This document shows positions 1 to 64,000 of a DNA stretch of 64,000 nt, piece after piece. Within the stretch, counting starts at the first letter, position 1. Every line of letters starts with the position of its first letter. The notes under the pieces were generated by a model that did not search any database, was not told where the DNA came from, and saw only the letters and a program-made list of their open reading frames with translations. The translations under genes and the position numbers were made by a program. The DNA lies in NCBI GenBank assembly GCA_010093705.1, contig MU006090.1:372001-436000 (forward strand), written 5' to 3'. Origin of the DNA: Patellaria atrata CBS 101060. Lineage: Eukaryota.

Positions 1-1341
1 AATACTTGAATGACTTAAGGCAGGAGATTTAGTAGACAAAGGGCCACTGGATATGCCATCCGCGCTACCTGCTATCGATGCTGTAGGTCGTTGCACCGGT
101 GCGTGAGATTGAGTTGCGGGCTGTGATGATACGGCAGCAGGTGAGGATGCTGCGCTAGTTCTTGATGTAGACGCCGATGGTAAAGGAGCCAACCCAACGT
201 TTGTGTTATTAGCCCCGGGTGGCGGCGGTAATGGTGCAATTCCTACACCATTCTTGTCACTCGCGGCCGCTGCTGCTGCAGCTGAAGCATATTTTAAAGG
301 CTCTCCAGGTATCCGTGAAGGTAGAGGAGCTGGCTTCATACTACCTGATGAGGTCCCGTTGGGAGCCGGCCCAGCTGGAGTATGAAGTGTTGCCAGCGCT
401 GGTAATGGGGATTTCAGCTGCGTGGATGGTCTTCTTGCTGCTACAGGCCCATCCGACGGTTTTGGTTTCCCCGCCGTACCGCTAGGTTGCCGTGGTTCCA
501 GGTCTGGGGCTTCATCTTGTATCGATTGGGTATCCTGGGAGGACACCCTATCCGCCTCATTATTCATACCGTATAGGTCCTCTTCTTCCTGGAGATCGAG
601 ATCGTCGTATATACTATCATCTTCCATGAAGTCTACTTCTGTGTTGCTTTCTACATAGTACCGTATACTCTCTTCGAGATCCTTTACTTGCTCTGTTTCT
701 ACACTTCCGTTCTCGAGTGCCCGTAGCAACAGTTCTAATTTATTCTGGTGCCATTTATGCCGTTCAGTCGCCCGTTCGAGCTCTGATATACGATCCGCTT
801 TCGAGTTATCCTTTTTCCCTTTCTTGACATTTGCTTGTAAAGATTCCGTCTCCGCTTCGGCAGTCTCAATCTGCCGCTCCAGTTCCTCAACCATGTTCGA
901 AAGGAATTGACACATCTCCAATTTCTCTTTCTCCTTTGGATCTAACTTAGACGCAGCAGATAAGCCTATCTTTGAATATGCTTTAGTCTTCATCTCCTTT
1001 TCGACAGCCTTGAACTTCTCCATTTGCTTGTTGAATGTACTCGTTAGCCATAGCTACTTAGTACGAATAACGCACGCTCAGCCTACCGTTTCTATCAATT
1101 TCCGCTGTTCAAGTAATGGCTTCTTATCTTTGATGTCGTTCGTAGCAGCCCATGCCTTGATTTGGTCGCGAGACCGCTGCAGCTTCTTGATTTCCTTTTT
1201 AAGCGCATCTTCAAGCTTCTCCTTTTGTGACGGATTCGATGTCTGTTGCATTTTATCATATATCCCTTCGAATGAAGCTACACCTTCGGCTACTTTCTTG
1301 AAACATCGTTCCACCTCGTTTGCTAGCTTTCTAGCTGCCAT
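1..1341 (-). CDS. NOT3: CCR4-NOT complex subunit Not3/Not5 (5' part; runs off the left window edge)
   Basis: N-terminus [20 protein letters not shown]...[26 protein letters not shown] is the Not3 N-terminal domain. ATG at 1341; intron 1086-1027 (GTAGGC..GCTAAC..AAG) joins to [19 protein letters not shown]. Confidence 0.93.
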
Positions 1342-1820
1342 TATGTGTACTCGGCCTTGTAGCGCGGAGATGGTGGTAGAGGGCGGTATGTTCGTTCGAC
1401 GACAAGTACTGAGCTGTCCGATGTTACGCGTAAGCCGACGTGAGTTATTTGGTTCACGGTTGTGTTGGTTACTAGGGAGAATAGAGATTGATGGATGTGA
1501 AGCTGATCGCGACGTCGATGAAACTGGTCCTACCGCTTTCGTTATCGGCAAGGTATCGTGAAGAAGTCGTTCTTGGCACCCCAGGCTGAACTCAGACGTC
1601 CGATCAGCCTTGAATATCAGTACTTTCACTATCATGATCATTTACCTTCTTCCTACCCAAATATCTTTCTGATTATTGGGGGGGCTGGGCAATTTTCATT
1701 ACCTTGTTGATACCTTACTGTTGATCGGTGTTTAGTGGTGCATGAGACGCGTTCGATCGGAGGAAAAATTTACAATAATTATTAAAGTCTTTTGAAGCAT
1801 AATTTAGTTATTCTTGAAAC

Positions 1821-2837
1821 ATGAAAAGTATGTGTTCCTTTATGTACTTGAGGGATTCAACCTTATTCTTTCACATAGCAGTAATACAGCGCGTTAAATC
1901 CGCTTCAGTTACCGTCGATGGCCAGCTGATATCTTCCATCGGGAAAGGTATCTTGGTATTTGCCGCTGTCGCTAAAGAGGACACTCAAATAGAAGTGGAA
2001 TCCATGGCTTCCAAAGTACTAAAAGTGAAATTGTGGGATGATGAAAAGGGAGGCAGAGTATGATCTGGAATCATGTGAGCATCAACATAATCTAACGAAA
2101 CCTCTCACAGTGGAAACGCAACGTCGTAGATCTGGGTGGTGAAGTGCTCTGTGGTATGCTATAATTTCATATCCATCTCACCTTCTTCTTTGTGGGTACA
2201 TTCCTCCGCCTTTGTACACTTGCAAGACAATTACTGGCGCACTGTTGATTAGACAGTCTCAGCCAAGATCTATGTTATGTACGGTCAAGTCCGACCTTAA
2301 GATCTAGCGTATAGTGAGTGAGGAATGCCCCGACAGCGAAAGAGATATCTTCTTTAGTTCACCATTACTCTGACTCTAACCAAGCCGAGCAGTATCTCAG
2401 TTCACATTGCTAGCATCAACGAAGAAAGGCAACAAACCTGACTTTCATAAATCCGCCAGTGGAGAAATGGCGAAAGTACTGTACAAGACGTTCTTCAACA
2501 AAGTTCAAGAAATTTACTCCCCGGACAAGGTCAAGGATGGTATTTTTCAAGCCATGATGGACGTCGCCCTCGTCAACGATGGACCGGTAGGTTTGGACTA
2601 CCAATGCATAGACGAGGCGGTAAATCCACTCTGATAACTGCACTACGTCTGTACTCAAACTCGTACGATCTTACACTAATCCCCATTCTTCCTCAGGTGA
2701 CGATCGAGATTGACACGACTCCTCCAAAAATGGAGATACCAGGCGTTGGAGGAAGCTCTACACCCCGTATGGACATCAACGATGTGGTGACTCAGATTCA
2801 GAAAGAGTTTCAGATACCAGCGGAACTTTTGGAGTAA
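1821..2837 (+). CDS. DTD1: D-aminoacyl-tRNA deacylase; exons ~1821-1827, 1879-2057, 2111-2153, 2393-2586, 2697-2837
   Basis: Spliced product has VIQRVKSASV, VSQFTL, KKGNKPDFH and NDGP-VTIEID (Gly-cisPro motif). All junctions are GT-AG and in frame. Confidence 0.93.
2194..2335 (+). ncRNA. Candidate structured intronic RNA element (possible H/ACA snoRNA or splicing-regulatory structure) in DTD1 intron 3
   Basis: Nested complementary pairs: 2194-2206/2320-2330, 2235-2238/2262-2265, 2241-2245/2253-2257, 2266-2271/2300-2305, 2283-2286/2293-2296. AGACAA (ANANNA) at 2225 and ACA at 2333. The host intron is 239 nt versus ~50 nt for most introns here. Confidence 0.4.
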
Positions 2838-3149
2838 ACCGATTTGGAAATGTTAACTATCCCACGATATCCAGCCACTTCCATTCGAATTATCATCCTT
2901 TACGCTCTCCCGTTCTGGACAACGTGCCGTCTCCGGTGATATAGGCACCTCACTAGATACTGACAGAAGACAGGATCCGTAAAACCGATCACACCACCCG
3001 ACCTTACCCTCGTCCCTTACTGCGACTATTAAGGCCAATTGAACTCCTGTTCGGCCTAGATCTCGGATTCCGCTGTGCACAAGAGGAAGGGTCGTATAGA
3101 CAAGTAAGACCTAAACGACGCGTAGACTGTTTGAATACGCACAGTCATG

Positions 3150-3995
3150 AGCTAATATGGTAATTGAAAGAGCGTAAAAGTGTGTTTTGGTTGTCGGACT
3201 ATCTGGGATGGGTTCCTGGGAAACCATTTCTTTCCGGTCGTCTCAACATCCCAACCATTTTGCGTGACCCCCAATTCCAATACAACCGTTTCAAAGCACA
3301 AAGCGATTTCGATGGCTCGGATTAAAGAATGCGCCGGTGGGTGAAGAAGCAACCAAAGAGGGACTGGCCGCCATAAGATGATTTATAGTTTTGAAATAAG
3401 CTCGTTGTATAGTAAACGCACGAAAGAACATCTGAACGTATGGTGACCGTAAACGCCGTATCTTTGACATCTGCATTGTGTACGTCTTTGTACTTAGTAC
3501 TCCGTATAGTTTGTAGGTTTCGTATATTATAGCCATTATTTATTTTGGGGCTCGGGCTCTCAAAGAGCAACCGCATACTAAACTATGACGTGCTACGACA
3601 AGGGAAACAGATTCTTTGTACCTTGGAATAGAACTACAAGGTTCTTGTAGATATCGAATCACAATTTAAATTTTAATATTGCGGTGGCATCTCCAGTTCA
3701 TGATCCTTCCATCCATGTACTTATTAGAAAAGTACAGTACTGGTGGTAGCTTAATGCAATGACATAGGAAGGAGGTCTCGTTTAAATTTCCAGTCATGCT
3801 GTCATGCAGGGTTCGGAAAGTGGATTGTGCACATTTATTCGTAATGAGCTTTATCGATACATTAAATGGCAAACACAATAGCCCACCTAGAACTACAAAT
3901 TCCCATTCATACCTCAACCACAATAACCACTCCTGACCAGCTTCGCTCACACCGACCTCGCTATTGTCTATTTGCGCGATCAATAGTTCATTCAC
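3150..3995 (-). pseudogene. Possible degenerate remnant of a fungal PD-(D/E)XK nuclease-like family gene
   Basis: Broken frames carry EVGVSE and TVVLELGVTQ...KKWF, resembling the 'VVxEVGxSE...W' motif of such proteins. No continuous ORF. Confidence 0.25.
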
Positions 3996-4180
3996 GTTAG
4001 GTCACATGGAACCAAGGCTTCTGAGTCTACTACTAGAACATCTCCGACCTTCAGAGCCCCTCCAATAACGGCCTAAACCTGCCAACGCACACTTTCGACC
4101 TCAACTCTTACTCAGCCCCGCCTAAATCCTTCAAATTCTCGAATATTCAAGCTTCTGGAGAGTCAAATATACTGAAAGGA

Positions 4181-5770
4181 ATGCACGATCTACGCAGACA
4201 GGCTCTGGAGAGCGGCAAGACCGTTTCCCGAAAGGCGCGCTCGCGACAGTCTTCGGCTAGGAGCTCAAGGGCTAACTCCGCAACTAATTCACGAGCTGCT
4301 TCTCGAAATCCGAGTAGGAGTAGACAAGGTTCTGACGACGAGGAAGGTAACTTTAGCGACGATACGAACTTCAGGTGAGCTAAACAGGGAATCTATACAT
4401 TGTCGGGCTCATTCGCTAATGGTGTTACTCATAGTATTAATTCCATAGACGATATTCTCAGCACTACTGACGATGTAGACGAGCCTTCTAATGCCTGGAA
4501 GGTCGAACTCGGTGATCGCATAGAGCAGTTGATCGACCGCAAGCGGTCTAGTGTACAAGGCCGAGAGGAGACGTTGAGTGCCTACATCCGTATTCTTACT
4601 GGCAACCCAGCGAAAGAGGAGATTACACACAAGTTGGGCGAATTTATTCCAGCTTTGTTGAAAAGCATACATTCGGGTGCTAGTGAGCTTGAGACTGTTC
4701 TAGCACTGAAAGGCAAGTCTCCCAATCGAATGATTTTCTAGGGACTGTTACTGATGGAGATACAGCACTTGCTCTCACTATTGTCTCAGGCCCCACTGAA
4801 TCCTTGTTCGAACAGACCAGTCAGACAGTGAAACGATCTATCACCGACTCTAACGCGAGCGCTATCAAAACCACAGCTATTCACACCTACGGGGCGATCA
4901 CATTCTATGGCGGTGCTTCTACAGAGGAAATGGAAGAAGCAATGGACTTCCTCTACGAGATCATTGAGTCAGACGGTCATACAATCGATGCTGGTGATGA
5001 GGGCAACGTAGTTACAGCGGCACTCCAGGAATGGGGATTCCTCGCTACACAGCTCGATGAAATGGAAGATACGTCTGAGCATGTCATGGAGGCATTCGTA
5101 GATCAACTTGGGAGTTCAGATCATGCCGTGCAAATTGCCGCTGGCGAAAATATCGCCTTGTTATATGAAAAGAGTTATACCCCACTCGAAGCCGATGAAG
5201 AAGCACCATCAGACGAAGACAGCGAAGACGATGAAAAAGATCCAAATCGCGTGAAGATGATGAAGCGATATACCGTCTACCGTCGCGAAGACCAGTTAAA
5301 GCATACCCTTGAAGCTTTATCTCGCTACACCTCACCTAACATTAGCACCAAGGTCAAGCGCAGTCTTCATCAAAATTTCTCGGACATTCTCAACAGCGTT
5401 GAAGACCCAACCCGCGGACCGAAGTACCAGAAGGCTATTTCACAAGAAACGGGCAAGCGTTACGGTAGCCGTATGACGGTGAAAATTCATCAAGTTGGCG
5501 AAATGAGGATCGATATGTGGTGGAAGTTGCATCGGCTACAGGCACTCAGAAGGGTGTTGCAGGGTGGATTTGTTAAGCACTACGAGTGCAATGAGGTTGT
5601 TTTCGACACGCTACCGTAAGTTGATACCTCCTGCTCCTTTTATTCGTTCGCGTGGTACTCAGTTTAGGGCCTATCGGCTAATGGAATCTAGTATCATGAT
5701 AACATCTTCGAAGAGCGGTTACGGCGCCAGTGGACAGTACGAGAGCAGCAACCGCCGACGACATGGTTGA
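4181..5770 (+). CDS. Interferon-related developmental regulator (IFRD) domain protein; exons 4181-4374, 4435-4712, 4766-5615, 5692-5770
   Basis: MHDLRRQALESGKTVSRKA start, VVTAALQEWGFLATQL, VQIAAGENIALLYEK and LRRVLQGGFVKHY match fungal IFRD proteins. Intron 2 is GC-AG. Confidence 0.85.
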
Positions 5771-6723
5771 AGGTTGCTTGCGTTTTCACTCACACATTAT
5801 CAAAGCAACATTATGGACGGTTATGAATCGTCTATACGCGTGGACTAGGTCTATTGAGTGCTTTTGTTAGCAAATAACAGCAAATTCCTGCACAGGCATT
5901 CTAAAAAGACCAGAAACCGAGGCCCAGGGATTCTCTCGCAGCAGTTTAGTGCATTTCTTTTCCAGAAATTGCACTCATGAACTTTCTGCACACTGGATAG
6001 CTCCTTTTTGTTTTTTTTACTACATAGAAACGGTGGCGTTAGTCATGTGCTTTGGCTGGGCTATGGGTTATGATGAGGTTTTTATGGGATAGGGATATGG
6101 TGCTATGGAAATCACTCATGAATGGACACGAACTGACGGCCACGACATCGAGTCGGAATGGGGACGTAGGCGGGGCCCTACTAGCTAGATGATTGCATTT
6201 TGAGATACATTGAATAAGATCAATGAATTACTTTATGTGTTAGGTATTAGTATTGTGGACCAACCCTAGTCTTAAAATGCTCAAAGCTCTAACATGCAGC
6301 TCCGACTTGCGAAACAGAGAACGGTATCAAACCCGAACCCACCCTGAGCCGTAAAATCGCTAAAGATGTTATGCTGGAGATCTAGATACGGCTTCCACAC
6401 AGCTCTCTGAGATGACCAATGTTGGTTTGCCTAACGCCCCTACTTGGCGCGCTCGTCGTCCTCGGTTGTTTGTACGCGTACCGCGCACCCTCATCTCAAG
6501 TATCAAGAGTCCGTTGCGGTTTGTACGGTTTCGGCGTCGTACAAATTACTGCAGTCTGTACCATCTTGCTCCCTGCGTACAGCAGAGCCAGAGGGCCCTT
6601 GCTCAGCAAGTGGACGATGGACCAGAAGGTCATGAGAAGGGAATGCCTTCACATGGGTATCGTACCTCGTTCGCGCGGAATATATGGATGTGGAGTGCGT
6701 CCTCTTAGAGGAGGTTTCATTTT

Positions 6724-8963
6724 TCATGAACCTCCATAACCATGGAAGTCGGGATGGTCTAAATCGGGAAGCCAGCCGCTCAGTCCCGCTCCCCAGTGGT
6801 CTAAAGCCGTTAGATCATTCGGATCGAGTGCAATATCGGGAGAGGGGAGAGAAATGCTTGACGGTGCTGTGAAGGTATTTGAATGCTGGGTTGCGGTTAT
6901 ATTGTCCATCGGTTGCGGAGTGGGCAAGCCGTTTTCCTCCGTGTACGTAGGACTTGTGGGATCGTTGTAGATATTGTCGGTCCCCGAAGATGGAAGTGAT
7001 TGCGGATTCAATATGTTAGCCTGTGGGCGTCGGTCCATCTGACTGTCTTCTAGTTGCGTGTCAAGACAGATACGTGTGCGGTACTGCTCGTACCACTGCT
7101 GAAGTCTTTGAACAACTCGAAGCCAATGGTTGGGTACCCTACACTGCTCTGGCCCACTTGCTTGCTGGTATGCGTCCGCTAACCGTTCTAGATACTGTTC
7201 CGCTCGTAAATCGGCAACGTCAAGCACGTCTCCAAGAGCTGTGGTGCTTGCTGTGAATGAGATTCGCAATAGTACGATCACTGCATAAGCGACGCGGAAA
7301 TATAACGCACTGGATATCTTTCGCAGCATCATGGGTGCTACACTTAAAAAAATGTCCAGAACATTATGGGCGGAATTGATGATTCTCATCGTAGCTTGAA
7401 GATAGACGGCGCTCGGCACCATTTCTGATTTCAGAGGCTTATCATTGGGACTAGGAACGGTACAATATTCGTTCTCAAATTGTTTAGCGTCGTGCATCCC
7501 GCCATCCATTAGGAACTCGTAAATCGTGATTATAATGGAGTGGGATGTAGCTAGGCCATACACTATTCCCAATTTAGTCATAAATAAAAGTATCTTTAGG
7601 GGGTTGCTTACCGTCCGTATTATCTTCAACAGCTCTACGTCTCCATTCTTCCATACGTCTATCAAATGTCCTTACAACTGCGAGCATCTGGCTCACAGGT
7701 ATTCGAAGTACGGTTGTCGGGTCATCGAATCCATAACCAATGGATGCTTCTTCAGCAATGCGGTTCAGTTGAGCCCAGGAGGCGATTCGTTTGTCATGTA
7801 GAAAGGGCGATTGCGATAGCATTGCCTCACACTCCATCATCCAATTGTTAAAGAGTAGCATGTTCGGTCGGCGCATACGGATAGCAAGGCTACTGAATTA
7901 ATCTTTGTTCTTTCGATTAGAATGACAGTACCTACGATGATGTGAAGATGTAAATTGTGAGAATAAGTCTAGCAATCTCGCCCATTGGAGTACCTTGCAA
8001 GCCAACGTCGTCCAGACTAATGGGGGAATGAAGGGAACGGCCTCGAAGACTACCCGCCTTAGAGGCTATTCCAAGTTCAATAGCCATAGTAGCCGCTGTA
8101 TGTGTTAATTGATACAACTGAGAATAAGCACCCGACTCTGGAAGGTGATAATAGACAACTGTTATGATCAGAGCTTGCACTAACTCTATTCTCTTCTCAC
8201 CACGAATAAATATGAGATGTGCATATAGTGAGGCGATCTCACGGCTGAGCTTTCTTGAGAGTTCAAGGTCTATTCCAAGTGCTGCAGCTGCTATCATTGC
8301 AAGCCATAAAACTGGTTTTGAACGGCGAATCTGTTCAAAAGTCACCTCTTCCGGGAGGACAGCAAGTGGAAACTGAGAAACTAATTCGGTATTGTATACT
8401 GTGAAATACACTTTCGCTGTGTCAAGGCTTATCAATCCTCGATCGACAACGTCGCTTCGATGATCAGAAGCATCGTAGGATAAGTTAAAGGCTCCTGAAG
8501 AGTCGTCTGTCGATGATGAAGCCCAACCAGACGCTGGAGTACTTAGACTATCCCCATCGGCTCCGACAAGTCCACCATAACTGCTCATTAGTGGAACTCT
8601 TTGTTGTTCCCCGCCCTGGTCATCGGTGCTGGGCAAGTTTTGACCTTTGGATGAGGCTGAAGAGGAGGGTTGTGAAGTGTTAGATCCGCTCATCCCTCGT
8701 AGTAGAGCCCTCATTGTCTGAAGCTCCTTCTCGAGTTCCGCTACCCTTGAATCCGTGGTCTTCTTACGGGGCCGCCTAGCCTGAGGTGCGGAAAAGACGC
8801 ATGGCCGTAAAGCTTTTGCACAGCGCTGACATTGGCCGTTTGGCGAATTAGCGGCCGGATAGCATCGAACTTTCAGAGACCGGCAGGACTCGCAGGCTCG
8901 ATTGAGTTGCTGTAAAGGATAATATCCTCTGATGGGACCGGAATGGGCAGCGTTGCTCGACAT
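6724..8963 (-). CDS. Zn(II)2Cys6 fungal transcription factor; exons ~8963-7936, 7889-7612, ~7560-6724
   Basis: RACESCRSLKVRC-x9-CQRCAKALRPCVF binuclear cluster, followed by DVVDRGLIS / PVLWLAMIAAA / LAIRMRRPNML middle homology region. Confidence 0.92.
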
Positions 8964-11032
8964 GATGTACGTTTCAAGTCAAGTTTTAGTTTGATCTCTA
9001 GTAATATCTTTTGAGGCGAGGAAGCAGATTGAGAGATTTTATGATTACCGGTCGGCATCATCAGTCCATGGCAGACATTAACATCGGAATCGCCGAAGCA
9101 GTATGGATTCACACTAACCAGTATTATAAGTACAACAGCGGCCTTCCATGGAGAGGATGCGGGGTGAAATATCCGGACTACTAATGAAAGGGATGATGTT
9201 CACATTTTGTGAGAGTTGTTTCAGCTTGCAGATCCTTGAGGTTGGAGGCGTTGGGTAAATATAGCGTAGTTCTAGCGCATCTCATCTAAACTCGACACAG
9301 TAAAGCTATGATCTATTTGGAAGACCTGCTTCTAACGTAGGCAAGATAAAATGTCTAATAAGCTAATAATGAGCTAGTTTCCATTTGTCTGGAATGCTTA
9401 TAAAATAACATTCTTGTTAGACCTGTAGTTTATCCTGCTAACAAGGCCAATCAAGTACTATATATCTTAGGTTATGCCTGTCGTCGCATAAGGTAGACTT
9501 CAGATATGACCTTTCCACTAAAAGCCACAAGATGACAAACTCAAAGCAGGATTCTTGATGAGGTCCATACCAAGCTTATGGTATAGACTGGGCCCGATCT
9601 TATTGGTCATTCCACTAACGGGTGACTACCCATGAATAGAATGCAGAATCAGAAATAGAGGCTTTTTGAGTAGATTCCCAAATAGATGTCTATGCTCCTA
9701 TCACTACTGCGAATCCACCTAATTTTGGACTGGCAATTTGAGTTGGGTTTTTCTTTCTGCTACCTTATCAAGTTATATACCACTTGAGTGCACGGGGTGC
9801 TATGGAGTAGATGCGCTTTTGTATCTAATAAAACCTCTCAGCGAATGATTTGAAAACAAAATATGATTGAGTTTTCAAATGATTGTAAAACGTGACTTCA
9901 TCCCCATTACGCCTTACCCCAGGAGACTTGCTCGCGCAAGTTGGTCGTTTATCCATTCTTTTCTCACTTAAATGCGCATCTTCTCTATCACAACCTTTAC
10001 CCATTCCATTTAGCAGACTTATCCACCTAATCTTAAGTAAGATTATGAGATTCAATGATCTTCGACTGCGTTCCGCATCGAACGACATCCAAGATGATGT
10101 TGACAAGAATGCCACTAGAAATACTCATCATATCCATCCAGACCGACTCTGGCTCACGAGCCAGCGAGAAGAATCCGAAACAAGAAACTCAACCCAAACC
10201 CTGCTTGAACGTCTGGCAAATCGATTATGAAGCTCTCAAAGAAAGGATACCTTGTGATTCTTGCTCTGTACGAGTAAAGTAGATTGCTGAGAAAAAGAAT
10301 GCTAACTATCAAGGAGGGGCCGAACCTGTACAAAACCGCCTACCACATCATCAACGAAGTTGGCACGCCGCACGGACCCAGTGTACGAGAAGATCTAGAG
10401 AAGCTGTACATGGATTGAAAGAATGGGGTAACAAGGGCTCAGTTCATTATTATACGGGGAGGATTAGAGAAACATGAAGGGAACCATACCAGTACCAGGG
10501 GGTCAAAACACCAGAATATCTTACGGAAAGTCCTCGAAACGTGAGCGTAAGCAAATCAGAGGAATTGGAAGATGAGATGAATGTTTCGGCGTTATTACCA
10601 GAAGAGTTCAAGAAGTAGGTCAGGGAATGAAATAAGTTAGAATGAATTGACGTACTTCCACTATATCTGTACATGCTATGTACAGAAGTACACACGTTTT
10701 AATGACGCGAGTGCGGTTTCATGACTGATAAATTCTCAATAAGTGGTTGAAATGCAAAACTTGTTGAGCATCGTGCAAAAGGCTTGGACGAAGTCTTGAT
10801 GAAGGTGCAGGCTTGGCAAAGCACGTGATAAGACATCACCGGATTATCAATATTCCAGAGTTTCCCAAAACGTCTTGTAACTTGAAACGAACCTCGAACA
10901 AACGCGATCGACCTTTGAGGCCTTTCAGCATCTTCAATTCTCAAAATTTCTTCCTCGATCTCATTTCCAATCTCAGCAGATTGAGAATCTAGGTATCAGC
11001 TCTTTAACTCTTCGTGTTCTTACAGCCCCAAC

Positions 11033-14000
11033 ATGTCGAACGCTCTGCTTGATCTTGACGCGGAGCTCGGTAGCGAAGAGGAGGATGAAGACTTCGAGGA
11101 TGAGACTGGAGAACTAAGAAGCAAGACTAAGCACGGCGCTAACGGCGGCCTCGAAGACTCTAGCGAAGAAGAAGACGAGGATGAAGATGAGGAGGCAATA
11201 GCGAAGGTTTGTGGAGTACTATGTTCCTAACCGAGGGCGATGGCTAACATATAAATCTTACAAGGTTCGAGAAGGATTCATAGTCGATGAGGATGAAGAC
11301 GAAGAAGAAAGTGCACGAACACGCAAACATAAAAAGAGGCGTCGTCAACGTGAGGAAGAGGAAGCCCTTCTTGATGAGGAAGATCTCGACTTGATTGGAG
11401 AGCTGAATCCTGAACTTCAGCAGCGCAAATCAACAGAGGTAGTCTATCTTCCCAAAACTTTTTTGAGCTTGAGACATCTAAACTACTCCTTAGTCTCGGT
11501 TTAAACGCTTGAAGCGTGGTCACCGTGATGAACGCCCATCCAGGAACCGTCGTGGAGTCCAAGAAATATTCGATGAAGACGAAGACCTTGCAGATGGCCT
11601 AGAGGAAAGGTACAACAACAATCGAGCGGACGAATTCGCAGATTTCATTGAGGAAGATGAATTTGAAGATGAGGAAGCCAACAACGCTCTCGAAGAAGCG
11701 GAAGTCGCTCGTCCAGGCAGGAAGGTATACACTGGGATAAGCGGTATACAAGACACTGGCCTAGATGAAGCATCGCTCGAGGACTTGAGAGCGGCTTTTG
11801 GAGATGGCGATGAATACGACTGGGCGCTGCAAGTACAACTCGAGCAAGATGAGGAACAAGGACCCCTTGATAGACCTTTGGAGCTCAAAGATGTTTTTGA
11901 ACCGTCTCAACTCGTTGATAAAATGCTTACGGATGAGGATAATATTATACGAGCAATCGATGTACCAGAGCGTTTCCAGTTAGCACGGAAGCAATTTAAA
12001 GCAGTTGAAGTCAGCCCAGAGGAGATGGAAGAACGTCTGAAAGAGGAGACTATGTGGATCTCAAATCTTTTACTTCCCAAGAGTCGTCTTGAACGCAGAT
12101 ACTACGAACCATTTCAGAATTCGGTACGTAAAGTACTAGAATTTATGAATATTGAAGAATATGAGGTACCGTTCATATTCCAACACCGAAAGGACTATCT
12201 TATTCAGGAACCAATACCCCAAGACCCGGAGTTTCCCAATCCTGACGACAAACCGGAGCGCCTCCTAGATCAGAACGGTTTATGGGAAATATTCGAACTC
12301 GACCTGAAATTCAAGGCTTTAGTGGAGAAACGTGACGCTCTTCAGAAAACCTATGAGAGCCTCAAAACAATAGGCGATATACGGGATAGTGTACTGGAGG
12401 AATTACTTCCTGAAGCTGTTACAATGGAGGAGATTCAGGATATACAAGACTACGTGCATTTCCAGTACTCCGCCCAGCTGAAAGACGTTAATCTCATGGA
12501 ATCAGAGACCACGGGCGCTCAAAAGCGAGCTAGAGCATCAAGAAATATATTCGAGAAGCTCCGTGCTAGCAGGGTGTATGCTCTTGTCCGTGCTCTCGGT
12601 GTTCCAGCAGATGAATTTGCCAAAAGTGCGATGATGAATACTCCACGAGGCGATTTTGATGATCCAAGCATGCATCCTGAGGATATGGCCGACAGTCTTC
12701 TGGATCCCCCAGAATACACTAGTGGCTCACAAGTGCTTAGAGCAGCGAAGCACATGTACGCGGAAGAACTCACAATGAGTCCAAGGATGCGCAAATTCAT
12801 GAGGAGGCACTTTTACTCTACTGGTTTGCTTGATTGCTTCCGTACCGAGAAAGGACTGCGTAAGATCACTGAGGATCATCCATACTACGAGTTTAAATAT
12901 CTGCGTAGCCAAGAGTTTTCGATTATCGCCCGTCGACCAGAGCTTTACCTTCGAATGCTCAATGCAGAGCAGGAAGGCCTCGTTGAAGTCAAAATCAGGC
13001 TCGACGGGGTTCAGAAAATTAAGGAAAGACTTTATAAACTCATTCAAACAGATAATTTAAGCGACTTGGCCGACACTTGGAATTCGACGCGGCGAGAGGT
13101 CTTAGATGCGGGATTAGAGAGACTAGAGAGAATTGTCGCCAGAGGTGTCAAGGAAACACTCAAGAGCGAATGTGAAAACATGTTGGCTCGAACTTGTCGG
13201 GATAAATACCTTGAGAAACTGGACCAAGCACCGTTCAAACCTAAGGGTCTGGTTCTTGGTACGAGACCTCGAGTTCTCGCTTTATCGAATGGGAACGGTC
13301 AACCGGGGCGGGACGCCATTTGCTGGGCTTGGGTCGAAGAGGATGGCCGCGTTCGCGAGCACGGTAAATTTGTTGATCTGCGGCTAGGGAATCCAGAAAA
13401 ATACCTCCCTGACGGACAAGACGTAGCCAACTTCATTGAGGTCGTTCGGCGTCGAAAACCAGATGTCATTGGCGTATCTGGCTTCTCCGTGGAGACACGA
13501 AAGCTATATAAAGATTTGCAAGATATCGTTGAGAAACACGACTTACGAGCAACGTCTAATGAAGATGATGAGGGCATCGAGAAGGCGGATCGAATTGATG
13601 TTCTTATTGTCAACGATGAAGTCGCCCGTCTATATCACACTAGTGAACGCTCGACAATCGAAAATCCTGGACTCCCCCCACTCGTAAAATATTGCATCGC
13701 CTTAGCCAGATATCTACAAGATCCCATGAGAGAGTATGCTGCACTGGGAAAGTCGATTACATCCATATCTTTCGATCCCAACCAAGATCTCCTACCAACC
13801 GACAAACTTACTCGCTACCTGGAAACAGCTATGGTTGACATGGTCAATCTCGTTGGTGTTGAAATCAATGAAGCTATTAATGAGCCTTCCATCGCGAACT
13901 TACTTCCTTATGTCTGTGGGCTAGGTCCAAGGAAAGCTGCGCAAGTCTTAAAGACGATAAATATTAACGGCGGAGTTGTTCAAGCTCGCAGCGAGCTTGT

Positions 14001-15466
14001 TGGTGATCCTGACAAAAGTATTCTCCCTTGTATGGGTGGAAAGGTGTGGATAAACTGCTCCAGCTTCCTCTATATCGAATACGATCCTCAAGAACCTGAA
14101 TGCGACTACATGGATAATACTAGAGTTCATCCCGAAGATTATGACCTAGCGCGTAAAATGGCAGCGGATGCCCTAGAATTGGATGAAGAAGACGTGGAAG
14201 CGGAGAAAAATGAAAACGGCGACGCTGCGGTCGTTCGTAGGCTTGTAAAAGATGAAGCTCAGGAGAAAGTCAATGACCTTGTGCTGGAAGAATATGCCGA
14301 TCAGTTAGAGAAAAAGTTTCATCAGAAGAAGAGGGCAACCCTTGAGACCATCCGTGCGGAACTGCAACAACCTTATGAGGAACTTAGAAGGAATTTCGCG
14401 CTTATGTCTACCGATGAGATTTTTACCATGGTAACCGGTGAAACCCGCGAGTCTCTACAAGAAGGAATGACCGTACCGGTTCAGATAAAACGCACGTTTC
14501 CAGACCACATTGAAGTCAAACTTGATTGCGGAATTGAGGGAGGTGTTTCTGAATCCGAATATCCAGAAGGCGTTGGTGGCGACAATGGAGTTGAACCACG
14601 ACAAGCATACAGCGTCCACCAAACCGTCCAAGCTAAACTCGTGTTTCTGAGCCGAAAGAACCTTACGGCACAGCTTTCCTTCCGCGAAGATGCGCTCAAG
14701 CGTCCCTTCCGCAAAGAGTATGATCACTTACCTAATGAGTGGGATCATAATCAGGAAACACAGGATAAGAAGAATGCGGATAAGGCTAAAGAGACGGTTT
14801 CTGGGCGGGCTCAACGTGTTATCAAACATCCGTTCTTCAAACCGTTTAACTCTGCACAAGCTGAGGAATATTTGGGATCCTGCAGCCGTGGCGACGTTGT
14901 CATACGGCCCTCGTCTAAGGGACCCGATCATCTTGCAGTCACTTGGAAAGTGTCAGATAACGTCTATCAGCATATAGACGTGCTTGAATTGGACAAAGAC
15001 AACGAGTTCAGTGTCGGTAAGACCTTGAAGATAGGTGGTAAATATACCTATAGCGATCTCGATGAATTAATCGCCAACCACGTAAAAGCCATGGCTAAGA
15101 AGGTTGATGAGATGATGGAAGATGAGAAGTATCAAAACGGTAGTAAAGCACAAACAGGTAAGCTTATAGTGAATTCCTTGTATTATTATCGTGCAGTTCC
15201 GCTGATTCTATCTAGAACAATGGCTTTCAACCTACGCGGAAGCAAATCCCAAGCGCTCTATGTATGCTTTCTGCATCAACCCTAAATTTCCGGGGTATTT
15301 CTTCTTGTGTTTCAAAGCTGGGCTGAACGCCCCGCTATCGAGCTGGCCTGTGAAGGTTATTCCGAACGCCTTTGAATTGCAACGGAACCCTTATCCGGAT
15401 ATGCGGGCGTTAAAGAATGGGTTCAAGCTGCTTTTCGCTAATCAAGCTAGTCAACGACGTTACTAA
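11033..15466 (+). CDS. SPT6: Transcription elongation factor / histone chaperone Spt6; exons 11033-11206, 11265-11438, 11494-15157, 15216-15466
   Basis: Acidic N-terminus, [31 protein letters not shown] (HhH), [20 protein letters not shown], and tandem SH2 region (RVIKHPFF...IRPSSKG). Confidence 0.97.
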
Positions 15467-16012
15467 GCTCTTCCCTCCCACTTTGTTTTGTATAGGTATC
15501 TCATAATACTTCTGCTATTTTCGGCTGCATGGTAATGGTTACGGCAAGTTACTAAATGAAAATTTAGAGAGAGCGTGTATCCGTCTCTGTCAGGTTGGGT
15601 TTAAGAAAAGAATAACTTCGTGGCTTGTTAGAGTATTCGATTTATGACAGCACAGGGCTGCAACAAAGGTTAGATCATGGGTTATCAAACATACTCGATC
15701 AAAGAAGTGTTTGCCATGATTGTAAGGCTTAACATAATACTCCTATTATACCTATACTTCCTTGAAATTTACGGACACGGTTAGAGGGGAATCGACGATA
15801 ATTATTAGAATCTATTCATAGAGCAAATCTAACTCTCTAAGATGGTTATGAACTAACGTCCTTTAAATCATATTTTTCCAGACTACTGATACTTTGATTA
15901 CTTTCTTGGTGCATCTTCGACACCATGAGGTCCGTGCTCCTTTGAGCTGCCTTCCAAAGTGACAACCGCCATCAACCTGCATTATACCCACCCCTGCAAG
16001 TCAACGTTCATA

Positions 16013-17263
16013 ATGGAAGGAGTCCTTTACAACGTCAAGAACGGGTAAGTTTGTATGCAAATATTGTATGGGACTGTATTGATGTGATCAGCTACATCGA
16101 GGGTATCGTGCGCGGGTACCGCAATGCCCTGCTCACAAGTCAGAACTATGGCAACTTGACGCAGTGCGAGACCATAGACGGTAAGGTCTAATCTCGAAAC
16201 TCTCCAGTAATGAGACGTTAATTTGATTTAGATGTGAAGCTACAGCTGTCTCCCGCATACGGTGACTTCCTCTCAGCTCTTCCTCCGAACCCTTCGACAT
16301 CCGCCCTGGCCAGCAAGACAACCGATAAGCTAGTCGCTGAGTTTAGATACCTCCAAGCAAATGCTACCGGATCTCTCTCCAAGTTCATGGAGTATCTTAC
16401 CTATGGATACATGATTGACAACGTGGCGCTGCTCATTACTGGAACACTACACGAGCGGGATACACGGGAGCTGTTGGAGAGATGCCATCCACTTGGGTGG
16501 TTCGAGACAATGCCTGTTCTTTGCGTCGCTACGAATATCGAAGAATTGTATAATTCGGTTCTGATCGAGACCCCTCTAGCAGCATACTTCAAGGGGTCCC
16601 TAAGCCACCAAGATCTGGACGAGCTGAACATCGAAATCATTAGGAATACACTTTACAAAAACTACTTGGAAGATTTCTATAACTGGGTTAACACACATCC
16701 GGACGTTATGGGAACACCCACTGCAGAAGTCATGTCTGAGGTGTTGGAATTCGAGGCCGATCGAAGGAGCATTAACATCACGTTGAACTCTTTCGGGACA
16801 GAGCTATCAAAAGCGGACAGAAAAAAGCTCTATCCAAGTTTCGGTCGGCTTCATCCTGAGGGCACATTGATGCTTTCGAGAGCGGATGATGTTGAAGGTG
16901 TGAGGATCGCCGTTGACGGCAATGCGGACTACAAGGCCTTTTTTGATCAGACGGGACTGAGCCAAGGTGGCGGATCAGGTCTGGGTAACATGTCTGGCGG
17001 TGCTGGTGGAGAAACGAAGTCTCTCGAAGACTTGTTTTATCAGAAGGAGATGGAGCTTTCTAAGCTGGCATTTACGAGACAGTTCACCCATGCTCTTGTC
17101 TATGCTTGGGTGAAGTTACGTGAACAGGTATGTATATTGAAACCCTCAGCTACCACACACCATTAACCTTTCTCAACAGGAGATCCGAAACATCACATGG
17201 ATTGCGGAGTGCATAGCACAAAACCAGAAAGAAAGGATTGGGAATTACATAAGTGTCTTCTAG
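16013..17263 (+). CDS. VMA6: V-type ATPase V0 subunit d; exons 16013-16044, 16092-16180, 16232-17127, 17180-17263
   Basis: MEGVLYNVKNGYIEGIVRGYRN..., YMIDNVALLITGTLH, EFEADRRSINITLNSFGTEL, and C-terminal EQEIRNITWIAECIAQNQKERIGNYISVF. Confidence 0.97.
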
Positions 17264-17715
17264 CCTTATTTGGTTCTTTTGAGTTCTTGTATTAAGCGAA
17301 CATTGATTTAATCGTGTATCATTGTTAGATAATTGAATGTATGGCGTTTGGGGCCCACGGTTTGTATATCATTATTAGTTCAAGCGAATCTTAAACTATC
17401 TGTCATGTTGTGCTTCATCCTCACCAAATCTTTTGTTTCTAGCCTGTGAACCCTAAAACTTCTAGGATATTTTCTTCCTCCCAGCCTCCACTCAGCCTCC
17501 AAGAAGAATAGAAGAATCAAGCACACTATTCCTCCTATCTCACGGTTTGCGCTCCTTAAACACTAGAAGCTCGTTATACTATACAATCATTGAGGTACAG
17601 TACTATTAGCTTCGACGCAAGCATTCGCGTACCGTTTACATAATGGCACTTTTTTCTTTAAAAAAAATAAATCTGTAACTTTCTACTTTTAGACGTGTTG
17701 CGCAACCTCATTGCT

Positions 17716-18557
17716 TCATTCGCCAGTATCAAGCTCCAAATCCAACTGAACCCCATTACTGACCTCATAATCATCGAGTGTAAGATGGTCCTTGAATGGT
17801 CGCTGTCCCTGCCGCTTCAACATGATCTCATGTGGCTGCCGACCAATACGCGCGGCGACTTGTGCCTTGAAGAGCTCTATAAATGAAGATATCAGTAACC
17901 CATCAGACAAAATACAGAAGGAGCATACCCACTTATCGGATCACTCGCCAAACACGGTATCGCCGCCTTCGTCCCCAACCGATCATTCACATGCACGATG
18001 ATCATCGGCTCATTACTCGCCGGCGCAGCCACAGGTTTAGGCTTCGGCTTGCCCTCACGCTCCTTCCTCCCATCCCTGTCCCTATCTCTCTCCCTCTCCC
18101 TATCGCGATTCCGACCAGTATCTCTCTCCCGTTCCCTATCTCCACCCCGGCGTCCATCCCTCTCCCTCTCCCTCTCTCCTCCCCGATCCCGCTCCCGATA
18201 CGGCGCCCACCGATCCCCGCCCCTGCCATCACGACTCTCGCGGTTATACCGTCCTCCATATCCAGATCCGCGGTCCCGATCTCGGTCTCCGTCCCTGTGT
18301 CGTTCCTCCTCGTCTCGGGGAGGCGTGCGTCGCGATTTGTCTTTCCATTTGAAACCTCTGCCGGTCTTGCGCGGCCTGTCGCGGGGTCTGTCGCGGGAGC
18401 CTGACGGAGCTCCCTCGGGAGCTCGAGGGGGGGAAGTGGCGCGCGGGAGGTCGTGGGAGGTTGAGGTTGGACGCTGCGGCGAGCAGGAACGGGTACGAGA
18501 GCGTTTGCGGGGTGGTGAGCGGGAGCGTGAACGTGATGGTGAGGTTGGGGAGGCCAT
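17716..18557 (-). CDS. HUB1: Hub1/UBL5 ubiquitin-like protein with long N-terminal RS/RD/RE-rich extension; exons 18557-17933, 17876-17716
   Basis: MIIVHVNDRLGTKAAIPCLASDPI-KLFKAQVAARIG...FKDHLTLDDYEVSNGVQLDL matches the Hub1 fold signature (NDRLG, LxDYEV/I). The upstream in-frame region is SRSRSRSP and (RD/RE)n. Confidence 0.88.
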
Positions 18558-19820
18558 CCTTCTGTTGAAAGTGTTATGGTTGGGATAGTGTGGATAGTGA
18601 TGATATTTGGGTAGGTCTAAGGTGCCCTGAGAGCTTAGTTTCGAGGTTGGAGCTCTGACGTTGGTGTGGTTTGGTAATGTTTGCCGGGTTTGCATTTGGA
18701 CGGGTTGTTTTCCCCGACGGAAGCCGGAAGCGCAGGGGGCTTCTGTGGCCGGTCACCCACTTAGGAGTCAGAACAGCATTACTGATATTTGTTGTTATTA
18801 CAACATTTGGATATGCATACGCCTTTAGCTTTCTTGACTGGCATGAGCTGGTATTACATATGCAATTTAGAGGCGTGGACGTTCAACAAATCAGGACTCT
18901 GTATTGTCTTGGTTCAACTACACGGTAACATGTGCTCCGAAAGACTTTCTAGTGGCTGTAGAAGACTGGAAGTCTTTCAAAAGTAGTACTCCATGTAAGC
19001 CCTAAAGCTAGGAGAAAAGGTACGAGAATAGCTTAAAGCAGGTACGGTTTTGTATAAAGTACTGTACAGCATAGAACAAAGGGAACGCATGAAACCGCTG
19101 TTCATGCTCCAGATATAGGTTTGGACTGCGGATAAATGTGATCGTTCGTCAAGTGTTGATTCGGTAAAGTCAGAACAACTTGACGCCGCAGTGACATTTT
19201 AGGATACAGCTGTCAATAATCCGTCAGTAAGGTATCTCCGGCTGTTCATGTGGTTCGGATGTTGTTGGATGTCTATTTCTAGAGGTGCAAAACCCAAAAA
19301 GGTCCTCTTGATAGCCCCACCACACCAACCTCCATCTGGCCCCCAGTGGACCTGCATCCAATCCGCATTCTAAATATTTTCTATTCAGTTTGATCTTTAA
19401 TATTCTTCATATACTCTACCTATCTAAGGTACTTACAGGCACAGTTTTCGAAATCCTACCTACGTCGCCAAGATCCAGTTTGAAGTCACCCCCGTTTCGG
19501 CTTCCTATTGTTCTACTCCGTATTATCGGGTTACTCAATAGCCGACCACTCAATAGACGCCCCCAGACCTCCTTCCTCAGTAACCGCGCCTGTTGGGGAT
19601 GAGTCTACATTGACCCAAGCGCCTTCTGTATTCATAGGGCGAAACAATAGCAAATCAACCCTGCGAGGGGCACTCCAGAGACTGTTTCAGCTTTCCGACT
19701 TCACTTCGTTCATAGGTCTTGCTGGTTCAAAGATCTTTCTCCTTACCTCTATCTCTCAACTGATCAACGACTTCTTCCTTCTCTTTCGAACGACCGGTTT
19801 GTAGATCACAAGCAGACAAC

Positions 19821-21295
19821 ATGTCGGACGCCTTCAAGACACGAACGATGAAGCGGAAGAACGTGAAGGGCTTGGCCCTGAGCGCACCGCAACCCAAAGC
19901 TCCCACTCCTTCCGCACCCGACTCCCAGATACCCGGCTCGATTGGACACAACGATGACCGCGGAGATACATTAGAGATAGGCATAGAGTTCAAGCTAGAT
20001 CTCAAGTCAGAGGATCTTCAGGTGCTGAAAGAGCTTGGATCCGGCAATGGAGGAACTGTCAGTAAGGTCATGCATACCGCCACCAAGGTTGTCATGGCCC
20101 GAAAGGTCAGTCATAGAGAGCTTGAAGCTAGAGACTTTCGCAACTGACTCCTGGTAGCTCATACACGTCGAGGCTAAGAAAGAAGTAAGAAAGCGAATAG
20201 TGCGTGAGCTACAGATCATGCACGAATGCAATTCTCCCTACATCGTCGACTTCTATGGCGCATTCATGAGTGATACCGGAGATGTTATCATGTGTATGGA
20301 ATACATGAATGTTGGGTACGCGCTGTATCCTTCTTTCTCTAGCCTCCAGTTACTGACAAATCATTTCAAAGATCTCTCGATTCCATTTCGAAGAATTTCG
20401 GCCCAGTCCGCGTAGACGTTCTAGGTAAAATCGCAGAAGCTATTCTCGGCGGTCTTACTTATCTCTACGTCAATCATCGCATCATCCACCGAGATATCAA
20501 ACCCTCAAACGTCCTTGTCAACTCTAAAGGCCAAATCAAGCTTTGTGATTTTGGTGTATCAAGCGAATTAGAAGGGTCTGTGGCAGAAACATTCGTTGGA
20601 ACTGGAACTTATATGGCTCCGGAGCGTATCCAAGGCTCGTCGTATACCGTCAAGTCCGACGTGTGGAGTGTGGGCTTAACGCTCATGGAACTGGCTATTG
20701 GAAAGTTTCCCTTTTCCAGTGACCCGAATGACGATGAAGACGACGAGCCTGGTGGTCCTCAGGGTATTCTTGAGCTCCTTCACCGTATTGTCTTGGAACC
20801 AGCTCCTAAGCTACCCAAGAGTGATGCATTCCCTAAGATCTTGGATGATATGATTGCGAAATGTATGATGAAGGTTCCCGAGGAGCGACCTACGCCGCAA
20901 GAACTTTACGTAAGTTTCAATCTGTTTTTACATTAGCATACCCTTATTAACTTGACTCGCAGGAAAACGATGCGTTTTTGCAAGCCGCCAAACGCACACC
21001 AGTCGATCTAGAAGCTTGGGCAGTCAGCATGATGGAACGTCACAACCGCAAATCCCATCTTGCTCCGCAGCTATCACCATCTACCAAAGCATTACTACGT
21101 GATGGTGGCTCTTCCTCTGCGTCGGGTCCCACACCCAAGAACTGGGAAAACCATGAACCAGAGACAAATGGTCGACCAGGATATCCCGCTCGCACTTCCA
21201 GCGCAAACCAAGTACCTCAGATGCATGGTAGCATGCAGCTACCCATCAGGCCAGCTCCTTCCGGACCTCTACCCATGGCTCCTGGAAGACGGTAA
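19821..21295 (+). CDS. STE7: MAP kinase kinase, Ste7/Mst7 type; exons 19821-20105, 20158-20315, 20372-20909, 20963-21295
   Basis: N-terminal docking motif [46 protein letters not shown] (SxxxT activation loop), YMAPERIQG. Confidence 0.93.
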
Positions 21296-22683
21296 ATCGT
21301 TTGATTTACTAATTCTAGAAGTACTAAGCATTATCCCGCTAGAGTTCGTGGTATGTGTTGTACTGTACAGAGGGTTAAACGTATGAGAACGGTTTTGGAT
21401 GCTGGTTTTGTGGATACGGGTTTGGGTTTAAGAGGAAGGAACAGATACACGTATCGACCAAGGATGTTACCGGCGGATGTTCCTTTTCCTATACTTTTCT
21501 TTTCTCTAAGGATCATTGATTTTCTGTTCGGATGAGCATTGATAGGCGCTAGAGATTGAAGCATTCCGGCTCTCGCACGCGTTGATCGATGCACAATGGG
21601 GTACACTGATACTGCTAATGTTCTATTACTAGTAGGACGAAACTATGCGGATCTTAGATATGGCATCGTTGTTGGGCAGTTACATGATTGAACCTTTTCC
21701 TTTTTTCTGACTCAGAAAACATCTCATAAATTGTTGAGAAATTCACTGGCTCCCTTTCTATCTAAGACCCACCGATCAAGATCTGATAACCCAAAGTCCA
21801 CCTCAGCCCCCACCAGAACCCTGGGTAAAGCTCTAGACGGGAGCCGGGAAGCAGGTCGCACAAGCCACAACCCTAATCAAACCATCAAAGCTAGTCGTGG
21901 AGGTGGCGCAGCATCTTATTTCGACCTCAAGCTCTCCCCCTATCCCATTTTCTACTCAATAGTATCAGTCGGAGACAGAAAGAAAAAGAAATAAAGTTCC
22001 TTTCAAATCTCCTCAACATCTCCACTAGTCGCACTACGTATAGATAGCGTTCGTAGGCCAAAAACACAGCCTTGCTGATTTTTTAAGGCAGCAACAACGG
22101 ACCCATAGGTAACCATAAGACGGTTAGTGCCATACCCTTCTGGACTTCTGCACCATTTCGGCGACGGAAATCAAGTGCATGTGAAGATCAACTGCAGCTT
22201 TCTTTCCGTGCTGAGTTGGTTGAACCGCTGGAATTCGCGATCATGAGCAGGGGAGCTGAATCAAGCTTTAAGGCAACAGTGTAAGCTGAACAGGTAGCCA
22301 TGAGTTTATTGCACCTGTCCGACTATTGGCTCCCCCACAGTACGGTATCGGCAAAGAGCGGATTATTAGCACTAGATGAGCAGTTGATGATGTGTTTCGA
22401 GGATCTCAGCATGCGTCTGATGGCGTTCGTGGTCCAGGAACACAGCCATGAGGCAGCAACGTGAACGTGCTACCTAGGTAGGGATTTACCAGATCGTCCG
22501 GATCGTTCTTATATATTGATCATATTTTGCTCTTTCTTATCACACTTTCATAGTGTCAAATATACATTCTCGTCTTGCATGTTTAGAAGTCTTCATCGCT
22601 CAACCAGGACTTCTCTTTACACCCTAATTCACCTATAGTCAACACAACAGTCTTGTGCTCGTCTTCCCTCATAACGATTCAAC

Positions 22684-25600
22684 ATGTTCGGTGCTCCCCA
22701 CCCTCGTACTCACATATGCGGCCTCTACTATATCCTTCCCAGCCCTAACTATTACCAACCACAACGACATTACCTCCCCCTTCTCTCCCTTAAATCCCAT
22801 ACCACCATCCTCTCCAACACCTCCCGCACAACCCTCACCCAAACCTTCGCCAACCCTTCTTCCACCAAGGCCATCAAGCAGCTACGCTACACGTTTCCCC
22901 TCTACGATGGCGTCAGCGTCGTCAGCTTCGTCTGCCACATCGGCTCCCGCGTCATTAGAGGCGTAGTCAAGGAAGCGGAAAAAGCTAAATCCGATTTCAA
23001 TGAAGCGGTGGAGAGGGGCGAGACGGCCGGGTTGCTAGAACAGCTCCCCGACGCCGCGGACGTATTCACGACGACCGTAGGGAATGTCCCAGCCGGTGCA
23101 ACGGTGGTGGTCGAGATCACGTATCTGGGGGAGCTGAAGCATGATTCTGAGGTCAATGGGATCAGATTTACGATCCCAACGGCAATCGCGCCGCGCTATG
23201 GCAGCTACCCGGGCTCGTTGAGCGATGGTAGAGGTCTGGAAGCGGCGGCGAAGGGTGGTATCGAGATCACGGTGGATGCGAAGATGGCGCCTGGTGCTTT
23301 CGTGAAGAAGTTGCAGTCCCCGACTCATCCCATTGCTGTATCCATGGGTACGCTATCATCGGCGCCAGACGCAGACCCGGAGATGCATCAAGCGTCGGCG
23401 ACGCTGAGTCTGGGAACCACGGAGCTAGAAAAAGATTTCGTCCTGCAGCTCGTCACTAAGGAGACAGGGACCCCTCAAGCACTGCTGGAAACACATCCAC
23501 GGATCCCGAACCAGCGGGCCCTGATGGCGACGCTGGTACCGAGGTTTTCGTTGGAACAAACAAGGCCGGAGATCGTGTTCATCTGCGACAGAAGTGGGAG
23601 CATGGGGGGCAGGCGAATCTCGACGTTGATACCAGCACTAAAGGTGTTCCTCCGGTCCATGCCTCCGAATGGGGTGAAGTTTAACATCTGCTCGTTCGGG
23701 TCGAGGCACTCGTTCCTGTGGTCGAAGTCGAAAACGTACAGTCAGAAGACGCTGGATGAGGCGATAAAGCATGTTGATCGCTTTACTGCGGACTTTGGCG
23801 GGACGGAGATGATGGCGCCTATTAAGGCGACGATTGAGAATAGGTATGAAGATATACCGCTCGAGATTATGCTGTTGACGGACGGCGAGATCTGGGATCA
23901 GCAAACTTTGTTTGGATATTTGAATGGCCAGATTCAGGTGAGTAAGTCACCGATCAGACTGTTTACTTTGGGGATTGGCGAGGCAGTGTCTCATGCCCTG
24001 ATTGAAGGGCTTGCGAGAGCTGGAAATGGGTTCTCGCAGACGGTCGGTGATGGAGAGAAGATGGATAGTAAGGTCGTGAGAATGCTGAATGGGGCTTTGA
24101 CTCCACACATCGATAACTATACGATCGAGATCGAGTATAGTAACGAGGATAAGGTGGATGATGATGATGATGATTTTGAGATTATCGAGAAAGTGACAGA
24201 TTCTTTGAAGACGAATCTGGACATATCGGATAAGAAAACTCAATCAGAAAAGGTGTGTAATCATATTACTAGACCTGTTATGAACGGACTTCGCTAACTA
24301 ACGACTCAGCCAAAACAGACGATATCCCTCTTCGACACCTCCGCCGACCCCAATAAAGTCGAGCCACATTCATCCGGCGAGGATGGTCAAGGGAAATACA
24401 GCCACCTCCCACCCCTCTCTCCTCCAAAACTCCTGCAAGCACCACACAAAATGCCGTCCCTGTTCCCATTCACCCGAACGACAGTCTACCTCTTGTTAGG
24501 TCCAGATACAGCGCAAAGGACCCCCAAGTCTGTGCTCCTCAAAGGAACCTACGACAACAAGTCCTTGGAGCTCTCAATCCCAGTCGAAGTCCTATCGACG
24601 CTCAGCGAAACGATCCACCAACTCGCCGCCAAGAAAGCGATCCAGGAACTCGAAGAGGGCAGAGGCTGGCTCACCGAAGCGCGGACCGCAGACGGGAAAC
24701 TCATCAAGGAAGCGCTCGAAAGCCGCTTCGAAGACTTCGTTGAGCGCGAAGCCGTGCGTCTAGGCGTGCAGTACCAAGTCGGCGGCAAGTGGTGTTCGTT
24801 CGTCGCACTCGAGGCGAACGAGAAGGGAGATCGAGACAGCGATTCCAAGACCCTAGTCGAAGAGGAGGGATACCTCGACGAGCCCACCGAAGCCGAGCTC
24901 GAATCCAGTCACAATCAGGAACCAGGCCGCCTAAACCTTTTTGGCGGAGCGATGCAGAGCATAGGAGGCCATGGCCGTGGAGGCGGATTCAGCACCCGTG
25001 GAAGCGCATCGTTACCCTCGGCTCCGAGAGCAAGACTTTCCCGCTCCGCCGTCCCCCCTCCTCCTCCCCAAGCGTCCGCTGCGGCCTTCGGAGCTACTCC
25101 TGCGCTCCACGCGGCGGTCTGGGGTGCCCCTGAATCATGGAGCCTCCGGAGCCCGGCTCCGTCCGGCGCGGCTCAAGCACAGTTCAGCGCGAGTGCATTC
25201 CCCGGCTCTGCCGCACTCAGCAACACAGGATCGGTGCGAATGCGAGACCTAGACGAATCGGTCGACGCGTGCATGATCCCCGCCTCCGCCACCACAGCCA
25301 GCCTACCGCAGCCGAAAGCCGGCGGGCTGTTCGGCAACAGTAGTGCATTCAGGATGAAATCGTTCTTTTCGAAAGACTCGAAGAGGAAGAAGAGCGCCAA
25401 CACCGCTTCCGAGGGCGACACGCTGCCATCTAACCTCTTCGGCGGCATCATGAGCGCTGGGTCGTCTGAATCGTCGGGGTTGACACCACCGGCGCTCAGC
25501 GACGACGAGAAGACGAGAGAGATCATCGCGCTGCAGGCGTTCGATGGCGCGTTTGCGTGGTCTGAGACGCTATTTCGCGTCATTGGGGTTGAGCGGGGGG

Positions 25601-25812
25601 ATGTGGAGAGGGTGTTTGCGGGTGTGGATCGTGTGGGGGGTCGGGAGGGGGTGTGGGCGACTGTGCTTGCGGTCGTGTTTTTAGAGAGGAGGTTGCCTGA
25701 TCAGGAGGAGGATTGGGTTTTGGTTGTTGGGAAGGCGAGGAGGTGGTTGGAGGCGAATTGTGAGGAGGGGGTTAGGGGGGAGTTGGAGAAGGCGGCGGAG
25801 GGGCTGGTTTAG
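22684..25812 (+). CDS. VIT + von Willebrand factor A domain protein (VWA5A-like); intron 24253-24309
   Basis: VIT region (TTLTQTFANP, YTFPLYDG, GLLEQLP), MIDAS-like FICDRSGSM, LLTDGEIW, FTLGIG, and C-terminal ALQAFDGAF/WATVLAVVFL helical domain. Confidence 0.9.
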
Positions 25813-27039
25813 GGTTTTTGATGGGTTCGGGATAGGGGGTGGGAAAAGGGGTTATGGTATGTGTTTTTGGGTAGTTAGTGTGTCATTTGCACTATATTGC
25901 GTTGCTTATTTACTGTCACGGAACTTTCGTACTGGGTTCGAGCTACTCTGTATAGGGGATCAAAAAAATTGTGGAAAGAAATCTTAGTTTACATAGGACC
26001 TACCTTAGCGTTATAGAATTAGTTTCTGTACGCTCGATCTCATTACAGTTCCATCTCCTTGTATGGAAATTGTCGAGCATGTAAGAATGAACCACAGATT
26101 ATACCTAGGACATGACCGTACAGACGATAGAGATGTTCATAATGCTGAATCAGCAGTCTCACAGTGGTCGTTCGGCAAGGATCCAAAGTTGGGGAATACC
26201 AACCGCGAAGGAGGAGTTATTCAATACCGAGTTATAGAGATAGGCATGAAACCGAATATATTGATCAAATAGCTTGTCATTTGCTCGATAGTGAATATGT
26301 ATATCATTTGAAAGTTCTCAAGAAATTTTAAATCCTCACATTACATATATACTCCTTTAACTCCTGCCCGTGACACTTCCCAGTTGGCTGTCACCTTATG
26401 AAACCGTAAGATGGAAATCTACTAAGGGAAGTCTTTCATGCCCTTATCTTTAGGGTTCTTGGTGCTCAGTTCCTGAACGCAGCCGTTTTCCTCGCGATTA
26501 CCCAGTGCTACTTTTTACACCGTGGTTGCCAGCACTCCGTATAGTGTGATTCTGGATTATACCTCTTGTTTTTAGAATGGTTATGATATCTAGAACCTAG
26601 CAGTGCTATGTTTCCTCATACGAATACCGGGGATCGTTGCTAGGGAAGCTAGCACATCAAGGGAGTAATGGCACGGTGCTTCTGGAAGTGTTTAGAGTGT
26701 CCTTCCGTTGCCGCTCCCCATTAATTGTGACGATGGGACCGAGACATCCTCAACTTTCCTCGGCTCTCCTATAATTGCCGCTTTCTTTGGTGATTCTTCT
26801 TCTTCTTGCTAACAGTCCCAACCCACTATAGAGACTCGAGAGATAATTCTTCCTGCTCGGTTTCCTCTCTGATTTTGATATCACCACCAACTCATCTTTT
26901 GTGGACCGAAGAAGGCGAATCTATTCTTCGAAACTGGAACTGGACTTCTCCATTTTCATCTTCAGCTCTCGTACTTGCTAAGGTCGGTGGTGGTCATCCT
27001 TCTATCTCTTCTAAATACTCGAGGGATAAATCCTCTTTT

Positions 27040-29932
27040 TAGAGGCATAACTCCAGGATCTTCTTCACCTCCCTCTCCGTCAAGCTGCTATCTTCAGACA
27101 TGGATTCAATATGAGACTCAATAGGAGACTCCCTCTTCTCCCAGAGCTCAACTACCCCGAGCTCAGATACAGTTACAAGAAGTTTACCATTAGCGGAGAA
27201 CGTGGCTACAAAATAGTTATCTTTAGAGCCGAGGTAGCTGGAAAGCGAAATACTCCGTCCAGTTCTCAGATTGTATGCCTCAGTAGTAACTTTATCCTCA
27301 GAGATAAAAACTAGTTGTTCACCGTCCGGGGAAAATTCCCATTTCTTCCGCGAGGGACAACTCCGTACTTTACGGGAAGTCCCTGAAGCTAAGTCCTAGA
27401 CTTTGAGCGTACCATCACCCCACGCAATTGATGCAAGTATTCCAGAACTCCAATCAGGCGAGAATAGCACTTTCCAAATGGGCGGGCGACCATGCTCCAA
27501 GGGTTCCTTAAGGATAGTACGGACTATCCTAGTAGAAGAGTCCCAGATCTTAATTTCCCCGTTATCTAACCTAGGCACAAGTACGTGTTGAGACGTCCCA
27601 AAGTCAGATTTCTCCGCACGATCCACCGGCAATTAGATTATCTTGTGGTAAAAAGACTACATAGGTGACGCCCATGCTGTGACCCTTAAGCGTAGTCCAT
27701 TCTTCACATTTGGCCCAGTCATATAGTTCCAAGCAATCATCGTGTATGAATGCCGCTAGTTTGTCGTTAGGTGAGAATGCGAAACCTTCAAGTTTCATCT
27801 TTGTCGTAGCAATAATATCAGATCCAGTACCCAAGTGCCAAAGATGAGTGTTTTTGCGGTATCCGCTCAATGCAAGGAACTTGTTGTCAAATGAAAACGC
27901 AACTGTCGAATGATAATCTTGCTTGGACTTGAGTGTATTAATGATAGTACCTGTTGCTAAATCCCAGACCGTGACCCTTGAGTCTTCTGATACGGCTGCG
28001 AGCAAGGTACTGTCGGGTGAGATAGTTAGAAGCATACGGTTGGCACCACTCCCTTTCACTTTCAGTGTACGTACTAGCTTCCAAAATGCCTTTGTATCCG
28101 ACATTCCTTCTAACGGTTGGTCTTGCATGTTAGCGCTCTCAGATGGAATTCTCGACATCGGACATCACCGTCAGATGGCTCAGACGTAGGGGCTGACTCA
28201 TGAGGATTGCGATTAGTAGGTACAGCATGAGCTGAACTTAGTGATGACGCGGAGGGCACATCAACAGTCTGCTGTATTTGGATGGTCTTATTTTCCGACG
28301 GCAAACTGAGGCTCTCTGCTGTTCCCCGCGAGTTAACGGTGTCGTGATACTGCGGTGCCAGGATTCCGTCGGATTTACTCGAGCATGATTCCGGAGTTCG
28401 CGGTTCCCTCATATGCCCATCTCCTGATGAGGAATTAGGATAGGATCTGGAATTCGACCATGGTGCGGTAATTCGATATCCATTGTCGAGTCAAGATGAG
28501 ATAAAAGCTCGTCATCCGCTCCGAGGTTCTGGGCTAAGCCACTCCACTCCAAAGGCCCAGCTTGCACCGTTGATGTCTCAGCACATGCGACCAAAGGTGC
28601 GTCCGAGGAGACCGTATCTCTCGGGGACTCGTGCATAATCCAAGGCTCTTTCAAAGCATCGTGAGCAAGTAATCATCCCGTCGGTTCAGGGATCAGCAAA
28701 AGTTTCACAAATTCTATGCCCTCTTCTCCCATTTTACGGTTAAGGGCTTTGTCAGGAAATGAGTGTTCACCCAAGCAAAACTTATGGAGGTAATATTGTT
28801 TCGGGAACGGTATTTTTCCAACTGTCATGTACTACACGACACATCTTAGAGACTAAATATCGACGGCAACACTGTATCCTGAAGATTCACTGTCTCACTC
28901 GAGGAAGTCGCGAATTTCTGAAGCTTGAAAATTTGGAGTACCAATATTGGTATGGAAAGAGGTTTCATCGTTTAGAACTCTCTTTGAGATTCCGAAATCA
29001 CCGATTTTAAACCACCACCTTGAAGATTGTGGCGGCTTTTGGACGATAAATATGTCCTTTATTGAGCTAAAACTTCTGTTAGCTTATTATTCTCTTAATT
29101 AACCATCCGTCCCTCCACCTTCTTAGCACTCGTCGGTTGCTGTACACTTTCTATGCTCTGCTCGTTGGACACTCAAATCGATATTTCGATAGCTCTTCAC
29201 GTACATGTATGATGTATGCATTATACGGCTTTAGATGCCATTGAATAGTCTGATTTAGTGTACAGCGGAGGGGGAAGCCGTTTTAGAGCAAGGGTACAGC
29301 AATCTAGAAGTAGCTCTTGTATTGAGCATTAAGAAAAAAAACCTGATTGCTCACCTGGAGTTTAAGATCACGATGAGCAAAGCCTTCTGCATGCATTATG
29401 GCTAATCCATCTAGTACATTCGTCGTTATCTGTCTGGCTTCATCTTCGGTAGATATAGCGTGGATATGGTGAGATAAGTCGCCATTTTCTAGATATTCCA
29501 TTACCAGGAATATATCTCGGTCGGTTTCAACCCAACCAAAAAAGGAGACAAATGCCTTTGCTTGTTGGTACTGGCCCTTATTAGCATAGACTCGAGTACT
29601 TCGACCCACTGGACTATGAGTACACACCTCATTCCTTAGAGAACTAAGCTAATGCTAACAGTTCCTTCTTGAAATCGACATTCTGATATTTCACCAGCCA
29701 TTTATTGATGACTTTTACAGCTCTTACTTCTTGATGCACACTCGAGTGACGATGTAACTCCTTCCAGACCTGACCAAAAGTATCCGCGCCGATACACTCT
29801 CCTCGATCTCATTTCTTCTCGATCCTCTCTCGCACACCGCGAGATCGATCAACTATATTTGAGATGTATCGTATGCTCGGGGAGCACTTGTGCTTCCATT
29901 CAAAAATGGTCTAGAAGATCTTGACTCATCAT
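27040..29932 (-). pseudogene. Disrupted Ser/Thr kinase + WD40-repeat gene
   Basis: Kinase motifs (GADTFGQVW, RAVKVI, FLVMEY, HRDLK, KIGDFGISKR at ~28991-29005, DI*SL) are followed by WD40 repeats (ISPDSTLLAA..VTVWD, FSPND, GEI*LWD, LKV*D). Many in-frame stops and at least one frameshift. Confidence 0.85.
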
Positions 29933-30825
29933 ATCTTTAGACATAGCAGCGATAGACGTAACGAAGCGTAGATAGTCTATGATTTGACGAGCACGATTTC
30001 GACGACTCTAGCTGGACAATAGGATCAATACATTGTCGGGTCGGTCTTAGACGAAGCTCTTTGGGGTAAGACTGAAACGACTCACATTCCGTACCGTAAA
30101 TGGATGCTCACAAGTTCCTTAGGGTCAAGGGAAAGGGTAATATAGTAATACCCAGTCATTAAGAGTAGTATGAAGGGGGAGTAGTTGAACCAACGGGTAC
30201 CTGATCCCAATAAAAGCATGAGAGATTTCGGTAGATGCCCCTCATCAGTATAACCGCGAGCCTCGTCCAGTAGAAATACCATGTCTATCGGTTAGATTTT
30301 CAGCTCATGCAATGGAGCTGGCCCTCCTAGAAGAACGTACAGTAGACCGTTCCGTACATCAACCTCGAGTTACACGCTTCTTGAAGTGTCTTTTTCTGTC
30401 TCTGTCATTGCTAGCAGAGGTATAATCCTTACAAAGTACTATGGTTCTGATACTTCTGAACCTGACTGCGTTCTTTCTAACGTATCTTGTACAGTTCGAC
30501 ACTGTACCATACTATACCTGCGCTTGTACAGTACAGTACGAAGCATACTTGGGACGCCAAACAAATACACAGATCATTCTCATCTCGAATGCTTTCCCAT
30601 TAAACACTTTCATACAGTAACTTCACTGAAAGTTGTCCTCATGTCGTGGTTTTCAGCTATCACGCTTCTACCTTATGGTGCCGGTCGAACACTCGAACTA
30701 AAAAGTACGAGAAGCGACCTTTTGCTCTTACAACCAATCAGCGCTGAGTCCTACCTTGATTTCTAGCGTCTTACTATCCATCATCTCTGAAAGTCGCTCC
30801 ATGTCATAACCTGACAGCTGCAATA

Positions 30826-31569
30826 ATGGAGGCGACCGACTATGCTGAAATACCAGAGGTCACCATCCTCCTACTTGGTGACTCTGAGGTCGGTAAGTCT
30901 ACGTTCCTCTCGTAAGCTCCCGCGCGTGAACTTCAACCATTATGTCCCGAAAAAGCAAAAGCAACTTCCCAGTGCCGCTCTGTACCGATTCATTTCCAGC
31001 TAATACCTCGTTCTCTTAGTCGGCTTACCTTGGGCGTGAACTCTCACGACCTTGACGAACCCCTACCACCATATTCCCTCCCTCTTCTCCGCGATCTTGA
31101 CCAGCCCTTCATCTTCGACATCCGTCTCTTCAACCGGCCCTACCGTTTCCGCTTCTTCGATACTGCATCACCGACAAACTATACACTTCTGCACCCCGAC
31201 TTCGTGGTCCTATGCTTCGACATCGGACGACAGGAGACGTTGGAGAGTTGCAAGGAACGATGGTACAAAATGGTTGAGATGCAATTTAACGTCGACGAGA
31301 AGGCACCAGTCATGTTGCTTGGGCTGAAGAGGGACCTCAGGACTGGGTGGAGGGATGGGGATGGGGATGATGGAGGTATGAAAGAGGGGGTGGTACCTCA
31401 GCTAGGATTGAGGGTTGCGCAAGAGATGAGATGCGATCGATATGCGGAGTGTAGCGCTTTGACAGGGGAGTTATGCAGCCAGGTGCTTGAGGATGTTGCG
31501 AGAACGGCGGCTAGAACGACGACTGAAAAAGGAGGGAGGACTGAGGGTACAACGTGTTCGGTTATGTAG
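30826..31569 (+). CDS. Atypical Rho-like small GTPase; exons 30826-30911, 31020-31569
   Basis: P-loop LLLGDSEVGKST, DTAS (G3-like), LLGLKRDLR (G4), ECSA (G5), C-terminal CAAX CSVM. Confidence 0.88.
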
Positions 31570-31727
31570 AGGGTTGATATTTCGAAGTAAGTTTTGGACC
31601 TCAGTGAGAATTAATAGTAAGTAATACATCTCATGCATTTAGATGCTTTCTAACACTTCCTAGGGATGTTACGTTTGTATAGTAATTTAGTAGTACTGCA
31701 AAATTTTCATAAGTCAACTCTTTAGTG

Positions 31728-32495
31728 CTACAATTTCTCCTCTTTGTTTCCGTATTCGTACATAAACTTCCAAATATCCCTGATAACAATCTTCGCCTCT
31801 CCCAGTACTTTCTTACTCCATTCAGTGTTATTAACAATTTCCAACACTTCTTTTGGAACTTCCGTACTATCAATCTCATGAATCGCTAGATACCGAGGGT
31901 GATTTGATGTGCCGTCCGGATCAATAAGCTTATACCGCGTCGAACGACGACAAATAGGCAACATGCTCAGCATGTCAAGATGCTAACCCGCAAAACAAGA
32001 ACGTCAGCTTTCAACTATTCATGTACAACTCATCCAGGTTACGCAAAGACATATGGCACCTACCTGCTTCCTATACCATTCGTCCAACTCCTCATCCCCT
32101 CCCTCTGCAGGCTCCAAATGCACAATAACTACCGCCTTTGGCCTCCCATCTTTTAGATCAACCCCCTCCAACTCCTGAATCTTCACATAAACCCTCAGCT
32201 CCGCATCCACCTCCTTAGAAAACTCCCCAGATTCCCCAAGCAGCTCATGAGTCATCGGGATGGTCTTGGGGCCGTCGGTCTGCAGGTATCCGAGGTCTTC
32301 AAGGGGGTATAGCGCCAGATAGGGAAAGGCGGCGGAGGGATCTATATGTTTGAAACGGAGGCCGAGGGTAGGTGCGCCCGGGGGAGATAACACGTCTTTG
32401 AGATGCACGGTGTCGTACCACTCATTGAAGTTTGAGTGGGAGAGGGAGGGTTTGGGAGAGGTGAGGACGTAGAGGAGGGCTGATGGGGAAGACAT
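31728..32495 (-). CDS. EthD-like dimeric alpha/beta-barrel protein; exons 32495-32064, 31982-31728
   Basis: Two repeats of the 'FNEWYDTVHL' / 'LDEWYRKQHL' motif, each followed by YLALY/YLAIHE. Confidence 0.75.
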
Positions 32496-33269
32496 TCTGG
32501 CTTTCAAAGCTTCAAGGCAGGAATCCTTTTCTTTTTTTTACAAAAAAAATTAAATTAAATAACTATGTTAACCAATACGCAGATAACTGTGTTTAAATAC
32601 TTATACTTCTATCTACAAGTCGTGGAAAGAATTACCTTTGATGACCAACAACACAGTGGGACTCCGCAATCTGTAAGCACGTAGGAGGACAACAGTACAG
32701 TATTTCAAATACGAGCGGAATTCCGGGATACATTTGAAAGGAGATCGAAATTATACTTGTACAGTACAATGTCTAAATCCGTGTCAGTTGAGAAATGCTA
32801 GAACCCGATCGACACTATACCTCACCCAAAAAGCCATCCTCTCTTCTGGACAGAACGTCCATATCGGCATCCCACCTTAGCGTCGACCTATCTAGGAGAT
32901 GTAGTATGTGGTAGTACTACAAATTCAATAAAACAACTTGTTTATCCACCAGTGAGCGCCGTCTTCGTCCGATTTCATCTCTTCCCATTCAATCTCGACA
33001 ATCTATGACGAGCTTGAGGACACGATCACGGCAACACGTCATATCAAACATTCCACGACAGACAATCCGAAGTGGACTAGAAAACGAGAGGAATGCAAGC
33101 ACTGACCTACGTTTGTGATATTTAAGACTGGATGAGTCCCGTACAGAGAGGAACCATACAACCATCTCTCAATCTCACGACACTCAAAAAGTCTCGCACA
33201 ATAAGACCAGTAAATCCTTAAACCCAAATATCCTACACATTATCACACTCAACCACGTAATCCAAAACA

Positions 33270-33569
33270 ATGTCTAGTGGAAACCATAAATCCAACACGG
33301 GCTCAACCGGCCAATCCCACTCGAGCGGAGGCAAATCAACCTCGATGACGCAATCCGATGCGTCCAGGATCCAATCCTCCCAAGTAAGTCTCAGTGATAG
33401 CTATTCATCTCCTTGTCTTTCGTTCTACTTCAGCGGAGAAAAGCTAATGTAACAGGCGCGCTCGGGCGGCGATATGTCGTCTTCCGGTTTTGCGTCCCGT
33501 GCTCAGAGTGCTGGGGATAGGAATGCGAATACTGGGATTAGCGAGGGACGGAACGCTGGTTCGAAGTAG
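33270..33569 (+). CDS. Small SMP/LEA-like hydrophilic protein; exons 33270-33383, 33456-33569
   Basis: Spliced product MTQSDASRIQSSQ-ARSGGDMSSSGFASRAQSAGDRNAN, the typical fungal seed-maturation-protein-like motif. Canonical intron (GTAAGT..GCTAAT..CAG). Confidence 0.82.
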
Positions 33570-35273
33570 TTGGACTTATGGGTCTAGTGACATTTTTGTT
33601 GGCTAGAGATGGGAGGGAATGAGGGGAGGTTTGAGAACAGATTGAGATTGGTAGTAGTCACTCTTTGAAATACTGATAAACATAGGTATCATGTTGTTCC
33701 CTTTTCGAAGACTATCATCGTGAGCTTGTCATCATCATCATAGTTGTCTCCTCTGTGCTTCTTTGTTAGTTTGGAGATATTCGAAGAGAGGTGCTTAGAA
33801 AGGGACATGTGGATTTAGGACGCAACGGACTGATAGCACACTCATAACGAAACGCACCATAAGCATAGGGATAGACATTCCAATTTAACTTGCGCATATA
33901 CTACATTTCTAATAACCATCGTAGTGCTACATCTACTACCAAAAGAGTGTCCAGTACATCATATGATATCCGACTTCCATCCGATACCATGCCCATCTTT
34001 CCCAACACCAAAAGCAAAGATAAATAACGACAAATAAAGCAGTATCAGTCCGGACTGAGTTGAACCAACTGTCAACTCTATCCCACTCTTATGCCATGCG
34101 GTGTCCCACTAGCGAAGCGTAGGTGTCTACTGAGGATACTCTTGAATATCAGGCTTCTTCATGACGACGCAGAATAGCCCACGTCCGCCTCTCTGGCGAA
34201 CAGTTTTGCCTATCCCAAAATTTAGTACTAAATAAAGTAGAATACGCACGTGAAAGAAAGGAAGGGGAGGGAAGGGAGATACATACGAGGCTTAGCGCTC
34301 TTCTCCGCCTTGATGTTGATAGTTCTGATGGCCATTTTAGAGTAACTAATGATATGCTTTCTCGTACTGTGTGAACGCTGAGTTGATTTGAGCTGAGTAA
34401 TTCGTATACGATTGGAATGTTTTGGTTTTCCTTGAGCGTAGTAAAAGAAAGAGGCAATTTGGTCAGGCATGGGATGGGATTGAATATATGGGGCCAGATA
34501 TTGCACGCCTTGGCAAAGGGGATGGTAGTACATATTGTTCTCGTCTGGTATTGTGTTTGCTTAATATTGTTCTTGAGAAAGAACATTCTGATTGGTTGAG
34601 GTGTAGGAATGCTGTTCTCTGAGTGGTTGATGGGAGAGTTCGCTTCGTATTGTTGTTTTTTGACAAAGAGGCCATCGACGACAACAACGAACTTAGTCCC
34701 AACGATGTCCTCGTGCAATATGATTAAGGTTTATACTCTGATTGTTGAGATATCAGCGGCTTTCTTTTGGTTCAATGCGTTGCGCCGTCGATGTCAGAAG
34801 TCAGTAATGGTAGTAGAAATCTCATCAGTGGCTGACGAGCGTGTACATATCTCAAACATATCGCCAAGCAACTTGGATGGATCCTATCATTGGAAGTAAA
34901 GAAGAGTATCTCTATGAAATTGAATCTCCCCTAGATTGACCACTAGAACTAACAGTCTGCTCGGCGTTGTTTAACCGCCGGAAATGGTAATATTCCCCGA
35001 AGACTCCATTTAAGTCGCATCGTCTCGAGAGTCGCTTTTGTAAAGCTAACAGCCTAAGCCATAGCCACTCCGCTCCTACGCTCTCAGCCTAGTTGAGTTA
35101 CATTTTTCTAATTAGCAATTGCATGCAAGTAGGCACCCGTACTGGAAAGAAGATAGTGGCAGTGGGTACCTTACCATTTGAGAATTGAATTCTCTCCGTG
35201 TCGACAGAGAGCCACGTATGGTACTTGAAACCATAACCAAGTCGAGTTTGAGATGTATAATGAACTCAAAGTC

Positions 35274-37493
35274 TCATGATTTTCCTTCAGCTTTCTGAAC
35301 CAGAGCTTCGTCTAAGCCCACGGGTTCCCAAGAAGTTCTATCCTTTCTATTCTGAGCCCAGATAACATCGCCTTTTAAGTAAACCATAACACCTCCTTTG
35401 CCACTTGCGGAAGCCGTGATACGAAACAGAGGGAGTCCAGTGAGCTCATGAGCTCTACGCTCAGGTATCATAAGCAGATTCTCATCAGTACACCATTCTT
35501 CGACGACGTCCTTGAACGTCGTTTCATCCTGGATATCATGCTTCGCTGATACGGGTTCTTTAGATGCAGGAATTGATGCATTGGGGGTCGAAGGCATAGC
35601 GATCGGAACAGTTGATCCCGCACTAGGTAGAGCAAGATCGGTCTTTGCTCTTTCAGGTCCCAGATCCAATGCTTGATTCATCATATCTAGACCTTCATCC
35701 CACTTTGCTGCAACGGCTGGCACAGCATTAACCTCCGAAGGGAGCTGAGTCTTCCACCAAGTGTACCAGGCGCCCACTTCCTCATAATTTGGGTCAGAAG
35801 TGAGCCAGACATGCAGAATATTAAGCCATTTAGGAAAGAATTCCGCAAGCATCAACTGGCCCATAACACTTGGTTTGAAGAAAGCATTCCACGCAAGGAC
35901 ATTCTCGAGTGGCGTAAGGTCCTGATCTGACGGGTCCACTTCGAAATCTGCTGCCAGCAGGGTCGACAGTCGAGGCAAAAGATGCCGCACCAACGCACTA
36001 TCAAGCTCACCACGAAGAACCTCGCGCCAGTTTTCAAGACCTGCCATCATTCCTTGAGAGAGATCCCAGGTATCTAAGGCTGCCCTAAATTTGCGTTTGA
36101 CATCTGCAAGTAGGCCGGTAGAACTTCGGGGATCATTATTTTCGTCCGATAAATATTGGAGCCATGGGAAAAGCCACACGTGTGGTAAAGGTTTTGCATG
36201 TTTCTTCCTTGATGATGCACGTGGATTCCAGTCATGTACCGCTGCAGACAACTTCTTCACAATAAGTTGATTTACAACGTTATACTCGACAAAGGGGGGG
36301 AGAATGTCTCTCCATGACTCTATCAAAGTGAGGAGTTGTGATGGTGAATGAGGATCCCATTCATTTGTGATCGCCGTCCGAACCTTTGGTAACCAAAGAG
36401 TGTACATCAATGATTCGTATGGAGTTGTCGCCTTATACCGTCTCGATAGTCCGATATCTTGAGCCCCTGTAAGGCCGTTTCCAGAATCTCTATTGATCGA
36501 AAGAATCGTTCGAAGACGATGAAAATAATGAACTAGATGCGTAGGATTCTCGAAAGGTTCCCAACCAAACATCTCCTGTTTGAAAAGTGGGTGAATAGAC
36601 GCGACGGCAACCTCAGATAACCCATATATCTCTATTTCATCATGGTACTCAATCTCCAGGTCTTCGAGCTGGGAAACTATCTCTTCCCACTTACTTGTTG
36701 CTTCAGCGGCATTCATAGTTCTATTGAGATCGAGTTGCTCTAGATCATGAACGACATCTGCGACTCTTTGAAGTTTGCGCCTTTGCTCCTCTTGGTCATC
36801 AATCTCTTGCTGTATCTGTTCCTCTTCGATGCCAACATATTTTTTGCGTTCATTGAGATCATTCCAATCATCTGCGAGACCTTCTAATTCTACCTTGGCT
36901 CTTTTCGCAATCTTCTCTGCCTCTGACTCTGCGGATGGTGTTCCGCTAAGAGGGGTCATCAACCCAGCGGTAGAAGTGAGCAACTTGTTCTCTTTTCCGG
37001 TGGCATCTATTAGTGATTTGAGGACATTAGGTACCACCAGACCATCCGTTGCAGCCTCAATATCAGCCGCTGTCCTGTACTTGACTTTTGGTTTTGTGAA
37101 ACCTCTAGGCGTACTTGTCCCACTACCTTGTGCGGATCTTGCAGCCTCTTTCCTCTTCCTACGAGCTTTTCGCTCCTCTTCGGATGAGTCCACATATTCT
37201 TGTCCTCGTGCTATTGCCTGCCTCTTTGCTTCCGCTTTTGCTTGTTCCGTCTTCTCTCTTACAGCACCAACACCTGCTCCCTGTGGACGTAGCTTGACTT
37301 CAATGGGATTTAAGATACCCTCTCCAGATTTTCCTAGACCCTGACCTTCTTTGTAACCCATTTTGGCCATCATCTTAGCCGCAAAGCCGGACATTTTTGG
37401 GGCCGCAGAGCTGTCACCGCCCATCTTTGCGCTCTTCTTCCGGTTGCCTGGGTCGTCGAAATCAGATTTCCGCTTAAAGGTTGCGCGCTCCAT
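35274..37493 (-). CDS. G-patch spliceosome disassembly factor TFIP11/Ntr1/Spp382 homologue
   Basis: G-patch [40 protein letters not shown], then GCFC domain ([34 protein letters not shown]). Start taken at MERATFKRK. Confidence 0.92.
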
Positions 37494-37998
37494 GTTTGGG
37501 GTGGGTTGCAGATGGGAAATTAGGATGGACGCGAGGGAGAAGTGTAGATAGAGGGATAGAGATATCGCTAGGGTTCTCAATTAATTTGATGGTTCGATGA
37601 ATAGGGAATTGTGGTCGAATTAAAAGTGTTGGAAGTATTGATCAAATCTTCGTTATCAAATGGTGGCTTGAGCGCGCAACGTTCGAGAGCCAAAGAGGGT
37701 GACAATTGGGGGTTCGTCGTTGCCCAGGCCAAGGCTGCGGCTTCCTAGGGTCTCACGGGCCTGGGGGTTTCCTCTAGGGTCTGACTGGGGACCTTGTTGG
37801 TTCTGGCTCTGCTCTCACCTCAACTCTCACCCTCGATAATACGCATACGGGACACGAGATGTTACTTTTCTGATACTACTTTCATTACCTTCTCTTCTTC
37901 GCCTTCGTTTTAACTTTTTCTTTTCTCTTTTCTCTCCAGATTGTAATTTAAGCTCGACTAATATTCTAAACCAAGCAATACATATTTTAGAGTGCAAT

Positions 37999-40900
37999 AT
38001 GGAATCCAGACCAACATTCGAGCGGACGGCCTCCACCGAGGGAGTACTCATGCGACACCCAGCTCCGGGATTAGAAGCCATACAAGGAGCATACATAGCG
38101 AATATAGACAGATTAGAAGAGACGGCTGAGAGATTGAGCACTGGTACATCGAGTTTAGGAGAAGAGATACGCAAACTTCAGCAGGAGCAGAAGCTGGGCG
38201 AGAGCAGAAGAGGCTCACTACATTCAACAACTCTAATCGAGGAGGGAAAAGCACGTCCGAATAATAGATCAAGGAATACTTCGACAAGCTCGTACGCAAA
38301 CTCAATAATTGACCTCAACAATTCCGCAAGATGGGGTGGCTACTCTCCCGGTGCGTTCGTAGGTTCTCCGGTTGGTTCTGTGAGATCAGGTTCTTGGTCA
38401 CAGCGATCTGCACCTCTTAACAGACCAAGATCGATTTCGAGGGGATCCAAATTAGAACAGATTTCAGATACTGAGGTTAGCCAATCCACCCATCAATCAA
38501 CAAGAAACGATTCACCCCCAAAGATCGACAACCGTGAAGATACCCATATAGAGTCCTTCTCCGCTACCTATGACCTTATTGCGAATGAGATCCAACGACA
38601 ATTGGACTTTCCCGGGCATATCGCTACGTTTGAGGAGAGTAGGGACAAAGTACAATCACAGGGAGGAATTCCCGAACGGTCCGCCACAGCTGCATCTGGT
38701 GAGATATATCAGGATGCAAGGTCTCTGTTCCATGATTTTGACGGAGTTCATTGCTCACCTGATGACGAGCATGGTATCGACTTCATGTCTAATATGGACC
38801 CTGCGGACCGTGATTCTGCGATGCTTCGGTCATTACCACAGCCACTTGCTTATGTTCCTCCCGGTCCAAGTGATAATATGGTATACTATCCAGCACCAGT
38901 ACCACGAGTGCTCAATCTTCCGAAACGTCTTTCACAACTACCGGCAGCCTCCGTACAGGCAAAGAGGAGAACGCAGTTGCTGGATGCCTTTCCTTCAGAA
39001 GCACGCAAATCCGCCGCATGGTTGCCGGATGAAAGGCGAAGCATGTCATCAGGTCCCTCTGAGCAAGATAGTGGGACTCATAAGCGTAATGGAAGCGTAG
39101 ATCCTAGTCGGACACTTCATATGTCGAATTTACCACCACAACTTCGAGCTTCTGTGTTCTTCGATCAACCTGCCGCAGCTCAGGAGGTAGAGATCATGGG
39201 TGATTCTGCAGCTGCTACTTTAGATAATATCTTGGAAGCAGCAGTACACGCACCTGCTCATGCTTTTACAGATCATCCCTTCGCTGGCCCCGTTGGCTCT
39301 GGAGTATATGGGAGAGAATCTATGAGAGCAAGCACAGCATCTTTGACAAATTCGGGTAAACATGCCCATAAGAAGAGTAAAGGGTCTATCAATCTATTCC
39401 GCGCTGGCAGATCTTCCTCCTCCGCCGATCTAGGAGGTTCTCTTCAAAGAAGAAGTAGTAAATTCAGTCTTCCCTTATCCCTAGATGGAAAGAAGAGCCG
39501 TGATAGTGGAGAATATCGACCCGCACCCAGCGCCGAGGCAGCGGAAGAGGACGATCTCGCCAGCGAAAAGACTCCCCTCCACCGCTCCGACTCCGAAGCG
39601 GATGATGAAGAACAAGGCCATGAAACTCAGAATGAAAATCAGATCCCCGAAGAACTAGAAGAACCGCAATTCTTCGGCCAACCCACAACCCTACTCGCTG
39701 AGCTCCAAATGCGCAAACAGCAGCAAAAACTCCGCAACCGTACTGCCGCCACTGCTTTCCCGAACGGCATGCACTCCACTCTGCTAGAAATGGATGCCGT
39801 GGCACAGGTGCAGAAGAATCAGCGCAAGAACAATCGCGTCGCGCTCGCGTGGGAGGATCCTGTACAACGCGCTGCCGACACTCAAAATGACGAAGATGAC
39901 GATGATGTGCCGCTGGGTATGCTGTTTGCGGGACGTGTTGGGGGTGCAGGTGCAGTCAATGCCAGAGAAGTCGATAGACCCATCGGATTGATCGAGAGGA
40001 GGGAGTTAGAAGACAACGAACCCCTGAGCAGACGACGAAACAGACTTTTCGGCAACCCGATAAACCGACAACCCAGTCCCGCAAAACACTCCCCTCTCTC
40101 CCCCCCTCCGGATCAGTCCACCAACCCTCTACCGTCTCCAGAGCTCAAACAGCAGGAAGAAAGCGAAGATGAAGAAGAGACGCTCGCGCAACGACTACGA
40201 AGATTGAAAACGAGAGAACAACTCGACGGCGCGATCAAAGACGTTCAAACCCGTCCCGTGAGCGGCGATTTCGCAACTGAGATGATGGGCAGGCTAGGCG
40301 TCAGTAATCAATCACAATCACAAATCTCAACCCCCCCACTCGTCTCTCGCACCCCTCCCAACGAGGAAGAAGAAACCCTCGGTCAGCGTCGCATCCGTCT
40401 TCGCGCCGAGGCCAGCGGCGGCGGAGGTACTCCCGGCCTTCTCACCCCCGGCGGCAGACCCCCGCTCAACGTCTCCCGCAGCATGGCGGACCTCCTGGCT
40501 GCGAATCCGGTCGGAAATGCGGCGAGGAAGGTCAGCGAGGAGATGTTGGTTGCGAATTTGACGCCGGGAAGTCTGCTGCAGCGGAACGAGAAAGCGCAGG
40601 CGAGGATTAAAGCGCAGACGTCTGAGGAGAAGGGGAGGATTGGGTTCGGGAAGAAACCGCTTGTGGATGTGCCGCAGGGGAAGGATTTGTTCGCGGGTCA
40701 ACAGCAAGCTGGGTTCCTAAATGCGGGACTTCCGCCTTTGGGTTTTGCGCAGAATATGGGTATGGGGACGCCGAGTCCCGGGATGCTGAATCCCATGGCT
40801 CTCATGTCCTCGCCGAATCTGGCGGGGATAGGGGTGGGTGTCCCCGGTGTTTCTCCCATGCCGGGTATGAATGGTATGGGCGCGGGATCGTATTTCCCGC

Positions 40901-41124
40901 AGATGCAGCCGCAGCAGTTCCCCATGATGGGAGTGGGCATGGGGATGAATATGCAGATGAACATGCAGGTCATGCAGCAGCAGATGGCTGCGATGGGGTA
41001 TCCTCAGGGCATGGGGATAGGGATAGGGATGTCCGGGGGAATGGGGATGGGAGTTGGGGGAGATCCGATGGAGCAGAGGCAGAGGGATATGATTGATCGG
41101 TGGAGGCAGAGTGTTATGAGGTAG
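37999..41124 (+). CDS. Large uncharacterised, probably disordered fungal protein (1041 aa)
   Basis: Intronless ORF with Ser-rich low complexity, islands such as VYYPAPVPRVLNLPKRLS and TTLLAELQMRKQQQK, and a Met/Gly/Gln-rich C-terminus ending IDRWRQSV. Confidence 0.85.
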   Translation: MESRPTFERTASTEGVLMRHPAPGLEAIQGAYIANIDRLEETAERLSTGTSSLGEEIRKLQQEQKLGESRRGSLHSTTLIEEGKARPNNRSRNTSTSSYANSIIDLNNSARWGGYSPGAFVGSPVGSVRSGSWSQRSAPLNRPRSISRGSKLEQISDTEVSQSTHQSTRNDSPPKIDNREDTHIESFSATYDLIANEIQRQLDFPGHIATFEESRDKVQSQGGIPERSATAASGEIYQDARSLFHDFDGVHCSPDDEHGIDFMSNMDPADRDSAMLRSLPQPLAYVPPGPSDNMVYYPAPVPRVLNLPKRLSQLPAASVQAKRRTQLLDAFPSEARKSAAWLPDERRSMSSGPSEQDSGTHKRNGSVDPSRTLHMSNLPPQLRASVFFDQPAAAQEVEIMGDSAAATLDNILEAAVHAPAHAFTDHPFAGPVGSGVYGRESMRASTASLTNSGKHAHKKSKGSINLFRAGRSSSSADLGGSLQRRSSKFSLPLSLDGKKSRDSGEYRPAPSAEAAEEDDLASEKTPLHRSDSEADDEEQGHETQNENQIPEELEEPQFFGQPTTLLAELQMRKQQQKLRNRTAATAFPNGMHSTLLEMDAVAQVQKNQRKNNRVALAWEDPVQRAADTQNDEDDDDVPLGMLFAGRVGGAGAVNAREVDRPIGLIERRELEDNEPLSRRRNRLFGNPINRQPSPAKHSPLSPPPDQSTNPLPSPELKQQEESEDEEETLAQRLRRLKTREQLDGAIKDVQTRPVSGDFATEMMGRLGVSNQSQSQISTPPLVSRTPPNEEEETLGQRRIRLRAEASGGGGTPGLLTPGGRPPLNVSRSMADLLAANPVGNAARKVSEEMLVANLTPGSLLQRNEKAQARIKAQTSEEKGRIGFGKKPLVDVPQGKDLFAGQQQAGFLNAGLPPLGFAQNMGMGTPSPGMLNPMALMSSPNLAGIGVGVPGVSPMPGMNGMGAGSYFPQMQPQQFPMMGVGMGMNMQMNMQVMQQQMAAMGYPQGMGIGIGMSGGMGMGVGGDPMEQRQRDMIDRWRQSVMR

Positions 41125-41769
41125 GAGTTGTTTTGTATTTTGAAGAGCATTGCTTGGTGTTTGGACTGGATGGGGGGGGGTTTTATATCGTATCTACTTC
41201 TGCGCTGGGGAATAGTCATGGTAGTATGGGTGTAGATATAGAACTACCTTGGCGATTATGGTATAATATGGTTTCACTTGTATACATTTTTATCTTATCA
41301 TATCTGTACCTGTATCTCCTCCATCGCGCTCGAGGCTTACGGATCCGGGTAGCGGTAGGAATACAAACTCTCAAGCAGAGTGATGAAGCTTCTCCTCTCC
41401 CGACCGTACCTTCCCTTAGAAACAATTCCCAGTCTATCCCGTCCGTGATACGGTATCAACCTACCCAACCCTAAAGAACAAAACTAAGGTACTCGTACAC
41501 CCATCGATTTGGACAATGTGTGATTTGAGTTGTAACCCAAAGTCCGCCATGCCATCTACGATGAACGAAGGAGATGAGCCGATTGTACATGTAAATCCCT
41601 GGTCCAACTTCAACTTCAGATCTACAGATTAACAAACGCGGATTCATATCGATCGTGCGTGGAATCTAAACCCTATATATCGAACCATATGATCTACAAA
41701 AGATCTCTCAATGCTAACGCGCCTTAAACCCCGCAACCTAACCTAGACGCCCTTCCCTCGAACCAAACC

Positions 41770-43428
41770 CTACGCCCCGCTCTCCCGGCCATGCTCATAC
41801 TCCCACCGTCCCCTCCTCCTCCCGACTTTGAACCTCCATAACCCAATCACCAATGGCGCGGGCACAACCGCGATACAAACAACCGCTTGAAACACAAGCG
41901 CGCGCTTCATGCTGCCCTCAGGCTCACCCTCAGCACCCTTAAGCGCGTTCATGATAACGATAAACAGTCCACCGAAGAGCTGGCCGCCGGTCCAGCAGAT
42001 CGTACTCCCAACCTCCGGCGACGCAGGCCACGTCGCTTCGACCAAATATTCCAACGCCACCGGCATTAAGGAGAAACTCGCAGCCCCGAGGATCGCGGCG
42101 ATGGTGAAAGGGGTGGCGAGGGAGCGGGTGGCGGGGGCCCAGATGAACGCGAGGTACGAGGCCGCGATGATGGGGACGAGGAGTTTGATAGCGAGGAGGT
42201 AGGCCTTGGTGCGGTCGAGGATCGGGGAGGATATGGCGGCGGCGACGAGGCCGACGGCGATGAGGAGGGCGCCTGTTATACCCGCGTCGGACTCGGTGTA
42301 GGCGTAGGGGTAGAGGATCTGGTTGAGCAGGGAGGAGAAGGCGTTGAAGGAGGCGACGTAGGTTGCGAAGGGGAGGAGGATAAAGTAGAAGGTTGGCGTG
42401 TGCAGGAGGATGCGGAGGGATTGGGTGATGGGGGTTTTGGGGAGGGAGGAGGAGGATGAGGAGGGTGTGGGGGGGTGTGGGGAGAGGAAGAAGGAGGGGA
42501 GACAGGCCACGGTGGAGATTAGGGAGACCCAGAGGACGAGGTTAGGGATGTCGGAGGGTTCAGTGGCCCACATTGGTCCTATCAGTTGGGCGAGCTGGTG
42601 TCATGTTAGTCTTGGAGGAGAGTTTGGGCGTTGGAGAGACGAACCGCTCCGCCGAATGGGTTTGCGAGTGAGGCTACGGCTGTTGCTGATATCCTCCCTT
42701 TTTCTGAAAACCACAAATCGCTGAAGCGTGTGGGTGCGGCGAGGACGAAGGGTTGTGCTAGGCCTGTCAATATCTGGCCGAACATTACCACTTTGAACTT
42801 CCTGCTCATCGGTGATCTGGCGCCTATGTACCGCACCCAATTTCCGGTGAACAGGAGGACGCTTGAGGCTACGATCGCGGGTTTGGGGCCGAGATGAAGG
42901 AATTTTATTACAAGGGGACTGACGGTGACGAAGGCGAACATGAAAGCGGTACTGAGCCAATTGACCGCCGTTTCTGATACTTCGAAGTACTCGGAAGTGG
43001 TTTTTGATACGGCTGAGAAGGTGAGCCACTGCGTTCAAGAGTCAGTATCTCCTAGTTATTTCCGTGACGTTGGAGAGCCTCACATCCCAGCTCACGACTA
43101 TATTCAAAAGCACCAACTGCAGCAGTCCAAACCAACGCTGTTTATACACTCGATAAGGCGCCGTGACTATACCATCTTGCCTCCTCTCCTCTCCACCCGG
43201 ACTTGCGACATCTTCCACGTATTCGGGTTGCGCCGACGAGCTCGACTCTCCATTCGTGAGCGGTGCTCCAATAACGCGGGTGGAGTCCTTCGTATCGGCG
43301 TAGCTGTCACGCGACTGCAACCGCTGCAAACTGTGGTCTTTGGGGTTCATGGACGGCGATGGGGGAGGGGAATCTTGAGGTTGGAGCAAGAGTCTCTCCC
43401 GCTCCTCTGCAGGGTGGGGAGAATGCAT
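41770..43428 (-). CDS. MFS transporter, FLVCR-like; exons 43428-43084, 43028-42645, 42594-41770
   Basis: [63 protein letters not shown] and multiple TM segments. Canonical introns. Confidence 0.9.
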
Positions 43429-44613
43429 CCAGATAAGTTCACATGCGCGAGGTTTACAATCTAGGTACGGAGTATAGGACTGAAAGGAGGTTAAATTACT
43501 TCATGCTGCATGTTCATTGGGTGAAGATGGCGGGGATCCCTCATTGAGGTGGTATGAAGGTTAAAGGGGTTTGATATGGAACATTTTGTATAGTAAGGAG
43601 GATTGAATTGTTCACTATCAAAAAAGAAAGAGTAAAGAACAGGAGGATATTCAATACCTATATCAGACTAATAAACTGACAAACGCAATCGTGAATCAGC
43701 ATTTTGCATCTCTCGAATGTTTATATAGAGATACCGTAGGCCGATGTTGAGTAGAAGAGTGTTACTTCGAGTATGTCTTTTATGACCTTTTCCTATTTCA
43801 AGTCATTGAGTTAGGAGCTGAAGAGTTCAAGATGCTTTTATATAGGTAATTCCTGTACTTAGTATATCTTTGAATTCGATTCTTACTGCATTCTGTACTA
43901 TTACTATCTTATGATACTGTACTCTAGTTGATCTCTGATCTCCCCTTTTTCCTCCCCTCGCTCACTGCGCCCTTCCACAGCCCCCGTTTCCCCAAGGAAT
44001 TGAGAATTGAATTCTGTCATTCCGAAATAGAACATTGCAACTGTAAACGTATCCTTACCGTCTTCGAAGGTAGTCTTTTTCTAGAAACACCGCACACCAA
44101 TCCTGTACCGTAACTGTTCGAATCTGCGCTGTCTGGCTAGCTACCGGGCGGTATTCATCGTTGCAGTGACGCCTGGGCTTGACATAGGTACATTTTATGA
44201 AAGCGCCATAGGCAGAAATTACAAGTAGTCAAGTACAGACTTGTACATCGCCTGCTCTTGCTTCATACAAAATACCCGCCAAAAGGTACACAAAAGCCAA
44301 AAAAGACTCACTTCACACTTGGACGTCCACCTTCCCTACCCCATAAACGCTTTCTTCCCACCTCCAACATTTCCTACCGACTCTTTGTTTCTCTTATTGA
44401 TATTTTATCCTCTTACAAAAATTTCCTGGGTTATCGCAGGCTGTCTAAAGCTGCAGATATCCCTGCCTGAAGACCAACCTTAGAACGTCACGGACACCAA
44501 CCCCTCCCACCGTGCACGCCCACACTACCATCCCCCCTCCCCCCCCCCCAATCCCATATTACATTCCTCCAACCTCTGATTACCTTACCCGACCAGCACA
44601 TCGCCCAAAGTCA

Positions 44614-46008
44614 ATATCTCTACCATCCGCTTACAGCAACGAAATCAACGCCCTCAATCGCGAAGTCCTCAACCATCAACCTACCGGCGTCCTCCAGTTC
44701 TGTGCCAACTTCTTCCTCCGTCGTCTCGAATCTCAGCGGGCCGAACCTCTACTGGCCGAACAGCATTCCTCAAGCAAGGAAGGTGGCATGGCTGAGAGCA
44801 AGTTCCCGGGCAGCAATCCTTTCGGCACGAGCCCTAGCGGCACGCTGACGACGAGTGGAATGCATCGTTTGGAAGAAGAAGAAGAAGCGGATACCATCGC
44901 CTCACCCACCGCTTCTTCCTTCCCACGTAGCAACAACAACATGGATCCCAACGCCTCTGCTTCATCCGGTGCCTCGCCCTTTGGCAACTTTGGCGGCTTC
45001 AATCCCACCGGCAAGGGCTCCTCAACCCTCTCTCCCTCCTCTAATCCAGGCGGTCTCGATCCCCAGAGTTTCCCAAACAACTACAAGATGAACCGTCGGA
45101 CATCCGTCTCCGCCGAATCTCTCAACCCAACCTCCTCCCTCCACGAAAACTGGACGCCACCCTACCACAACAAAACCCCAGAGCAGCAAGCACGTCTCAA
45201 GAAGGCCGTCTCAGGCAACTTCCTCTTCTCCCACCTCGACGACGAGCAATCCGTCCAAGTCCTCGGCGCCCTACAGGAAAAGCCGATCCCATCTAAGGAC
45301 ATCAGAGTAATCACCCAAGGCGACGCAGGCGACTACTTCTACGTCGTCGAATCCGGCCACTTTGACATCTACGTCAACGAATCCCGCAACCTCGAATCCG
45401 ACAAGCTTGAATCCGGCCTCATCGACCTGGGGTCCAAAGTCGGCGCCGTCGGGCCCGGTGGCTCCTTCGGCGAGCTCGCCCTCATGTACAACGCCCGCCG
45501 CGCCGCCACCGTCATCTCCTCCGAACCTAGCACCCTCTGGGCCCTCGATCGCGTCACTTTCCGCCGCATCCTCATGGACTCCGCCTTCCAGCGCCGGAGA
45601 ATGTACGAAGGGTTCCTCGAGACGGTCCCACTCCTCGCTTCCCTGACATCCTATGAACGCTCGAAAATTGCAGACGCACTCGAGACACGCAAGTTCCCTG
45701 CCGGCACCAAAATCATCACTGAAGGCGACGTCGGCGACGCGTTTTACATCCTCGAGTCCGGCACCGCCGAGGTGTACAAGCGGGGTAAGGATCAGCCGGT
45801 TAAAACGTACGGCAAGGGAGACTATTTTGGCGAGTTGGCCCTGTTGAATGATAAACCCCGCGCAGCGAGCGTGGTCAGTTCTGAGGAGGTTAAGGTGGCC
45901 TGGTTGGGGAAGAATGGATTTCAGAGACTCCTGGGGCCTGTGGAACCTATTCTGAGGAGAAATGATCCTACCAAGGAGGAGGGTGTTGATCCGCTCGCGC
46001 CGAGATAG
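44614..46008 (+). CDS. pkaR: cAMP-dependent protein kinase regulatory subunit (start uncertain: first AUG 44788; D/D domain from ~44614)
   Basis: RRTSVSAES inhibitor site; two cNMP domains (FGELALMYNARRAAT, FGELALLNDKPRAAS); upstream in-frame RIIa-like D/D segment LNREVLNHQPTGVLQFCANFF. Confidence 0.95.
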   Translation: MSLPSAYSNEINALNREVLNHQPTGVLQFCANFFLRRLESQRAEPLLAEQHSSSKEGGMAESKFPGSNPFGTSPSGTLTTSGMHRLEEEEEADTIASPTASSFPRSNNNMDPNASASSGASPFGNFGGFNPTGKGSSTLSPSSNPGGLDPQSFPNNYKMNRRTSVSAESLNPTSSLHENWTPPYHNKTPEQQARLKKAVSGNFLFSHLDDEQSVQVLGALQEKPIPSKDIRVITQGDAGDYFYVVESGHFDIYVNESRNLESDKLESGLIDLGSKVGAVGPGGSFGELALMYNARRAATVISSEPSTLWALDRVTFRRILMDSAFQRRRMYEGFLETVPLLASLTSYERSKIADALETRKFPAGTKIITEGDVGDAFYILESGTAEVYKRGKDQPVKTYGKGDYFGELALLNDKPRAASVVSSEEVKVAWLGKNGFQRLLGPVEPILRRNDPTKEEGVDPLAPR

Positions 46009-46672
46009 GGGGTGTGTGGGATAGGGATTATGGTAGGAGTGAACTAGGGGATCAAGGATGAAGGTGTGAATGGAGCGTAGAGAAGGAAACGAGGCATAGG
46101 AGGAGAGGGATCGAAACTGTACCCCTTGACCGATATGAGACATGAGGGTCTGTCTGGAGGGTCTGTCTGGCGTTGGACTGTGTGTGTGTGTTTTTTTTTT
46201 TCTTCTTTCCTTTGGTTTGTTTTTATCTTACTTAGTCCTATAGTGAGCTGAGAGAGAGGGTATTACCATATTACACTACACTTCACCACACTACACTACC
46301 TTGCACCACCGTAAGAGACGATGTGAGTATCTATCATATGATGTCTTGCCCGTTTTCGTGTCCGTTCGAGGGTCAGTGAAAAGTAGGAGAGTGAGTGCCG
46401 GGATCTTTGAGAGATGGATGGGGTTTTGGCGTCAGGTTGGTATATGACAGGTCATCAACATCACCGCCGCATTCACATCAAACACATCACATATCACACA
46501 TCACATCACTCAAACCAGCAACCCAAAACCAAACAAAAAGCGAAAAAGAAGTCTATATCTAACTACAGCGGGATACTCGATGCAAGACTCCAAGTTTGAG
46601 TTCGAGTTCGAGGTAGGTTCATAGTACAGCAGGGGTTCTTTGTACAAGGTAGGAGATGGCGTGGTGTTAGGA

Positions 46673-47475
46673 TTATTTGAGGGCTTTGAAGAGCTTGGGG
46701 GCGGCGCATTGGGTTGCGCAGTGTGTGAGGTGGAAGACTGGGTTGTGTTAGTCAGTGGTTTTTGGTTTGGGATTGATAAGAGGGGAGTGTTGTGGTGAAT
46801 GGGTAAGAGTAGAAGGAAGATGCATTGATGCCAATTGCAAGTTTGAGAATGGGAATTAAGAATGCGAAGGTGATCGGTTTCGATTGTTGAATATTGGGGA
46901 CGGGACGTACACTCCTCAACGCAATTCTCATCCGCCTTTCCCTCCTCATCGATCTGCCTCGTCACACGCTCGACGCACTCATCGTAGTGGTGCTTGACTC
47001 CGGAGCATTGTTTCGAATTGGCACATTCTACCCTCACATTAGCACGACCATCTCAGCCCATAAAACCCTTCTAATCATCTCAACTCCCCCAATCACACGA
47101 GAAAAACAAGGAGTCAAACCTACCCTCCTCAAACTTCGGCTTCGGATCCTCCGGCTCCTCTTCTTCCTCTTCCTCTTCCTCCTCCGGCGCCTCTACATCC
47201 TCACTCTCGGCCCTCGCTTTAGCCTGCCCGCCCGTCTGTCCGCCAGTCTGTGGCTTCGTGTCGCTGGTGTCGGTATCGCCGCTGCTCTTCTTGGCGTCCT
47301 TCGCGTTGACGTCGGCCTCCTCGTCGCTCTCCTCGTCGGTGCCGGAGGCGGGCGTGCGCGTGCTCGCGCCCCCGGATACCTGGCCCGACTGCGAGGACGA
47401 GGTCGGGGATTCGGCGTGCGTGGTCGAGGGGAGGAGGTCGGTGGTTAGGTCTGAGAGGAAGCTGAGGAGACCCAT
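46673..47475 (-). CDS. QCR6: Cytochrome b-c1 complex subunit 6 (hinge protein); exons 47475-47124, 47027-46911, 46737-46673
   Basis: Acidic stretch followed by EDPKPKFEE-ECANSKQC...KHHYDECVERV...ENCVEE-FFHLTHCATQCAAPKLFKALK. Confidence 0.93.
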
Positions 47476-48548
47476 TTTGAAACGAGAGGGAGAGAGGGCT
47501 TCAATGGGTGTTCAATTGGTGGTGGGAGGTTGATGATTGATGGGTTGGAGATGGGATTGGAAGCTTTGGAGGTCTTGAGTGCTTTGGCCGGCTTGGCGGG
47601 TTTGGTGCTGGGGATTATTTCTTCGGTGCGTGATTGGCTAGGGATTTGTTTTGTCGAGGACCTTTAAATCAATCGTCTCTACAGTACTAGGTATAGGCAA
47701 CTTTTCAATAAATTCTCTGCTAACCCAAGTGCAGAAGTTTTGAACTACGGTGTGAATCGTCAGACTTGATATCAACATCCCCGGAATGCTGTTCGAGAGT
47801 ACTAGACACGGTAAGGTATCTTTACTCCGTATCCCAGCTAAATACCTCTTTTGGGGGCCGTTTCTTGTTTCCTTCTAATAATATTTCATCGAGCTACTCT
47901 AGCCCCAGGTGTGGAGGCTGTACCTTGTTGTGATTCCACCGGCCATGGTAGTAGATATCTACGATGAGTTCTGCATTTTCTCTCTTTTCAACTTGACCGA
48001 TACTTCATATTTCCTGACCAATAACCCCCATTTCCTTCTTTAATTTTTTCAAGAAATGTTCGCTATTTGGAGATTTGTACTTTACTTCTAGGTGTCCAAC
48101 AAGCGTACATACCCTGGTGTGTACCGTGGTCATCAAAGAGAAAGAGGTTCGAAATAGAAGCAAGAATATGTCCAGAGGGCAATAATGGAACTTCCTGAGG
48201 GGAAACTCCTCCAAAAGATATCCATCCAAGACCGACGTACTTTGAAGCGTTTATTTGTCAAGGAACCGCCTCGAGCAATTGCAACCTTGCTACCACCGAA
48301 GCACGAATTATATAACTTTATTGACATCGACATAGCGGTATGTCCAACGCCCGTACAATTATACAGATCCAGAACACTAAAAACTTTCAAAGGAACGTAT
48401 TGCTATCAGAAAGTCGTCAATATGTCCCAAATGCCAAGCGTTTGCCAGGCTATATGCTTTAATCGATCATCATAGAGGGACCCTTGGTCAGTGGGATGTA
48501 TCTGATCTCCTCCAACAACCTACTGGTATTCAGTCACAGCCTAGGATC

Positions 48549-50618
48549 ATGTTAGGTAGTTTACAAGATCTTGAACGAGAATCTACATCTTGCTCATCTT
48601 GTCGAAAGCTTCGTAATACGTTTACGACACATATTGGTCCGCGTAGTTCCCCGGAAAAGGCTGATGCACATTTCGTTGAGTTCCGGATAGAAAGTTTCCG
48701 TCAACCGTCATTGCTAGTATGTACCACTATGGATCCAACACTGGAGAAGGAGATCTCAGTGTACGCATTTACTCTAATTGAAGAATCTGTATTTGAGAAA
48801 GCTAATAGTCCAAATACCCTAATCTATGGAAAGCTCCTAGACCCAAGTACTGTGGCAATACAATCTGCGCAAAACTGGATAAACAATTGTGACCGAAATC
48901 ATAGCGGTCACTGCGGTAAACTCCGCATTCAACCACTTGCAGAGCCCATCCCTATAATGACAGTCATTGATCTTGAACATGCGAACCTTGTCGAGGTCTC
49001 TGGGAGTGTACGATATGTTGCTCTGAGTTATGTATGGGGCCAACTTCAGGAGAGTCTAGCTTCGTCAAAGAGTAACTTTGAGATACTCCGCAAACCAGGT
49101 GGCTTAAAGTCCGAGGACATATGGCTTGCTCTTCCTAACACCATTAAGGATGCAATGCAAATGCTTCTTGCTATGGGCGAGCGATACTTATGGGTTGACC
49201 GTCTTTGTATCATCCAGGATGATGCTGAAAATATTGCCTCACAACTGGAATCCATGCAATCCATATACGCAAATGCATACTTTACCCTGGTAGCTGCTGA
49301 CGGCTCTACATCTGATCATGGATTACCTGGTGTGGAGGGTGGATCTACACCTGTCTCCCGTCAACAAAATATATGGGACTTGTCTCCATTTTGTAAGATA
49401 CTTTTGGTACAGCGTGATGTTGAATCCGAAGTTACAGGTTCTATCTGGAGCCGACGAGCATGGACTTTCCAAGAGGAACTTCTTTCTCGAAGGTTACTCA
49501 TTTACGTTAACAGGCATTTACGCTGGCACTGTCTAGAGGCCACTTGGAGGGAAGACTTGAACGACGTTACAGACGAGACTGAGGGTCCACTTCAGCGAGC
49601 AGCCAAGTTACGCGTATCCTCACGGTTTTCTAGATCCGTCTCCGGTTGGAATAAACAGCTAGGGGCAAAGCAGCGATCATTCTACCATTGGGCAAGAATA
49701 GCATCTGCATATTCTTACCGCCGTTTGTCATTTCAAAAGGACAAACTCAATGCGTTAGGGGGAATAATGAACATGTTGAGCGACATGTTCGAGACCTCTT
49801 TCCATTTCGGGCTACCTGAATGTTATTTCCACGAGACACTTTTGTGGCAGCCTAGATCACACGGAACTGGAATGGACTCTGGTTTGATTTCAAGACTAGA
49901 AGGTGAACCGGATGGTTTCCATCGAAATACCGTCTTCCCCAGTTGGTCATGGGCTGGTTGGGCTGGTGATGGTATTGAATGGGCTCATGGGGGTTTAGCT
50001 CAGTACAGTCCGCAAGTATACCCTACAACAACTTGGTACAAAATAGGGACTATAAATAACGAGAATCCGTCGTTAGCGAGAATACTCCAAAGCAAACGAA
50101 TGATTATAGAGAAGTTCCACCCAAGAGCACAAGATTGTCAGAGATTCGATGAACCTTTGGTACCTCCCTACGACAATGTTCCAGTTGATACAAGCTCGAA
50201 CTTATCCCCAACTCGACATTGGAGCCTCTATTTATTTTGCCAAACCGATCGTATCTTTCTTACTATTGGAGCAAGACCTGGATATCCACCTTCAGGGCAA
50301 CCGATCCCACATTTCCTTCAGTGGCATTGGTGCTTCACAGAGAATTACCATAGTTTGTTGGATAGAGATGGAGCATGGGCTGGCAACATATTGATTCCTA
50401 AAAACCCCGCGAACGCTTCTATCGAAGGTACGACTTGTGAACTCATCAATATCTCTGCTGGGGAGCACTCTACAGGCACGGGCAAACTCCACAAGTGGTA
50501 TAATGTCCTTTGGATAGCGATGGATGAGGGGGTAGCGTATAGAAGAGCACTTGGAATGGTCTGTAAGGATTCATGGGAGAATGAAAAGCCAGAAAAGATC
50601 GATATCCTAATAGGTTGA
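48549..50618 (+). CDS. Heterokaryon incompatibility (HET, PF06985-like) domain protein
   Basis: WINNCDRNH, YVALSYVWG, LPNTIKDAM, RYLWVDRLCIIQDD, WSRRAWTFQE, FPSWSWAGW. The 5' end may extend upstream. Confidence 0.93.
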   Translation: MLGSLQDLERESTSCSSCRKLRNTFTTHIGPRSSPEKADAHFVEFRIESFRQPSLLVCTTMDPTLEKEISVYAFTLIEESVFEKANSPNTLIYGKLLDPSTVAIQSAQNWINNCDRNHSGHCGKLRIQPLAEPIPIMTVIDLEHANLVEVSGSVRYVALSYVWGQLQESLASSKSNFEILRKPGGLKSEDIWLALPNTIKDAMQMLLAMGERYLWVDRLCIIQDDAENIASQLESMQSIYANAYFTLVAADGSTSDHGLPGVEGGSTPVSRQQNIWDLSPFCKILLVQRDVESEVTGSIWSRRAWTFQEELLSRRLLIYVNRHLRWHCLEATWREDLNDVTDETEGPLQRAAKLRVSSRFSRSVSGWNKQLGAKQRSFYHWARIASAYSYRRLSFQKDKLNALGGIMNMLSDMFETSFHFGLPECYFHETLLWQPRSHGTGMDSGLISRLEGEPDGFHRNTVFPSWSWAGWAGDGIEWAHGGLAQYSPQVYPTTTWYKIGTINNENPSLARILQSKRMIIEKFHPRAQDCQRFDEPLVPPYDNVPVDTSSNLSPTRHWSLYLFCQTDRIFLTIGARPGYPPSGQPIPHFLQWHWCFTENYHSLLDRDGAWAGNILIPKNPANASIEGTTCELINISAGEHSTGTGKLHKWYNVLWIAMDEGVAYRRALGMVCKDSWENEKPEKIDILIG

Positions 50619-51164
50619 GTTACAGTATACAATTTTTGAAACTATGTATTTCTATTTTCCAGGCCCATAATAGCTTTAGAAACGAGCTACTGTACCTTCC
50701 CGTAGTAGTACAAAGTTCTGGTTTCGCAGTTCTGTGATTTGGGACTATTTTCAAAACATCGTCAACTTCGTAGAACCACAGTACTGTACGAATTCAAGTC
50801 AGCGTTTACCGGATGTAGAAGACTCACATGAATTCATATCCACGTATACTTATTTACTTAGGTGGCTGATAGACACGAAAGACACCTAAAGGGTCTTCGA
50901 CCCTTAACCCTATGTAGGTACCTTAGTAAGTTTTGGCCCCCAAACATTCGTGCCTGAAATTCTGAACCTCGAAGAGGAGAACCTGCTCCAATTCTTAATA
51001 CTTCATACACTATTATGCTTTCCACAATATCTTCCATCTATGATAAGAGTAATACGTTATTAAAAACTTGGATCTCTCAAGTTTTGGGCGATTCAGTGAT
51101 GCGTTGGTGCCCCTAATTCAACCTGTAAAGCGCGCCTCAATGGCTCCGCAGAATAAGCATAGAG

Positions 51165-54100
51165 ATGGAGAGGATATTGATCCCGAAGGTGAGTTCATTA
51201 GTACCATCACCATTTAGATTCTTGGTTAACATAGAAAGACTTGTCTAATAAACAGGAGTCAAGCTCTCCTGAACTTTACGACTTATCTCTCGACGAATTA
51301 CCGGAAGCAACTCTTAGGATTTATGATACAACAATTCCAACTCGGAAGAGACATCAGGTTGAAGAGCATTATAATCTTAGTACCACGTTAGATAATAACC
51401 TCCTTTTCCCTAGCCCGCACGAAAGTCATGGGTTTGAGAATAATTTAGCGCTCTCACTTAGTCTAAATCCGCCATATCTCAGACCCGGAGATCCTGTTAC
51501 GCATATCAAATCTGTACCGGATGGCCTGAACACGCATTCTTCAAGACTTATAACGCTCCCAGATGGGATCATACTTACGCCTATAGCTATAGACTCTAGA
51601 CTTGAAACGCACTCTGATCGTGGTTCATTGTCTTTAGAAACTCATCAAAGGACCTCAAAAAATGATGGATTACAACTTAGTCAGAAGGACAACGACTATA
51701 TATCGGCTAATGAAGAAATCCAAGCGCAGACTGACAATCAACGTCCCTTTAGGAGCGGCAGTATCTTTCATGAAATGTCGTTAAGAGTAACGACATTAAA
51801 GGATGAAAATCATAGCGCCGTCCATAAGCTCGTGGAAAATGACCAGGAATCTAAAAGTCACAAATACGACCCTCTAAAAGGTAGAACATTAGGAGTGTTC
51901 TCGTCAAGCAACATAATAAGAAGGAGAGCTTTCGATATATTGACTCATCCACTGACAGAGCCGTTTGTGCTCTTACTCTTGATTGCGCAGATGATTATTT
52001 CGATAGTCGAAACAAGCCGTAATCTCCGCTCACCAGAAACTCGACCTTCATGGAGCGGCTCATCCATTGATTATGCATACCTCTCCATCTTCATTTTATA
52101 CACGTTGGAGATGTTCATCAAGATCATTGCATTAGGGTCATTCTTTACTCCACCAGAATATCGCCAGGGGCAGAGCAGAAAAAATGCTTTCTACACCATA
52201 ATTACTCGAGAAAGGTTTCGGTTTTTCGCACCTCAACGTCCACACTTCCCAAAGAATATCCACCAGAATAGAACCAGTCATGTTATAGAGACAAGACCGT
52301 CAATACTCGAAGGCGTCACAGTCCCGAAACACTACGTTCCTCAGGCAAGGTATCCATTTTTCAGATCAGGTTATAATCAGTTGGACTTCATCTCCGTGTC
52401 AGCATTTTGGATCGCACTAGCGCTCAGATTACATGGTCAAGAAGTCAAAAGATATGTTTCCGTATTTCAGATGCTCAGTTCGCTCCGTCTTCTAAGGCTT
52501 CTGTTCCTCACTTCCGGCACAACTGTCAGTAAATACTCCCCCCTTATTTGCATAACTAATTCATCTAGCGGCTCATACGCACCATGAGAAAAGCTGCTCC
52601 TTTATTAGCGTATACTTCTTTCTTCTTTGCGTTCGCTTGGCTACTATTTGGTCTAATAGGAGTGCAAAGCTTTGCGTCAGGTCTAAAACGTTCCTGCATT
52701 TGGATAGGCCCAGGCCGAATTTCGGCCAACTACACAAGTGCTCAGCACTGCGGAGGAAATATTGATAACAGAAACTATAAATCTTCTTGGCTGACTAGCG
52801 AAGGTGCTTATAGCACCGATACACCTGATGGTTATCTATGTCAACCGGGGTCCTTGTGTGTTGAGAAAAGGAACCCTTTCAACGACACGGTCAGCTTTGA
52901 TAATATCCTTCATTCCCTGGAGCAAGTATACATTATACTATCAACCAACACATTTTCGGATACCCTTTATGCTCTTACGATGAGTAAATCACTTGCTGCT
53001 GTATTTTGTAAGGCAAAATCTATCTTTGGAACTGCTATCTACTAACCGTTTAAGATTTTGTCGTAACATTCATCATTCTATCTCTTTGTCTCGCGAATCA
53101 GGTATATCTTGAATCACCTCGATCTTCGTTGTTTCAAAGTGAGAGAATTGTGGGCTAACATTTCCAGTTTACATCGATCATAGTATATTATTACGCTGTC
53201 ACAAAAGATGAGGACCAGTCTAAAGCTTTTAAAGAGGATGACAAGAAGTCGAATGCTTCGACTGTACATAATCCAGTGGAGACAATCGACCAGGAAGAGA
53301 CTGGGGTCACCCGTCGAATTGTAACGTCAATCACCCGTATTTGGTTTAAAAAGCTTGATCCAGTTTGGATTATTGTAATTCTGTATGGACTATTGGTACA
53401 ATGCTTCCGGACGGCAAATATGACTTCCACACGTCAATTGTTTTTAGGTTTGTCTTGGTCGATTAAGCTGATTCCTGCACTGACTAATTTTGCAGATACC
53501 TCGGAGAGGGTAGTTACAGCTACACTGTTTATCGAAATTATCCTCCGTTTAGCTATGGGGAAAAAGCTCTTCTTCAAGAATGGAAGAGATATAATGGACC
53601 TTGTTTTGGCTCTAGCTACTGCGATTATTCAACTCCCTGCTATCCATAATTCCGGCCAAGTCTATGCGTGGTTGACAATTTTTCAAATCCTTCGAATCTA
53701 CAGAATAACACTCGTGCTTTCACCCTCGCGCGAATTACTTGTCTGTCCTACATACCTCATATACCATTTAAGCTGACAATTTATAGCTTGTAGTGTTTCA
53801 AGACATCGCACCGCTGCTACGTTTCTTTCTATTCATCGCGCTAACTACTCTCATCTTTGCGATATTTGGAGCGCAACTCTTTGGAGGGCACATACCAGAA
53901 GATCGTAGCGATGGCCAGTGGATCAATGTACATTTTTCTACACTTTACAACTCTTTCTTCGGAATCTACCAAATACTTTCTGGTCGTGATTGGACTACAA
54001 TATTGTATGATATCACAGGATCAGAAAAAAGCCATAATCTTGCCTGGTTTGGAGCAACTTTCTGCATTATTTTTTCGATGCTCAGTCTATGTAAGATACT

Positions 54101-57100
54101 AATAATATGTCTGTAACGTTATGTTTGCTGATTGTTGCAGTTCTACTTCGGAATCTGTGTCTTGCTATCTTACGTGGTAGCTTCGAAATCTCCGAGGACG
54201 AAAAACGGCTGAGCCAAGTGAAAAAGTTCTTGAAACAAAAGTACAATAACGAACAACGGTGTGTCCAGGATTTTCTATGGATTCTCAAACTGGGGCTAAA
54301 GCTGATAAAGATTAACAGAGGTACCTCGATCACCGACGGACTAGCACATTGGTATGAAAACACTCTTCAGCAGATGGGTCATATCCCAGAACTTACTAGC
54401 ATATTATTTCATAACTCTGGAGAAGAGCTGGGTTCAGATGACGAACCCCCAAGAGATTCCATGCGAGACGGGCTGAAGGCAATTGAGCAAATCCCCCCTC
54501 TCGTGGCTAATATTCGATCCCTCCTCAATTTTCTTCGTCGGCCATTCAATAACCCCTTTTTTACGCAAGCAGAAAACTGGTTCGACGACAGTGATGACCC
54601 GATAATGGCTGCCAAAAATATAGTTATACGATCAGAACGAATAAGAAAACTCCAGCGTGAATACCTAAGAGCACACCCTAACTTCAATAACTCACTATTC
54701 ATCTTTACACCGGCAAACAGATTTCGGAAAATATGCATGAGACTGCTCGGTCCCGTGGTCGGTGAGCGAATAGAAGGTGTCGTCCCAACTAAAGGCCTTT
54801 GGTACTTCTTTTCCCTTCTGATCTACCTCTCGATTTTGGCACAAACAATTTTGACATGCATCGCGACTCCCTTATACCAGAGACGATATTTTGAGGAACA
54901 TAATTTCAGCATGAACAATTGGATAACCATGTCTGATTTAGGGTTCTGTGTTATTTTTACCATAGAATTTCTGGTTTCGACGGTGGCGAACGGTTTCTTC
55001 TACACCCCGAATGGTTACGTTCGTTCTCTATGGGGTTCGAGTTCTTTTTCTGTGCTCATTGTTCAATGGGTGATCTTAGGCTCATCCATACTTCACGGAG
55101 GTGCTACCTCACGAACAATAGGCACTCTCAAAGCTTTGCGAAGTATTCGGCTACTTCAACTTGTTCATAAGCCGCAGATCAGCTCGGATTTCAGTTCCTT
55201 CTTCATTTCTGGTAGAAAACGGCTTTTCTCTGTATGCATGCTGAAGCCACCCCTACCTGCTCTACATTCAGCAAACTAACACTGACAAAGGCAATTCTGG
55301 TCGCATTCTTTATCCTACTTGGTTCTTCAATATACGCTCTAAATCTCTTTAACGGCCAGATGCTTGCTTGCAATGATAGAGGTAACGGTATCACCTCAGT
55401 TTCGCAGTGCAGTAATGAGTATCTTAGCAAACCTCTTGGTTGGAACATACTTACTCCACGTTATACCACTAACCCAGGTTACTCTTTCGACAACTTTGGG
55501 GCTTCCTTGTTCATATTATTTCAAATACTGTCCCTCGAGGGATGGGTCGAGGTTATGTGGAACACCATGGATGCTACCAGTCCTGGGATGCCTCGCACCC
55601 ATGGAAGTTCGAAATGGAACTCAATTTTCTTCATCTTCTTCAATCTACTAAGTTTGTTCTTCATCTTAGGGCTCTTTACAGCTGTTTTTATGTACAATTA
55701 CGCTTTTGAAACGGGCGTAGCCCATGACAGTCCCGAGCAACGCCTTTGGGGAGAGATGAAAGAGCTCCTACGAACTATTTCCCCCGTATATGCTCCATCA
55801 CCAAAGGAAAACCGAAATCGATGGCAGCTTTGGTGCAGTCAGAGGGGTCGAAATCATGGTGTTTGGTATGGACTGATCAGTTGTGCTCTGGTTTTCCAAT
55901 TGATCATCATGTGCATGGAATTTTACCCACAAAGTGAAATTTGGCATCGCAGTAAGGGTAGGTTGAAATATCTCTCTGACTTTTACTCTTTTGGAGTCTC
56001 TGTTACTAGTCACTTGCCGTACACATTTCAGAATCAGAGTAGTGTCAAGCCAAGTGATGACACTTCTCGACATTTACACCGTAAATGAGAGGTCTTCTAA
56101 AGTGTACACGTACTCAGGAGTATCTTGAAAAGACGATGAATTTCAAAAAAGTTCAACCGTGTGGCTTACAATACTTACAGACGCCTTGTATTTTATCCTA
56201 GTCCTATTATACATCACAGATATCCTCATTCGTATTTGTGGCGGTACATGGACAATCAATTACCATCACAATCCGTGGGATCTATATGGAGCGATCACAG
56301 TAACCGGTGCCCTTATAACTAATATTCTTGTCTTAGTCAACTGGGACCGGAGGGTATATCAACTCAGCCATGGCCTATTTTTGGTTTTCCTCATGGGATT
56401 ACTCATCCCTAGAGTGAGAGTTCTGAAACGAATCTTCCAAACCACGGTGATAGGCCTAAATTCCACATATCATATCTTATTGGTCTGGCTCGTCTTCTAC
56501 GTGATATATGCCATTGCTTTCACGCAATGCTTTGGTCTGACCAAGTTCAATCGTCACGAGAACATAAACGTCAACTTCCGCAGTACATCGAAAACGTTTG
56601 TCCTCTTGTTCCGAATGAGCTTTGGAAAAGGGTGGAATGATATCATGGAAGATTTTGCCACTATGAGGTTCCCCACTTGTGTCCCTACCACCACTCCTTT
56701 CAGTGAGGATTGCGGTAGTGCGGGATGGGCAAGATTCCTCTTCATCTCTTGGAACATTCTCAACAAATTCATATTCATCAATATGATTATCGCTATCATA
56801 TATAACAGCGTGAACTCCGTCTATCACCAAACTACAGGGGTCACACTGCTTAGCATAGATGAAATCCGCCGCTTTCAAGAAGTCTGGGCTAGGTTCGATC
56901 CGAAGGGAACGAAATACATCTCCAAGGAAGACATACCACATGTCCTATCCGTAAGTAATCTATCCTCATTCCTCTACATCATACTTACAACGCCCATAGC
57001 AATTATCCGGTATCTTCGAGATGAAGATTTACACAGGTGAATCCACCATCCCGCAAATCATAAACGCCTGCAAGACCGATACACAAGTTCCCCATCTTCC

Positions 57101-57553
57101 GGGCACCGCTTCCCGCACCATCATCAATCTAGACTTGGATCGTTTGAACCAGTGTATAGCAGACATAGACGTCGCTGCGATCCGTCGGCGGCGTAAACGA
57201 TACCGTCTCCTGCACGAGGAACTGATGGTGTCAGCCGATCCCGACAAAGGTCTACATATCACGAGGATGCTACAGATATTAGCGTACTACACCCTCGTTG
57301 ACGAAACCACGACCTATCTCCGGTTTGTTTTGTTCCATTCCAATTCCCGCTGCTCCTTTACTGACGCATATCTCATAGTCTCGAAGAGTTCCTCCGACGC
57401 AGAGCGCGGCTTCATCGTATAGAAGAGGCGGTTAGAAGGGAATTGGTAACCGGGTTTCTCAAAGTCATTTATTGGTCTGGGAGGTTTCGGGGAAGAAAGA
57501 GAGGTAATCTGGACAGCTTTAGTAGCTATTGGGGTAGCCTTGCAGGGGCCTGA
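51165..57553 (+). CDS. Divergent Cch1-family four-domain cation channel (~1857 aa, 12 predicted introns)
   Basis: Cch1 landmarks in order (LTHPLTEPFVLLL, LRLLRLL..TSGT, KAAPLL, SFDNILHSLE, SEDEKRL.QVK.FL, NNSLFIF, SFDNFGASLFILFQI, NFRS..K..VLLFRMSFG, LEEFLRRRARL). Introns 51189-51255, 52525-52568, 53008-53054, 53102-53167, 53448-53495, 53741-53786, 54091-54140, 54259-54318, 55232-55290, 55958-56180, 56951-56999, 57323-57378 give one stop-free 5574-nt frame. Confidence 0.9.
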
Positions 57554-57582
57554 AACCTGAGGGTGAGTGAATATATAACCGT

Positions 57583-57623
57583 CCGCATATTAGGGATGAT
57601 GGCCATGGGATCGGTTCGCCGAT
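57583..57623 (-). repeat. Diverged partial copy of kinase sequence at 59540-59580
   Basis: 37 of 41 nt identical; encodes IGEPIPWPSSLICG versus IGEPVPWPSPLISG. Confidence 0.75.
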
Positions 57624-58629
57624 AAAGTGTGATTCGATACAAGGTGGAGAGCAAACATTATTTACAGCTTCGGTTTTCCTATCCATAACGCAGTGATTTC
57701 CTTTCGTTGCGTTGCTAGACCCTCCGCGCGCCCTCATCCTCCACCATAACCGAATCCAACACGCCATTATCGAATCATGCTCGCGATGCCAACGTGGGAG
57801 CCCGTGGTGCATACACACCCACATTGACGTAAATAACCATACCGGTTAGTGCCACCGTCCCAATAAGCATGATGACCCACCATAAGACCCAAGATTGTCG
57901 CGGATGGTGAGAACGACCGTGGTGTAGGCGTAACTTTGTCCCAACCAACCCCGCTCTATTCTTATATTCAGGTTCCATCATCATAGTAGGTATAGAGGGA
58001 CGCTGACAGCAGTAGGGGTTTGAGGCGGTTGAACTGGCGGGATGGCGGGTAACTGGATCGAGAGGCTATTGTCGCGAGCGTGAACGAATGAGTGCACCGT
58101 GTTGAGGTTCTGTATTTACCACGGTGTGAGATGTAGGATCCGTGTGATCTGCCATTTCGAATGAGGTCTTGAGTCGCTTTGATGCGTGTTTTGCCAGTAG
58201 GAAGTACTGTGAGGAGGATTACGGTGAAGCTGGAAGAGAAATTTAAGCCGGTAAAGGGCATTCTTGATTGATAGGTTGGTAATTTATCATGAATCTAACT
58301 AAGTTCTCACGGTCGAAGTTCTATTCGGTTGAGTGCCCACGGCAGGAATGGTAAGGCAGAGTCTAACTGTTCAACCGCTGTTTCCAGAAACTAGATCCTT
58401 ATTTAGGTTTGAGAACTCATGGTTCTATTCTTTAGTTTTGCTTCCGTATCATGGGAAAGTATACGGACACTTCAAAACGCCCTTTTAGACCCGAGCTAAC
58501 TATAGGAATGCTGTATGCCCCAGTGGGGAGGAGCTGTATTGTCCGTAGACGGATTCCTGCTCTAGATAGTTCCTCCAGGGTATACAAGCCATATTGGGCA
58601 GGAATCCCCATACGGACAATACGGACAAT

Positions 58630-59961
58630 TCAACCCCCTAACCCCCCCAACTCCCCCACCATCTCCCCCGCAACTCTCCTCTCCCCCGGCGGCCTCCCAA
58701 AAATCCCCCCCAAAAACCCCAAAAGATCCCACCCCAGCGCCTCCCTCAACCCCCTCACCCTCTCCGCCCCCCGTCCCCCCACACAAGCAAGCGGATCCAT
58801 ACTCCGCGCCATCTCCCTTCTCAACAGTAAATTCGCTCCCGCGGCTTCGAAGGGCGCGGATCCGGTAGCGATGAAGAGGAGGACCAGGGCCGCGGCGTAG
58901 ACGTCTGAGGATTCGGTTGGGAGGGGAAGGGGGTTTTGGTTTTGGGTTTGGGATTTGGGGCGTCGGAGGAGTTCCGGGGCTGTGTAGTCCCATGTCCCGC
59001 CTGCTATGGGGGGCGTGTGGTTCGTGTGTGTTGGGAAGGAGGCGGAGAAGTCGGTTAGGAGGAGTTTGGGGGCCGCATCTGGAGTTTGTGTGTCTGTTGA
59101 AGTTGAGGTTGAGGTTGAGGTAGAGGTTGAGCCGGGACAAACGAGGATATTCCCCGGTTTGAGATCCGCGTGCACGACGCCCGCCACATCGTGTAACCAG
59201 GCGAGGGCGGCGAAGAGCTGAGTTGCCATGTCTGTGAAGACGGGGGCGAGGAGGGCGGTGCGTGTGGGTGTTGGGAGGGGGTTTAGGGCGCTGATGTAGG
59301 ATTCGAGGGAGGATGGGAGGGCGGACATGAGGATTGCGCCGTTGCGGGGGTCGAGGCCGTGGAAGGGGACGATGTGCGTTGAGTGATTTGGGAGAGAGGT
59401 GAGGCGGGTTAGGGTACGGGCTTCGGATTCGAGGACGGGGTGGGACATGCGGTCGGCGGGGAGCTTGACGGCGAAGAGGTGGAGTCGAGATTTGGGTTTA
59501 GGTTTGGTGGTGCTGGGTTCTTGGGGTGGAGATGGGCGGCCGGATATTAGGGGTGATGGCCATGGGACTGGTTCGCCGATGTATACGGTACTCCAGTTAC
59601 CTTCGCCGAGCCTCCTCTTCTTGTCTATGATATAGTCGACAGGAGAGCAGGTCTGGAAGTTCATCAGGGGCTGCTTCTCCTGTAAGAGCTCTTCCGAGTC
59701 TTTGCTGTTGCTGTTGGATCCAAATATGGTCTCTAAAGGGCTCTCTGGTGGAGTGTAGACATTATTTGAAGCCTGACCATAGCGAGTTGTTCCTATGGGA
59801 ACTGCAAAGAGGGTTCCATGGGATGTCTTATGAACTCGTGGTTGTGCCTCTCCCTGTACGGAGGTATGTACTTGAGGGGAACACCTTTCATCGCCAGGTG
59901 AAGATGTCAATCTTCCAGATCGAGTCTCACGATCATCTAGACTCGAGCGTGGAGTATACAT
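58630..59961 (-). CDS. Fungal Ser/Thr protein kinase-like protein (intronless)
   Basis: LGEGNWSTVY, FAVK, VVHADLKPGNIL, LTDFSAS (DFG->DFS), GTWDYTAPE, SDVY. Contains an (ST)n microsatellite-encoded insert. Confidence 0.9.
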   Translation of the reverse strand: MYTPRSSLDDRETRSGRLTSSPGDERCSPQVHTSVQGEAQPRVHKTSHGTLFAVPIGTTRYGQASNNVYTPPESPLETIFGSNSNSKDSEELLQEKQPLMNFQTCSPVDYIIDKKRRLGEGNWSTVYIGEPVPWPSPLISGRPSPPQEPSTTKPKPKSRLHLFAVKLPADRMSHPVLESEARTLTRLTSLPNHSTHIVPFHGLDPRNGAILMSALPSSLESYISALNPLPTPTRTALLAPVFTDMATQLFAALAWLHDVAGVVHADLKPGNILVCPGSTSTSTSTSTSTDTQTPDAAPKLLLTDFSASFPTHTNHTPPIAGGTWDYTAPELLRRPKSQTQNQNPLPLPTESSDVYAAALVLLFIATGSAPFEAAGANLLLRREMARSMDPLACVGGRGAERVRGLREALGWDLLGFLGGIFGRPPGERRVAGEMVGELGGLGG

Positions 59962-61302
59962 GATATTGTGTATCGAACTCCGAGGACACGCCTTTTTTGA
60001 TGAAGTAAGAATGTGTATTCTTTAGTCTTCTGTATATCTTTCGAGGATTTGCGGTTTAGATGTATCATACAAGGTATAATTTATAGTTGACAAGAAAAAT
60101 ACGTTGTATATCCGTAAAATACGTGGTGGTAGTACAACAATGTGTCAGTTTTGTGAAACTACCTCCAGAGTCTCGGGCGGCAGGATAGCTCAAGAACACA
60201 ATTGGGTATAGGGTAAAAGTGTACAATACAAAGCAATAAATGATGATAAGAATCAAAAAGGGTGCGAAGAGAGTTATAGAAAACTCCGCCGTGGAGAGCC
60301 GGCTACCACGGGCGAGTGTGACGAAATGGTTAAAAAGTGAATCGTGAAAAGTTTGGTAGAAACCGAAAAAGACAGCGAACCCAAGGAAACAAGAAACAGA
60401 GAAGGGAGCTTCAGAGTGCCCATGATATCTATGTCGTCGTCTGCAAACCTACATTGACAAGTCGGATACCAACTCTTCGGACGGACAAGTGCCATCATAT
60501 CAAGCTCTCGATAAGAGCCAAAACGGTAATTCGCGGGAGGCGGCATGGACGGGAAAAAGCACCCAACAGTCAGGTAGCAAAAGCCAACGTGCAAGATACA
60601 ATCTGCAAGCGATCAGCGACGGCAGCGAGCATCAAAGAACATCCTGAGAGTCGTTTATTATCGATAGAAGCCCGCCCCATTTTCGGCTTTGCTTTCTTCA
60701 ATCGGACTCGGGCGACTGAGAGAGGCGTTGCATCGAAACGTGCCCTTTCCATTGGCCGCGCGACGTTACATATTGGACCTTACAAAGGGAGGTTGCACTC
60801 AACCCCTTCTTCATCGTCGAACAGATCGACTTCTCAAAGGGAACGACGATGATAGTATAGAATGTGGAATACTTCCGCAAGATACCGGTGGCTATATAAC
60901 ATCTCTGCGAGATACCTTAAGATGCAGGACTAAAGCTGGAGAGGAACCCACCTGCTTAAGGGAAACTTCAACCTCACGTGATAGTGAATATCCTCAGATA
61001 TATTATCTCGAAAGTATAAAGTTCTGTTAAATATCTGGCATTGTTCAGTTGAACACCATCAAACCCAGTAAGGGGCAGAAGTATAATTACACGTATTGGG
61101 AAAGTCATTTTCCGTCATCTCGACATTAACAGTCATCATAATCAAACTCTTAACAACTGGAAACAAACAAGTGGGTATCGAAATCCAATATTAATCAACA
61201 TTGTCAACCGCCGTCGCGCGACAGGAACTACCTGCCATCCATTCCAGAGTTGTTATGTCTCCTCCTTATCCGGAAACCACTTCCCTCCCCCATTCTGGAG
61301 AT

Positions 61303-61324
61303 CTCTCTCTCTCTCTCTCTCTCT
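61303..61324. repeat. (CT)n microsatellite
   Basis: About 11 CT units are directly visible. Confidence 0.8.
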
Positions 61325-61608
61325 TTCCCTTCCTCGGTCCGACTTCCCTGAGAAGGCGGAACATAGACGTCTGTCGGTCCATGGAGTTCGTGCATGGGTG
61401 CATGGGCTATGATATTGCGATTGAAACCTTACGGCTCATGCTTACCCCTCGAGAATCCGCCTTGTAAAAGCTCAGGCTGCGCTGAGCATGAGTTTGAGGC
61501 AGTAGATGAATAGCAGCCATCTGCTCTCACACCCCTAAACTTCAAAGTGTTTGTGCTGGTTCATGGACGATCTCCTAATGAATGCGATGGATACCATCAC
61601 TGCATCGC

Positions 61609-61643
61609 CCAGATCATCGTCCAGATCATCGTCCAGATCATCG
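61609..61643. repeat. 12-bp tandem repeat (CCAGATCATCGT) x ~3 overlapping the stop codon of the kinase-like gene
   Basis: Directly visible in the sequence. Confidence 0.75.
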
Positions 61644-63461
61644 CCCATACCAAAATGATCGTTTCTGAGATCGTGAAGTCTTCGGTCTCGCCGCCACCTT
61701 CCCACTCCCAGCAGTATCCTCCGAAATACTGTTAAAAAGCGACAAAGTTCCAAACGAAGAGCTATCCGTTGACGCCCTGAACGTCGAAGGCAAAGACCGC
61801 TTGCTGTCAGCTCTGGCACGCATATAATGCGAACAATGAAGCGACGGGAGTTCCGAGAAATTGAGGAGAATATCCGAAAGCGTATCGGCGACAACCCGAG
61901 CGGTGGGTCTGAATATCGGATTCGGTTCCAACATCGTACGTACGAGTTTCGTTATGTAAGTTATGCCCTTAAAGCAGGGTTCGGTCCCTTCGGCTGCGGA
62001 CTCCTCGAGTATGATCAACCAGGTAGATACGTGCTCGAGATTGGCGTGAAAAGAAGAATCGACTCGAGACCCCCCTCTTTGGGATACTTTGTGTTTGGAA
62101 GCTCGGTGCTTCACGAAGTCGGTAGGCTTTTTCTTAAGTATGAATGTCAGGATATCCACAAATACACACCCGAGCGCATATACGTCGGCCTGTTTAGAAG
62201 CTACAAAGGAATTTGGGCTTGTTTCGGCGTTGTAAAGTGGTGATGTCTTGTCGAATCCGAAATCGAACCCAGCATTAGCCAAGCTTGACATGTTAACAAC
62301 GCTCCCAAGGCTATTTATCTTAGGCCTAAACTGCTTGCGAGATGATGCGCTTGATATAGATTGTCCCGAAGATCCTTTGCTGCTAACGGAACTTTGACGC
62401 GAGGTGGTACCTTCTTTGCGAGCGTCCGGGGTGGAACCCATTGTTGGAGTTGGGATGTGTGCCTCCGGTGCTCCATAATTATAGGTTTCAGTAGGGTCGG
62501 ATTTCTTGTCACGTTGAAAAGATTGCAGGCTGCCGATATCACTGAAAGCGATATTGTTTTGCTTGTCAATTATAATATTCGAAGGTCGGATGGCGGAATG
62601 CGACAAACCATGTCGATGTAAGGCAGCTACAGCATCTGCAAGGCAATGCAACCAATTCAATAAGAGAGGATGTCTATCTCCCTTGGGTACTCTTTGCAAT
62701 TGCATAGGATTGCGATGATCTATGTATGATCTTAGAGTATGTTCTCCAACGAATGGAGTCAAGAAGTATCCCGTTCCTTTCGTGGTATAAGATGCCCAGA
62801 CAGAAGCAACGTGTTCATGGCGAAAGAGCTTCGAGGTCTCGATATCTTGCAGGAATCGGTTGAGACTCGTCGTATCGGTCTCAACGTCTCCTATATTGAC
62901 TTTTCTCCGAACAAATATCTCGTCCGCCCGGCGAGGGAGATGTACTCTTGACCATTTCTGTAGGTAGACTGCGGGTGGTAACTTTTGGACCATTTCAAGT
63001 GGAATGACTTCGTTAGGGCCATATTCGATGTGAACCCCTTCTCGAAGCTCTCGTAGTAGGTAGGTGAACTGCGTCATGTAAAACTTTTGGTTTAGCTGCT
63101 CGTCGTTCTCATATGACAGCGCAAGCGTTTCGACTGTTTCCAAGGGAACTGGTAGGTCATCATCGTCAAATGAGTCGTCGATTACGCCAAATATCTGCTC
63201 GGGTACTCCACACTCCACGAGTGTCAGAAACAAACGCTTTGCTCTTTCCAGAATCCAGTCCAGGTACGTATCGTCTGTAAGGCCAGAGCCGAATCCTAAG
63301 GGTCTGTGAAGTAGTCTTCTTTCATCCGGACGTAGCCTGCTTGAAATGAACTCCGGTGTCACCTTCGCGTCGATTCGTTCCTGGGTCCACCAGACTTGTT
63401 GAATAGCTGTGTGCGGTGTTACCAAAGAGTGCCCAGCATAGCCATATATGAATGCATTCAT
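61638..63461 (-). CDS. Protein kinase-like protein, probable pseudokinase
   Basis: N-terminal DDTYLDWIL..AKRLFLTL..DDDDLP domain, HEHVASVWASY, LHRHGLSHSAIRPSNII, FSDIG, YGAPE, ADVYALGC. Start taken at MNAFIYGY. Confidence 0.87.
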   Translation of the reverse strand: MNAFIYGYAGHSLVTPHTAIQQVWWTQERIDAKVTPEFISSRLRPDERRLLHRPLGFGSGLTDDTYLDWILERAKRLFLTLVECGVPEQIFGVIDDSFDDDDLPVPLETVETLALSYENDEQLNQKFYMTQFTYLLRELREGVHIEYGPNEVIPLEMVQKLPPAVYLQKWSRVHLPRRADEIFVRRKVNIGDVETDTTSLNRFLQDIETSKLFRHEHVASVWASYTTKGTGYFLTPFVGEHTLRSYIDHRNPMQLQRVPKGDRHPLLLNWLHCLADAVAALHRHGLSHSAIRPSNIIIDKQNNIAFSDIGSLQSFQRDKKSDPTETYNYGAPEAHIPTPTMGSTPDARKEGTTSRQSSVSSKGSSGQSISSASSRKQFRPKINSLGSVVNMSSLANAGFDFGFDKTSPLYNAETSPNSFVASKQADVYALGCVFVDILTFILKKKPTDFVKHRASKHKVSQRGGSRVDSSFHANLEHVSTWLIILEESAAEGTEPCFKGITYITKLVRTMLEPNPIFRPTARVVADTLSDILLNFSELPSLHCSHYMRARADSKRSLPSTFRASTDSSSFGTLSLFNSISEDTAGSGKVAARPKTSRSQKRSFWYGR

Positions 63462-64000
63462 GGCTATGGTGTTAGGGGTAATGACGTTAGTCAAGGTTCG
63501 GGAGCCCATGTTGTCGAACACCCGGCCTAAGAGCCTTCGCCAGGAAATTTTGATGCAGTCGAGTGAGACAATTTGACTCACGACGATCATCAAGGAGGAT
63601 GATGGTGCTTGTTAAAGTGGTATGAATCCGTTCAAGGCCATATCCGTTCTCATCCATGCGTCTGCTGTGCTTCTAAGGTAGGTCGTAAAAAGCTCTATGG
63701 GGACAGTTTCGGGTCGTATTTCAGTAGAAAGAGTCAACCATTCAACCCTACCTGCATCTTCACTCTTAAGGTGACCCCACGGCTGGGTTCCCGGTGTCTG
63801 ATAGAGGTCCATAGTGGCAAGCAACAAACGGACCGGGGCTGAGAGGGTGCAAGAGCCAAATACTATACAGGAAGCGGTTGAATTGGCTTAGAGGTAACCC
63901 GAACCCAATATGTGGGCTTTCCGTATACGGTAAGATTTCGCTGGTGGCAGACGTTTTGGAAGCATCCTCGAATAAGATCAATCCAAAGGTACTTAAGCAT

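Follow-up and report, generated by a model that had tools for sequence, protein, structure and literature searches.

A start-codon change in Patellaria atrata leaves the dimerisation/docking segment of its PKA regulatory subunit ahead of the first AUG

Alignment with its relatives identifies the ATA at position 44614 of the 64-kb window (the whole stretch of Patellaria atrata DNA that was analysed) as a lineage-specific G>A change, by which the start codon of the PKA regulatory subunit (PKA-R) family, AUG1 (‘MSLP...’), has become AUA. Because this ATA stands at the position of the start Met, the first AUG comes only after the dimerisation/docking (D/D) segment; with an AUG-free leader ahead of that segment, a scanning ribosome would first meet AUG2 at 44788. 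The reading preferred here, to which an even chance is given, is that scanning yields mainly a short subunit without the D/D, together with a minor long form initiated at AUA, GUG, ACG, or CUG; the D/D part is probably made at a low level, if at all. The sequence itself shows the substitution at 44616, a D/D frame that is intact and constrained, and an AUG2 homologous to the start in other lineages; the choice of start codons, the proportion of the two forms, and the monomeric or dimeric state of the subunit are what we infer from it. The features on which the argument draws are collected in Table 1.

Table 1. Coordinates of the features of the PKA-R gene of P. atrata and of its leader (positions in the window)
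Feature	Position	Strand	Remarks
First exon of public model P0001 (MLSRRVLLR, ATG 43744), putative	43744..43770	+	public model
840-nt intron of P0001, putative	43771..44610	+	donor GTATGT 43771, acceptor aaAG at 44609-44610
Last upstream ATG, 4-codon ORF (MKAP, stop)	44197..44211	+	reads ATGAAAGCGCCATAG
C-rich ATG-free leader	44198..44613	+	upstream of the ancestral start position
In-frame TAA	44446..44448	+	limits any N-terminal extension
Near-cognate codons CTG 44467 (T at -3), ACG 44485 (A at -3), GTG 44512 (cccaccGTGc, A at -3)	44467..44514	+	in frame, upstream of the D/D
C6-T-C11 tract	44532..44549	+	contigs of X1 and X2 end or overlap at 44532-44561
ATA at the family's conserved start codon	44614..44616	+	G>A at 44616; context aagtcaATAt
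D/D (RIIa) segment and linker, 58 codons	44614..44787	+	upstream of the first AUG
AUG2 (MAESKFPG...)	44788..44790	+	first AUG of the frame; context ggtggcATGg
CDS of the short, D/D-less form	44788..46008	+	406 codons and TAG 46006-46008
RRTSVSAES, inhibitor (pseudosubstrate/autophosphorylation) site	45094..45120	+	RRxS upstream of the cNMP domains, as in Bcy1/PkaR
Phosphate-binding cassette, cNMP domain A, FGELALMYNARRAATV	45466..45513	+	
Phosphate-binding cassette, cNMP domain B, FGELALLNDKPRAASV	45826..45873	+	

The PKA regulatory subunit's frame is open from 44449 to 46008 on the + strand, directly after the TAA, and the D/D segment (ISLPSAYSNEINALNREVLNHQPTGVLQFCANFFLRRLE), which starts at ATA 44614, shares this frame with two cNMP-binding domains. 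An earlier note on this DNA had placed the D/D in frame with the R subunit and ahead of a first in-frame ATG at 44788, and had recognised in it a match to RIIa; both points are borne out. With 36.4 bits, the match to the Pfam RIIa profile (PF02197) exceeds the cutoff of 22.4 over residues 65–98 of the stop-to-stop frame (44641–44742), a segment outside the AUG-initiated protein and inside it only under the putative spliced model P0001. The closest solved chain is 6xqk_A (E 1.6e-4), a 51-residue D/D chain of a PKA regulatory subunit, which we take from its sequence to be yeast Bcy1. The D/D domain makes PKA-R dimeric and able to dock to anchoring proteins. Downstream, PF00027 (cNMP binding) scores 128.5 bits in two stretches—that is, as the two tandem domains of the fungal Bcy1/PkaR type—and the RRTSVSAES block, the inhibitor site of PKA-R, has 8 of its 9 columns invariant in alignment A1 and the ninth at least 90% conserved. 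The short-form CDS retains the inhibitor site and both cNMP-binding domains. The cassette of domain A carries R at a position that is P in at least 95% of 119 relatives, and this P>R change is one of several lineage-specific changes at near-invariant sites. Apart from the start codon, an intact, intronless PKA-R gene is the best explanation of the locus.

The earlier note had also remarked that ATA 44614 sits where a Met would begin ‘MSLP’, and this is indeed where the family starts. The protein comparison comprised 119 relatives from the best 120 matches (identity 64–78%), and Met occupies the position of ATA 44614 in 110 of the 119 Dothideomycete proteins, with a Met within 1–4 residues in eight and 13 residues upstream in one. 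Among 46 assessable D/D-bearing metagenomic loci, the aligned codon is ATG in 34; 11 of the other 12 have an in-frame ATG at most 9 codons away, with a single locus left unresolved. At the DNA level, TCA-ATG-TCG in the relatives aligns with TCA-ATA-TCT in P. atrata.

The coding sequence behind this codon is intact. Against a D/D profile built from the 119 other aligned proteins, the P. atrata segment scores 104.8 bits. Among columns that are at least 95% invariant in the relatives, the P. atrata protein departs from them at 1 of the 26 within the D/D and at 9 of the 210 outside it (Fisher p = 1.0). Identity in the D/D relative to that in the rest is 0.97, which ranks 27th of 120 counted from the lowest, and pairwise dN/dS over the D/D codons, determined versus five relatives, is 0.10–0.18. 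At a looser threshold of 70% conservation, lineage-specific changes are somewhat more frequent in the D/D (7 of 43) than in the rest (24 of 292; p = 0.095). By the invariant columns, the identity ratio, and dN/dS, the D/D segment has diverged no more than the remaining protein and is still constrained, a degree of conservation that would be compatible with a very recent loss as well. The conservation across relatives that the earlier note envisaged is found in part: the D/D is conserved at the amino-acid level, but the relatives have AUG at the start, so that no near-cognate codon is conserved across Pezizomycotina and the gene is not of a conserved non-AUG design.

On the + strand, ATG occurs at 44197 and then at 44788, with none in any frame at 44198–44787, in agreement with the earlier note's description of 44200–44787 as free of ATG and of the ATG at 44197 as closing after four codons. 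This 591-nt gap is the second longest among the 1115 + strand ATGs of the window. In dinucleotide shuffles, zero ATG was obtained in 3.4% of trials for 44200–44613 (mean 2.9 ATG) and in 0.6% for 44200–44787 (mean 3.8 ATG); the relatives have ATG-free stretches of 131–624 nt upstream of their start. No stabilising RNA structure of the kind that might aid non-AUG initiation was detected downstream of AUA (44600–44720, z -0.41) or across the leader (44440–44800, z +0.22).

The four near-cognate codons listed in the earlier note (CTG 44467, ACG 44485, CACC-GTG at 44512, and ATA 44614) are all present, and ATC 44530, ATC 44551, and ATT 44563 are additional in-frame near-cognates. GTG 44512 and ACG 44485 have A at -3 without G at +4, and the context of AUA 44614 is poor, with U at both -3 and +4; AUG2, 174 nt downstream of ATA 44614, has G at both positions. 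The codons at 44467, 44485, and 44512 are in frame only if the assembled length of the C-tract at 44532–44549 is exact. Starts at GUG, ACG, or CUG would add a proline-rich extension of 34–49 residues, and no nucleotide match to the upstream proline-rich stretch was found in the aligned upstream DNA of 11 relatives. A long form from these three codons needs a transcript start upstream of them. According to PMC5666671, AUA can initiate with Met-tRNAi at an efficiency far below that of AUG, and the better near-cognates are CUG, GUG, ACG, and AUU, a set to which AUA does not belong.

Under the preferred reading, a scanning ribosome would reach AUG2 44788, with its purine at -3 and G at +4, meeting no AUG in any frame on the way, and the main product would be a 406-residue R subunit that has no D/D and keeps RRTSVSAES and both cAMP-binding domains. 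A minority of ribosomes would probably start at a near-cognate codon and yield the form with the D/D, at a level a few per cent of that from an AUG. The regulated switch that the earlier note proposed may arise from such a pair of forms. Initiation at AUA 44614 would restore the ancestral N-terminus with Met; the in-frame GUG 44512, ACG 44485, and CUG 44467 are other candidate starts of the long form.

In the alignment, the codon homologous to AUG2 44788 is the start of PKA-R that naturally lacks a D/D. Twenty-one distinct D/D-less loci begin at the AUG2-equivalent Met, with a purine at -3 in 20 of the 21 and, in several, an in-frame stop 1–5 codons upstream of the start; one of them clusters with Penicillium decumbens OQD76139.1, and Ascosphaera PKA-R proteins (KAI5309143.1) likewise begin at this Met. 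A D/D hidden upstream of the AUG in such relatives was considered and rejected (0 of 22 loci): in searches covering up to 2.5 kb upstream of the 22 D/D-less loci, tblastn with eight D/D queries at E up to 1 gave no match, and hmmsearch --max for the D/D gave a best E of 1.3, with none accepted.

Of 31 distinct D/D-bearing loci in relatives, 20 have a pyrimidine at -3 of AUG1. AUG2 occurs in 18 of the 31, its place being taken by H, R, T, I, or G elsewhere (13 loci), and all 18 have a purine at -3 of AUG2 (versus AUG1, Fisher p 3e-6); by this comparison, AUG1 is unusually weak across D/D-bearing relatives. Between AUG1 and AUG2, 12 of the 18 relatives having AUG2 contain no ATG and the remaining six contain one; no depletion of ATG in this interval was detectable, synonymous-codon shuffles leading one to expect ~0–0.9 per locus. 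In P. atrata, a weak upstream start (ATA) is combined with a strong downstream AUG, one feature expected of a leaky-scanning dual-start gene.

A plain and very recent loss of the start—as a polymorphism or fixed in the culture collection strain—would leave only the 44788 form being made and the D/D as an untranslated, undecayed relic, and this tentative alternative is nearly as likely as the reading preferred here. The sequence lies a single base away from a working start, AUA is in a poor context, D/D-less R subunits are viable in other lineages, and D/D changes are slightly in excess at conservation thresholds of 70–80%. The nearest relative available for comparison is just 76–78% identical, so that the change at 44616 is undated. 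However, an untranslated D/D would drift, and the terminal branch is long, with synonymous differences near saturation. On a rough estimate, a start lost at a random point along this branch should have been followed by several changes in invariant columns, or by a frameshift or stop, whereas 1 change in 26 columns is seen and the frame is intact. With so little D/D decay on a long branch, this alternative needs the loss to fall in roughly the last tenth of it. A further alternative, an error in the sequence or assembly with the genome really having ATG at 44614, had been named in the earlier note as a possible refutation and is very improbable. It would concern one base, and the DNA runs X1 and X2 represent one sample, probably the assembly's own and thus its source data. 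Yet the contigs of both runs (spanning 44532–46173 and 44532–47500, with letters that agree away from contig ends) have, at a depth of ~250–340, only the assembled letters at 44614–44616, a site more than 50 nt from contig ends. A further DNA run from another organism, X3, covers 3 of 30 bins, with the start region outside them.

The earlier note had supposed that standard annotation would miss the D/D, which does not hold: the public model P0001, with no second P. atrata protein, and hence no paralogue, beside it in the best 120 protein matches, keeps it by means of a 27-nt ATG exon spliced over an 840-nt intron to 44611, giving an AUG-initiated, D/D-bearing protein of 474 residues. An upstream exon of this kind is the very case that the earlier note had named as a refutation. 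That this model is right is improbable, even though it was deposited in spliced form, its donor GTATGT 43771 is consensus-like, and a branch-like CTGAT motif precedes the acceptor by 30 nt. The relatives have no exon or intron here, and all have ATG directly before SLP. As many as 68 frame-compatible ATG/GT/AG combinations exist, so that one such combination is no evidence, and every one of them needs an intron of at least 532 nt; introns of that size are far longer than is usual for this class of fungi. The acceptor reads aAG, and of the acceptor-like signals to which the earlier note had pointed (CTGAT 44576–44580 and CAG 44594–44596, both present), the former is the only CTRAY motif and the latter, the first AG after it, is out of frame with the 27-nt exon. 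The intron also leaves unexplained why the 414 nt upstream of ATA are free of ATG, like the relatives' ATG-free leaders, and the exon lies ~320 nt from the start of a divergent neighbouring gene. The literature on the P. atrata genome yielded nothing usable on transcript support of the annotation. Least probable of all is stage-specific A-to-I editing of the mRNA, by which AUA would become AUI, read as AUG, and the full-length form be made in sexual development. According to PMC11156358, fungal editing prefers U at -1, which is the base before this A, and I is read as G according to PMC10120046; against this, no hairpin loop surrounds 44616, and the word Dothideomycetes is absent from the fungal editing paper.

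Fungal type-II-like PKA-R with a D/D, as in the Dothideomycete and Pezizomycete orthologues (P0002 and Pyronema P0272), has the same domain order as P. atrata: the RIIa D/D, a linker with RRTSVSAES, and two cNMP-binding domains. Unlike in these orthologues, the start Met codon is ATA in P. atrata and the D/D lies upstream of the first AUG. D/D-less PKA-R (the P. decumbens OQD76139.1 cluster, Ascosphaera KAI5309143.1, and loci L033–L076) has a start homologous to AUG2 in a strong context, with the motif M-x-x-S-x-F-P/T-G/S-x-N-P-F-G, and keeps the inhibitor site and both cNMP domains, as P. atrata does; it has no D/D-coding DNA up to 2.5 kb upstream, whereas P. atrata keeps an intact, conserved D/D frame. 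The aminoacyl-tRNA synthetases of Cryptococcus and Neurospora, as described in PMC7049704, resemble P. atrata PKA-R in that an upstream start, weak or non-AUG, is followed by a functional module and then by a strong in-frame AUG. In the synthetases, the module is a mitochondrial targeting peptide and both starts are backed by ribosome profiling, whereas in P. atrata it is the D/D; the same source reports that weak AUGs and near-cognates were swapped several times in fungal dual-start genes. Neurospora cpc-1, for which near-cognate initiation is described in PMC5487733, shares with P. atrata PKA-R a conserved coding sequence upstream of the first AUG under purifying selection. According to that paper, up to 98 of 100 species conserve the near-cognates of cpc-1 together with the A(-3)/G(+4) contexts, whereas the non-AUG codon of P. 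atrata is unique to one genome and in a poor context. A search of the literature by title and abstract found nothing on non-AUG or dual-start fungal PKA-R, and PMC12083921 is without fungal content.

Since the D/D serves dimerisation and docking, its production decides how PKA is organised in the cell, and in P. atrata one base change puts it behind a non-AUG start with a functional-looking short form remaining. That AUG2 is the start codon of D/D-less lineages and AUG1 is unusually weak in D/D-bearing relatives suggests a stepwise route to loss or tuning of the D/D. It is conceivable, if unlikely as a whole scheme, that filamentous ascomycetes in general use the choice of start site as a dial for PKA anchoring. 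A weak AUG1 and a strong AUG2 would then co-produce, from one mRNA, an R subunit that dimerises and can be anchored alongside a free one lacking the D/D; P. atrata would have turned the dial lower by the change of AUG1 to AUA, with selection still keeping the D/D; and the D/D-less forms of Penicillium and Ascosphaera would be the end point, with the D/D deleted and AUG2 as the sole start. For annotation, the locus is a warning, in that P0001, with its invented-looking first exon of 27 nt and its 840-nt intron, masks the changed start codon.

In a homology search, the window matched P0001 (474 aa), annotated as the PKA regulatory subunit in Patellaria atrata CBS 101060, with 100% identity, and Pfam detected in the pkaR frame both two cNMP-binding stretches (128.5 bits) and an RIIa dimerization/docking (D/D) domain (36.4 bits, cutoff 22.4; residues 65–98, 44641–44742). 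Furthermore, the solved D/D chain 6xqk_A (51 residues) aligned with the 58 residues encoded from 44614 (E 1.6e-4). The observation in the earlier note that D/D is encoded in the pkaR frame upstream of ATG 44788 was borne out in full.

Coordinates of the pkaR frame, the public gene model, and candidate start codons
Feature	Position	Strand	Remarks
pkaR open frame	44449 to TAG 46006–46008	+	preceded by in-frame TAA 44446–44448
P0001 first exon	ATG 43744–43770	+	donor GTATGT
P0001 intron	840 nt, joins 43770 to 44611	+	acceptor aaAG
Upstream ATG	44197	+	four-codon ORF, ATGAAAGCGCCATAG
Near-cognate candidate GUG	44512	+	cccaccGUGc; in frame with pkaR, conditional on C-tract length
Near-cognate candidate ACG	44485	+	A at −3; in frame, same condition
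Near-cognate candidate CUG	44467	+	in frame, same condition

The comparison covered 119 relatives from the homology search (P0002–P0120). In 105 of them, MSLP or a close variant forms the N-terminus, with its first residue exactly 29 residues ahead of the point where the LQF motif ends; Met occupies this position in five others with longer predicted proteins, eight start within 1–4 residues of it, and one (P0064) has His there and begins 13 residues upstream. At this conserved start position (AUG1), the window has Ile, encoded by ATA 44614. Among 48 D/D-carrying metagenomic pkaR loci, of which two are cut and 46 assessable, the aligned codon is ATG in 34, and in another 11 an in-frame ATG lies no more than 9 codons from the aligned start, the remaining one being L073. 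DNA alignment gave TCA-ATG-TCG in relatives versus TCA-ATA-TCT in the window, and the start difference is therefore a G>A transition at 44616. On the evidence of these alignments, pkaR of P. atrata has undergone a lineage-specific substitution that turned its conserved start from AUG into AUA. The earlier note had read the arrangement as a non-AUG-initiated isoform; the placement of D/D upstream of the first AUG stands, but such an isoform as a conserved design does not, since relatives use ATG at the aligned start (34/46 loci, with Met in 110/119 proteins). P0064, a Logan protein of 473 aa, has a proline-rich N-terminal extension, MSTTSPPPPPPATSH-LPSDY, and is, by the same comparison, a second, independent shift of the start.

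At columns conserved in at least 95% of the 119 relatives, the window deviates in 1/26 D/D positions versus 9/210 in the rest of the protein (Fisher p = 1.0); the counts were 1/32 versus 14/246 at 90% columns, 5/38 versus 18/272 at 80% columns (p = 0.18), and 7/43 versus 24/292 at 70% columns (p = 0.095). The D/D:core identity ratio of 0.97 ranked 27 of 120 counted from the lowest (median 1.02), dN/dS of D/D codons 2–50 (Nei–Gojobori) was 0.10–0.18 versus five relatives, and a D/D profile made with the 119 remaining proteins of the alignment scored the window at 104.8 bits versus 121.2 for the control locus L001. The nine changes at invariant core columns are among the three highest counts of the 120 sequences, and the whole P. 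atrata protein lies, judging from these comparisons, on a long branch. Because D/D is as conserved as the rest of this long-branch protein, selection has maintained it through almost the whole history of the lineage, which leaves continued translation or a very recent loss of the start, two outcomes that a nearest relative found only 76–78% identical does not separate. In the phosphate-binding cassette of cNMP domain A (FGELALMYNARRAATV, 45466–45513), one of these nine core changes puts R in place of a P shared by at least 95% of the relatives; immediately upstream of the cassette is an insertion of 5 residues (NESRNLESDKLESGLIDLG).

Between the plus-strand ATG at 44197 and that at 44788 (AUG2) lies a 591-nt gap, the second longest of the window; in dinucleotide shuffles, zero ATG arose by chance in 3.4% of trials for 44200–44613 and in 0.6% for 44200–44787. 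AUG2 (MAESKFPGSNPFG) is flanked by G at both −3 and +4. The context of AUA 44614 is poor (U at −3, U at +4), and a search for a helpful hairpin downstream of it found none. The in-frame near-cognate codons listed previously were correct on recount, and ATC 44530, ATC 44551, and ATT 44563 can be added. Contigs of two DNA runs end or overlap within 44532–44561, around a C6-T-C11 tract (44532–44549), and confidence in the length of this tract, and hence in the frame of everything upstream of it, is lower than for other parts of the sequence; the GUG, ACG, and CUG candidates are in frame only if that length is correct. Contigs of both runs show one differing letter close to their ends at the tract. 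CT-rich blocks occur in the upstream intergenic region at about 43930–43990 and 44320–44400.

With an AUG-free leader, most scanning ribosomes would reach AUG 44788 and produce an R subunit of 406 residues that retains the inhibitor site and both cAMP sites but lacks D/D; given the known role of D/D, this short form would be monomeric and unanchored. A minor fraction may initiate at AUA 44614, GUG 44512, ACG 44485, or CUG 44467. PMC5666671 describes AUA as able to initiate with Met-tRNAi, and near-cognate codons as far less efficient than AUG, with CUG, GUG, ACG, and AUU generally the best. We give about even credence to a predominant short form accompanied by a minor, non-AUG-initiated long form bearing D/D. 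A recent plain loss of the start, also compatible with the conservation of D/D, is less likely but quite possible. Sequence error at 44614 is highly improbable: 98% of sampled words are present in the two DNA runs, whose contigs show no other letter at 44614–44616 at a depth of about 250–340, excluding a low-coverage consensus error; both runs represent one sample and possibly the assembly's own data, and so do not amount to independent confirmation. RNA editing that restores the start is the least probable, with fungal A-to-I mRNA editing placed in Sordariomycetes and Pezizomycetes by PMC11087585.

The public spliced model, P0001, has the N-terminus MLSRRVLLR followed by SISLPS..., and its correctness is doubtful. 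None of the compared relatives has an intron or additional exon at the pkaR start, and 68 frame-compatible ATG/GT/AG combinations exist, every one requiring an intron of at least 532 nt. CAG 44594–44596, the first AG past the sole branch-like CTGAT, would not join the 27-nt exon in frame, and a divergently transcribed neighbor starts about 320 nt away from this exon. Moreover, an intron leaves the ATG-free stretch unexplained.

AUG2 has counterparts in relatives naturally devoid of D/D. In 21 of 22 metagenomic loci (among L033–L076) whose tblastn match begins at query residues 53–68, the first in-frame Met aligns with AUG2, all 21 being distinct in sequence; with L067, which has an earlier in-frame ATG, excluded from the context count, a purine is found at −3 in 20/21, and several loci have in-frame stops 1–5 codons upstream of the start. 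In no frame of the 22 loci, searched with up to 2.5 kb upstream, was a D/D remnant matched by tblastn (8 queries, E up to 1), and hmmsearch --max gave a best E of only 1.3, with controls at 121 and 105 bits. Two Ascosphaera proteins begin at the same Met, and the D/D-less locus L040 clusters at 90% with a protein of Penicillium decumbens. From these alignments, the start codon in D/D-less lineages is the homologue of AUG2. D/D is present in Pyronema and Tirmania (Pezizomycetes) and missing from the P. decumbens cluster, Ascosphaera, and Sordariomycete-like loci; it is therefore ancestral in Pezizomycotina and was lost in several lineages. P0147, P0150, and P0277 are also D/D-less PKA-R proteins, and Neurospora MCB and Aspergillus PkaR probably belong to this group.

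Across 31 distinct D/D-bearing loci (among L001–L064) with ATG at the aligned start, the −3 base of AUG1 is a pyrimidine in 20 (C 15, T 5), versus 1/21 of the D/D-less starts (Fisher p = 1e-5), and AUG2, found in 18, has a −3 purine in 18/18. A weak first AUG followed by a strong second one marks the leaky-scanning dual-start genes that PMC7049704 describes in Cryptococcus and Neurospora; according to that paper, repeated exchanges between weak AUGs and near-cognate codons have taken place in fungi. The bias at −3 is a hint that ordinary D/D-bearing relatives, too, may use leaky scanning and make two isoforms. However, AUG2 is absent from 13/31 loci, and out-of-frame ATGs between AUG1 and AUG2 are not rarer than synonymous shuffles predict (6/18 loci have one), both of which weaken the case for a general dual-isoform design. 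Dual starts and stepwise D/D loss in PKA-R constitute a wider, testable lead.

A motif, CGACGTCAAAGAGCTGCG, is common to the leaders of six metagenomic loci (L002, L003, L006, L008, L009, and L012), about 45–60 nt upstream of the ATG; its ACGTCA core resembles half of a cAMP-response element, and its frame relative to the ATG differs between species, which makes it a nucleotide-level rather than a coding element. The window has just ACGTCAC (44485–44491), about 125 nt upstream of ATA 44614. The divergent neighbor, on the minus strand at 41770–43500, consists of three adjoining ORF pieces with a likely start Met near 43428, shares an intergenic region of about 1.2 kb with pkaR, and gives the impression, by its hydrophobic sequence, of a candidate transporter.

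Follow-up and report, generated by a model that had tools for sequence, protein, structure and literature searches.

The 64-kb window, that is, the whole stretch of DNA that was analysed, comes from the wood-decay fungus Patellaria atrata CBS 101060 and contains on its forward strand a gene for a diverged Cch1-type channel. A protein search returned a 100% match between the product of this gene and a deposited protein of the same strain, here called P0001 (1871 aa). The coding sequence of 5616 nt forms an open frame with no stops, frameshifts or broken splice sites, and each of its 12 introns is bounded by GT and AG; one intron measures 223 nt and the others 44-66 nt. The exons, together with the evidence for each, are as follows (P0125 denotes the canonical Cch1 protein of the same strain, described below).

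51140..57553, + strand: diverged CCH1 paralogue P0001, whole coding span (1871 aa, 13 exons, 12 GT-AG introns; splicing gives P0001 exactly)
51140..51188, + strand: exon 1 of the deposited model (alternative start ATG 51165; the donor at 51189 is common to both)
51239..52524, + strand: exon 2, N-terminal region and repeat I S1-S4 (Ion_trans, E 1.6e-10)
52569..53007, + strand: exon 3, repeat I S5, turret with 4 conserved Cys, pore loop STNTFSD (Ion_trans, E 7.3e-10; Cys kept; Nav1.8 alignment)
53055..53101, + strand: exon 4, repeat I S6 (splicing to P0001; collinear with P0125)
53168..53447, + strand: exon 5, I-II linker and repeat II S1 (splicing to P0001)
53496..53740, + strand: exon 6, repeat II S2-S4 (Ion_trans, E 1.1e-5; removal of the preceding in-frame 48-nt intron leaves no gap against P0125)
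53787..54090, + strand: exon 7, repeat II S5, pore loop SGRDWTT, S6 (Ion_trans, E 4.6e-12; Cav1.2 alignment)
54141..54258, + strand: exon 8, end of repeat II S6 and start of the II-III linker (splicing to P0001)
54319..55231, + strand: exon 9, II-III linker and repeat III S1-S4 (splicing to P0001)
55291..55957, + strand: exon 10, repeat III S5, C-x-D...C loop, pore loop SLEGWVE, S6, and repeat IV S1 (Ion_trans, E 1.3e-17; Cav1.2 alignment; Cys kept)
56181..56950, + strand: exon 11, repeat IV S2-S6 with pore loop FGKGWND, start of the C-terminal EF-hand-like region (Ion_trans, E 6.3e-20)
57000..57322, + strand: exon 12, C-terminal cytoplasmic region (splicing to P0001; aligns with P0125)
57379..57553, + strand: exon 13, conserved LEEFLRRRARL segment and stop (splicing to P0001)

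An earlier note on this DNA had proposed an intact frame interrupted by 12 introns. Its model and the deposited one agree in introns and frame but part at the 5' end, where the former started at ATG 51165 and used another acceptor for intron 1. By arithmetic from the coordinates, the resulting 1857-aa product is 42 nt (14 codons) shorter than the deposited 1871 aa, the remainder being the same. Because the N-terminus of P0001 lacks conservation, the choice between the starts at 51140 and 51165 is provisional. The exon junctions are free of gaps in the alignment of P0001 with P0125; for the 60-nt intron before exon 9, which is in frame and stop-free, excision was taken from the deposited model only. 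As the same note had claimed, all four repeats are present: the Pfam domain Ion_trans (PF00520) matched 8 of 10 exon translations with E-values from 1e-5 to 6e-20, and these matches span repeats I-IV. P0001 ends without the long C-terminal extension found in canonical Cch1. The gene has a HET-domain gene and kinase-like ORFs as neighbours, and its GC content is 0.43 as compared to 0.48 in the remaining window. Two DNA runs of one sample yielded contigs that cover positions 51000-57700 with 0 differences and 0 gaps, but this sample is probably the source of the sequence and the agreement is not independent support.

The selectivity filter and the conserved cysteines

The four pore loops of P0001 place the residues N, R, E and K in the selectivity filter, and the corresponding codons lie exactly where the earlier note had located them.

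52947..52949, + strand: filter residue I, Asn572 (AAC), the same residue as in canonical Cch1
53985..53987, + strand: filter residue II, Arg849 (CGT), Glu in 146 of 147 relatives
55537..55539, + strand: filter residue III, Glu1310 (GAG), the sole acidic residue remaining in the ring
56627..56629, + strand: filter residue IV, Lys1599 (AAA), Glu in relatives

In alignments to solved channel chains, the Asn of repeat I stands opposite the Asp of Nav1.8 'TQDSW', and the Glu of repeat III opposite the Glu of Cav1.2 'TFEGW'. That the two basic residues occupy true filter positions is borne out by the alignments of repeat II, in which the Arg faces the Glu of Cav1.2 'TGEDW', and of repeat IV, in which the Lys faces the Glu of NALCN 'TGEDW', NALCN being the best solved match to this repeat (E 1.6e-19). 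The canonical filter was correctly given as N-E-E-E and is effectively invariant, since this motif was found in 146 of the 147 other full-length relatives, the remaining one having an alignment gap at repeat III, and in all 43 other full-length matches of a smaller relative set. P0001 therefore does not possess the Glu-rich N-E-E-E ring that characterizes Cch1 in the Pezizomycotina, nor does it show the NALCN/Nav-type pattern, in which an otherwise acidic ring holds one Lys, located in repeat II or III. The net charge of its ring is +1, as compared to -3 for the canonical ring. To our knowledge, there is no natural four-domain channel with two basic and one acidic ring residues. The acidic residues that flank the ring have been kept or gained (D at I+4, D at II+1, E at III+4 and D at IV+4). 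An Asp beside filter position II also occurs in a few relatives with an N-E-E-E filter (SSEDW, FSSEDW), so that the Asn-to-Asp change next to the Arg, which had been taken as a sign of rebuilding, is not special on its own.

The conserved, disulfide-forming cysteines of Cch1 have been fully retained in P0001: all 11 columns in which Cys is conserved at a level of at least 0.95 in canonical proteins also hold Cys in P0001. For yeast Cch1, Hayashi et al. (PMC7489899) describe extracellular Cys residues in repeats I, III and IV (4+2+2) as essential, and a Cys-x-Asp...Cys motif in loop L5III as required for Mid1 binding. P0001 carries the eight extracellular Cys residues (four in repeat I, two in III and two in IV) as well as the L5III motif, which reads 'CND...C' in its repeat III.

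Paralogy and protein-wide divergence

A protein search identified a second protein of the same P. atrata strain that is named Cch1, P0125, with 2104 aa and an N-E-E-E filter. This protein is not encoded within the window; the records of both place them on a contig 2,321,667 bases long, and their genes appear to lie on one scaffold. P0001 is a paralogue, and not the species' orthologue, of CCH1, as the earlier note had suspected when it proposed to look for a canonical second copy. An orthologue would be single-copy, take the species' position in the tree and evolve at a normal rate, a description that does not fit P0001.

P0001 and canonical fungal Cch1, as represented by P0125 and yeast Cch1, have in common four collinear Ion_trans repeats, the Cys pattern, the L5III C-x-D...C motif and the Asn at filter position I, and P0001 falls among Dothideomycetes Cch1 in our trees. 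P0001 differs in its filter, in the replacement of 35% of the invariant columns, in its shorter N- and C-terminal tails, in an end branch that is about 13 times longer, and in being a second copy. It is collinear with canonical Cch1 over approximately 87% of its length at 40-42% identity, and among the matches listed (E = 0, 37-42% identity, 80-95% query cover) most are named Cch1 or calcium channel. Its best match was a Lepidopterella protein (1441 bits) rather than P0125 (1390 bits). No relative in the protein searches exceeded 47% identity in repeat IV or 42% over the full length, and the next-best protein in a search of 1.84 billion representatives was 38% identical. The end branch of P0001 measured 4.29 against a median of 0.32 in a 37-row tree and 5.17 against 0.40 in a 16-row tree. 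Three trees placed P0001 within a clade of Dothideomycetes plus Arthoniomycetes (SH-aLRT 90, 88 and 94), and it lies inside Pezizomycotina Cch1, with an SH-aLRT value of 100 for the clade minus Orbiliomycetes and Pezizomycetes. It is thus nested in fungal Cch1 and falls outside the NALCN and Nav clades. In an AU test on 16 rows, a direct pairing of P0001 with P0125 was rejected (delta lnL 5.7, p 0.006).

The divergence of P0001 extends over the whole protein. P0001 departs from the canonical residue in 75 (35%) of the 216 columns that do not vary among canonical proteins, as compared to 0-2 in five control orthologues, and P0125 retains 211 of 211. Conserved columns were retained to a similar degree throughout: 111/169 in voltage-sensor domains, 170/280 in pore domains and 71/109 in linkers and termini. 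Because the divergence is protein-wide and about even across these domain classes, the idea of a specifically rebuilt filter is weakened; the filter changes belong to this general burst. The cytoplasmic S6 ends of repeats I, II and IV are also heavily altered, with changes at invariant residues such as M889L, F890C, Q895R, E896G, E1658N, F1660V and Y1662S. Two possible mutational sources were considered. Repeat-induced point mutation (RIP) was rejected, as the indices of the gene match those of the remaining window (TpA/ApT 0.81 and 0.79; (CpA+TpG)/(ApC+GpT) 1.13 and 1.11). AT-biased amino-acid drift is marginal at most, the FYMINK fraction of 0.292 lying inside the range of the other proteins and the GARP fraction of 0.212 just below their minimum of 0.213.

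Despite these changes P0001 still looks to be under selection, judging from its frame, its conservation gradient and its 11 Cys residues. Identity to P0125 falls with decreasing column conservation (0.65, 0.60, 0.40, 0.35 and 0.22). This gradient speaks against substitutions that ignore site conservation, but the loss at conserved columns is very high and uniform across domains. A random substitution produces a stop in the P0001 coding sequence in 3.5% of cases, and when neutral evolution of this sequence was simulated, 0 of 100 runs remained stop-free at each of 10, 20, 35 and 58% amino-acid change (mean numbers of stops from 9.6 to 50, the lower value at 10% change). This implies that the bulk of the divergence arose under selection for an open frame. 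The earlier view that the gene does not look like a pseudogene is supported by these simulations, together with the open frame of 1871 codons and the 12 intact GT-AG introns.

Possible function and alternative explanations

The sequence data make it very likely that P0001 is a selected, functional paralogue lacking Ca2+ selectivity. It would then represent a retained, very fast-evolving duplicate of CCH1 that works beside the canonical P0125. By analogy with the known filters of Cav, Nav and NALCN channels, P0001 has probably lost Ca2+ selectivity: the N-R-E-K ring would eliminate the high-affinity Ca2+ site, and a protein devoid of this site could not serve as a Ca2+-selective channel. The most likely mechanism would be a Mid1-associated cation pathway that does not select for Ca2+, in the form of a leak for monovalent ions or of a pore with low conductance. 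The acidic residues near the ring would still attract cations. The more specific proposal that P0001 conducts monovalent cations is a tentative one, to which we assign somewhat less than an even chance.

Such a shift would parallel, in functional terms, the Glu-to-Lys changes through which NALCN and Nav channels became permeable to Na+. A recent study (10.1101/2025.04.04.647097) reports that a Lys in the filter disrupts high-affinity Ca2+ binding and favours Na+, that NALCN has the filter EEKE, or EKEE/EEEE by splicing, and that in Nav1 (DEKA) and cnidarian Nav2.5 (DKEA) replacement of a ring Glu by Lys moved a Ca2+-preferring four-domain channel towards Na+. The NALCN family is described as the sister of Cch1, and its partner FAM155 as Mid1-like. 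The animal NALCN sodium-leak channel resembles P0001 in having a filter Glu replaced by Lys and in being the best solved match to repeat IV; however, its Lys is found in repeat II or III, whereas P0001 combines a Lys in IV with an Arg in II and an Asn in I and originated inside fungal Cch1 rather than in the NALCN lineage. Nav1 and Nav2.5 have a single basic residue in a net negative ring, unlike the two basic residues and net charge of +1 in P0001, and these voltage-gated channels belong to a different subfamily.

Several observations speak against the interpretation of P0001 as a functional non-Ca2+-selective channel. The even spread of the changed invariant columns looks more like general relaxation than targeted change, the S6 ends are heavily altered, and two basic residues with one acidic residue could block cation flow entirely. 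Another possibility, which we regard as real but rather unlikely, is that P0001 is a properly folded membrane protein that associates with Mid1 or other partners without carrying any current. Its role would then be that of a sensor or scaffold, or it would compete with canonical Cch1 by sequestering Mid1. The positive ring with its R and K, the retained extracellular Cys residues and Mid1-contact motif, the many changes at invariant S6-end residues (for example M889L, E896G and E1658N) and the presence of P0125 to carry Ca2+ all fit a pore-dead regulatory subunit. A pore without a job might, however, be expected to decay faster than the rest of the protein, whereas pore and voltage-sensor domains are retained to a similar extent; the acidic residues around the ring have also been kept or gained. 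Relaxation could also mean that P0001 is a duplicate that diverged under weak constraint and is now unexpressed or functionless, having acquired no stop as yet. The large number of changed invariant columns relative to the control orthologues and their even distribution over domains, the singleton status of P0001 with no close relative, the HET-domain and kinase-like neighbours and the slightly lower GC content are in line with such decay; we nevertheless consider it improbable, since the stop-free frame (already lost in every simulation at 10% change), the GT-AG boundaries of all introns, a conservation gradient that follows canonical Cch1 and the complete set of conserved Cys are compatible with a very recent death of the gene only.

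The origin of the gene may also be viewed differently. Horizontal transfer from an unsampled fungal lineage, instead of duplication in the Patellaria line, would account for the rejection of P0001 and P0125 as direct sisters in the AU test and for the higher score of the Lepidopterella protein. However, long branches tend to be pulled toward the base of trees and the AU test is subject to the same bias, P0001 is placed in the Dothideomycetes plus Arthoniomycetes clade by all three trees, both copies apparently lie on one scaffold, the intron sizes are typical of the surrounding genome, and the RIP and dinucleotide indices match the window. Transfer thus seems a distinctly remote prospect. That P0001 is the sole, fast-evolving Cch1 orthologue of the species, or an artefact of assembly or annotation, has a practically negligible probability, as this reading is refuted by P0125, on record for the same strain outside the window, and by the exact splicing to P0001. 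A gene model derived from the DNA alone is in accord with the deposited protein, and the DNA contigs, although not independent, match the window with no differences.

An independent diverged group and its implications

Other diverged Cch1-like proteins with odd filters were found, namely P0254 (R-D-D-E), P0386 (R-E-N-E) and P0267 (R-E-S-?). Filters among the distant representatives were rechecked for these three proteins only; further odd motifs, seen in a rough alignment that includes partial models, are leads only. Like P0001, the three are second-type Cch1 homologues with long branches, a basic residue in the ring and 34-35% of canonical-invariant columns changed. They differ from P0001 in that the basic residue lies in repeat I and not in II or IV, and identity to P0001 is only 27-29%. 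The P0254 group is nested elsewhere in the Dothideomycetes, beside Cladosporium, Zymoseptoria and Pseudocercospora (SH-aLRT 100). The three share 17-38 identical derived residues among themselves but only 2-7 with P0001, and 31-33 changed columns are common to P0001 and the group, as compared to 24-25 expected, with the same residue in only 6-7. A common origin is unsupported in view of the separate tree positions; on the sequence comparisons, the group arose independently of P0001. This second diverged clade suggests that such divergence has happened more than once rather than as an isolated accident.

The literature consulted regards fungal Cch1 as a glutamate-rich Ca2+ channel present in a single copy, and our literature searches found no paper describing a Cch1 paralogue with an altered filter. 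It is conceivable, if rather speculative, that Dothideomycetes repeatedly produced fast-evolving CCH1 duplicates with basic ring residues, which would make up an undescribed class of four-domain channels, Na+/K+-selective or otherwise non-Ca2+-selective, alongside Cch1/Mid1. If true, fungi would have repeated the transition that led from Cav to Nav/NALCN. P0001 beside an intact canonical copy in one genome offers a natural experiment on selectivity change after duplication, the same kind of step that lies behind animal Nav and NALCN, and R849 and K1599 provide a concrete residue pair for testing. A further possible role of P0001, should it have retained Mid1 binding, is the modulation of calcium signalling. 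The P0254/P0386 clade consists of intact full-length proteins kept through at least one split, which indicates that diverged Cch1 paralogues can be maintained.

Gene structure and selectivity filter

P0001, the diverged CCH1 copy under study (1871 aa; window 51140-57553, + strand), is encoded by a multi-exon gene whose exon structure we rebuilt by hand from open frames and GT-AG sites. The exon translation from window 56183-56950 is 100% identical to the deposited protein, which is recorded as ‘hypothetical protein M501DRAFT_998132 [Patellaria atrata CBS 101060]’ (1871 aa; UniRef name CCH1). A model that begins at 51140 and removes twelve GT-AG introns, eleven of 44-66 nt and one of 223 nt, reproduces this record without one letter of mismatch. 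Ion_trans (Pfam) was found in 8 of 10 exon translations, covering all four repeats, and the spliced product is collinear across the exon junctions with P0125, a second Cch1 of the same strain. P0001 is thus a complete four-repeat Cch1-type protein, and the intact gene described in the earlier note is borne out. The gene model proposed there used the same donor (51189) as the deposited one, but it began at the ATG at 51165 and took a later acceptor; on its coordinates it falls short of the deposited model by 42 nt (14 codons) and encodes 1857 aa. Region 51000-57700 showed no difference from the contigs of two DNA runs of one sample, which is probably the source sample and hence provides no independent support. 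Intron 10 (window 55958-56180; 223 nt) is about four times as long as the other eleven, and no residues are missing there in the protein alignment. Introns 53448-53495 and 54259-54318 are in frame and stop-free, so that the frame would stay open even if they were retained; removal of the former is backed by homology, while that of the latter is based solely on the deposited model.

The four filter residues, one per repeat, were placed by alignment to solved channels:

52947, + strand: filter I, N572 (AAC), opposite D of Nav1.8 ‘TQDSW’
53985, + strand: filter II, R849 (CGT), opposite E of Cav1.2 ‘TGEDW’
55537, + strand: filter III, E1310 (GAG), opposite E of Cav1.2 ‘TFEGW’
56627, + strand: filter IV, K1599 (AAA), opposite E of NALCN ‘TGEDW’

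The ring N-E-E-E was found in all 43 other full-length relatives retrieved with the 56183-56950 exon translation, and in 146 of the 147 other proteins of a set of 148 (≥1700 aa), the remaining one having an alignment gap in repeat III. Given these codon positions, structural alignments and relatives, the N-R-E-K ring reported earlier stands in full. Its net charge is +1, versus −3 in the canonical ring, and the acidic residues flanking it have been kept, or new ones gained, at I+4 (D), II+1 (D), III+4 (E) and IV+4 (D), counted from the filter residue. According to two sources (10.1101/2025.04.04.647097; PMC5824947), ring glutamates form the high-affinity Ca2+ site, a single Lys moves Cav-like channels towards Na+ (DEKA, DKEA, EEKE, EKEE), and fungal Cch1 is described as Ca2+-permeable and glutamate-rich. 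Because the glutamates make the Ca2+ site and a Lys shifts selectivity towards Na+, P0001 would be unable to act as a Ca2+-selective channel.

The canonical copy and phylogenetic placement

A full-length protein search identified P0125 as ‘calcium channel-like protein subunit Cch1 [Patellaria atrata CBS 101060]’ (2104 aa), with the loops SSNTF / SSENW / SQEGW / IGEGW (N-E-E-E). The second, canonical CCH1 that the earlier note proposed looking for therefore exists in the same strain, and P0001 is a paralogue beside it; the two share 40.8% identity over 1677 aligned positions. The P0125 coding sequence is absent from the window, and both genes are probably on one scaffold, since the contigs listed for the two proteins have an identical length of 2,321,667 bases. 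In repeat I of P0125, about 28 residues of the S5-turret are missing compared with all other canonical Cch1 proteins, including the first conserved extracellular Cys, which is probably an annotation error in the deposited gene model.

The end branch of P0001 measures 4.29 changes per column where the median is 0.32 (37-row tree; LG+C20 PMSF, 1989 columns), and 5.17 where it is 0.40 (16-row tree). In three trees P0001 falls inside a clade of Dothideomycetes and Arthoniomycetes (SH-aLRT 90, 88 and 94), with no exact node fixed. A direct sister grouping of P0001 and P0125, named before any tree was seen, was rejected by the AU test (16 rows; delta lnL 5.7, p 0.006), but this rejection is subject to long-branch pull towards the base and so does not settle the age of the duplication. 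The best non-self matches have 47% identity in repeat IV and 42% over the full length, and no closer relative occurs in the collections searched; with HMMER against 1.84 billion representatives, the next-best match scored 251 bits at 38%, and P0001 itself 749 bits. P0001 is thus a singleton in one species. It is already public under an automatic name. The full-text literature searched held no description of a paralogous Cch1 whose filter is changed, although supplementary tables of phylogenetic papers could list some, and no paper tying Patellaria atrata to calcium channels. P0001 and P0125 constitute a clean natural duplicate pair, within a single species, for studying a change of the selectivity ring.

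Constraint and possible function

Of 216 columns invariant across the other 147 proteins, P0001 replaces 75, while five control orthologues, including Orbilia and Geopyxis sequences, replace 0-2. At columns conserved at ≥0.9, P0001 retains:

Voltage-sensor domains: 111/169
Pore domains: 170/280
Linkers and termini: 71/109

The loss is spread evenly over the domains. Together with the replaced invariant columns, this speaks against the earlier suggestion of a rebuilt filter; the pattern looks like release from canonical constraints over the whole protein. Amino-acid composition is shifted only marginally. RIP was considered as a cause of the divergence and rejected, as the gene has the same dinucleotide indices as the remainder of the window. 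GC in the gene region (window 50001-56000) is 0.42-0.43, below most of the window (0.44-0.56), with indices that are not RIP-like.

We tentatively place first the reading that P0001 may serve as a Mid1-associated cation pathway without Ca2+ selectivity. All 11 conserved Cys columns are kept, among them the C-x-D...C of repeat III and eight extracellular Cys, which a yeast Cch1 study (PMC7489899) gives as required for activity and Mid1 binding. A non-conducting regulatory or Mid1-titrating subunit would come next and is rather unlikely. A recently dead duplicate ranks third and is improbable: 3.5% of random substitutions in the coding sequence make a stop, and none of 100 simulations of unconstrained drift was stop-free at 10, 20, 35 or 58% amino-acid change, so that the bulk of the divergence arose under selection for an open frame. 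Moreover, P0001-P0125 identity falls along with site conservation, from 0.65 in invariant columns through 0.60, 0.40 and 0.35 to 0.22 in variable ones. Open frame, Cys, conservation gradient and collinearity argue against plain decay, in line with the earlier note, which did not take the gene for a pseudogene; death, if any, would have to be very recent, since these sequence features fit no older event. Horizontal acquisition, ranked below these, is very improbable, and a sole orthologue or artefact is scarcely credible.

Other diverged Cch1-like proteins and the genomic neighbourhood

Further Cch1-like proteins with odd rings were first seen in a rough alignment of distant representatives, and three were re-checked:

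P0254: ring R-D-D-E
P0386: ring R-E-N-E
P0267: ring R-E-S-?, partial protein

They make up an independent clade and, among named proteins, come closest to Capnodiales-type Cch1, e.g. of Cladosporium, Pseudocercospora and Fulvia. In the tree, P0254 and P0386 sit on a stem of 2.73 in a group that also holds Cladosporium, Zymoseptoria and Pseudocercospora (SH-aLRT 100), and they do not join P0001. Each of the three changed 34-35% of canonical-invariant columns, a share equal to that of P0001. They have 17-38 identical derived residues among themselves and only 2-7 with P0001. Fast-evolving CCH1 duplicates with a basic ring residue thus seem to have originated on two or more occasions in Dothideomycetes, with one of the lineages (P0254/P0386) apparently outliving a split, which by analogy would make a functional P0001 more plausible. 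Eight other distant Cch1-like representatives (P0326, P0334, P0279, P0367, P0348, P0303, P0306 and P0358) had non-canonical rings in the rough alignment, including K-E-G-T, E-N-Q-E, N-A-E-E, S-S-E-E and N-E-E-G, though incomplete models or misalignment may be behind some of them.

The following features surround the channel gene:

48381-50615, + strand: HET (heterokaryon incompatibility) domain ORF, 745 aa, E 5.6e-32, directly upstream
58633-60021, − strand: partial protein-kinase domain ORF, E 3.7e-13, directly downstream
61641-63611, − strand: partial protein-kinase domain ORF, E 7.2e-18, downstream
44449-46005, + strand: PKA regulatory subunit (two cNMP-binding domains and RIIa), further upstream
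46513-47052, − strand: ubiquinol-cytochrome c reductase hinge protein, further upstream
35277-37580, − strand: G-patch/GCFC protein, further upstream

The HET gene and the two kinase-like ORFs suggest a lineage-specific neighbourhood, and the three genes further upstream are of housekeeping type.
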